In this document: in pieces, positions 1 to 45,783 of the stretch | How positions within the stretch are numbered: position 1 is the stretch's first letter | How the letters are laid out: each line of letters begins with the position of its first letter | DNA from: Craspedostauros australis | Lineage: Eukaryota | Reading direction: 5' to 3' | DNA: 45,783 bases | Assembly (NCBI GenBank): GCA_030167865.1 | Contig: JALAGF010004967.1 | Span: 1 to 45,783, forward strand | Position numbers and translations under genes: made by a program | Notes under the pieces: generated by a model | What the model was told of the DNA's origin: nothing | Seen by the model: the letters and a program-made list of their open reading frames with translations, nothing else | Database searches by the model: none

Positions 1-18
1 CATCACCAAATCTTGCAG

Positions 19-3000
19 AAACGACGACGCTTGTGGCTGTCCTGAACTCCTTGCATATTCGTCAGTACAACAAGTACTACGAGGAAGTAAAGCGCATTGC
101 AGCCATGCAGACTGGAAACCGCCAAGCAGCGTTGACGGTGGCCCGCAAGGCAAAACCCAGGCTACTGGTATGCGCTCCATCCAATGCCGCTGTTGATAAC
201 ATCATCCTCAAGATCATGGAGGATGGATTCGTGGACGGGAGCGGGAAACGGTACAACCCAAGCATGATTCGGGTGGGAGTTGGGAAATCACCAGCCGTCA
301 AGGATGTTGCCCTGGAAACCAAGGTGGACTCCATCCTTTCCGAACACATGGACGCGGGCCGGTTGGACTCCACGATCGCTGGCCTCCGCATGGAGCTGCA
401 GCGTATATCTGGCGACATTGCCAAATACAGACGCCGGATCCATGCGATCTCGCAGGCGTCACCCTGGCCACTTGCCAAGGACTGGGAAATCAGGATCGAC
501 GAGAAGACCTTCGATGAGACTGGCATGGTGTACTTCGTCAATCACAAGACGCAGATGACGACGTACGAATGCCCGCCGCCGCCGGAACCTGGCGAGAGGC
601 AATTCCCAGCAAGGGCCATGCCCGAGTACAAGTCGTACGTTGCCCGTATCGTCAAGTCCGTTGAGGGATACTTCAGCATTAAATCCAACCTGGAGCGCAC
701 TACAATCGTGAAGGGCACTTTGGACAGCGGCGCAAATCGCATTGCTGTCCGGCAGTCGCTAGAAAGCCATGTTCTCAACTCCGTTCACATGGTGATGACG
801 ACGCTCGGCACTGCGGGAAATCGGGTGCTTGAGGGCGTTGACAAGTTTGAGGTGGTGGTTGTGGACGAGGCGGCACAGAGCGTGGAGCCGGCAACGCTAT
901 CTGCATTGCAGTTGGGATCCCGGCATGCGGTACTCGTGGGAGATCCGCAGCAGCTGCCTGCCACAATCTTCAACGTCTCCGGACGAGGCTCGAAGTTTGA
1001 CAGGAGTTTATTCCAGAGGATGGAAGAGGCTGGGCAGGACGTGTTCATGCTGAATGAGCAGTACCGAATGCATCCGCAGATATCTCACTTTCCCCGTCAC
1101 ATCTTCTACGGTGGCACGCTGAAGGACGGCCCCAACGTCACCAAATCGACTTATGGGAATCCGTTGGTCAAGTCTGTATGCTCCCGCGTCCCAGCATTCA
1201 ATGTGAGTTGCTGATGGTTACTGATGGTTACTGATGGTTACGATGTTTACTGATCACGGCTCATTCGATCAATGATGAGCTGTTGCCGTTCCGTCCGATC
1301 TTGCCTGTGCCCAGTGTCGTGGCGACTCCGTCGATTATGCCGGCGATGCTCAAAGTTACGAATAGGACTCAGGAATGACCCAAATCCGACCAGAATCGAG
1401 AAGGTCTGAATGGAAGCAACCCACAGTATGCTGCAACCCAGTGCAATGCGATGCTCTACGTATGATGTATCATATCACTCACATGCTGAGATGCTGTACT
1501 ATACTCTGCCACTTCTTTTGCAGCCGTTCACCGTCCTTGATCTGGATTCCCGTGAGGAACGAGGCGGGACAAGTTTGGCAAATTCAACCGAGGCTCATCT
1601 AGCGGTCCATCTGTACACGTCTTTACGCGACATCACCAATGGCCTGTCTGCCAAGTCGCGCGTGGCCGTCATTACACCATACAGTCAGCAAGCGGGCTTG
1701 TTGAGGCGTGTCTTTCGCGATGCGTTGGGGAACCAGTGCGATCGATTGGTGGAGGTTAACACTGTCGATGCATTCCAAGGCAGAGAGGCCAACATTGTGA
1801 TCTTCTCCGCCGTCCGAGCAGCAGGCAGCCATGGCATTGGCTTCCTCAGCGATGTGCGGCGCATGAACGTGGCTCTAACCCGTGCGAAGCACTTTCTCTT
1901 CGTCATTGCGAGGTGCCAATCGATCGTTGTCAATCCATACTGGAGAGATCTGGTGGGGCATGCCAGAGAAACCAACGCAGTTGTCCGTGTTCCGATGAAG
2001 AACGGATCAAAGTTCAGCAAGGTCGATTTTGGTGCCATCACGCAATGGCAGGGAGAGAATCCGAAGCGAGTGGATCCTTTGGAACGCATCCAGTCGGTTC
2101 AACCATCTCGGGAGCGTGCAGTAGATCCACGGCGCCGAAAGGCAACCCAAGCGGCATCATCAGGTGTTGCGAGTGGAGGAAGTGTCAGCATCGAAATCCC
2201 ACCGCAGCAACAACAACAGTTGCCACCAAGTCGAACGTCGTCACAATCAGTCTCATCCTCTTCAGTTTTACAGCAACCACAGCCACGGCCACAGCCCCAA
2301 CTACAGCCCCACGTACAGCAGCACACACAGGTGAAAATGCAACCACAGCTCCAGCCGCAAACGCAAATCCAACACCAACACCAAACGCAGCCAATGTTGG
2401 ATACAAGGTCGCAACTGCCATTAATGTCGTTGCCACCGTCTATGCCACAAGCCACGGAACATATGAATCTGCAAGTTCAACCACAGCAACAACTGCAACC
2501 ACAATCGCAACCGCAACCGACACAAAACGAAATTCATCTCCAGGCACAAATGCAGCAGCAACAGCAGCAGCAACCGTTCCAATCGCAAGTACAATCGTCA
2601 ACGCACCAGCAACCAATGGTGCAGCAGCAGCAGCCGTTTCAGCCACATCCTCAGGCGCAGGCGCAGGTGCAGGTTCTGATGGGACAGCAGCAGCTTCAGA
2701 CACAAATGCAACAACCACAGATTCAACAACAATTCCAAGAGCAACCGCACTCGCAGATGCATCAACTTCAGGCACAGCAGCAGCCACAACAACACCAACA
2801 GCAGCAGCATTTTCAACCGCAGATGCAACCACAGGTGCAAGTGCAGATACAACAACCACAGATGCAGTTGCAACAACAATTCCAACCACAAATGCAGATG
2901 CAGCTGCAAATGCAGCAACCTCAGATGCAACAAGTGCAACCGCCGCAAGGGCAGATGCAACAACAAAGCATTCGCTCACAAGCGGCAGTGCCGATGAATG

Positions 3001-3560
3001 CAATGCCAATCGCTGGCGCAGTTGCAGTATTGCCCCCGCCACCCTCTGCAGCGACACACAGACAGCAGCAACTTCCGCCTCCTCCTCCGCCACCACCACC
3101 CTCCGCCGCCCAATATCCACAGCACCATATGCCATCACAACTCGGGCAACACACGTATCCAGGAGCAGCACATGGCACGCAGCACCCACCGGCAATGTAC
3201 CCAAACCAAGACTACAATCAGAACCCGAGTGAAGACCAATATCAGCATCAAACTCCGCACCACGTCCGCCGTGAACATGGTGTGTCACCACCCCCGCCAC
3301 CTCCTCCTCCGCCACCACAGATGCAGCAGCAGCAACATCAGGCGAATGCATATTCACAGCCCCATCATGGTTTTCAGCCTCCTCCCCCACCTCCACCGCC
3401 ACCGCCCCATCCGAGTACTTACAATCCCCACTCTGCCAATGCACAAAAGACAAGACCCAAATCGAAATGGAAAGGGAAACAGAAGCACAAAACCAAGAAC
3501 AAACAGAAGCAACGACAGAGTCAGAAGCAGAAACAACACATCCCTGGTCCATTTGGTTGA
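19..3560 (+). CDS. SEN1: Sen1/senataxin-like (UPF1-like SF1B) RNA/DNA helicase, 5'-truncated; exons 19-1202 and 1524-3560; WW domain in the core and Q/P-rich C-terminal tail
   Basis: SF1B motifs: (K)TTTLVAVLN (end of Walker A, directly after acceptor ttgcAG at 13-18), LVCAPSNAAVD, VVVDEAAQSVE, LVGDPQQLPAT, RSLFQR, LNEQYRMHPQI, VITPYSQQ, TVDAFQGRE, IGFLSDVRRMNVALTRAK. Removing intron 1203-1523 joins ...PAFN to PFTVLDL in frame. Confidence 0.85.
1203..1523 (+). other. Spliceosomal intron (phase 0, 321 nt) in helicase gene
   Basis: GTGAGT donor, pyrimidine tract and ttttgCAG acceptor; splicing restores a continuous helicase frame. Confidence 0.9.
1211..1254 (+). repeat. 10-bp tandem repeat (CTGATGGTTA)x3 plus a degenerate copy, intronic
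   Basis: Directly visible in the sequence. Confidence 0.9.
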
Positions 3561-4032
3561 TTGGAGCGGGCCATTCTCCCGACCATACTTACTTGTACCT
3601 ACGTACATATTATGTACGAGCTATCTTCGCAACACCCGTGTTATGTTCGCAACGAGGAAACTAGCGAAAGAGGCGAACTACGAGCCAATTGGCATATCAT
3701 GCACAAACGACGGCCTTTGGCGCGCACCCTCATTCTCCAACCATTTTCTCGCATTTCGACAATGTACGAGTACTTGCCTTATCCCAGCAGAGGATTGAGG
3801 GATAATTGTAGATTATGATTACCTTCCTTCCTTCTTGCCTCCACTTGCTCTACTTCGCGTTCCTCCACAAGTACTAGTATGAGGAACAGTGCTCTCCAGA
3901 CAACGCACTCAACACACAACGCCCTCCTCGGACCACTGCATTCGCCACACAACAAGCAGGACCATCATTAACATCAACCACAAGAAGAACCAAAGCAACG
4001 ACTCAAGAAGCAGCATCATCTTCCCGTCAATC

Positions 4033-5498
4033 ATGCCAAGGCCTCCAAACACATGGCTACCGTCTATCCATGGCACGAACACGAGGCGTATTCTCTCTTT
4101 TGGCATCGGCTTTACTCTCGTATTGACGAATTTGAGGTGGTCTCAGCAGATGTTGGGAGCCTTCACAACGCCAATCATTGATGCCTACAGAGATGCCGCC
4201 GTCGACACTTCAACAGGAGGAGTTTCCAGCCACCCTCCTCGATGGAATAGCAACATCACGGACTTCCCATCCTTCATGCTGCAATGGCCAACTGATACAT
4301 TCGAACCAGACCAACGCGATATTATGAACGCTTCAATGCCGTACATCTTCGCCATCACCAACTATTCCAAATCGTACGATCCGGAGGATGTCTTCATTTC
4401 TTTTCACGGTAGCATCACTGAAGCATGGAAGCAAGGTGGCGTTTCAATGAAGGAGGTCGATCGCACGAATTCGACGAACATTGGTATCGGTCAAGTCAAA
4501 ACAGCCGCGTGTGGGATAGGCAACCCTGCCTGGCTTGCCCACTTCCCACATCTGATGCAAAACTTGTACCCATGTTGGTCGTTGTGGAAACACTTCCCAG
4601 ACGCTGAACACGTCTTTTTTTTCTTGGCCGCAAGTTCCGCAAAAACATATTTCGTTGGTCAGTGTTGGGCACTACAGTTCTCAAACTGCTTGAAGCAGAG
4701 AACATTATGTTCGTCACCATGCCTCAGCAGCACTACATCGAAGAATTCAAAGATCGCCCCAACAACCTGCTTTTTGTCGGGGGGAAGATCGTGAGTGATC
4801 ACTGGGAAGCCGTCGACGAAGGTGGTTACCGGGCTGCCCACGAAGATGACTTGTTAGATTTCAGGACGCGTGTCTTGAATCTATTTGGGTTCGGCCGTTG
4901 CGTCAATCAAGCTTGTGGAACGACTTCCCAGTCTGATACGCACGCGGCATCCCCACAATTGTTGGGAACCAACGACAAAGTAGACACAGGCGATGGCTCA
5001 AACGCCCAAACACGCCGCCCACCACGCATCGCCATCGCCAATCGTTTCGAAACCCGGCGAGTGATTGGAGCGCACAACATCTCCATGCTCCTGCAGGAGG
5101 AGCTCAATCTTCCGTACAGACCTCCCGTTTTCTTCATCGATCACCTGCCAGCCGAACAGCAACTGGAGTTATTCTCCAACATCGATATCTTGCTGACACC
5201 GCATGGAGCGATGCTGACAAATATACCATTCATGCCTCGTTGCAGTTCAGTGATCGAAGTGATCCCGCGCGCCTATCCTTTTGGAAGCTTCTTTGGAACG
5301 CTGGCTGCACTATCCGGTGTCAATCATTCCTATGTCTACCTTGGAGAGGATTTGGTTACCGACACTGTAGGTTTGAGATCGTTGGAGTTGCAAGGCGCTG
5401 CGCGCGCAGTTCGACTATGCGCGCCAGTGCATGCGCTCATAGAGGCAGTGGAGATCCAGGTCGATCAGTGGCACCAGTGCTGCAGATTTGCCGGTTAA
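4033..5498 (+). CDS. GT61/DUF563-like type II membrane glycosyltransferase, interrupted by a -1 frameshift at the T8 run 4615-4622 (sequencing error, pseudogene or recoding)
   Basis: N-terminal anchor RRILSFGIGFTLVLTNL; AHFPHLMQNLYP; C-terminal GT61 signature QLELFSNIDILLTPHGAMLTNIPFMPRCSSVIEVIP. One extra T would join ORF 3889-4794 to ORF 4662-5498 (HVFFFLGRKFRKNIFRWSVLGTT). Confidence 0.7.
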
Positions 5499-6048
5499 AC
5501 AGTTGTTGGAGTCCGTCTGTGGCGAGCATGGTAGTTACGAGTGGAGTACTCTGTATGTCGCACCAGTAGCATCCAACACCAACCTCCAAGCAATGATGAA
5601 GTCGTCCACCTTTGTAGAGTGGAAAGTAAAGATCACTTTCACTTTCCTGGTTGTTTTCTGGGGTGATGCTGTAGATGGTCTAGTTAAGCAACGAAAACCT
5701 ATGTAGCGTCGTTTATTCGATGTAATCAAATTGACCAGGTGGAACATAGTATTGGCGTGACACCATTCCTGACGTCATCAACAACACGCAACCAGCAAGA
5801 GATGAAGGAAAGATTTCTTTTTGCGTCGTGGAAGATCACTTTGGGACACGAACAACTGTGTGATTGATCTTGAGTTTGTGTCTGCGTTTGTGCACGTGTT
5901 GTGTTTGCGAATTGATTCTGGCGTGACGCAGCCACCACAGAGAGAGAGGGTGATGGAGTGCTTCCACTTTCGCGCGCTCGTCTTCTGGTTCCTCGTTTGC
6001 ATTTGATGCAACATCCCAAACATCCACAGCATTCCAAGCTCCTCTTCC

Positions 6049-6069
6049 CCTCTCTCTCTCTCTCTCTCT
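6049..6069. repeat. (CT)n microsatellite upstream of VIPP1
   Basis: Directly visible. Confidence 0.85.
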
Positions 6070-6189
6070 TTGGTCCTGCCAACCGAAGCACAACCAAAGA
6101 ACGCACTCCAATCAAAGCACGAGTGCATACTTACCATTACATTATAATATATAATATTATTATACACAGTACAGAAGAAGCAAGCAAAC

Positions 6190-7693
6190 ATGAAGTTCAC
6201 AACAGCATCCACCATGCTGGCGGTCGTGGCCGCTGCCTCCGGCACAGCCAGAGTCGCTGCCTTCATGGTCCGACCGCCATCCACACCGACATCGTCGTCC
6301 TTCGTGGCCAAGACGCACGGTATCCACAATGCCCTCCAAACCACGAACGCAGCTGCCTCCTCCACGGCTCTCCAGATGAACCTCTTCGACCGATTCTCGC
6401 GCGTTGCCAAGTCCAATCTCAACAACATCCTTCAGAACCTCGAGGATCCTGAAAAGATCATGAATCAGGCTGTCGAGGATATGCAGGTGCGTCTACGTTC
6501 ATGTTCATGTGCACGTTCATGTCCACCTGTGCTTCACACTATACCACCAATAATAGAATACATGGCAATATGTCCATCCGAGACGCATGACACTCGACAC
6601 TCACCCTCAGATCATTCATATCTCCCTTCTCCTTTTCATACTCGAATTTCCGTTCCCAAACAACATTGCAACAACATTGTAACAACAATATTCAATCACA
6701 TGATGACTCGTGCGCTGTCGGTTCATGTATCGATCACCGGCGCCACCAACGATCTTTGCGATATTCGATTATACGTTGAATACATTACATAATAAATGAC
6801 AACAACATCAACAACAATTGTTGGTCATGTCATCAAAATCAATGACATGCTCAACCCACCAATACTCAACCATCCACTGGATGTGTGCGACTACGACTAC
6901 GACCTCCGCGTCCACCACGCAATAATTTCAAAAACTATGCAATCCCTTGCCCCGTTCATTTATTCGATTCTTTGACTCTTTGACGCACCTCATGAATCCT
7001 CCATCACAGCAAGATCTCGTCAAGGTCCGACAATCTTACGCCGAGGTCACAGCCACGCAACGCCGTCTCCTCAAGCAGAAGGAACAGTCCGACGCCATGT
7101 CCAACGACTGGTACGAACGTGCGCAGCTCGCCCTCAAGTCGGGCAAGGAGGAACTGGCGCGCGAGGCCCTGAACCGTCGCCAGCAGTACGTGGACGAATC
7201 CGCCCAGCTGCAGGACCAGATCGACGGCCAGGCCGACAGCATCGACAAACTCTACGAGGGTATGCAAATGCTCGAGGCGAAGATCCTGGAGGCGAAATCC
7301 AAGAAGGAGCAGATGGTGGCGCGTGCACGCACGGCACAGACCACGCAGAAGGTTAACGACATGCTCAGCGGCGTCACTGGCAAGTCCAGCATGGACGCCT
7401 TCAACCGCATGGAGGACAAGGTCGCCTCCCTGGAGGCATCCGCGGAAATTTCCGCCGAGATGGGGGCCATCGGCGGCAACGCACTGCCAGGCACCGCAGC
7501 ATCATCCATCGAGAACGAATTCAAAAAGCTCGAAGCCTCCAGCGCCGTCGATGACGAACTGAACAAGCTCAAGGGGCTCATCGGCGGATCCAGCGACGCG
7601 GACGCCAAGTCGTCAGCATCGAAGCCGCCGTCGTCCGCAAACAAGGCGTTGGATGATGAATTTGAAAAGCTCAAGAAGGACGCTGGTCTGTAA
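6190..7693 (+). CDS. VIPP1: Plastid VIPP1/IM30 (PspA/ESCRT-III superfamily), about 326 aa; exons 6190-6486 and 7010-7693
   Basis: Signal peptide ending VAA|FMVRP (ASAFAP-like), S/T-rich transit peptide, mature start MNLFDRFSRVAKSNLNNILQNLEDPEKIMNQAVEDMQ; WYERAQLAL...EELAREAL; SSMDAFNRMEDKV; VIPP1-type extra C-terminal helix LDDEFEKLKKDA. Confidence 0.95.
6487..7009 (+). other. Spliceosomal intron (phase 0, 523 nt) in VIPP1
   Basis: CAG|GTGCGT donor and catcaCAG acceptor; joins EDMQ to QDLVKVRQ in frame. Confidence 0.9.
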
Positions 7694-8462
7694 ATTGTGC
7701 CAGCCTGTTGTTCCTGTCATTGTCATGCGATGGCACGTTCCATGTGCTGAAGTTAGTGTGGAAGGGAACATCTTCTCTCCCAAGCGATGGAAAGAATGGT
7801 GGAGCATCAACATTACGACAACAGTCCGAGGATCTAGTCAGAACATGACGCGATATGCGAACAACATTACCAACGGCAACTATAGCGAGAGAACCAAAGC
7901 TCTCACCTTGACATCCGGCTGGCACCGATCAATGAATGCATCCGTGGCGATTCAACCTCAATTACTCTGCCTGCATCGATGTATGCACTTGCACGCTTCA
8001 AACGGCAAAGCAAGAAGGCGAGCGGAGCCACATCCGAACTTCGTTGCGGGTTCCCAGCAGCTGCCTCTATGGATGGCAGTGCAGGCATTCCGATGTTAAT
8101 CTTCCCTGGGCTCCGCATCACGAATACTCGACGGGCCAACCGGCCAACCAACGGGAATGCAAGCCGTGCCCAATCATTCATGCTACTATATTATAACGTA
8201 CGGTGTGCTGCTCCAATTCGACATGCCACGAGCAAGAGTAGCGTAGAGTACGTAGGATATATCATATGTTCATCTATCCCGCTACCAAAACAGTTTGTGT
8301 GTGCACGCGCATGTGTGTTGATCTGCGAACAGTGAGTGATGAACAACCACTGGAGCTTCGGAATGGATAGAGTACGGTTGTTTCAATGATTGCTGCCTAT
8401 TATTCAATCACGGCATCAACCACGCATTCCATCCACCGCGAGTGGCGTTCAGGCTCGAAACA

Positions 8463-11400
8463 TCATGGACGGACATGCTGATCCGCTGGAGTATGCGAGG
8501 CGGGCGCGACAGCCGTCTTCCGTGCCTTCTGGAGCTTCTCCTGACGCACCGCGTTCTTTTGCGCGCTGCGGGCCTTCACTTCACGGTAGAAGTCTTCGTA
8601 CTTACGCAGCGCTGCTGCCTTCTTGCGGCTCTGTTCCTTCTCCGCTTTCAGGTCATTCTTCAGCTTTCGTATCAGCTGCTCCTGGCGCTGGACCTGTTCC
8701 TTCGCCGCCATACCCGTCATGTAATCGCTGGTCAGCACCAGGTTGTCACTGGTTGGCTTGTTTCGAGATATGGCCTTGCTCTCTGTACCTGCGCTTGCTT
8801 CGTGAGTCTTGGACTGCGGGTCGCCGTCCGATCCATCCTCCTTCACAGTTGATACCACTGCTGCTGCTGCTGCCTGTTTTCTGTACTTCTCCAACGATTT
8901 GGATAGCACTGCGAATCGGTTCGTGAACTCTGCCTTGAATCGTTTCATCTGCTCTTTCGCTGCCTTGGCTTCGGCCCGTGCCGACTGCGCATCCTCCACT
9001 TGGCGCATGAGCGTAGCGTTCTCATCGCCCAACGTTTTCAAAGCGTCCATCAATCTGAGGACTTGCTTCGTCGTGGAGGCATCTGACGCCATTGTGCTGT
9101 TGCCGGCGGTGTTGGTAGCGTTCATTCCGGCTGATGCTGATGTGTGGTGACCACCCACTAAAATAGCCCCGGACCCTGCGGTACCTGCACGGCTGCCAAT
9201 GGATAGAACGGAGTTGGCCAACACTTGCGAAGCTGCCATGGTCATGCTGCCAGGCGGCGGGCCTCCCCACCAGCTCGATTCTAATCCGTCTGTCCTTGCC
9301 GCGCTGTCCATCTGAGACGATGACCGGGCATCCACGCCATCCGCGGCAATCGATGGCGACTTGACCGACTGCTGCTGGGTTTGTGTCGCAGCACTGTGGT
9401 GCTGATGAGACGCATTGGCATTGGAATGCGAGCCCGCTGCGTGCTGCTGCTGTTGCTGATGGAGCCCTGCGAGATTTGAGTTGCTGTTGTTGCCAATCGC
9501 ACCCGTGCTCAGCACACGGCTTGTGGTCAGGTTCTGCAATCGGTTTGCGCGCGCGCGAACACCGGCGCTTCTGCTGCCCGCGACCTGGGTTGGTTGCGCC
9601 ATGCCATTGCGTCCGTAGGCACCTACGCCTGGTCCCATAGTGGATACGGCCCTCTGACCAGGCTGTGCCGATGAGATGGGCGCCATGTGAATGGAGGACG
9701 ACCCTCCCCACATGGCGGAGGAAGACATGTAGGACTGGGAACCTGGCGTGACGACCATGAAGCTGCCATCGATAGTGGTGTTCTTCGATAGCTTGTTGCT
9801 GCCGGCGTTGCCCCCAGTTCCCAACGCGGCATGGGCCTGATTGGCATACTGCATGCGAGTGTCCAAAGATGAGATGGACTGGCCGAGTCCCAGGGTCATG
9901 TCCATGTCTCGGAGTTCCTGTTCTAGTTCCATCATCTGATCAATGGGGTTTTGACCTGCCGCTCCTGCACCACTTCCGTTCCGAGCTTCGTTGGCAAGAT
10001 TGTCCGGCGACACCCCGCCGGGGATCAGGGATCCTTTGGAAGGCCTTCTGTTGCCGCTGGTGAAAGTAGATGATGACTTGCCTGTTCCTGGGACGGTTGG
10101 AGATGACGCGGACGGCGACGGCGAGGATGACGCCCTGCCCAAGAACATGGACTCTGAGATATCTTCCTCTCTGGGATGACCCGACCCCAGAGCCCCTCGG
10201 ACCACCGCCCGGAGACGTTCTTCCTTGGTTACTGTACCATCAGTGGATGTTGTCGGGTTCCCCAAAGGTATTGAGTTGGCGTCTGAAGGTCCAGCAGCAT
10301 TGGATCTCGCCGCGGATGTAGAAGATGGTGCAGCGCGAGATGAGGAAGCCGGTCCATTTGCATTGGTGTTAGCGCTCGATCCTGATTGGCGTGTTGCCGA
10401 TGTAGATGCGTTGGCCTTTGATGCGGCGCTGCTATTTGATTTGGACGATGACGATGGTGTTGAGGAGATGAGACGTTCGATCCCAGCTGTGTTGAGCCTC
10501 ATAATGCGCTTCAGGGCGATGGCCGACTTGGCTTGGGTTTGGCTGAGGAGGAGCAATGAATTGGAAAGCTGCGGGTTGATCGTCTGAACTCCAACGGCGC
10601 AGTCGCGATACAGCTTGGCAGATTTGGCATGTTGCGACAAGGCTGAGGGGTTGGTATCGTTGTTAGTATCGTTGTTGCGATGGCGGTTGTGGTGATTGTA
10701 TGGACGGACGCGCATGCGGGTGCATCATAGGTGCGGTGCGCACGGGCGAGCGAACGAGTGTGAGTGTGAATGTACATACGTACAGATGTTGAAGGAAGTG
10801 AGGTTTGAGTTGCACTGAGCGATTGAGTACATGTGTTTCAAACATCCGGCACGAAGGAGAAAATTCGTGGAGTGTACTCGTATGGCCATGGTGCTCTTTG
10901 TGGAATGCGTGATGAGCAACACGATGAGTATGTATGACATGCAACGATGGCGACAAGCTGTACAGAACGGAACTCACCCTCTCCCAACTGCCCATTCTGC
11001 TTGGCTTCCGTGGCTTGCAGAGAGGCTGAGCTGGCATCCTGCAGGTTTTGGGTGAGCACACTGTTATGAGTGTTGCTGCCGCTGCCGCTGCTGCGCTTGT
11101 GGGGATCCGATTGCGAATTTTGAGACACCGCATTGCTTAGGAGCAGGGCCAGGACATCTCCACGGTTGGTGTCCCCAGTTGCGCCTTCGTGGATGGCACT
11201 TTGGAATGCCGTGGCCCGACCGTACTCGTAGTCTTCGTCGTCGTCGATGTTGAGGTGGTCAGGTTCCGCATCCACAAAGACGTCAAATGAAGCGTGGTCG
11301 ACGGTGTCATGAACTCCAATGTCCGCGATGAAACCTGGCGGATTGTTGGCGATGGACGTCGCGAAGGCAGTCGGCGCAGGCTTCGGAGGCATGGCTCTGA

Positions 11401-12085
11401 CAGAAGGCATCCCAGGTCCCATCGCACGGTTCGTGGGATGGGAGACATGGGTCTGGTACTGACGAGGAGGACGTGGTATTCCAGCGGCCTGGCCGTGCGG
11501 TTGTTGTGCCGTGTGGGTTGTGTGTGTGGTCTGAGCTGATGGTGCTGTGGGGATGTCGATGTAGGCAAAGTCTGCGTCGACAAATGCCGCATCCGAGATG
11601 ATGGGATGCTGCTGCTGTTGATGCTGCTGTTGATGCTGCTGTTGACGTTGGTGTTGCTGACGAGGATGACTTGGATGGTGATGATGATGCTGCTGCTGTG
11701 AGCCATGAATATATGACGGAGGCACTTGCGGCGTCATGTGGACATTTGTGGGAATACCCACAATCGGAACCTGTGGATGATGTCCATTGGAACTCGCAGG
11801 TGCTGTATGAGTACGAGTCCCCGCACTCGCATTCGCACCATGCTGATGGGACTGATGCTGCTGCTCATGCTGCCCGCCGACGTAGATGGGGATGAGATCC
11901 ACATCCGAATCGATGAAGCTGCCTTGCGAGGATGCGGTCACGAGGCTGCTGCTAGCGCTTACGGCGTCATCGAGCACGTTGTCTCCGTTGATGTTGCCAG
12001 GGATGTTGCTTTGCACGTTGCTTGCGTTGGTCGCAGCAGGTAGACCATCATTGGGATCTTCCGTGACGGCGAATGGCAGCTCCAT
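8463..12085 (-). CDS. MIT-like domain + coiled-coil protein, about 1095 aa, putatively Atg38/NRBF2-like; exons 12085-10978 and 10642-8463
   Basis: Splicing rebuilds a three-helix MIT-like segment NLQDASSASLQATEAKQNGQLGE|ALSQHAKSAKLYRDCA...LSNSLLLLSQTQAKSA; C-terminal coiled coil KQVLRLMDALKTLGDENATLMRQVE; AIM/LIR-like DGSFMVV; the remainder is low complexity. Confidence 0.65.
10643..10977 (-). other. Spliceosomal intron (phase 1, 335 nt)
   Basis: Minus-strand G|GTGAGT donor at 10977 and ccctCAG acceptor ending at 10643; G+CC gives Ala and joins ORFs 10838-12088 and 8463-10715 in frame. Confidence 0.85.
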
Positions 12086-12164
12086 CACTCCTGCTTAGAC
12101 TGCACGAGTACAGAGTAAGTTCGCTCTTGAGTGTAACTCCACGTACATACGAATACACTCTCAA

Positions 12165-12189
12165 TCTCTCTCTCTCTCTCTCTCTCTCT
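12165..12189. repeat. (CT)n microsatellite upstream of the MIT-like gene
   Basis: Directly visible. Confidence 0.85.
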
Positions 12190-13207
12190 GTGCGCGTCTC
12201 TGTGTGTGTAAGTATGTGTATCTTACTCCAAGGTCGCGCAAGCAACTCAAGCAGGCTCACAGTGGAGTCTCGCGAAATCCTCAAAGCGCGGTTCGCTCAG
12301 TCCACTAGTTCACTCAGGCCAATGGAGCGAGCGATCAATGAATTCAGCCAGACTTGCTTCTTCGCCAGCGTTCCTTCTCTTGTCTTGTCTTCCACAACCG
12401 CTGATGACCAATCTATCGATCTCTTCGTGTCTTCCTCGCTTCTTTGCTTCTTCGCCCCTCGTTCAATTCCGTCGTTCAATGCCGTCCTTTGATTCCTTTC
12501 TGATCCTTTGTGGGTCAATGCAGAACAACAGCAGCAGTGTCCCCGCAATCTGACGAAGAAGAGAAGAGAAGATGAGGATGAAGATGAGGACGAATGCAAA
12601 GAAGAGTATTGGTAGAGCACGACCTATTATATGCGAGAGCAGAGCACCATTCAAACACAAGCGCTTTGTGAGAAAATACGAGCCATGGTGTGGGAACTCA
12701 CGCTCCAGAAAACCAACTCCAGAATTACCCACGTTTGTGTGAGCGCGCGGAACTGCGAGAAAACTGATCAGGATTCTCTTCCTCGTTCTTTCCTTGTTTC
12801 TTTGCGTGTCCGCAACCATCATCAACTCAGTCACGTCTGCCGCTTGTGTCATGAAACGTGTCAATCTTCGTCGACTCACGGCTTCACCGAACAATTCTGC
12901 AACCGGGATTCAGCTTCTGATTCTCGTTTGGGCGACCGCCTTCCAAGCCTTTTCAATTGAGGCTAGAGAGAGGGAAAACGAAAAGGGCGAGGCTCGACCT
13001 TCCCACACGAAGTACGAACACAGTACGAGTCTGCCATTGCGGTATGCACTATGACCACTCGTACGAGAGGTTCTATTTCATGGAAATATGAAAATTAGTA
13101 TAGTATATAATAGAATATGATACAGCGATCTACTAATATTCTCATGAATGTTGTTGGCATACCTGATCTGACAGGTACTGTGCCCAAACCCGTGGATCAT
13201 TAAACTT

Positions 13208-15745
13208 CTACGAGGACCTCCTGTTGCTGCTGTTGCCTTTGTTGTTTTTGCTGCCGCTGTTGCCACTGCTGCTGTTGCCTCCATTGCCATTCTCATCATC
13301 GATTGTCTCCATGTGGATGGCATGGTACAGCTCCTTGGACACGTTCACGAATTCGCTCATGTAGGCCAGCTGCCCCTTCAGCGATTCGTGCAGAATGTCG
13401 CGCCCGATCTTCTCCACGACCACGATGCACGGCAGGTTGTTCGTGGTGCGGATCACCTGCGCCGTGATCAGGCGGTACCGTCCGCTCAGCTTGCGCAGGA
13501 TGCGAGTCATCTGCAACCCGCGCAGCACCAGCATCACGATGCGTCCGCCGTCCTTCAGGCAGTACCATGCAGTGCGCAGGAAGATCTCGTACAGCTGCTG
13601 CAGGTCGCTGACGCCCTGCTTGTTGCCCGTCATCACACCCCATGGCAGGTTCGAGACGAAGGCGTCGGCGGAGCTGTCGGGTACGTACCGTCGCAGGGCG
13701 CGGGCGTCGCAGCAATGGATCTCGCAGATGTCGTTGGAGCAGTTCTCAGCCTCGGCATTCTGCCGCGCGCCCCTGGCGCTCTTTCGTGACACGTCCATGC
13801 CGATGCAGCGGATCCTACGCTGCGTCATCTCCAGCGCCTCCAGCAGCAACGTCCCCGATCCGCAGAATGGGTCCACCATCAGCTTGTCCTTGCTGTTGCC
13901 GTCGATGCCCGCAAGCCGGATGAGGACGTACGCGATGTTGCACTTGATGGTGACGCCGTTGCGGAAGCGCACGAAATGCCGCTTGGAGATGTCGTCCACG
14001 TTCAGCTGCTGTCCGATGAGCACCTTCGTGGAGACGATGTCGGCGCGGATGTTCACGTTGTAGTTCTTCATCTGCGGTTTGCACGAAGATTCGTAGTACT
14101 CGGACATGGCGCCGCCGATCTCGCGTTCCACCTGATCGCTGCGGAAGGCGTGGGGGCCGCCGACGCGCTCGCAGGACACGCGGAAGCCGAGTCGCTTTTG
14201 TTTTCCGTCGCCGTCGTTGTTCGGAGCATCTCCAAATGCCGATACTGATGTGGACGCCGATGCTCGTGGTATTGTGGCAGAGTCGCGATGGTGCAATGCG
14301 GGGATGCTGCCCTTGCCATCCACCAGACGTTGCTTGTAGTATTCGTAGAGGTCTTCCGCAGTGAGGGTGGAAATGCCATCTCGTTTCGTGACTGGAGTGG
14401 TCGTCGTCATCGTCGCCGCGGCTGCTTGATCGGGACCATTGGTGCCATCCGCTGCGTCCTTCGTCACGAGATCGCGCATATCAAAATGGTCCTGGTAGAG
14501 GAGCACTTGCATCGCTGATCGCAACTCCATGAGTTGCTTTTGAATTGCATCCATCATTTCATCCAATGTTACATCTGTACTTTTGGGTGTTGGCGTTGAT
14601 GTTTTTGAAGTCGGTGCATACTCCAACCCAGCGTACCCAGCAATGCCCCATGGGCAAGCAACCGGTCGCCAAGAAGACGAGTATCCATGAGCATCATCAT
14701 GAGTATCATTATCATCATCATTGGTGCTGCCATCGCGGTCCATCATGGACAACATCTCAGTCAACTCATTGGCCAGGTAGTGCTCTGTTCCGATGTTGCA
14801 GGATATCACGAATTTAACATCCGGGTTGGCCTCGTTGCAGAATGTCGTGGGCATGTGATCACCGAACAACACCGCAGCGCTGCTGGTGGACGACGCCTCC
14901 AAGGGACCGTTGGTGTTGATGCAGATGGACGTGCCGGGCGTGTAGTGGTAGAAATCTTCCTCCTGCGCACCGTCTGCGCCGTTGGTCTTTTTGATGCGCT
15001 CCAACCACTTATCGCGACGCTCGTGTTCTTCCTCGCCCTGCGTGTTGGCCTCGTCCTTTCGTTTGCAGCGGAAGGTGAGATTGATGCGGCCTTGCGTGAT
15101 GGCGCTCTGCCTGGGTATAGAATGCAGGTAATCGTGCTGGCACTGATTCTCCATGATGACGAGGGATCCCGATTCCAACGCGATCGTCGCACGATCACGT
15201 CCCGCGTTTTGCTTGGAACGGATTTGGAAGTCGCGCGTTGCGCCCAAGGAGAGGCTCGCAATTGGGGTGGTGCGACCGATCTCTTCGCGGTCCGTGTGCC
15301 ATCCGATGCGCTGATTGCCGTCTTCATAGAAATTCAGCAAGCAGACGTTGAATTGGACAGGAGACTTGGTGATGCCAGCGCTACTGCCAGCGCTATCACC
15401 GGCATCCGCTTGTGAGTTGTGCGAGTTGTACCAATCCTCGATGCGCGTCTTGATGGTTCGCACAGTATCTGTGAATGGGTTGTGATGTATTGGTACTTGC
15501 TGCTGCTGCTGCTGCTGATCAGCCTGCCGCTCGGATGCATCCGGCAAGGAGCTCGGAGCATCGCGGTACTTGTAGTCGCTGGGCGTCTCCTCCATGAGGT
15601 ACACCCACCGATTGATCTTCCCAGAGGTCTCCCATCCAGTTGTCTTGTACAGCTCATCGTACAGCTGCTGCGATTCTTCGCCAGTGAAGAGGTTGGGGTA
15701 GTAGAACACGCATTCCTGCTCCAGTGGAACAGCGTACTCCTTCAT
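13208..15745 (-). CDS. Fusion protein, about 845 aa: N-terminal AlkB-family Fe(II)/2OG dioxygenase (ALKBH2/3-type) + THUMP RNA-binding domain + SAM-dependent RNA amino-methyltransferase (UPF0020; Trm14/TrmN/THUMPD2-3-like)
   Basis: AlkB: FNVCLLNFYEDGNQRIGWHTD (HxD at 15290-15298), IASLSLGATRDF, LESGSLVIM...YLHSIP, RINLTFR. THUMP (about 14003-14185): FRVSCERVGGPHAFRSDQVEREIGG...NYNVNIRADI. MTase: DPFCGSGTLLLEA, GMDVS, CDARAL, VSNLPWG. One uninterrupted ORF; first ATG at 15745. Confidence 0.9.
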   Translation of the reverse strand: MKEYAVPLEQECVFYYPNLFTGEESQQLYDELYKTTGWETSGKINRWVYLMEETPSDYKYRDAPSSLPDASERQADQQQQQQQVPIHHNPFTDTVRTIKTRIEDWYNSHNSQADAGDSAGSSAGITKSPVQFNVCLLNFYEDGNQRIGWHTDREEIGRTTPIASLSLGATRDFQIRSKQNAGRDRATIALESGSLVIMENQCQHDYLHSIPRQSAITQGRINLTFRCKRKDEANTQGEEEHERRDKWLERIKKTNGADGAQEEDFYHYTPGTSICINTNGPLEASSTSSAAVLFGDHMPTTFCNEANPDVKFVISCNIGTEHYLANELTEMLSMMDRDGSTNDDDNDTHDDAHGYSSSWRPVACPWGIAGYAGLEYAPTSKTSTPTPKSTDVTLDEMMDAIQKQLMELRSAMQVLLYQDHFDMRDLVTKDAADGTNGPDQAAAATMTTTTPVTKRDGISTLTAEDLYEYYKQRLVDGKGSIPALHHRDSATIPRASASTSVSAFGDAPNNDGDGKQKRLGFRVSCERVGGPHAFRSDQVEREIGGAMSEYYESSCKPQMKNYNVNIRADIVSTKVLIGQQLNVDDISKRHFVRFRNGVTIKCNIAYVLIRLAGIDGNSKDKLMVDPFCGSGTLLLEALEMTQRRIRCIGMDVSRKSARGARQNAEAENCSNDICEIHCCDARALRRYVPDSSADAFVSNLPWGVMTGNKQGVSDLQQLYEIFLRTAWYCLKDGGRIVMLVLRGLQMTRILRKLSGRYRLITAQVIRTTNNLPCIVVVEKIGRDILHESLKGQLAYMSEFVNVSKELYHAIHMETIDDENGNGGNSSSGNSGSKNNKGNSSNRRSS

Positions 15746-17430
15746 GATGTCAGTAGTGCCAGTAGTGCCAGTAGTACCAGCAGTGCCAGGCACACGAGTG
15801 TGTCTGATAGACCTGATGACAGATCAGCAAGAGTGGATTATTGTGGACAGATACGAGTGGAGTGGAGCAGATTCGAGTGTAATACCATGGAGTAGAGTAG
15901 AGTATAATAGATGTCTGGATACTCGTGGAGTAGCAACGCCGCACAACTCCTTGGTATGGTGCAAGTATGAGTTATGACCTTTGGGCGCAATCTTTTCGGT
16001 TTTGTTCTGAAGTGTGTTGCTTTGCGTTTGGCAACGAATGAATGGACCATGTTGTCACAACATCAACAAGATCCGTTCCACATGATCGCGGTGTGTTTGT
16101 ATGAACAATCAATATATTGTACGTCCGTCGTCAGTGTCGATCCACGGCTGTCTGTTTGACATGTCTGTTGGCTGGATTTGTCTGTTGGGACGGTTTCTTC
16201 ACTTGTCATGTTTTTGGCCTGACGGGAGCCGTTGGCTTGTTCGATTCACGAGTGTGAGATACCGCGAGCAATCGATGCACGCCGTGTTGTGGTGGCGGGA
16301 GGATTTGGTGTGTTGGTTCGTCACAACTCGTTGCCGATGGGTGCTCGTTGGGTTGGATTCCTGTGCTTGTGCGTTGTTGTGTTGGATCTGCGTTGTGAAC
16401 CAGGATGACGGCATCGTGTTGGATGTGACGGTGACGATGGTGGCGGTGATGGTGATGCCTCTCTGATTCTTCCTCCTCTGCGGAACACCCGATTCCTTTT
16501 CCTCTGTCTCTGTCTGTCTCTGTCGTCTGCTTCACTTTTGATTTCACAGCGTATTCTTGGGAGAATGAGGGGAGCACCATGGATGGTGATACTCGCACAG
16601 CGGTGATGTTTGGACACGTCTGATGACGACTCCGGTTCATGGTGATGAGGGTCAACGCCGCATCTCTTCGCGCTGATGCTTCGCACACTTTGCTCTCTCC
16701 GTCTTGGTTGCCTGTGCAATCGCCATCGATTCACGGTTGCAGAAGCGTGATAAGCCTTGACGCGCTGTCGCAATTAAGTGTGGACGTCGAGTGGGTGATG
16801 ATTTCACGCCAACGAAGTCCCGGAATTAATAGGCGATGCACAAAGGGGGATTCGAATCTCAGACAGAGAGAAGGGAGCTGGATCTGGCGTCACATTTTAA
16901 AAAACGGCTGATGCATCACGTGCAATACGCAATGAGCGCGAACAAAGCAAACCACATGAGGGCACTCTTGTGCTCTGTCGTTGCGTAAAACAAAGTCGAA
17001 TGTGAACGAATGCGCCCGCGACGGTTGTCATGAAACACGCGTACGAGCTGCGGTCATGGATCGAGGCCTCTTTGCTGCTGTGTTTGCGGGTCAGGGGAGA
17101 AGACGGCGATAGTGATCCCGCGTTCACAGCGTTCACCGCAACGACAACTTGGCTGGTCAAGACATCGTGAGCATCCAAGGATAGGAGTGGTTCATGAAGG
17201 CGAGGTACCAAAACCAATACCAAAACGAAGCACGTTGACCCCACAGCTGAGGATTATCTCGCTCTCTCTCTCTGGAGATTGCCATCGACCTGCACACTGC
17301 TGCTCAAACCCATGGAGTACCCATACTTGCACTCGCCTTCGTTAGAGCACTTGACTGCTTGGCATCATTCTACTCCGTCGCATCTTGCGGAAACCTTTGC
17401 AACATTCAGCATCAGCAACGCAAGAGAAAG

Positions 17431-20118
17431 ATGATGAACGCGAGCGACAGCAGCAGCAGTGGAAACGATGGCGAGAGCTGCGATGCATCCAGCTGTCTAT
17501 CCATATCTCACGACAACAGCAACATTAGGAGTGGCAACAACAACTTCATGGAGTCACATTCTCAACACAATAAACACGTCCATCGCGGTCAATACGACCA
17601 ATACGGTCAATACGATGAGGAGCAAGGCAATGGCCACGTTGATGGCCAAGGCACGGATGAACACTCAAGCAGCAGCATCGATGAGGATGGAGAAGCGAGC
17701 GTTGCAAGCGTTGAGTCCGTCGAGAGCCATTCCTCCTGCGCTTCATTTGCGTCTCATTCCTCATCCCTGACTTCATCCTCAGCCTCCCTTCCATCTCAGA
17801 AGCCATCACCGCCTACGTCTCAGTCTCAGATGCTGTCTCATCCACTGTCTCGGTCTGCGAACGTGCTCGGCAACCCATCGTTGCATCTTGATGCTGATGG
17901 ACGTTCATACCAACATGAGCAACAACATGAGCATCATCACGGGCACCAGCACCAATACCAACATGTCCGTCGCAGCTCCTACTCGAACAAGTGCGCAGGA
18001 TCAGTCCCTGGCTCAGTCTCCGGATCCGTTGCTTCCACAGCAGCATCATCTGGTGCATCATCTGGAAGATCATCTCTGTCGGCAGCCTCGTCTCACTCGC
18101 GCACCCGCCCTCGGCCTTCCGTTGGATTGTCCCGTCTGTCGTCTCACAGGAGGTTCGCTGAGACGCTTCCTCTTCAGGTTGGTACGAGTACAGCTGGTGG
18201 TGCCCACATCAAGGGCAATGCTAACATCAATGCCAACGTGAAGAGCAACGGCAACGGCAATGCAAAGAACCAGCAGCCACAACATTCCCAACAACAAACA
18301 CCTCTGTACAAGCACTTCCGCCGCATCCCGCTGTCGACCATCATCCTCTTCCTCATGCTCCTGCACACCAAGTATCAGGAGTCTCAGATGGTCTTCCGGG
18401 CGATGGAGCATTGTCCATGCTCTCGTGTTCAGTCTCATCTGTCACCGATGCCGTCGCATGCCAATCAAACTCAGATTCAAGAACACCAACAAAATGCGCA
18501 TCAACAAAAGAAGAGCAGACTTGAACGTCAAGAGAACAAGGATAGCATGATGCCCGTTAATGACCCACCTCAGATCGAACGCCTCAGAGGGTCCCTCGTG
18601 CAGCACTTCCTTGCGTTGGAACGGGAGCTCCGCATGGCGCAGCGCAACAACCAGACCGCCAATACGTACATGCTCTCCAGTCCCATCTTGCGTAATGCCA
18701 ACATCACCGATATTCTGACGCATCAGCAAAGGCAGCAAGGCAACAGTAACAGCAACAACAACAAGGATAAGACGAAGATCACTGGAACAGCCTCGCGTCT
18801 TCAAAGCATTGATCCGTCCATGCTCACGCTGGATCCCTACGGCTTCTACGTCTCTCGGCATCTGCCCAATGCATACGTCGCGAATCGGCAGGGTGTGCAA
18901 GGTTCTCCTTGCTCCCAGGCACAGCAGCGGGTATCGGCGCAGAATGAGAATCCATCGGATCGCAACGGAAGTCAGGACAGCCAGGTCACACTGCTCACAC
19001 ATGTTTCCACCGACAAGCTGCAGCGTCTCCAGCTACAGCTGAAATGGTGGAACGGGCCGGCCTCAGTCGCCGTCTACATCCGAGACATCAAGGATATTGA
19101 CACCCTCGTCAACTTTCTCTCGAAGGAGTATCGTACGGAACATGTCAGCACTACGAGCAGCAGCAACACTGGTGACAAGAACGGCCAGGGCAATGATGGC
19201 GGAGATACCATTGCGTTCCACATCTACATGGAGGTCACGCCTCACGAGGAGAAGGAAAATCCTGGAGCGTCATCAAAGACTGCGACAACTGCACAGCCAT
19301 CCCGAGGTCTCAACAAGAAAACACCATCTCAGCGCAAGGTGCTGCCATATCCGCACAACCAGCTGCGCAACCTGGCCATGGAGACCTTGTCCGACGACAC
19401 CTTCTTCGTGGCAATAGATGTCGACTTCGTTCCGTCCTGGGACTCCCATTCCGAAATCCAGCGTCTTCTGTCCCTGCCATCGCATCAGCAAACATCCTCC
19501 AATGGCATTCGTCACGAGCTCGTGCACAATCGGCGCCTCTTCGTCCTGCCAGCATTTTCGATGCAGCACAAACCGAGTGCCACACAGGAAGCATCATCGC
19601 AGCAAGCCGAGGATGATGATTCTTCCTTTCCCAAAACACGCCAGGACCTCCTCGTCAAGGTACATCGCCATGAAGCGGAAATGTTCCGCAAACAGAAGTT
19701 CCCAGCCGGTCATGCACCGACTGACTTTGACAAGTGGTTGGCCTGGGACGTCAACACCGGAACCAGCAGCAGCAGCAGCAGCAATAACAACAACGACAAT
19801 GGCTGGTATCCCATCGAATACGCGGAATCCTTCGAACCGTACGTCCTGGGCTACTACACGCACAACAAGCCCTCAATTCCACGATACCGCACCGAATTCC
19901 GCGGGTACGGCAAGAACAAGCTGACGTGGATCATGGAGATGCACCGCAACGGTTACTCCTTCGGCGTCCTGCCCACCGTTTGGGCCGTGCACATGGACCA
20001 CCCCGTCAGCAACCAGGACGACCGCCGCAACGAGTTGGATTTCAACAAGTTCATCCTCTATCCGCAGTTCTTGCGGTACTTGGATGACACGTACGGCAGA
20101 TACAGGGCAGAGCAATGA
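17431..20118 (+). CDS. GT49 (LARGE/B4GAT1 glucuronyltransferase-like) type II membrane glycosyltransferase, about 895 aa
   Basis: TM IPLSTIILFLMLL; VTLLTHVSTDKLQRL..WNGPASVAVY; YPHNQLRNLA; FVAIDVDFVPS (DxD); LFVLPAF; FEPYVL; PRYRTEFRGYGKNK; GYSFGVLP...VHMDH. Confidence 0.85.
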   Translation: MMNASDSSSSGNDGESCDASSCLSISHDNSNIRSGNNNFMESHSQHNKHVHRGQYDQYGQYDEEQGNGHVDGQGTDEHSSSSIDEDGEASVASVESVESHSSCASFASHSSSLTSSSASLPSQKPSPPTSQSQMLSHPLSRSANVLGNPSLHLDADGRSYQHEQQHEHHHGHQHQYQHVRRSSYSNKCAGSVPGSVSGSVASTAASSGASSGRSSLSAASSHSRTRPRPSVGLSRLSSHRRFAETLPLQVGTSTAGGAHIKGNANINANVKSNGNGNAKNQQPQHSQQQTPLYKHFRRIPLSTIILFLMLLHTKYQESQMVFRAMEHCPCSRVQSHLSPMPSHANQTQIQEHQQNAHQQKKSRLERQENKDSMMPVNDPPQIERLRGSLVQHFLALERELRMAQRNNQTANTYMLSSPILRNANITDILTHQQRQQGNSNSNNNKDKTKITGTASRLQSIDPSMLTLDPYGFYVSRHLPNAYVANRQGVQGSPCSQAQQRVSAQNENPSDRNGSQDSQVTLLTHVSTDKLQRLQLQLKWWNGPASVAVYIRDIKDIDTLVNFLSKEYRTEHVSTTSSSNTGDKNGQGNDGGDTIAFHIYMEVTPHEEKENPGASSKTATTAQPSRGLNKKTPSQRKVLPYPHNQLRNLAMETLSDDTFFVAIDVDFVPSWDSHSEIQRLLSLPSHQQTSSNGIRHELVHNRRLFVLPAFSMQHKPSATQEASSQQAEDDDSSFPKTRQDLLVKVHRHEAEMFRKQKFPAGHAPTDFDKWLAWDVNTGTSSSSSSNNNNDNGWYPIEYAESFEPYVLGYYTHNKPSIPRYRTEFRGYGKNKLTWIMEMHRNGYSFGVLPTVWAVHMDHPVSNQDDRRNELDFNKFILYPQFLRYLDDTYGRYRAEQ

Positions 20119-20580
20119 TCGTTGGTATTGTACGAACGTGCCATACTTTGCATGAAATGGCGGGTATGGGTGGAAGTGGACAGAGTGCGTATTTGTTGAG
20201 ACATATAATAGATAATATTGTACAATCGATCGTCCGCGTCCAGAAATGATCTTCATAACTTCATCTCACAGTAGCTATGCTTGGACAGTCTCGCGTACTC
20301 AAGTCGTATCAATGGCGCCCGCAAGTGTATGGCGCATGGAGAAGAGCATTACGAAGGCGTGACCATGCTTGATTGACTCCGAAGAAGAATGATGTTGTCC
20401 GCGACCACATATGGTACATAAGCACGGATACAGTAAAGACAAGACAAGACAGAAGATCGTGGAGTAGAAAGACAGAGTGGAGCGGAGTAAACTACTCTAT
20501 GTGTCTACTACTACGCATTGTCGCTGTCGCATGCTTTACTCTGAATGCAACGTCGTCGGCATGCGTTGAGAAGAAGCGAC

Positions 20581-22494
20581 TCAGCCGCCGATGAGCGTCA
20601 TGGGTCTGTTCTCGCTGGAATGATCGGAGATGTCCTGCATGTCATGGTGGCCGCCGAGCTTGAAGTGCTTGCGCTGCACGGCGGCATGGACGACCTTGGC
20701 CAGCAGATCCGGACGCTGGATTCGGAGGATGTCGCGCAGGCTGATCTCCGTGGCTCCAAAGAGGCAGACCTTGAGCTGGCCATCCGCGGTCATGCGCAGT
20801 CGGTTGCAGGTTCCGCAGAAGTGGGACGACATGGACGTGATGAATCCGATGCGTCCTTGCCGTGTGTTGCGTGGTTGCGGTTGTTGCTGCTGTGCTGCTG
20901 CATGGTGGACGGAGCGTGAATCATGATCCAGATGTTGATCAGCGAGGTTGACGAGATCGACGGGATTGTAGGACCACCACTTCGTGGTGTCATTGGGTCC
21001 ATCCTGGAGCCTCTGCAGGGCGTGTCCCGTGCTGGGCTGCTGGTCTTGAAATATGTCCTGCATATCCTGGTAAGAAATGAAATCGTTGGTACCCCATCGA
21101 TTGTCGTTGAAGGGCATGTACTCGATGAATCGAATATCGATGCCTAGCTGGTTGGAGAGATGCGCGAATTGCGGCAGCTCGTGCACGTTGTCCTTCATGA
21201 CGACGCAGTTGATCTTTGTGTGCAGGTGCGGCGCTTGGTCGGCGCAGTCCTGGATGGCCTGCCAGACCCTGTGGAAGTATGACTCTGGACGTCGCGTGAG
21301 CGTGGCGAACAGGTGCGGTTGCAGGCTGTCGAGACTGACGTTGATGTGGGTGACGCCGGCATCTATGAGACCCGGGAGGTGCTTGGACAGGGTGACGCCA
21401 TTGGTGGTGATTCCAATTTCTGTGATCTTGTCCTTGTGCCTCTCGGATATTTGCGAGATGAGCGAGACGATGTCCTTGCGCAGGAGGGGTTCGCCGCCCG
21501 TGAATCTGAGCTTGGTGACGCCGCCGACAGTGACGAACCAGTCGACGAGTTGGATGATTTCGTTGTTGGAGAGCAGGTGCTCTGGCGGTTGCAAGGGGAC
21601 GCCGTCCTCCGGCATGCAGTACAGGCATCTGAGGTTGCATTTCTCGCTCAATGAAATGCGCAGGTAAGAGTGCTGACGTCCGAAGGTGTCCTGCAGCACG
21701 GCATTGGCAGGGGCGTCCGCATGTGACTGATGCAGTTTGGTTTGCGATGGATCTGGCAGTGCCTCCAGCTGACGGATCCATTCCTCCTGTACCGTGATGG
21801 GTGCGTTGCCCATCATGATGTTATCTGCAGACGATTGTTCGTCAATTTTCGTTTGCGTTTGCGCTTGAGTTTGCGCTTGCATTTGCTGTTGGACGGATTG
21901 AATGGATGGAATCGGTGGCAATTTGGAGAGCAATTTGCGTGGTTGCGCTGCTGGTTTTGCTGAGGGCTGTGCTGAAGAATTGGAAGGAGCAGAGGATGGT
22001 GACGAAGAAGAGACGGTTGGCGCACTCCCCCTCCTCTGATCCTCAATCCTGAGCTGTTGCCGCAGAGCTTCCAGCCTGGATTGCTTCGCTTGGCTCTGTC
22101 CGTTGCTCTTGATTGCGTCGCTGCTCACATCTGTCGCTCGCCTGCCCTGGCTCGCATCATTTGCGTGATCGAAGTGCCGCTCGATGTGCACAATGGGCTT
22201 GACATTTGCCAGTCTCTTCTGTCCCTTGCGTCCATTCTGCCTGTCCAATCCATTGTCAGCAGCGTCAACGTGAGCATGTTCGTCGTCATCGTCATCACTT
22301 GCAAAGGCCACCGCAGAAGACGAGAGACCTCTCTTTGACCTCGCAGAGCGGGTGGAGAAGGAGACGATGGCGCGTCGTAGATGAGGCTGCGTCAGTCGGC
22401 CATGCCTCGAGGTAACGCGTGAACGCCGTTGCAGCTGCTGCGGCATGCGAGGCTGCCATTGTGCAGATGCCGAGACGATAATCCGGCGGAACAT
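20581..22494 (-). CDS. CNX2: GTP 3',8-cyclase (molybdenum cofactor biosynthesis radical SAM enzyme, MoaA/CNX2/MOCS1A) with a probable mitochondrial presequence
   Basis: DTFGRQHSYLRISLSEKCNLRCLYCMP (CxxxCxxC), FTGGEPLLR, ITTNG, RFIEYMPF, FCGTCNRLRMTADGQLKVCLF (second Fe-S cluster), terminal RPMTLIGG; Arg/Ser-rich N-terminus. Confidence 0.96.
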   Translation of the reverse strand: MFRRIIVSASAQWQPRMPQQLQRRSRVTSRHGRLTQPHLRRAIVSFSTRSARSKRGLSSSAVAFASDDDDDEHAHVDAADNGLDRQNGRKGQKRLANVKPIVHIERHFDHANDASQGRRATDVSSDAIKSNGQSQAKQSRLEALRQQLRIEDQRRGSAPTVSSSSPSSAPSNSSAQPSAKPAAQPRKLLSKLPPIPSIQSVQQQMQAQTQAQTQTKIDEQSSADNIMMGNAPITVQEEWIRQLEALPDPSQTKLHQSHADAPANAVLQDTFGRQHSYLRISLSEKCNLRCLYCMPEDGVPLQPPEHLLSNNEIIQLVDWFVTVGGVTKLRFTGGEPLLRKDIVSLISQISERHKDKITEIGITTNGVTLSKHLPGLIDAGVTHINVSLDSLQPHLFATLTRRPESYFHRVWQAIQDCADQAPHLHTKINCVVMKDNVHELPQFAHLSNQLGIDIRFIEYMPFNDNRWGTNDFISYQDMQDIFQDQQPSTGHALQRLQDGPNDTTKWWSYNPVDLVNLADQHLDHDSRSVHHAAAQQQQPQPRNTRQGRIGFITSMSSHFCGTCNRLRMTADGQLKVCLFGATEISLRDILRIQRPDLLAKVVHAAVQRKHFKLGGHHDMQDISDHSSENRPMTLIGG

Positions 22495-24095
22495 GATGGC
22501 TGCTTGTCTGCCGTTGGCTGTTGCTTCCAGCGATATTGGGGATTATGACGATGCGCACAATCAAGCAACAGGGGATGGAGGCAATGAAGTAGCGAAAGTG
22601 TTGGACGTGTTGTGTTGGGAGAATGAGAGAGGAAGAGGCGGAGTTTGCGAATAGAGGGCACTCTCCTCCATCAGCAGATGCAGGCAGAATAGTATTGTGT
22701 TCTCCCGCGCAATCCGCCTTGGCTCCTGTTCCAACTGCTGAGACTTCGATGGAGCAGGCTGTGCAGTTTGACCGTTGTTGTTGTTGTTGTCGTTGTTGTC
22801 GTCATGGAGGCATGTTCATTCTCATGATGCAGATGTGCAGGCAGAAAGAAACAAAGAGGGCGAAGATGTCCAACGATTGGGTGACATCACGTCACATGAC
22901 ACAACAAGGACGCAACCCACGACCACACGTACTTGTTGCAGGAAACAGAACTTTTGCGCATTTCCATCTGCTGCGCAACGCGAACACGCTGGTGCCGGCA
23001 CTTCTTCAGCTTCTTCTCCGCCTTCGACTGCAACGACACAACAACGCAATTCCAAGATTTCCAATCGTGCATAATTACACGGCACACAATTGTGTTGTCC
23101 CGAGCTGACCGGGATTAGATGTAAGTCACGATCGAAGACCAACTGTTTGAAATCCTGTGAATCCACTCACGTTAGGACGGTTCCCACGAGAAGTCTCCAA
23201 CGTTGCGACACGATGACTTTTCGGTTCGCCTTGTGACATGTCGCATGGCACAGTCCAAGTAACTTCTGTTGGTCCGCTTTCCGTTTCATACTACGACCAG
23301 ACGAACGAACACTGCTTATTGGTCGGAACCAGCCTTTTCTTGTTCGTGATTTGGTCGGGGTTTGTGGCGTGGCGTTACTCGAGTTAGCGCAGACATCCAT
23401 TCACGCACGCATGCAAGACGGACACGGGAGTGATCGAAGGACGAAAAAGAGACAACCAGAGAGCACAACGCGTGGTTTTGTGTTGTTTGTTCTCGTGTTG
23501 GAAACGCTTCCCGAGGACAACGCGTGATGGTGGTGGGAGACGACAGAAACAAGAAATACCAATCACAACGATGATGGCACCAAAAGAACAAAGATTGGGC
23601 CCAAAAGCACCCGGTCGCCGTGGTCGTACGTCTATTCGTGGCGTGGCAGTACTCGCGGCGCGTAGCTCGTTCGGGGAATTGCAACGATCTGGAACCACCC
23701 CCTGCGGATAATTGCGCCAACCCAGGGAACGACCAACCTCGCGAATAGTCTCGCTACGTGATTTGTGTTGTGTGTGTGTTGTTTGTGTTTGTGGCTGTCT
23801 GGATCAAGGGCGAGGAGGCAGCGGACACGACCAGAGTGCCGCGTTGTGCTGCACTTCGCCGCAGAGGCATACGCGTTGCCCGTACACGCGAGCGCCAAAA
23901 CGATACTCGTTCTTCCGCCAGCGCTGTCGTGTTCTGCCTCTCTCGCTCTTCCTTGGGGGGAGCCTCGCTCTCTGGACCCACGAACGGCACCGACAACAGC
24001 TTCGGCAAGAAGACTGAAGGCCGAAGAGCAACTTGGCCATTGCGGAGTCCACTCCGCTCCACCATTCTAATACCCTGTTCTCTACGAGTGTTCTC

Positions 24096-24150
24096 TACAG
24101 GTAGTCGCTACAGGTAGTCGCTAAAGGTAGTCTCGACAGGTAGTCTCTAC
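24096..24150 (+). repeat. 13-bp tandem repeat x4 (TACAGGTAGTCGC-like) upstream of the giant ORF
   Basis: tacaggtagtcgc tacaggtagtcgc taaaggtagtctc gacaggtagtctc. Confidence 0.85.
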
Positions 24151-24459
24151 TATACAAACAGACAGAGCACCTGCTTCGCCAGCACAGCAAACGAGGAAAG
24201 CAACGACTATACCGCCCATCATCTCCCTCGTTAGCACCATAGCTCGTACAAACTCGTACGGTTGTTGTATCGTCCAAGAAGGCGAGCACAATCGTAGTTG
24301 CAATAGACACGAGGCCTTGGAGGAGACTGCTCTGCTGGCACGATCTATTCTGTCGCCAAAGTCCCAACTCTGCTTCGGTCGTCAGCGCCAGAGTATAGTG
24401 GAGTATAGCAGAGTAGAGTACTCTGGGCTGCTCTGGACTACTCTATCTCCACAGGAACA

Positions 24460-27400
24460 ATGCCCATCGTCGACGTCGCAACGAGAGACGCAAGACATAC
24501 CAATACAGCAGCAGCAGCAGAAGCAACAGCAGCAGCAACCCATTCGCACACCTCAACGAGCATCATCAACCACACAGGTCAGGTTCACACTCGTCCGCAT
24601 GCTCCTGCTCATGCCAACTTGCGTGCCAACTCATACGAGAACAGCAATCTTGGGAGCCACAGCAACGAACCCCATGCCCAGTTCCTCAAGACCCAAGTCG
24701 GCCTGAACCAAAGGGCGAAGCACAGAAGCAACAGAGGCCACAGCATCAGCCGAAGTCCCAGTCGAAGTCGAAGTCCCAGCCGCAATCAGAATCGCATTCA
24801 GAATCAAAGCAGCAGTCAGGGGCATCGAAAGACGGAACGGCTGCAATCATCCAACGCGGAGGCCAAATCTATTGCAGCTCAGGAGACTGCTGCTGGCGCT
24901 GCTGTTGCTGCTGCTGTTGGAATCGGTACCAAAGGCGCAGACTTGGACATTCATGCTTGGGGAGGAACAGATGATCACAGCGATCCTCATCACGATCTTC
25001 ATCACGATCCTCATCACGAGCTGCACAAACATATGGACCTCGTCAACAACAGCTCATTCTCCACGGCCAGCCTCACCACCGCAATGACGAGCTCAAGGAC
25101 GGTCGTCTCCACCAGATCCACCTCTCCTGGATCGCCCACATCCAACGCAACCAATGCCCTCCATGTCGCTGCGCAAACCGTGGGAAGCGTCAGGGAAGGC
25201 AACGACGAAGCCGATCATGATGCCTCCCTTGTCTCCCTCCTCTCCAACAACCAAAGCTGGACGGGACAGCCTTCCCCTGTGCGAACGACTGCGCCCAAAC
25301 CGCCAACCCGCGTCTTGACCACCTCCTTTGCGCATATCAAAGATGGGGCGCCGTCTGCTCTCACGATGTCGGTCGTCGAAACGCAAACACCGCATGCCCC
25401 TGACTATGACTATGTCTACAAGCCATCTCGTCAGCGTCAACGTCAACGTCAACAAACACCATCCACAGAGTCGACAGCATCAACGCCATCAACAGTGTCA
25501 ATGCCCGCTGACGAACTCGAAGCAACAGCCAATGTCACAGATGCCATGGACGCAAATCAAACATCGGATGAGGAATCTTATCAGATCGGAGACAGCGATG
25601 ATTCCATCTCCCTCTCTTCTTCCTCTTCCTCCAAGCGCAAACGAAAGCGTGAGCGCGCAAACATGAACGCAAACAGATCGCGTACATCCAGCAACGCCTC
25701 CAGTTATGATGCGGATGTGGACGCGGACGCAGACACCAACGATGGTGTTGCCAGCACCTCCTCTTCCAACTCTGCACGCGACTTCAACGCTCCGCAACAT
25801 CACTATCCGCACTCGCAATCGGATCACCTGCCATACCACAGCGCAAGCGCAACCAACAACATACAAATGAACATGAATCACAGCCATTCCAGCTCCGGCA
25901 CGCAACCAACTTTCAACACTTCGGCATCGCATCCAAACTCACACCACCAACAGCGACAATCGCATGCGACAGCGCCGATAGAACGTTCCGATCATCATGC
26001 GAGACCCAGAGGCAGATCGCGTACCAACACAAACGGATCCACAACCTATGACACAAACAGCCATCAGCATGGACATCCACATGGACATCCACATCCACAT
26101 GGACAACCACGGGATGCATTCGCGCTCTCCAACTCCAACGTCCACGCTCATGCCCACACCCACGCCTACACCACCCGCATACACTCCTCGGCCTCCACAG
26201 ATTCATCCTTCCTCTCCACCGGAGGCAGCAGCACAACCACGGCCACCACCACCAACCGCACTCGCCCGCATCGCAATGGTTCCGGCATCAGCATCAGCAT
26301 GGAAAGCACCACGGACGACAGCACGGAGTCCACCATCGCGCCTCTCCGTTCCTCCTGCTTCCATCGAGCCTCCGTCTCCTCGGATGCATCCACAGTCAAC
26401 CAGCACAACCGCAGTGAGAAGTACCGCTCCATGATACGACCAACCCACAGCCACGACTCGTCAGCCCTCACCTCCAACACATCGCAATTCGACAACGATC
26501 ACGTTTACAACGCCCACAATCCGCACATGCACGGCAACCCCAACAACCAGCATCTCGATCCAAAGTCATCCCCCTCCTGGAAATGGCAGCACTGCATCCA
26601 GAATCAGTACTGGGAGGAACTCGAAACCCTCCTCCAAACATACAACCCCAAACATCATCCCACGGAACATCAGCATTGCAAGCAGACCCTGGTCAAAAAG
26701 AAGCCAAAGAAGCGCAAGCGACGTCAGCTGCGCGTCACCAAGTACTTCCAGAACATGTTCCAAAGGAAGGGCAGCATCGATGCGGACGACAACAACAGCA
26801 GCAACAGCAACAATAACAACGATCGCAATAACAGCAATCAGGATGATGGCAAACCACGTGCTGCTGTTGCTGCTGCTGCTTCTTCTGCGAATACTCACAC
26901 TGGCCTTGCCAACAGAGATCTCAGCCTCGATGACGATGGCAGACCAATCATCTCCACCCTCACCCATGACCTGGAGAGCGACGATGAGGGCATCTCCATG
27001 AACACAAACGCAAACACGACCACGACGACCAACACCGCGACGACCAAGTCATCCAGATTGTGGAGGCACAAATCGAAGAACAAATCAAAGGACCTCCCAT
27101 CCTCCCCCCTTCTCTGCGTCGACCCGCAAACGGGACGCACACCTCTGCACTGGGCCTGCTGGGAACGTGTTCCCAACAAGATCGTTCAAAAGATGCTCTT
27201 CGTTGCGCGTCTCGCTGCATCCACCAAGGACAACCAGCATTCCTACCCTTTGCATCTGGCAGTCCAAGCGGGACGTCGCAACCTCGATCTCCTCGACAAG
27301 CTCATCAAGGCGTATCCACCAGCTTCCTGGCAACCAGACGGGCAGGGCAAGACACCCTTGCTCTGGGCCATCGACGATGCCATCTACAACTTCGACGGTC

Positions 27401-30400
27401 CCATCCCCATGGCTGCCACGGGCGTTGCCCCTGACTTTGATCCCGTCAACGCAGACTTCCGCAACGCCGGCAATCGCGATGGAAGCACAATCGACAATCA
27501 CAATGCACATGACCATCACAATCACAATCACAATACTACCAACGATATGAATGGCGCGGCAGCGAATGGCGAAAAGGTCACGCCACCGCCGTACTGCTTC
27601 TGGGGATTCCCCCACTACCAGCACCATCAGGAATGGCAGCAACGTCAGGAACGCAGATTCGCATTGGTCAAGTGGCTCCTAGAGAACCGCATCGCGCGCA
27701 ACAAGCCCCTCAACATCAACGTCGAGAATCACACCGTCCTCCTGGAGTGTCTGCAGGCAGCTGCACCACCATCCGTCATTCGATTGATCTTGCAAATGTC
27801 CATGGACAATCTCCTCGAACCCATGAAGTCAAAGCCGTCGTCTCAGCCGGAAGCCGCCGTCAACGCCCTCATGGGACCGCAGCCCATCACGACGGCGGCC
27901 GCCACGTCAAAGAAGGAGCGTCTCTTGGCTGGGCCTGTCCTGTCGTACCTCATCTCTCGACAATACCCCAAGGATTTGTGGATCTCCGTCCTGAATGCGT
28001 GCCCAACCTCCTTCCTCAAAACGTACAAGGATCCCATGGGCCGCGGACTGGTGGCCAGCCATTACCGAGTGGCCTGCGTCTTGCACGAAGATGCGCCGGC
28101 TCCGCTGCCCTCGCCATCGTTGGCGGAAACCGCAACCGCCATGATCGCTGCAGCAAACGGTGTCGCAACCGCCGCAATCAACCATCCTCCCAACCGAACT
28201 CGCAAGCTGCGTTCGCAGTTCAAGCGACGTCGCAATCGTTCCGATGATGGCAAGGGATCCTACCTCCAAACAAGCACGTCCTCGTTGCTCTCCACGTCGT
28301 CCATCTCATCGGTGTCAACCCTGCATGACAGCTCCGACAACGAGGAAGGGGAGGACCGCAGCGGCAGGAACAACCATACCCTGGTCGCCAAAGGATCGTA
28401 CCGTCGCACGTTGCAGGAATGGGCATTGGCGAAGGAGCAGCACGACATCGACTACACACCACCAACACCTTTCATGGAGTGGTGGGATAAATTGCAGCTC
28501 CTCCTGGAGTACTGGGCGACGCACGAAATTCCAAAACGACTCCGGTCGGCCAATTCTCTCGGCACCGCCGCAGCTTCCATTGTGACCGATGACGATTCGC
28601 ACACTGAAACTGAGCATTCGCAGCCTGATGGCAGCAATAGTGATAGCAACGGCAACGACGACAAGACCGTCATCAATCCTGACATCGAGCTGTCGGAGGA
28701 GGTTCACGAGGAGCTGCTGATGGTGCATTCCGCCCTCACCAACTCGGATGTGCCTCCATCGCTCTTGCAACTGCTCGTCGCGCTCTATCCCAACGCCACC
28801 GAACTCCCCCATCCCAAGACGACCGCGTTGCCCATCCACTTGGCGTGCCGCGTTTGGCGGTACCGCACCGTGCCACCGCGGCGAGGTGAGACACATGAAG
28901 TGCTGCTGCTCAATGACCTTTGCTCGCAGCTGATTGAGACGGATCCCTCCTTCCGCACGAAACACGCCAGGTACCGGCAGAGACTTGCGATTCATCATGC
29001 CATCGCCGCCAACAAACCATGGAACTTCATCCAGCCCCTCGTGGAGGCCAGCCCCATCTCGTTGATCCAGCGAGATCCCAACACAAAGCTGTATCCATTC
29101 CAGATGGCGGCCAAACCAGAGGTCCAGCTCGACGTCGAGGTGTTGACCAAGTCTGCGTTCACGGACTTCGAATGGAACAACGCGATGCCGACCGAAGAAC
29201 AGGAACGCGCCATGGAGGTCGTGGAAACCGTGATTGAGCTGGAACAATTCACCTTGTGCTTCGAATTGTTGCGCGCCAATCCAGACGCCATCGATCCGTC
29301 GGTGATTCGACGCAGAGAAGCGGCGCGCGTGGCACGCCGCGCATCGCTGGGACTGTCCACAAAACGGAGCAAGTCCAAATCCATCCTCGCCAGAGCGGAT
29401 GATACCATCACGGATGCGTTGCAAATCAAGTACGTGCAAGGTCTGTTCCATCTGGGTCACGTCTCGGCGCATTACATCGGCTGGGCCTACGACACCAACG
29501 CGCGCGGGTGGAAGGTGCATCGATGCAACCTGGCCGTCATCAAGGAGGCCATCATGGATGGCTTCGTCTCGACCACGTTGCACCCTTGGTGGAAGAAGCT
29601 GAAGTTCTGGATCTGGCAGGAAAGCCGCATCGTGGTGCCGCACAGCGAGGAGTTCCTCCTGCATGCCGCAGTGTCCAACCCAGACACGCCGCTATACGTC
29701 ATCAACCTGATCCTCGAGATCTTTCCCCGATCGGTGTCGATCCCCATCCCCAACTGCGTCGAATGCTATCCGTTGCACATCGCCATGAACACGCCGAAGT
29801 ACTTGCCGCTACCGTTCGAGTTCCCGCATCCCAAGACCGCGATCGAAATGATCCTCCATGCAAACCCTGACGCTGCGCTCATCAAGTGGGATCACGTGAA
29901 GCTGCCGTTGCATGTGGGAATCACCGCGGGGAAAGGATGGGATGAGCTGAAGGCGGTGGTGGATCAGGAGCCGGATGCATTGGCTGTGCCGCAGGAAGAC
30001 CTATTCCCATTCCAGATGATGGCCGTCGGCCAGCCGTATTCGGAAGAGAAGCGGTTGCGGTTGGAAGAATCGGTCCGCAATCAGGTCGGCGCTTCCAAGT
30101 GGAGACAGCTGACGCCCCACCAGAGGGTGCTGGAGAACAGCAAGGCGTTGGCATCGCAGGACCTCAGCGTAATGTCCAGCATCTTCCAGCTGCTGCGACG
30201 CAACCCGCTCTTGCTGTGCCTGGGAACGGACTTTGTGGCCATCCCGCCACATCATCACCGCCGTGACGCAAGCGGCACAGGCAAGGATGCTGCTGGTCGC
30301 AGACAGCGGGCCGCCAACATGGCCATGCTGTCGACGCACAAGCGCACCTGGCTGAACCAGAGCTTCGACTCCAACCTTTCCCTCCGAAGTTTGGATTTCC

Positions 30401-33400
30401 TGGAGGAAGTGTACGAGATGGATTCCTCCAAGCTGTCGCTCACCTTGGAAGATGCATTCGGCGAAGGCTCATTCTCGTTGGATAACAACAGCACTGGCAA
30501 CAACCAAAGCGGTTCCTCCGCGTCGATCCAATTCGGAATGGACAGCGGTCTCGGAGGCGGCATGAACGGCTTTGGCGGTGTCAGCATGAGCAATGTTGGA
30601 GGAGTTACTGGCGGATCTCCCGCCGTGGGCAGCCGACACGCCAGATTTGCACCGTCTCCAGATAACTCCGCAAGCAAGTTCGATCAGTCCATGTCGTTGG
30701 ACCAGCTGGGAGGCGGTGCCTCGTCGTTTTCGCGAGATGACAGCTTGACGCTGACAGATCTCTCGCACTTGCCATGGGCCAGCTCTCTGGCGCGTGCGCA
30801 GCGTCGCAGGCAGTCTCTGGGCGGGAGCTATCACTCGCGCGGATCCACGTCGCCCAATAGCTCCATCCGGAGCGATCAGTCCTTCTCGCTGGATCAGCTT
30901 ATCCCCAGGACATTCTCTAGAGACGATAACATCTCGGAATCCTTGCCGTCGCGGCATGGCAGGCCACCGACCAGGCCCATGCGCCGTCGTCTGTCGCAGT
31001 CTTCCGCAGCGTCCTCACAGGCAGGCGGTATTGCCAGTCATGGATCGAGAGACTTTGAGAGCAGCGACCAGTCCATCACGCTGGAGGGTCTCACCACGGG
31101 CACGTTGCCGTTGAACGATACATCCTCTTCGTTCGCCAGGCGTCAAGGTGGCGGTGGTGTTGGTGTCAATGGTGGTGGCAGAAAGCAGCGGCAGACACCC
31201 ACGAAGGGGGGAAGGAAGCAGTACCCCTTGGCAAGGGCACCCATGAACGATTCCATCCGCGCGGATGGGTTTGGTTTGCACGGAAATGCTATCTTCCGCC
31301 GACACCAAGCCGCAGGTAGCCGCGCCAACCAGCAGGATGGTGATGTCATCGAAGAGTTCAAGGAAGACACCAGCAGCGACGAGGCGGAGATGGAGTATGA
31401 GGAGACCGAGTACGAAGAGATGGACCCCAACTTCGAATCGCAGTTTGAATTTGACTTCGAAGAGCGGGATCCCAACTTCTCGTCAGAGGAGGAGGACTTG
31501 GAATATGAAGAGGAAGATCCCAACTTCTCCTCCGATGAAGGCGAGCTTGGTCAGGCAAAGATCATGCCCAGCTTCGACTCCAAGGACTGCGCGGGCAACA
31601 ACGCCACTCCGGAGGTGCGTACAAATGAAACACCAAAAGCGGAGGCAACGTCAGGAGACACAAAATCTCAAAATACGAACGACAGCAGTTACGACATTGG
31701 TAGTGATGGTGCTGATGGTGCTCCACATGTCGCTACTGGCGATGAGCATGATGATCAAGCGAGCAGCATCACCGCAAGGAAAGCAATTGGTGGGCCAGGT
31801 ATCATGAGCGTTGCACGCAACGGAAAAGTGGTGGGCGATCTGCGAGAGCCATCGAAGACGAAGTCCGGCAAAGCGGGTGGGTCGAAATCGAAGGGACGCG
31901 ATGATGCAACAATGGAGGCCAAGTCCATGCCATCGAAAATTGAGAAGAGAGCAACCCTCTCCAAACCAAAAAGCATTTTGCCGAAGACTACGCTTGATGT
32001 CACGCCAACTATGGTTGACAAGAAGACGAAGAAAGGCGAAAGCGCATCCGCCAACCGTGACGAACTCCTCAAGGCCAGCATGGCGGCCATCGAGAACGCG
32101 GTCCATGAAATCGACAACTCGATGGATATGCAACATCTGGAACAACTCAACTCGAGCTTCTCGTTGACGCCCCCCATGGCGGAGGTGGTCACGCCGGATC
32201 ATGCGGACATGACGCTCTCCATCCCTCGCGATGGGCAGGTCATGCCGGGCTACGATTTTGGCAGCCGGAGGTTCACGGTTGCCGATGTGTCGCACTTGGA
32301 CGGCGTCGGGGTTTATTCTCGTGACGCGGACGCTAGCCGGCTGGAGCGCATTGACTCCAATCTGAAGCACGTCGTCGTCATCACGAAGCGAGAGGCCTTC
32401 ATCATCACACGGGACAAGCTGAAGATGCTCAAGGCGTCAGTGTATCACCGCAATCACAAACGATCATGGCTGCGCGTGCTTCAGAACTACGGATCGCAGC
32501 TCAGCTTGCGCGGTCTGCACACCCTGCGCCAAGATCAGGATCAACAGTTGGTGTCCATCGCCATGATCGACAAGAACATGGTCGTGGTGGACGAAGACGA
32601 GGATTACATCTGGATTATCCACGGCATTGCTGCGGCCAATCATATCGAACACTTCGATGTGCAGCAAACGATGGAGGCCGTGGCGTACTTTGAACGGTTA
32701 GGCGAGATCGCCACATGGTTGGACATCTTCTGCAAGCCAGAGCTTGCCAACTGCGCTTTCCAGGCCAAGGAGAACTCTGCCATCGTGAAGTGGCTGGCAC
32801 ACATCATGACGATGGAGCCGTCGAACGAGTTCAAACCTGCGCTGAAGCAGAGCGACTTCATACTCACGCCGGCCATCCTCCGTAGCAGCATGACGCATTA
32901 CGAATCGGGCAATATCTCGGAACGGCTGCCGCTGGATAACAAGCTGGTCTTCGCGCTGAATCGGCACAAGCTGAGAAACGCGTTGCGTTTGAAGCAGAGG
33001 ATACCCATCCACTTCCAAATCCCGCGTTCGCACCGCTACAGCGTCGCTCGCAAGGCGATCGTTCGGACCTTGGAACGTGACCGCGTGCTGGAAATCCTGA
33101 AGGTGAAGCAGCTCACGGCTTCGGGCGTGAAGTGCAAGCTCCGGCCGAAGAGCAAATCCCATCGATTCTACATCCAAGAGAAGATCGTGAATATTCCGTA
33201 CCGAATGACCACGAGACAGTTATCCCGTTACGACGAGAAGATGAAAAAGATGAAGCGATCGACTGCTAGGACCAGCAATGCCAGCAGCACGAGCACGAAC
33301 TTTGGCATGAGCATGAGCATCGGCAAGTGGGATGATAGTTCGTCAGGGTTCGACGAAGCGTCAGCGGTTGGTGCAAGAGCGATGAGGCGGCAGCTTGAGA

Positions 33401-34740
33401 GGCTGAGCAACGAGTCGCTGCCGTCCTCGATAGAATCGGGCGTCCCGCTCTTCCTTCAGGATTTGTCGACCGATCCAAACAATTCCAGTACGCTTTCCAG
33501 CGATCTGTCATCCCCTCTGTCGGAATTAACCGATTCGTCAGAGCTGGCGAACAGCAACAGCCGTTCCTTCCGCAACACGGAGGGCGCTAAGATCGACCTG
33601 TCTCCGGGCGTGCCGTTGCCACCGATGGATGGGATGCCGTTGGGAACTCCAGTCGGTGACGATGCGCAGAGCCCGACCTTTGCCTTCCGAAAGCATCCAG
33701 GACCGCCAGCAGAGAAGCCAATAGCTGACACGCCTATCGTCAGAGCGCGCAAGCATGTGAAAGCAATGAAGAAGCCAGATTTTCGATTGATGAACGACCC
33801 GCCGCCGCTGGTGCCCGAGTGCAAGGAGGACGAGCTGGGCAATGCCACGGATGAGGGTTCCTTCTCAGAGGAAAGGTCGTCACTTCTTCCATCGTTGGGT
33901 ACATTGGGCGCGTCGGGCTCATTGAGCGAATCGGATGGCGACAGGAGCACAATGGTGAATGGAAACCAGATTGCGTTGCCATCCATCAGCCTGACGCAAA
34001 AGCATCGTGATGGACCGAGCCACGTGGACCCCGGGACGGTGGTGGATGCCGACAAAGGCAGGGACGAGCGAAAGAGCGATGCCTCGGCTACAACAGCGAG
34101 GTTGATCATCGCCGTGTCGTCATCATCCGAATCGAACCACAGGACCTTTTTTCAAGATGGTGCATGTGACGATGTTAGTGGCAATGACGATGACAACGAC
34201 AACAGCCATGGTGCCAGCAATGTCGGTGGCGGTAGCGATAGCGATAGCAACATCGTTGAATGCAGGGCTGATTCTGCAACGAGCATTGCTAGCAGCGGTA
34301 GCATCAACGCAAACGGCACAAACAATGTGCTCAAGAGCAGCAGCACCGCTCAGGAACTCCACACATCGCAGACCGGAAGACACTTTCAGGATCTATCAAA
34401 ACGTGACGAAGGAGCAATGCTGGACCCGAGGAGGACACTCACCAAGGGTTCAAGTGGGAAGAAACTTGGAATGGCACCGGGGCCAAATGCCATCCGCCGA
34501 TCCTTCGTCGTAAGCATCCCATCGCATCTGCAAGGGTTGAATCAGCCAAGGGCAACGTCATCACCAGAAGATGAAAGTGCCGATGGCAAAGGCGTTGCTG
34601 GTGATGGTGACGACGATGACGACTTGTCTTTATCACAACACGAGCTGTTCGAAGGCCAAGCATCACCGCTGGCACCCACCAATTCACACAAGAACCCATG
34701 GCTTAGCGCTGTCCTGAAAGCAAAGCGTGGCCAAAAGTAG
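24460..34740 (+). CDS. Giant (3426 aa) intronless protein with degenerate ankyrin-like repeats and long disordered regions; function unknown
   Basis: 10.3-kb stop-free ORF; ankyrin-like GRTPLHWAC, SYPLHLAV, GKTPLLWAI, LPIHLAC, YPLHIAM, LPLHVGI; twice-repeated capping motif L(Y/F)PFQM.A...F.LLR.NP. Confidence 0.85.
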   Translation: MPIVDVATRDARHTNTAAAAEATAAATHSHTSTSIINHTGQVHTRPHAPAHANLRANSYENSNLGSHSNEPHAQFLKTQVGLNQRAKHRSNRGHSISRSPSRSRSPSRNQNRIQNQSSSQGHRKTERLQSSNAEAKSIAAQETAAGAAVAAAVGIGTKGADLDIHAWGGTDDHSDPHHDLHHDPHHELHKHMDLVNNSSFSTASLTTAMTSSRTVVSTRSTSPGSPTSNATNALHVAAQTVGSVREGNDEADHDASLVSLLSNNQSWTGQPSPVRTTAPKPPTRVLTTSFAHIKDGAPSALTMSVVETQTPHAPDYDYVYKPSRQRQRQRQQTPSTESTASTPSTVSMPADELEATANVTDAMDANQTSDEESYQIGDSDDSISLSSSSSSKRKRKRERANMNANRSRTSSNASSYDADVDADADTNDGVASTSSSNSARDFNAPQHHYPHSQSDHLPYHSASATNNIQMNMNHSHSSSGTQPTFNTSASHPNSHHQQRQSHATAPIERSDHHARPRGRSRTNTNGSTTYDTNSHQHGHPHGHPHPHGQPRDAFALSNSNVHAHAHTHAYTTRIHSSASTDSSFLSTGGSSTTTATTTNRTRPHRNGSGISISMESTTDDSTESTIAPLRSSCFHRASVSSDASTVNQHNRSEKYRSMIRPTHSHDSSALTSNTSQFDNDHVYNAHNPHMHGNPNNQHLDPKSSPSWKWQHCIQNQYWEELETLLQTYNPKHHPTEHQHCKQTLVKKKPKKRKRRQLRVTKYFQNMFQRKGSIDADDNNSSNSNNNNDRNNSNQDDGKPRAAVAAAASSANTHTGLANRDLSLDDDGRPIISTLTHDLESDDEGISMNTNANTTTTTNTATTKSSRLWRHKSKNKSKDLPSSPLLCVDPQTGRTPLHWACWERVPNKIVQKMLFVARLAASTKDNQHSYPLHLAVQAGRRNLDLLDKLIKAYPPASWQPDGQGKTPLLWAIDDAIYNFDGPIPMAATGVAPDFDPVNADFRNAGNRDGSTIDNHNAHDHHNHNHNTTNDMNGAAANGEKVTPPPYCFWGFPHYQHHQEWQQRQERRFALVKWLLENRIARNKPLNINVENHTVLLECLQAAAPPSVIRLILQMSMDNLLEPMKSKPSSQPEAAVNALMGPQPITTAAATSKKERLLAGPVLSYLISRQYPKDLWISVLNACPTSFLKTYKDPMGRGLVASHYRVACVLHEDAPAPLPSPSLAETATAMIAAANGVATAAINHPPNRTRKLRSQFKRRRNRSDDGKGSYLQTSTSSLLSTSSISSVSTLHDSSDNEEGEDRSGRNNHTLVAKGSYRRTLQEWALAKEQHDIDYTPPTPFMEWWDKLQLLLEYWATHEIPKRLRSANSLGTAAASIVTDDDSHTETEHSQPDGSNSDSNGNDDKTVINPDIELSEEVHEELLMVHSALTNSDVPPSLLQLLVALYPNATELPHPKTTALPIHLACRVWRYRTVPPRRGETHEVLLLNDLCSQLIETDPSFRTKHARYRQRLAIHHAIAANKPWNFIQPLVEASPISLIQRDPNTKLYPFQMAAKPEVQLDVEVLTKSAFTDFEWNNAMPTEEQERAMEVVETVIELEQFTLCFELLRANPDAIDPSVIRRREAARVARRASLGLSTKRSKSKSILARADDTITDALQIKYVQGLFHLGHVSAHYIGWAYDTNARGWKVHRCNLAVIKEAIMDGFVSTTLHPWWKKLKFWIWQESRIVVPHSEEFLLHAAVSNPDTPLYVINLILEIFPRSVSIPIPNCVECYPLHIAMNTPKYLPLPFEFPHPKTAIEMILHANPDAALIKWDHVKLPLHVGITAGKGWDELKAVVDQEPDALAVPQEDLFPFQMMAVGQPYSEEKRLRLEESVRNQVGASKWRQLTPHQRVLENSKALASQDLSVMSSIFQLLRRNPLLLCLGTDFVAIPPHHHRRDASGTGKDAAGRRQRAANMAMLSTHKRTWLNQSFDSNLSLRSLDFLEEVYEMDSSKLSLTLEDAFGEGSFSLDNNSTGNNQSGSSASIQFGMDSGLGGGMNGFGGVSMSNVGGVTGGSPAVGSRHARFAPSPDNSASKFDQSMSLDQLGGGASSFSRDDSLTLTDLSHLPWASSLARAQRRRQSLGGSYHSRGSTSPNSSIRSDQSFSLDQLIPRTFSRDDNISESLPSRHGRPPTRPMRRRLSQSSAASSQAGGIASHGSRDFESSDQSITLEGLTTGTLPLNDTSSSFARRQGGGGVGVNGGGRKQRQTPTKGGRKQYPLARAPMNDSIRADGFGLHGNAIFRRHQAAGSRANQQDGDVIEEFKEDTSSDEAEMEYEETEYEEMDPNFESQFEFDFEERDPNFSSEEEDLEYEEEDPNFSSDEGELGQAKIMPSFDSKDCAGNNATPEVRTNETPKAEATSGDTKSQNTNDSSYDIGSDGADGAPHVATGDEHDDQASSITARKAIGGPGIMSVARNGKVVGDLREPSKTKSGKAGGSKSKGRDDATMEAKSMPSKIEKRATLSKPKSILPKTTLDVTPTMVDKKTKKGESASANRDELLKASMAAIENAVHEIDNSMDMQHLEQLNSSFSLTPPMAEVVTPDHADMTLSIPRDGQVMPGYDFGSRRFTVADVSHLDGVGVYSRDADASRLERIDSNLKHVVVITKREAFIITRDKLKMLKASVYHRNHKRSWLRVLQNYGSQLSLRGLHTLRQDQDQQLVSIAMIDKNMVVVDEDEDYIWIIHGIAAANHIEHFDVQQTMEAVAYFERLGEIATWLDIFCKPELANCAFQAKENSAIVKWLAHIMTMEPSNEFKPALKQSDFILTPAILRSSMTHYESGNISERLPLDNKLVFALNRHKLRNALRLKQRIPIHFQIPRSHRYSVARKAIVRTLERDRVLEILKVKQLTASGVKCKLRPKSKSHRFYIQEKIVNIPYRMTTRQLSRYDEKMKKMKRSTARTSNASSTSTNFGMSMSIGKWDDSSSGFDEASAVGARAMRRQLERLSNESLPSSIESGVPLFLQDLSTDPNNSSTLSSDLSSPLSELTDSSELANSNSRSFRNTEGAKIDLSPGVPLPPMDGMPLGTPVGDDAQSPTFAFRKHPGPPAEKPIADTPIVRARKHVKAMKKPDFRLMNDPPPLVPECKEDELGNATDEGSFSEERSSLLPSLGTLGASGSLSESDGDRSTMVNGNQIALPSISLTQKHRDGPSHVDPGTVVDADKGRDERKSDASATTARLIIAVSSSSESNHRTFFQDGACDDVSGNDDDNDNSHGASNVGGGSDSDSNIVECRADSATSIASSGSINANGTNNVLKSSSTAQELHTSQTGRHFQDLSKRDEGAMLDPRRTLTKGSSGKKLGMAPGPNAIRRSFVVSIPSHLQGLNQPRATSSPEDESADGKGVAGDGDDDDDLSLSQHELFEGQASPLAPTNSHKNPWLSAVLKAKRGQK

Positions 34741-34971
34741 GTAAAATGTGTAGAATGCGTATGGTACCAAATGTATATATATATGTGCGTGTGTGTGTGC
34801 GCGCGCAAGAGAGAGAGACTAGGAACGAGTCGTTGTAGAGCACTCGATGTTGGTATGTGCGCGCAACTTTGGTAGCGTACGCATTGTCAAAGGACATCCC
34901 ATCGATTGTTTGCCTGTCGCTCTGCTCTCGTACGAGCACCGTACTTCGAAGTACAGATCGTACTGGTGTGC

Positions 34972-35937
34972 TCACCGTGATCTCAAGGTTGCCGTGTTTG
35001 CATGGTTGCGTGGTACCAGAGGTACGATGGAGCCCAAACCATCTGGATGCAGTGTCATTCCTGCAGTGCTCTGCATTGCCTCAGGATCGGACGCCGTGGG
35101 TGGTACCCCGCTCGCACGCGTGCCAGTAGAGTTGCCACTGCTGCCACTGTTGCTGCTGTTGCTGGTGAAGTGCTGCATCTCGTCGAGGCTGTTGAGGAAG
35201 ATGGAATGGATGAGAAGCCTGGTCCAATCATCGACGCCGCTGTCCTGGTTGTGCCTGACTGCATCCAAGAGAACGACGATGGGGTGCGCCTCGTCTTCGA
35301 CGTTGTTGCCGTCCAGGTGCTGGTATCGGGTGAGGATGTGACCATGCAGCACCTCCCCGACGAAGGCTAGGATGCTGGTCGCGAGGAACCAATATTCTGC
35401 CATGCGCACGAGCTGCGCGAGGAAGCTGCCCCGACCGTGGGATCCGGAGGTCGTGACGGATGCGTACGTGGCGAGGGTTTGCAGGACGACGTAACACGAT
35501 GATGCCTTCGCGATGTTGACGAGGCTCCAGAAGTTGGGATGCGCAGTGTGGGCAAGCACGGCTCCCAAGGGCGCTATGACGGCTATGGCGACGAGAACGG
35601 GCATGAGGGAGGCTCCCGGCGTGATGTTGATGACCTGCGAGAGCCGCAGCTGCAGGATGTACGCCGTGGTGAGGCAGAGGAAAGATTGGCCGACGACGTG
35701 CACGATGCCGAGGAGATTGTCAAGGAAGATCTGTCCTGGGAAGAATATGTGGCACACCAGCACCCTCGTGACTCCCACGGCCACCAGCAGCAGCAGCGCC
35801 CGTCGGAATGGAAATGAGAGCTTGCCGCCTATCGTGCCGTTGGAATCGAACGGCATGCGAGGCGCGACGGCCAGCAACGCGACGCAGATGGTGAAGATCT
35901 GTCCCGCCACGAAGTGGATCTCCGCCCCTGACTTCAT
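34972..35937 (-). CDS. Uncharacterised multipass membrane protein (321 aa)
   Basis: ATG-initiated ORF with about 6-7 hydrophobic segments (IFTICVALLAVA, ALLLLVAVGV, LGIVHVVGQSFLCL, LMPVLVAIAVIAPLGAVL, WFLATSILAFVG) and C-ending codon bias like neighbouring genes; family not recognised. Confidence 0.7.
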   Translation of the reverse strand: MKSGAEIHFVAGQIFTICVALLAVAPRMPFDSNGTIGGKLSFPFRRALLLLVAVGVTRVLVCHIFFPGQIFLDNLLGIVHVVGQSFLCLTTAYILQLRLSQVINITPGASLMPVLVAIAVIAPLGAVLAHTAHPNFWSLVNIAKASSCYVVLQTLATYASVTTSGSHGRGSFLAQLVRMAEYWFLATSILAFVGEVLHGHILTRYQHLDGNNVEDEAHPIVVLLDAVRHNQDSGVDDWTRLLIHSIFLNSLDEMQHFTSNSSNSGSSGNSTGTRASGVPPTASDPEAMQSTAGMTLHPDGLGSIVPLVPRNHANTATLRSR

Positions 35938-35965
35938 CGTTTGACAGAGTGATGTGGTGTGAAGC

Positions 35966-36006
35966 GTGAAGAAGTGTGAAGAAGGGTGAAGAAGTGTGAA
36001 GAAGGG
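35966..36006. repeat. Short tandem GTGAAGAAG(T/G) repeats just upstream of the membrane-protein gene
   Basis: gtgaagaagtgtgaagaagggtgaagaagtgtgaagaaggg visible. Confidence 0.75.
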
Positions 36007-37115
36007 TGGTGCTGTGATTTGTTCGAACCTTGATTGATCCTTGGTCCTTGCTCAGGTAGACAGTTGTGGGAATGGTGGCTCGAGTAGTCGTATGTGCGGA
36101 TACAGACGTGTTGTGCGAAGTGCATGGTGTTATACTATACTATACTATTCTATTATATGGAATATAATGTGTGGCACTACAAGCAGGAGATGAGTAGTCG
36201 TAGGTCGAACAGCAGAGGAGCACTGTGTCCTCGTACATGCTCGTGTGAGTGTGTACGACTATGGTATGAGGAGTGAAGCAGAGAGCAGCGATTCATCAAG
36301 ATGACGGTGCTGCAGGAGTGCCACTTCGACGATCGACGACAACACAACCCATGGAGACAGACCAGCAAGGGAGCGGGTACCCTGCTCTGCTCTCCACCGC
36401 ATAGTAACTCTATTCAATGCAGAAATGGATCCGACCAGTTCTTCATTGTCGTTGTCAGGCTCTTGTCCTCGCCAGCCAACAACAGGCGCGCACGCGTTGC
36501 GTCTTTGGTGCCGCGCAGCTCTCGTGTGGTTTCGCGCAATTTCTTCTGTGGTGTTCCTCGTTGTTCATTTCTTCGATTCGTGTTCCTTCGAGTCTTGTTG
36601 TGGCGTCCCATTGCGCACGACTGATTCACATACGGGATCCGAATCACGCGAATCCATTGGTCGCACTTGATCGAATGGATCCAACTGGCGTTCTTCGATC
36701 TGATTCGTGTTTGAGCAGACACATCTCACAAACGTGACAATTGAAACGAAACACGCGAAGGCGCGCAACACAAACCTGGGAGAGTGTGCGAACAACGGCT
36801 GCTGCTGTCGTTGCCAAGATTTGGGGTTGTTTGCTGTTGGCCTTGTTCGCACCTGATCGCTTAGTTCATTACACTTCATTGTCCACAAACAACAAGAACA
36901 ACAAGAACAACAACAAGGAAGTATCGGTCGTTGCTCCTTCGCGCTGCAACCACACAAGCACCCGCACACCCATCGGATTGATCCACCACGAGAGAGCTGT
37001 TCCCAGTTGACTCCCGTTCTTCACAGGGCCCTCAGTCAATCGTATCTCTCTCAAGGCGAAGCTTTGATTCCCACAGAATCTGTTGGAACTGTTGACGCAA
37101 TACAAGCTACTATAC

Positions 37116-37140
37116 GACTGATCGACTGATCGACTGATCG
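37116..37140. repeat. 8-bp tandem repeat (GACTGATC)x3 upstream of IST1
   Basis: Directly visible. Confidence 0.8.
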
Positions 37141-37334
37141 AGTCATACAGCAGCGGAGTCCTCAAGTCGTACGACTACTCCACGTATAATAGGTATTGCT
37201 GTGTCTGTCCAGATCACGAGAACAGACGTCAAGGCACCCATCAACGCCCCCATCAAAGGCAAGCAGACCGAAGCAGAGCAGATCGATCCAAGGATCCAGA
37301 CAAGCAAAGCAAAGTAAAGAAAAGAGGCATAAAA

Positions 37335-38626
37335 ATGTTAGGAATGTTCAACGGATTCAACGGCAGAAAGCTGAAGGCGCAGCTCAAGATGGCGGTCAGC
37401 CGCTTTCAGATCACCAGCAACAAGAGGACGGCCCTCATCAAGCAGGAGATGCGCAACGTCGCAAGGCTCCTGGCGGAGAACCCACCTCGCGAGGAGAATG
37501 CTCGCATCAAGGCAGAAGCGCTCATCCGCGAGGACAACATGATCGAGGCCTACGACATCCTCTCGTTGGAGTGCGAGCTGCTCAGTGAGCGCATCAAGCT
37601 TCTTGAATTCAGCAAGGATTGTCCATTGGATCTCGTCGCCTGCATCTCGACCCTCATATACGGTGAGTCTTTCTCTGGAGTGCGACCTTGCGCGACCATC
37701 AGGGGTTGTTGTTGTTGTTGTTGTTGTTGTTGTTAATGTTGCTATTGCTGTTGTTGTTGTTGCTGCTCTCCACGATTTCACGCATTTTCACTTCTCTGTG
37801 CCACATCCTTGCAAAGCTCATCATTGTGCCCATCCATCCCCATCATTGCCTTCTCTCGTCACCCCCAGCGAGCCCGAGAGTGGACATTGCCGAGCTGCAG
37901 GAAATTCGAAAACAATTCCGCGCCAAGTACGGCAAGAAGTTCGAAGAGGCGGCGCTCAACAACGAAGGCGGGGTGCTCAACGAACGCGTCGTCACCAAGC
38001 TCTCCATCCAACCCCCTGCGGCCTACCTCGTTCAGACCTACCTCGAGCGCATCTGTGAACGCGAAGAGGTCCACTGGAAGCCGACCATCAAACTGTCGGC
38101 AGCGCAGATGGTGGAGCCCATGGCGGCGCCATCCGGATTCTCCGTGCCCGTCGCGAATGGATCCGGTCTCGGGATGGTTCAAGCCGCCACGGGCCTGGAG
38201 GGGAATGATCAGGATAGTACTGGATTCGGAAATCCACCAGGCAACAATGGCAACAACAACAACAACGGCGGATGGGGCGGTGGCGACGGTGGCATGACGG
38301 AACCGCCGGAGGCCACAGCCACGCCAATACTGCCAACGGCACCATCGCCGTCGGCCACCAGCGTCGGGGTGGACTTTGCCGAGCCAGACATTTACATTCC
38401 GGCTGCACCGGGACACAGCTCCACTAGAGCCTCCGTCACCATCGAGCCTATGGGACCGCCAGAAACGAAGCGTGACAGCACCAGCACCAGCAGCAACAAC
38501 AACAACAACAACAACGATGATGATAACAGTAACCCGCCATCTTCCGCTGGTGGGGGTGCTGGCAACAGCACCGATCGATCTTACGAAGACATTGCAGCCC
38601 GTTTCGACAATCTCAAGCATCTGTGA
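37335..38626 (+). CDS. IST1: IST1 (ESCRT-III-like regulator of Vps4), about 361 aa; exons 37335-37662 and 37869-38626
   Basis: FNGRKLKAQLKMAVSRF, ARIKAEALIREDNMIEAYDILSLECELLSERI, STLIYA|SPRVDIAELQEIRKQFRAKYGKKF, LNERVVTKLS...LVQTYLERI; C-terminal MIM1-like SYEDIAARFDNLKHL. Confidence 0.95.
37663..37868 (+). other. Spliceosomal intron (phase 1, 206 nt) in IST1
   Basis: G|GTGAGT donor and ccccCAG acceptor; G+CG gives Ala and restores LIYASPRVD. Confidence 0.92.
37705..37762. repeat. (GTT)n microsatellite inside the IST1 intron
   Basis: About 10 perfect GTT units followed by imperfect units. Confidence 0.9.
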
Positions 38627-38987
38627 AGCAATCGGTGAAGCAATCTGTAAATCAGAAAGTACTAGAGCATGCGCGCATGTACTGCAATTATCCGATACGA
38701 CAAGAGCACTTCTGAAGAATTGATTGTCCACTTAATCCATCACTGCAATGAAATGTGCGAACTCCTATACTCTCATATCATATGTTATACCATACAGTAC
38801 TACCTCTGTGCCACACAAACGCGAGCTACTGAATTGCAATTTCATTGTATCGGGCCGAACTGACTCTACCCTCTCTCTCTCTGGGGAGAGAGAAGCATCC
38901 ACACAGTGGAATGCACACTCTCTTGTACTGCACAAGAGCAAAACTGCCACGGGTGCGCTCCACTGTATCTTACTCCACATGTACAAT

Positions 38988-40927
38988 TCAGAATGAATTT
39001 GTCAGTGGACACCCAAATACCACCTCTTCCACACGGTGCCATGAACGATGCTGTCCCATGGCGACCATCCAACCACGTTCGGCGATGCCAAGCCGCTCCT
39101 CTTCGTGCTGTAGGTAATACACGATCTTGCGTTCCAAATCTTCCAAGCTCTCAAAGAACACGATGGAGGTCCCGTCCACCACACCGCGCGGCGGCGACAG
39201 CATGGTGTCATGGATCACCAGCGCGCCGCTGGCCATGGACTCGAACAGCCGGTAGTGATCCTCCCATTCATCGCGCTGCGTCACCACCACGATCTTGGAC
39301 TGCAGCAGGGCCAGGATGTACGCTTCCTCGACGAAGTTCCGTCCCATCTTGCCGCGTTGGCCCTGCAGTTTGGTGGATGCGCGGATGGTGCGAGACGTAG
39401 TATCCGGCTGGCCGTTGCCATCAATTTGCAGCGGCTGGTTGTCCATCCGTTCAATGACGGCGGAGACATTGGAACGGTACAAGCCGTAGTTGAAGAACAT
39501 GGCGGAGCGCCATAGATGAATGACGTCCATCGGGCGATCGGTGTGCGGTGGTGGGCGGTCCAAGAATCCTGCTCGTAGCGATGCCATTCGCAGCTCCGTG
39601 GAAATAACACGTTTACGCAATGATTGGAACGGCACGAGTTCATGCAGCTCTTGGACTGTATCACCACGCACCGCGTACGGCATGGCCACCGGCGTGTTCC
39701 CCGTATGGTTGCTCCAGAACTCATCAAGCTCCGTGCAAAGGAAACCAGTGACCTGCAACCCCAAGGTCGAATTCCAATGCCGGCCGTCCACCCGAGAACG
39801 CACCGCCAGATGCAGATTGGAGAAGTTGGCGCCAATGTTCATGGCATCTCGTGATGCTTCACGATCTTCGTCACCATCATCACCGTCACCGTTGTACTCG
39901 TACTCGTACTTCACGGCCGGGCCGACCGCACGACCCCATCCCTTCTCGGCAAGCTCTGCGTTGAAGAGATGGTTTTCGTAGAAAGAATCCTGCCAATAGT
40001 CCGCAAAATCCACCAGCAGGACCTTCCATCGGGCCGAGAGATACCACACCATCCTCCTCATGGCGAGATTGCGGTCTGGATTCTCCTCCGTCTTCACCCG
40101 GCACACGTGCACGATCCAGAAGGCAATATCCTCAAAGTCCGAGTCATCATGAATCGCGGCTGTCGCTGGTGTATCCTTGAGCACGTCGACGGGGCACCCC
40201 TTGAAGGATCCCATGACGCAAATCTTGTGGAGGCTGAGATGGGATGACCCGACGACGCCATCGATGAGAAAGTGCTTGCCTTCATGATTCTTGGAAGGTG
40301 AACGCACAGTGACGATACCAACCTTGATGGGGTTCTGAGGCGACGGTGCTGCCATCAGCGCCGCTGTATCAGCTGTTGGTGATCCTGCCGCCGATGAGAT
40401 GATGGAGCTCCAGATGGTGTCCTCGTGTGTTGACGGATCGCAACCCCCTGCCAGCGACAGCTTTGCAAGCTGAGGCGTTGACTGCTGGCCATAGAATGCA
40501 AAATAGAACAGCACAGCACAGCACATAGCAGCACATAACAGCAACATGCAGTGGGGTGTAGCGCCGAGCATAATGGGTTAGAGCATAGCAGAGCATAATA
40601 TTATAGAATACATCGAAATGGAGCAGATTCAGAGCAGCAGCATGAGTAGTAGCACGAATGTAGAGCAACATTAGTATTCAATAATATAATGTAATATTAT
40701 ACAGTACAATACGGAGACTCCAAACGAATTGTGCACACCCAAGCGGCAACACCAATGGCACTCGCACTCACGTCATGTTCGGTGGGTTGTTGCGATCTCG
40801 TCGCATGTGCATCTTCGCAGGTGCTGGGATCGACGTGGATCTCGGAAGACCGCAATGACTGGAAGATGTTGAATGAACACACCGCGATGGCGATTGCTCC
40901 GAACCACAGCGGCCTTGATTTCGCCAT
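38988..40927 (-). CDS. Type II membrane glycosyltransferase-like protein (CgeB/Glyco_trans_1_2-like C-terminus), about 550 aa; exons 40927-40772 and 40484-38988
   Basis: N-terminal anchor MAKSRPLWFGAIAIAVCSFNIFQ; GT-B C-terminal motif YILALLQSKIVVV...EWEDHYRLFESMASGALVIHD...FFESLEDLERKIVYYLQHEEERLGIAERG...HRSWHRVEE. Confidence 0.75.
40485..40771 (-). other. Probable spliceosomal intron (phase 0) with a tandem CAGCAG acceptor
   Basis: Minus-strand GAC|GTGAGT donor at 40771, AT-rich interior, ggcCAGCAG acceptor at 40487-40482; in-frame join. Confidence 0.7.
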
Positions 40928-42910
40928 TGCATGCCCTGCGGAGTTACGGCGGCATGGCAGTACCGGCAACGCTGGTAGAATAGAACGCGATGATTCTTGT
41001 TGCTCTTGCTCTTGTTGTTGGTCTTGGTCTTGTTGGTCTTGTTCTTGCTGGTCTTGTTGTTTGGAATGGCAGGAGGCCAACGCAAGTGTGCAAAGGCGCC
41101 AAGACGGCTGTCCGAACCAGAGAGCGCACCAGGACATCCTACCATCGAGAGAAATGCGATTAATGAAACATATTGTAATTCACCTCTACCCCATGTTCAA
41201 TCAATGGGTTCATATTCATGTGTTTCAATGTCTTATGCGACAGTACAAAGACACTATCATCACGTGCAAGTGGACATCACGACTCACAACAACGTCAACT
41301 CACATGAAGCGAAACGCCGATTCTGTGACTCAGATGGTTAATTGTAGTGTGCAGATGGAAACAGTGACACTTGCTCTTCGTATCCAATGGATTCAAGACG
41401 CTTCTTCCATGTCTCATTCATGGGTTAGCAACGTGTCGGCAATCGTTCGTGTTTGTCTTCGTGGCTACTGGTGCAGCTTTTTGTTGACAGAAAGGTAGAA
41501 ATGTGCGGTTGTTACACCAGCATGTTGTATGTCTGCCAAGGGTGCGTATGAGAAGTGTCGTTGGCAATCCACGCAAGCAATGAGGCCCAGGAGAGGGTGG
41601 AGCCGCGGGGGCTATGATGTCGAAAGGGTGTACGTATCGAAGGCCATGGATGAAGCCGAGGAGAGCGAAAGGGAAACGAATGGGGCAAGGCAAGGCACAC
41701 CCATGCGGCGAGGTGACGGAGACGGTGGCCAACAGTCAACACAAAACAAACAAGCGACAAGCCAAAAGGGAAAAGCGACATGTCACTCGCCTATGCGTTG
41801 CCGAAGGGCAACGTCCGCATCAGAGAAAAGTATTGCAAGCTTTCGGCGAGATAACTGCACGGGCTCATGGGCCTCTTTGGTGTTGACCGGTGAAAAGATG
41901 AGATTGCGCACCGTTCGCCGAACGTTTGGCCGTTTGACGGTGAATTGGGAAGAGCGCAAGCAGGACAAAAATGGCGACCAGGCAGCAGTTGTGGCATTTT
42001 GTGAAGTGTTCCACCACCACATACTTTTTGGTTCGTCCATCCCGCTTCACGTTGCTTTTGTGAGTAGTACTCTATTGGTACAGTGTCCTGCCCACGCCAT
42101 TTGTAACTCTTGGGAGATCTCCTCCAGCGTCCATCACGCTGATGGACAAACGAAGATCCATGGCTATCCCTTGCGGAGGACATTGCCCGAAACGAAGCCT
42201 CCTGTTCCCTGGTGCTTCCCTCCTTCCAGAGGGACCTCACGGTCTCTGGCCTTGTCACCTGTGGAATCGATTCTTGCATGTCATGAGACGTGAATGTCGC
42301 ACACTCCGTGAAGTTTTGGCCACCCTTCCCGTATTCACGACCGAATTGATAGGTAGCATCACGAAGCACTTGCTAGCACAAGCAGAACTGCGCAGCGTAC
42401 AGGGCACTAGCAACTCTAATACCACATACTCGTCCATCCCACATGATGGTCTCGAGTTGATCTTCTTGTATAGTTATATTTTATGACAGACTATAGTGTA
42501 ATGTTTAGTGTACTCTACATGTTGATAGCAGAATGTGGAGGCATAGTGCTTCCATACAAGTGCTCTCTGGTTGCGAATTGTGGTGGCTGGCAAGTGATAA
42601 AGATGAGAAAACTCACGTTGCTGCAGTCGCGCTGCCGGATTGCGTGGCGTGCCGATGGTCGCCAGCCAACCAGAGTGGCATGGAATGTCACGAAACGGAC
42701 AAGGAGAGAAGATCGGGTGAAGTGACAGGATCCGAAAAATCGAAACATCCCCGCGAAGGCAACAACAAGAAGCACCAAATGGCGCGAACGGAAAAACGAG
42801 AGCGCGCACGAGAACACAAAGCAGCCCTCTGCACAGAGAAAACACAACGCACAAGAGCAAACAACGAGCAAACCAACGCGAGAGCGAAGATCGGTGAAGA
42901 CAACACAGCA

Positions 42911-42950
42911 CAACAGACCACAACAGACCACAACAGACCACAACAGACCA
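42911..42950. repeat. 10-bp tandem repeat (CAACAGACCA)x4
   Basis: Four perfect copies visible. Confidence 0.92.
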
Positions 42951-43288
42951 CAACACAACAAAAACACACAAGAGGACCGAGAATACAGCACAACTCAGCA
43001 ACAACAAGCCACAGGCGGCACCCGTCCATCACATAATACACATCATATTGTATTGTAGAATAGTATTCTATTATATTCTATAATACTGACTGGGTTGCTG
43101 TGAGACGCTGACGAGACCCAACGGATAGCACAACGCTGGAGTACCAGAAGAAAGCACGGCTGGTCCACAACTCTGTACCCGCTCACTGGTGTACTATTGT
43201 TCTATAATACTTACATTTGCTATTACTCTGCCCTAGTATAGCTCGGATTGCTTCTTCGAAGTGCGCGTCAATCATCAGCGATAGCACC

Positions 43289-45783
43289 ATGAAGATGCTC
43301 GCCGTCTCTGTCGTTGCCATGATGGCCATGGCCATGGTGGTCACGGTGACGATGGCTGCAAGTCCAGCAGAAGCAACGGCAACGGCAACGGAACATCCGC
43401 AGGAAGTCACCAAGCTGACCAGGAAGATGAGGAAGGCAGCCGACTCCGACGCCTTTCCGCCCATCGCTCGCAGAGACATGGAAGACGATGGAACGTGCAC
43501 CAACACCAACGGTCCAACTCCCATCAACCAGTATGCCATTCTGACCGTTCTCGCGCGTCCCAATACCCTTGTGGACAACGCTGAGGATGCCCGCACTCTG
43601 CTGGAGACCAACTTCGTTGATGCGTACAACGCCGTGGCCAGCTGCGCCCAGAATGGGGCTTTCTACACTCTCACTGCCATGTCCATCGTGAGGTCCAGCA
43701 TTGGCTCCACCTTCATCGTCACTGATCCATCCGCGAACGGCGGCCGCAGGCTGGAGGATGTGGAAGAGGCCGAAGAGATCGACTTCCTCATCCTCATCGA
43801 AGGAGAGTGCGTCGGTTGTCCCGACATTGGCGGTGGCAGCGGGCCTGTCTTTATCGACCAGATCGATCCATCTATCCTGGATCAGACCCAGCGTCGCATG
43901 ATGCAGTTGTGGCAGCATCAGGAAGGGTCTTCCGGCAAGCCAGCTACTCATACAGGTGCAACTGCGAAGCCTAGCGTCAAAGCCAATCATCAGACCCAGA
44001 CCCAGACGCATGCAAACACAGATGCACATGCAAACACAGATGTAGGTACCCACCAACCACGCAGAGACAGCACGGCAAAGAACACCAAGCAGCGTGGAGT
44101 GGAGAGATTCGCCATGTACGGCCTCTCCGACAATCTGCGAGATGACAACGACGACGAAGACGCAATTGAACCCTCCGCTCCATCATCACCACCACGGGGA
44201 AAGCGCGGCCGCCTCAAGCCACGGCGATTCCTTGACGGTTCGGAGGAGCATATCCACAATGGCGTCTCCTTCTCCCTTCTGCACAGACGCTCGCTCAACA
44301 CCGCGATGGCAAAGAAAGACGATGACAAGGACAAGGGCAGAAGTGGTAACGACAACAAGAAGACGAAGGCCAACGGCACCGGCGCGAGTGGAGAAGGGGA
44401 TAGAGATGGCGAGACACCCGACGGACCAGCTCCCAAGTCAATGCAGGGCGGCAAGGGCACCAAGGCATCCATGTTCTCAGAACCCACGTCGGCTCCAACT
44501 GATTCCACCGATCCCAACGGACCAGCGCCTGGACCGGACACCACGGCAGCACCGTCCGGGAAGGGCAGCAAGATGGGAGCACCTCCCTCCGCGCCTTCCG
44601 GCTCACAAAAGCAACCCAAGACGGGATCGCCCATGCCGGGAGGCACGAGCAACAGCACCAAGATGTCCAAGTCGGAAAATGGTCCAAAGGAGTGTATTTG
44701 CTTTCCACCAACCATCTCTGCCTTCGTCAACGAGTACGATGCCGTCATCCAAGCCACCAACTCTCCCACAGGCGGCAGACGTCTCCAGACCGCCACCACC
44801 ACTGGCATCGACGTCATCCTCTCTCTCGTCCTCGTGGACCCCTCCAGTGCATGCACCGCCGACGACTTCGAGACACGCACCGCCATCGTCCTCATCACCA
44901 TCCAGATCGACACATCACTGTCTTCCACGGCCGGTGGTGGTCTCACAGACGGACAGGTGGAGCAGTTCGAGGAGGATCTCAAGAACGAGTACAACGCGCA
45001 GAACAGCGGCGCGCTCAACGACCAGTCCTGCGACCCCTTCTTCAGACGCGTCACCAACGTCGAGCTGGTGCAGGTCGTCGAAGGCTACAGCCGCCGTCTC
45101 CAAGATTCCAACACGGAGCCTTCATTCCACGGCCACCGCAACATGCAAACCTCGACTGACTTCAGCTCCTCTATTGGTATCTCCACCTACATCTCAATCT
45201 ATACCTTCTTTTGCTTCAGCTGCGAATCGGGCACGCTGCTCTACGACGACGTCGACTTTGTCACGGTTCGTCGCCGCCGTGCGCTCAACGAGGAAGTTGA
45301 TACCTACGATGACAGTGCTGACAACAGCAACATTGAAGGTAAATATGGCTACTCATCCTGGACGGCCGAGGAGTTCACCCCATCTCAACACCACGAGGAA
45401 GACCCACGCTTCGCCGACATCCTCAAAGCTATCAACGCCCACAAGGCGAAGGAAAGTGCATATGCAAATGCAGGTGAAAATGCTGGAACCAGAACCGGCT
45501 TCCAACCCGAAGACAGCCCATTCGGTCCGCCGCTCAATATCAACAACCATCGCCAGCTGCAGTCCGCCATCGCCCACCATCGCTCTCTGCAGGGTGACCC
45601 TGACGACACCATCAACCCAGACATCGACTGTCTCTGCAGTGCCAACGCAACGCAAGAAGGTGTCACGGAGCAGCAGATCCTCAACGCTCTCAACGAGACT
45701 CTCCAGATCAACAACACCGACCCCATTCTCTTCATCACCAACGTTCAGGAGGTGCAGGAGATCGACTGCTCCGACACCGTCGA
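43289..45783 (+). CDS. Secreted extracellular/cell-wall protein with repeated Cys-containing modules, multiple RXL sites and a Lys/Ser/Pro/Thr-rich KXXK segment; 3'-truncated (more than 830 aa)
   Basis: Hand translation from ATG 43289 (MKMLAVSVVAMMAMAMVVTVTMAA signal peptide) is stop-free to the window end. Modules LETNFVDAYN..SC / FEEDLKNEYN..SCDPFFRRV, ECVGC / FCFSC, ECIC / DCLC; GRRLE, RRSL, GRRLQ, SRRLQ, RRAL, HRQLQ, HRSLQ. Confidence 0.85.
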   Translation, partial: MKMLAVSVVAMMAMAMVVTVTMAASPAEATATATEHPQEVTKLTRKMRKAADSDAFPPIARRDMEDDGTCTNTNGPTPINQYAILTVLARPNTLVDNAEDARTLLETNFVDAYNAVASCAQNGAFYTLTAMSIVRSSIGSTFIVTDPSANGGRRLEDVEEAEEIDFLILIEGECVGCPDIGGGSGPVFIDQIDPSILDQTQRRMMQLWQHQEGSSGKPATHTGATAKPSVKANHQTQTQTHANTDAHANTDVGTHQPRRDSTAKNTKQRGVERFAMYGLSDNLRDDNDDEDAIEPSAPSSPPRGKRGRLKPRRFLDGSEEHIHNGVSFSLLHRRSLNTAMAKKDDDKDKGRSGNDNKKTKANGTGASGEGDRDGETPDGPAPKSMQGGKGTKASMFSEPTSAPTDSTDPNGPAPGPDTTAAPSGKGSKMGAPPSAPSGSQKQPKTGSPMPGGTSNSTKMSKSENGPKECICFPPTISAFVNEYDAVIQATNSPTGGRRLQTATTTGIDVILSLVLVDPSSACTADDFETRTAIVLITIQIDTSLSSTAGGGLTDGQVEQFEEDLKNEYNAQNSGALNDQSCDPFFRRVTNVELVQVVEGYSRRLQDSNTEPSFHGHRNMQTSTDFSSSIGISTYISIYTFFCFSCESGTLLYDDVDFVTVRRRRALNEEVDTYDDSADNSNIEGKYGYSSWTAEEFTPSQHHEEDPRFADILKAINAHKAKESAYANAGENAGTRTGFQPEDSPFGPPLNINNHRQLQSAIAHHRSLQGDPDDTINPDIDCLCSANATQEGVTEQQILNALNETLQINNTDPILFITNVQEVQEIDCSDTV

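Follow-up and report, generated by a model that had tools for sequence, protein, structure and literature searches.

The gene described here is located on the minus strand of a contig of the pennate diatom Craspedostauros australis (JALAGF010004967.1; the window, i.e., the whole stretch of DNA analyzed, comprises 45,783 nucleotides) and encodes a fusion of an AlkB-type dioxygenase with a THUMP-domain RNA methyltransferase (Table 1). The list of open reading frames and the translation reveal a single uninterrupted frame of 845 amino acids with no internal stop codon, in agreement with the preliminary description of this DNA, which assigned both domains to one ORF and did not mention the strand. 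The N-terminus of the protein (MKEYAVPLE) lines up with the N-termini of its homologs, so that the annotated start codon appears to be correct, and the locus is a real nuclear gene. All the motifs originally quoted are present, namely H150-T-D152, H208, R220-INLTF-R226, D625-PFCGSG and N699-LPWG, and a Pfam search recovers each of the three domains to which the preliminary description pointed (2OG-FeII_Oxy_2, THUMP and UPF0020), THUMP exactly at the cut-off.

Table 1. Features of the fusion gene and the encoded protein (positions in the window)
Feature	Residues	Position	Strand	Support
Whole gene, protein P0001; AlkB-NFLD-THUMP-methyltransferase fusion	1-845	13208..15745	-	Single exon, 845 codons plus stop; full-length homologs, alignment
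AlkB-type Fe(II)/2-oxoglutarate dioxygenase domain	1-230	15056..15745	-	Pfam PF13532, fold matches, invariant residues, E. coli AlkB register
Conserved helical segment, right after the AlkB domain	236-254	14984..15040	-	Alignment; helices 236-245 and 247-254 at pLDDT ~60-73
Flexible tether	255-308	14822..14983	-	pLDDT <50 for residues 251-289; 19.9% mean pairwise identity; length varies
N-terminal ferredoxin-like domain (NFLD), Trm14/TrmN type	309-514	14204..14821	-	Model from residue 309 on aligns from residue 1 of Trm14 and TrmN; secondary structure, pLDDT
THUMP RNA-binding domain	515-595	13961..14203	-	Pfam, NCBIfam Trm14_Arch (residues 520-638), structural alignment; 56.8% mean pairwise identity
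Rossmann-fold SAM-dependent methyltransferase (UPF0020/RMKL-like)	596-782	13400..13960	-	Pfam PF01170, TrmN 3tma match, invariant residues, motif counts
Conserved C-terminal helices, QLAY..FVNVS.E.Y.AIH	783-812	13310..13399	-	Helices 784-796 and 804-811; 54.5% identity, 100% occupancy
Low-complexity N/G/S-rich disordered tail plus stop codon	813-845	13208..13309	-	pLDDT <50; 17.7% identity, 42% occupancy; unconserved

The N-terminal domain shows highly significant similarity to the Pfam family 2OG-FeII_Oxy_2 (PF13532; residues 14-226, E = 1.8e-33, 116.9 bits against a cut-off of 31.2). It contains the iron ligands H150, D152 and H208 and the 2-oxoglutarate-binding residues N138, Y140, R220 and R226, as well as a variable poly-Q insert at about residues 66-92. 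A profile search of the PDB sequences identifies ALKBH3 (E = 1.1e-26), ALKBH2 (5.8e-21) and E. coli AlkB (1.5e-6), and no chain of ALKBH1, ALKBH5, ALKBH6, ALKBH7, ALKBH8 or FTO at E ≤ 1e-3. Structural comparison matches residues 2-230 of the AlphaFold model to ABH2 (3bty; Z = 24.0, rmsd 2.0, 182 of 200 residues) and detects similarity to ALKBH3 (8jnk; Z = 22.7, 182 of 203 residues). By sequence profile, the AlkB half is closest to ALKBH3 and ALKBH2, as originally proposed, a placement that is based on profile E-values and folds and not on a tree of named eukaryotic ALKBH proteins.

One signature of this domain differs from that of ALKBH3 and ALKBH2. In the alignments, ALKBH3 and ALKBH2 read HsDDE and HrDD, respectively, whereas the diatom protein has an arginine (R153) after the metal-binding aspartate; in 117 of the 121 members of the fusion family, HxD-R-EE (in full, [WY]HxDREE) takes the place of the HxDDE signature. 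The idea that R153 is equivalent to D135 of E. coli AlkB, and hence a substrate-specificity switch, was considered and rejected: H150 and D152 fall in the register of H131 and D133 of E. coli AlkB, R153 is opposite K134, and it is the following, invariant glutamate, E154, that is opposite D135 (in the alignment with bacterial locus L029). According to the excerpts of PMC7968990, D135 of E. coli AlkB sits near N6 of m1A, and the D135S/T/R variants acquire m1G activity. An acidic residue kept at this position favors the canonical m1A and m3C substrates over new chemistry, so that the retained E154 leans toward a prediction of ordinary m1A/m3C demethylation.

Downstream of the tether, the C-terminal ~470 residues are modeled as a complete enzyme of the Trm14/TrmN/THUMPD3 type that consists of the NFLD, THUMP and Rossmann methyltransferase domains. 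The preliminary description had assigned a THUMP plus UPF0020 methyltransferase of the Trm14/TrmN/THUMPD type, and here the sequence and structure matches agree. Pfam identifies UPF0020 (PF01170) at residues 594-752 (E = 9.9e-24, 84.6 bits against a cut-off of 22.3); the methyltransferase domain is similar in sequence to TrmN (3tma) with E = 8.6e-20, and the profile search of the PDB sequences retrieves TrmN (E = 1.6e-33) and Trm14 (E = 2.7e-25). The Pfam match to THUMP (PF02926, residues 520-577) is marginal (20.6 bits, the cut-off value itself, E = 6e-4) and is backed by the structural alignment, in which residues 309-781 cover all of Trm14 and TrmN: 358 of 368 residues of Trm14 (3tm5_B; Z = 30.9, rmsd 3.1) and 332 of 332 residues of TrmN (3tma; Z = 29.4), with Foldseek E-values of 3e-24 and 1e-21 for matches of this type. 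The fit to Trm11, the G10 enzyme, is looser (Z = 23.4, rmsd 7.1 compared with 3.1 for Trm14, all on an AlphaFold model with a mean pLDDT of 77.5). A language-model feature search scores the THUMPD3 clusters at 0.98 and the THUMPD2 and bacterial clusters at 0.97; the trees contain no named THUMPD2 or THUMPD3 sequence. The NFLD carries lineage-specific disordered inserts at residues 434-454 and 488-511. The methyltransferase features include motif I (D625-PFCGSGT; DPFCG[SGA]GT in 117 of the 121 family members), D651, D680 and motif IV (N699-LPWG), which is N[LMV]PWG in 113 of the 121 members and NPP[WYF]G in the unfused relatives. The scores fall far short of the curated NCBIfam equivalog cut-offs (88.1 bits against 280 for Trm14_Arch, 76.4 against 480 for Trm14_Thcoccales, and 38.5 against 231 for AlkB, TIGR00568), so the protein is not an ortholog of archaeal Trm14, to which it is related without being an equivalog, or of bacterial AlkB, and it may differ from both in specificity.

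The region between the two halves is shorter than it first seemed. The preliminary description treated positions ~14200-15060 as a linker; this holds for about residues 255-308, which are truly flexible, whereas most of the remainder is predicted to be folded, given that residues 309-781 superpose on the whole of Trm14 and TrmN. Immediately after the AlkB domain, residues 231-254 show a mean pairwise identity of 43.7%, and the helical segment in this region includes the invariant residues T235, G237, E238 and H241 along with R244, which is present in at least 90% of the aligned sequences; this segment is possibly a docking or capping helix.

A search for homologs detects 149 relatives at E ≤ 1e-3, and among the 120 listed, 117 carry both PF13532 and PF01170. 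Every organism-named relative among those listed comes from a diatom, the genera being Fistulifera, Seminavis, Skeletonema, Thalassiosira, Cylindrotheca, Nitzschia, Pseudo-nitzschia, Cyclostephanos and Amphora, and at least five of the listed relatives are MMETSP transcripts marked ‘type:complete’. The preliminary description named two separate mRNAs, absence of the fusion from related species and inactivity of one domain as outcomes that would speak against its reading. The first of these does not agree with the complete single fusion ORFs found in transcriptome assemblies of other diatoms, the second with the 117 fusions among the 120 listed relatives, and neither domain looks inactive: in all 30 aligned full-length proteins, H150, D152, H208, N138, Y140, R220 and R226 of the AlkB domain as well as D625-PFCG, G631, D680, N699, P701, W702 and G703 of the methyltransferase are invariant. 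The mean pairwise identity is 67.6% for the AlkB core and 64.9% for the methyltransferase compared with 19.9% for the tether, so that, judging from the alignment, both catalytic cores are under equal constraint. The possibility that the fusion is an artefact, either a chance read-through of adjacent genes or an assembly chimera, is effectively refuted and has a negligible probability, with no observation in its favor: the reading frame of the gene is open throughout, the same architecture recurs in 117 of the 120 listed relatives, which come from independent genomes and transcriptomes, and the fusion proteins form a single clade in the methyltransferase tree.

In that tree, the 13 fusion proteins comprise one clade (support 100/99) that is the sister group of unfused choanoflagellate proteins (99/90), and the two together belong to a eukaryote-type group that is split from the TrmN-like proteins of 330-400 amino acids with 100/100 support. 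By this phylogeny, the fusion arose once. The nearest named unfused relatives of the methyltransferase half are proteins from choanoflagellates and cryptophytes, and the unfused eukaryotic proteins P0384 and P0386 are alignable through the C-terminal helices as well, up to residues 812-821 of the query. Bacterial TrmN proteins (P0239, P0245 and P0249, 32-36% identity) were considered as the closest relatives of this half and rejected, the unfused eukaryote-type proteins being closer in both the searches and the trees. A bacterial origin, or a precursor in the form of a gene neighborhood, was rejected as well: the AlkB relatives at the 28 bacterial loci, which were gathered by AlkB peptide patterns only and so do not cover divergent AlkB motifs, all match the query within residues 80-236 only, and a tblastn search of these 28 loci with residues 246-845 yields a single chance-level match (E = 0.23). 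The HxDREE motif is found in one of the 28 loci (L019). Of the separate domain phylogenies suggested in the preliminary description, that of the methyltransferase thus gives a single fusion clade, whereas the AlkB tree, built by a quick method from 37 filtered sequences of a larger set, contains several long branches and is poorly resolved.

The fusion resembles ALKBH8, the wobble-uridine enzyme of animals and plants, in that an AlkB domain is located N-terminal to a SAM-dependent RNA methyltransferase in a single tRNA-acting chain (with tRNA as the predicted substrate of the diatom protein); in ALKBH8, what the fused methyltransferase produces serves as the substrate of the AlkB domain. However, ALKBH8 consists of an RRM, an AlkB domain and a Trm9-type methyltransferase, with TRMT112 as the partner, whereas in the diatom protein the AlkB domain is ALKBH3/2-like, and UPF0020 with the NFLD and THUMP replaces Trm9; Pfam detects neither an RRM nor a Trm9-type domain in the fusion. 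The original distinction from ALKBH8, namely a different AlkB clade and a methyltransferase other than the Trm9 type, is corroborated by Pfam and the profiles. The expected chemistry differs as well, demethylation and m2G formation as opposed to mcm5U formation and hydroxylation in ALKBH8. In humans, the partner network of TRMT112 includes ALKBH8, THUMPD2, THUMPD3 and TRMT11 (PMC8708615, in excerpt).

Compared with Trm14, TrmN and THUMPD3-TRMT112 (m2G6, m2G7 and m2G67), the diatom protein shares the superposable NFLD-THUMP-Rossmann unit (Z = 29-31 over 332-358 residues), motif I DPFCGSGT and a motif IV of the NPPY type, but adds the N-terminal AlkB domain, the helical segment, the tether and the C-terminal helices, and has the N[LMV]PWG variant of motif IV. 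With ALKBH3 and ALKBH2, which oxidatively demethylate m1A and m3C in ssDNA, RNA and tRNA and in dsDNA, respectively, it shares the fold (Z = 22-24, rmsd 2.0-2.3), the iron triad, the RxxxxxR motif and a glutamate at the position aligned with D135; it differs in sequence (~26-31% identity in structural alignments), in having HxD-R-EE in place of HxD-D-E, in the variable low-complexity insert within the nucleotide-recognition lid and in the fused RNA methyltransferase. The replicase polyproteins of plant flexiviruses (capillovirus, carlavirus) also combine AlkB and methyltransferase domains and are thought to repair RNA, but their methyltransferase functions in capping, and these proteins lack THUMP and play no part in the biology of cellular tRNA.

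Another combination of this kind is present in four proteins (P0397, P0399, P0440 and P0449) from Amoebophrya sp. (an alveolate transcriptome) and metagenomes, in which a BMT5-like domain (PF10354, the rRNA m3U methyltransferase family) is fused to AlkB; we know of no description of these fusions. They also unite an RNA base methyltransferase with AlkB in one chain, and their AlkB domains, which are 34-55% identical to that of the diatom protein, represent a neighboring clade, clustering near the diatom fusion family in the AlkB tree. Here, however, the methyltransferase is N-terminal and belongs to a different family, and phenylalanine follows the metal-binding aspartate (HxDFEE in three of the four).

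The architecture of the diatom protein, its conservation, the intact catalytic residues, the fold assignments and the single origin of the fusion are established. On balance, the best explanation appears to be a single polypeptide with two predicted working catalytic modules separated by a flexible tether of ~55 residues. We consider it most likely, with moderate confidence, that this is a bifunctional tRNA enzyme in which an m2G writer is combined with a tethered AlkB domain that removes methyl groups of the m1A/m3C type. By analogy with the Trm14/TrmN/THUMPD3 family, the THUMP domain would grip the 3' CCA end of the tRNA, and the short distance from THUMP to the active site would bring the acceptor-stem residue G6 or G7 into the SAM pocket, yielding N2-methylguanosine. 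The tethered AlkB domain would act on the same bound tRNA, oxidatively removing m1A/m3C-type N-methyl groups, either to repair chemical methyl damage or to erase regulated marks. In the excerpted sources, THUMP captures the CCA end and its distance from the methyltransferase decides between G6 and G10 (PMC9957541), THUMPD3-TRMT112 produces m2G6/7 (PMC8599901), and ALKBH3 demethylates m1A and m3C in tRNA (PMC6411830). What we infer in this scheme is that tRNA is the substrate, that it is methylated at position 6/7, that the AlkB domain is specific for m1A/m3C and that the two activities may be functionally coupled; given the long disordered tether, the RNA bound by THUMP is not necessarily the one on which the AlkB domain acts.

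The target could instead be snRNA or another structured RNA that the AlkB domain repairs or edits, as with THUMPD2, the cluster of which is named ‘U6 snRNA (guanine-N(2))-methyltransferase’ in the feature-search listing and scores nearly as high as that of THUMPD3. Such a target would be compatible with the fact that the protein starts directly at the AlkB domain, with nothing N-terminal to it, and with the action of THUMP proteins on RNAs other than tRNA (Hori 2023 review, PMC9957541, in excerpt), but the top structural and sequence matches are full-length alignments with the tRNA m2G6 enzymes Trm14 and TrmN, and we consider this possibility unlikely. It is very improbable that the main function of the protein is DNA repair, as in ALKBH2/3, with the THUMP-methyltransferase portion serving only as a nucleic-acid-binding or regulatory appendage. 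The PDB entry titles for ALKBH2 and ALKBH3 refer to the repair of m1A and m3C in DNA, and the NCBI annotation names homologs of the fusion ‘DNA-N1-methyladenine dioxygenase’ and ‘alkB homolog 3’; however, the SAM-binding and catalytic motifs of the methyltransferase are invariant and the domain is conserved as much as the AlkB core, which would not be expected of a mere binding appendage, and THUMP is an RNA 3'-end binding module (PMC9957541, in excerpt).

A different chemistry, which we regard as rather improbable, would be sequential as in ALKBH8: the AlkB domain would oxidize the N2-methyl group of the m2G made by its own methyltransferase, and the outcome may be a new hydroxymethyl- or formylguanosine or removal of the mark, i.e., a writer-eraser cycle tuned by iron, oxygen or 2-oxoglutarate. 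ALKBH8 is a precedent for AlkB acting on the product of a fused methyltransferase, and the second, independent fusion, with a BMT5-like domain and an AlkB domain from a neighboring clade, suggests a general writer-plus-AlkB logic. Nonetheless, the AlkB domain in question belongs to the ALKBH2/3 group and not to the ALKBH8 group, and if one chain constitutively both wrote and erased the same mark, the result would be a futile cycle in the absence of regulation. According to the excerpts of PMC7968990, m2,2G is demethylated by an engineered E. coli AlkB, but the activity of that enzyme on guanine adducts required a change of D135, whereas the acidic E154 is kept in the diatom family. In the broadest and doubtful form of this idea, the protein would be a self-contained tRNA writer-eraser switch, in which the AlkB domain, dependent on Fe(II), O2 and 2-oxoglutarate, reverses or further oxidizes methyl marks on the tRNA held by the THUMP-methyltransferase half, possibly the m2G made by that half; the BMT5-like fusions would join it in a general ‘methyltransferase + AlkB’ class of enzymes that edit or proofread marks on RNA. 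Both mechanistic ideas of the preliminary description, coupling of repair to methylation and methylation followed by oxidation to a new base, thus stand as hypotheses.

In the literature searched, which extended to papers other than subscription-only ones, no description of the AlkB-THUMP-UPF0020 architecture was found, and PMC11312118, on writers and erasers in microalgae including a diatom, does not contain the terms THUMP, ALKBH2, ALKBH3, UPF0020, fused or fusion. Automatic names at JGI already reflect the architecture (‘tRNA G10 N-methylase Trm11/alkylated DNA repair dioxygenase AlkB’); it is visible to automatic annotation and hence, apparently, unstudied rather than unseen. As for the possibility raised in the preliminary description that the architecture is widespread and already characterized, the fusion is retained across diatoms, and no characterization was found in the literature searched. 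The AlkB subfamily ‘ALKBH12’ from fungi and diatoms, reported in PMC3265494, might include these fusion proteins.

The diatom protein combines parts of two families other than those in ALKBH8: an eraser or repair enzyme similar to ALKBH3 and an m2G writer similar to Trm14 and THUMPD3. This combination has been retained across diatoms, and its active sites are intact. To our knowledge, natural fusions of a demethylase with an RNA methyltransferase are rare, and ALKBH8 is the one studied case; its study uncovered a two-step tRNA modification pathway. The diatom fusion offers a handle on the way in which RNA demethylases of the AlkB type locate their substrates, given that THUMP could deliver the tRNA, and on the purpose of m2G6 in the acceptor stem, the mechanistic role of which remains for investigation (PMC8599901, in excerpt). 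Were methyl damage in tRNA the target of the AlkB half, the protein would represent an enzyme dedicated to tRNA repair; were physiological marks the target, a writer and an eraser would be paired within one protein. A large part of the primary production in the ocean comes from diatoms, and their growth is often limited by iron, the cofactor of AlkB. Should the self-contained writer-eraser switch be real, methylation of the acceptor stem in diatoms would report iron, oxygen or carbon status.

The product of the fusion gene of Craspedostauros australis (P0001, to which all residue numbers refer) combines an oxygenase and a methyltransferase in one chain. In a Pfam search, aa 14-226 match the AlkB-type 2OG-Fe(II) oxygenase family (E 1.8e-33) and aa 594-752 a UPF0020/RMKL-like methyltransferase (E 9.9e-24), and THUMP is assigned to aa 520-577 with a score exactly equal to the gathering score; the NCBIfam models for archaeal Trm14 and for AlkB give partial matches below threshold. 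All motifs quoted in the preliminary description are present, namely H150-T-D152...H208, R220-INLTF-R226, D625-PFCGSG and N699-LPWG. Its central observation, that a single ORF carries AlkB, THUMP and methyltransferase domains, is confirmed, the frame being uninterrupted and all three domains being detected.

The surrounding genes (see the table) are of an ordinary eukaryotic nuclear type, with 50-59% G+C, and no functional link between these neighbors in the window and the fusion gene is evident. The two helicase ORFs probably belong to a single gene that a short intron or a frame change divides, and the 3426-codon frame, with the ankyrin-repeat match as its sole Pfam signal, carries no other annotation. 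Positions 15500-15550 and 13208-13309 (minus strand) are low-complexity stretches within the fusion gene, and the neighboring ORF at 10838-12085 is Q/H-rich too.

Features of the window around the fusion gene
Feature	Coordinates	Strand	Remarks
Superfamily-1 helicase core, first part	105-1214	+	AAA_11, then start of AAA_12
Superfamily-1 helicase core, second part	1410-3560	+	remainder of AAA_12
PspA/IM30 (VIPP1-like) protein	6992-7693	+	
Fusion gene ORF	13208-15745	-	845 codons, without interruption
GT49 glycosyltransferase	17431-20118	+	
MoaA-type radical-SAM molybdenum-cofactor enzyme	20581-22494	-	
3426-codon open frame	24460-34740	+	weak match to ankyrin repeats (E 6e-6, slightly below gathering score)
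Glyco_trans_1_2 protein	38988-40571	-	

A homologue search covering 5.8 billion proteins identifies 149 relatives, 120 of which are listed. Both PF13532 (AlkB) and PF01170 (UPF0020) are present in 117 of these 120 listed matches, and the other three are proteins of about 490 aa encoded on contigs of 1.6-2.2 kb. All listed relatives with an organism name come from diatoms, centric or pennate, and at least five of the relatives are annotated as complete ORFs in transcriptomes. An alignment of 30 sequences shows no variation in the iron ligands, the 2-oxoglutarate ligands, SAM motif I or motif IV; the mean pairwise identity is 67.6% for the AlkB core, 64.9% for the methyltransferase and 19.9% for the tether, so that the two catalytic parts are equally conserved. 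The preliminary description had raised the possibilities that the fusion is missing from related species or that one domain is inactive; the fusion is common to the relatives, and the invariant catalytic motifs suggest that both halves are functional. Taken together, these findings make it very unlikely that the fusion is a chimera of the assembly or results from read-through across two genes, or that either domain has decayed.

The AlphaFold model of P0001 (input, 30 homologues; mean pLDDT 77.5, pTM 0.61) contains confidently folded blocks at aa 1-230, 309-433, 455-487, 515-782 and 784-811, and low-confidence stretches at aa 68-84, 251-289, 434-454, 488-511 and 813-845. In superpositions, aa 309-781 match Pyrococcus Trm14 (358 of 368 residues, Z 30.9, rmsd 3.1) and Thermus TrmN (332 of 332 residues, Z 29.4) over their full length, and aa 2-230 match human ABH2 (Z 24.0, rmsd 2.0) and ALKBH3 (Z 22.7); Foldseek results are concordant. 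For Trm11, the G10 enzyme, the rmsd is 7.1, so that the model is much closer to Trm14. Most of the linker previously placed at about 14200-15060 is folded protein: the tether proper spans about aa 255-308, and from aa 309 onward the chain belongs to the Trm14/TrmN-like fold. Two extra conserved pieces are the helices directly following the AlkB domain (aa 236-254; T235, G237, E238 and H241 are invariant) and the C-terminal helices (aa 784-811).

By architecture and motifs, P0001 belongs to the Trm14/TrmN/THUMPD family, although not an equivalog of archaeal Trm14. An exhaustive search of 1.84 billion representatives for relatives of either half retrieves only a handful of full-length fusions, followed by unfused relatives of each half. 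Those of the nearest unfused methyltransferases (420-690 aa, 35-44% identity) that bear a name come from choanoflagellates (Didymoeca, Diaphanoeca and a cluster that contains Barroeca) and from the cryptophyte Guillardia; in the two closest, P0384 and P0386, the match runs through the C-terminal helices. A careful maximum-likelihood analysis of 48 methyltransferases, with which quick trees are concordant, unites the 13 fusion proteins in a single clade (support 100/99) with the choanoflagellate trio as its sister (99/90), and a 100/100 branch divides the group holding the fusions from TrmN-like proteins of 330-400 aa, including one of a Bacteroidota MAG. Eleven unfused proteins group with the fusions, and in nine of them motif IV reads NPPWG, NLPWG or NVPWG. 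The fusions thus form one clade inside the eukaryote-type group, from which it follows that the fusion had a single origin, in a THUMP methyltransferase of eukaryote type. Among the fusion proteins, P0001 groups with Fistulifera and Seminavis, both raphid pennates. The full-length fusions P0106, P0109, P0110 and P0118 (35-39% identity to P0001) form a divergent sub-clade; it includes one transcriptome sequence of the dinoflagellate Gymnodinium smaydae, which may indicate that the fusion extends beyond diatoms or may come from prey or contaminant RNA.

The AlkB half belongs to the ALKBH2/3 group of the AlkB superfamily. A PDB profile search ranks ALKBH3 (E 1.1e-26) and ALKBH2 (E 5.8e-21) well ahead of E. 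coli AlkB (E 1.5e-6) and matches no other human AlkB clade at E<=1e-3. There is one signature difference: the fusion family has HxD-R-EE (117 of 121), whereas ALKBH2/3 have HxD-D-E. D135 of E. coli AlkB adjoins N6 of m1A, and its D135S/T/R variants gain m1G activity (PMC7968990), which is why R153 was suspected to be a specificity switch. The sequence alignment (H131/H150, D133/D152, K134/R153, D135/E154, E. coli residues first) rejects this candidate, as the arginine corresponds to K134 rather than D135. D135 aligns with E154; the acid that contacts the base is therefore present as a Glu that never varies in the family, and ALKBH2/3 have a Glu there as well, which favors ordinary m1A/m3C-type substrates rather than guanine adducts. 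HxDREE is also found in a stand-alone AlkB from Balamuthia, and other stand-alone relatives include proteins of about 200 aa whose signature is HxDDE or HGDTHC. Of 28 bacterial loci that encode AlkB relatives, not one has a THUMP-methyltransferase within 3 kb. In one of these loci, from a Terriglobales MAG (L019:2686-4035, plus strand), a 449-aa ORF seemingly consists of two tandem AlkB-like halves, with WHQDREE in the first; this is the only one of the 28 with the diatom-type signature.

Several relatives show other domain combinations. P0397, P0399, P0440 and P0449, one of them from the parasitic alveolate Amoebophrya sp., carry a BMT5-like domain (PF10354, the family of rRNA m3U methyltransferases) at the N-terminus and, at the C-terminus, an AlkB domain with 34-55% identity to that of P0001; three of the four have HxDFEE as against HxDREE in the diatom family. 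These fusions suggest that members of this AlkB clade became linked to RNA base methyltransferases on more than one occasion. P0450 (795 aa) combines DUF4326 with AlkB, P0398 (682 aa) combines a RING finger with a THUMP-type UPF0020 methyltransferase, and P0436 and P0481 are double methyltransferases (tRNA U5-methyltransferase-like, THUMP and UPF0020).

The 3' CCA end of tRNA is bound by THUMP, and the spacing between THUMP and the catalytic pocket sets G6 versus G10 (Hori 2023, PMC9957541); m2G6/7 is made by Trm14, TrmN and THUMPD3-TRMT112 (PMC9957541; PMC8599901), and ALKBH3 demethylates m1A and m3C in tRNA (PMC6411830). By analogy, the C-terminal module of P0001 most likely would grip tRNA via the CCA end and write m2G at position 6/7, a role proposed because the model fits Trm14 so much better than Trm11; the AlkB domain, on its tether of about 55 residues, would act on the same bound tRNA and strip m1A/m3C-type methyl groups, as repair or regulated erasure. 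Beside the observed architecture and residue conservation, we infer the substrate, the position, the specificity and the coupling of the two activities.

There is an outside chance that the target is an RNA other than tRNA, for instance U6 snRNA as for THUMPD2, THUMPD2 and THUMPD3 being inseparable here. Slightly less probable is sequential chemistry of the ALKBH8 kind, with the AlkB domain acting on m2G itself; the retained Glu would point away from guanine. In its general logic P0001 resembles ALKBH8, which likewise unites AlkB and an RNA methyltransferase in a single polypeptide. It nevertheless lies outside that family, has no RRM and differs in both AlkB clade and methyltransferase family. 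A role in DNA repair, with the methyltransferase module passive, is improbable beside the invariant SAM motif, and that the fusion is an artefact is scarcely credible beside its presence in the relatives.

JGI automatic names of homologues already give both functions, and NCBI names (e.g., 'mRNA N1-methyladenine demethylase') cover only the AlkB half. As to whether the architecture is already characterized, no paper describing AlkB-THUMP-UPF0020 was found in full-text searches of the literature outside subscription journals. Passages of Mielecki et al. 2012 (PMC3265494) place an 'ALKBH12' subfamily of fungi and diatoms within the ALKBH2/3 group and leave architecture undiscussed; passages of Iyer et al. 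2016 (PMC4738411) report AlkBH3 fusions to PHD, SAD/SRA and AT-hook with THUMP unmentioned. The P0001 family is a conserved, apparently unstudied diatom enzyme, predicted to be bifunctional. The component domains and the general logic of the fusion are already familiar; a natural union of ALKBH3-like and THUMPD3-like enzymes is notable to specialists and open to immediate testing.
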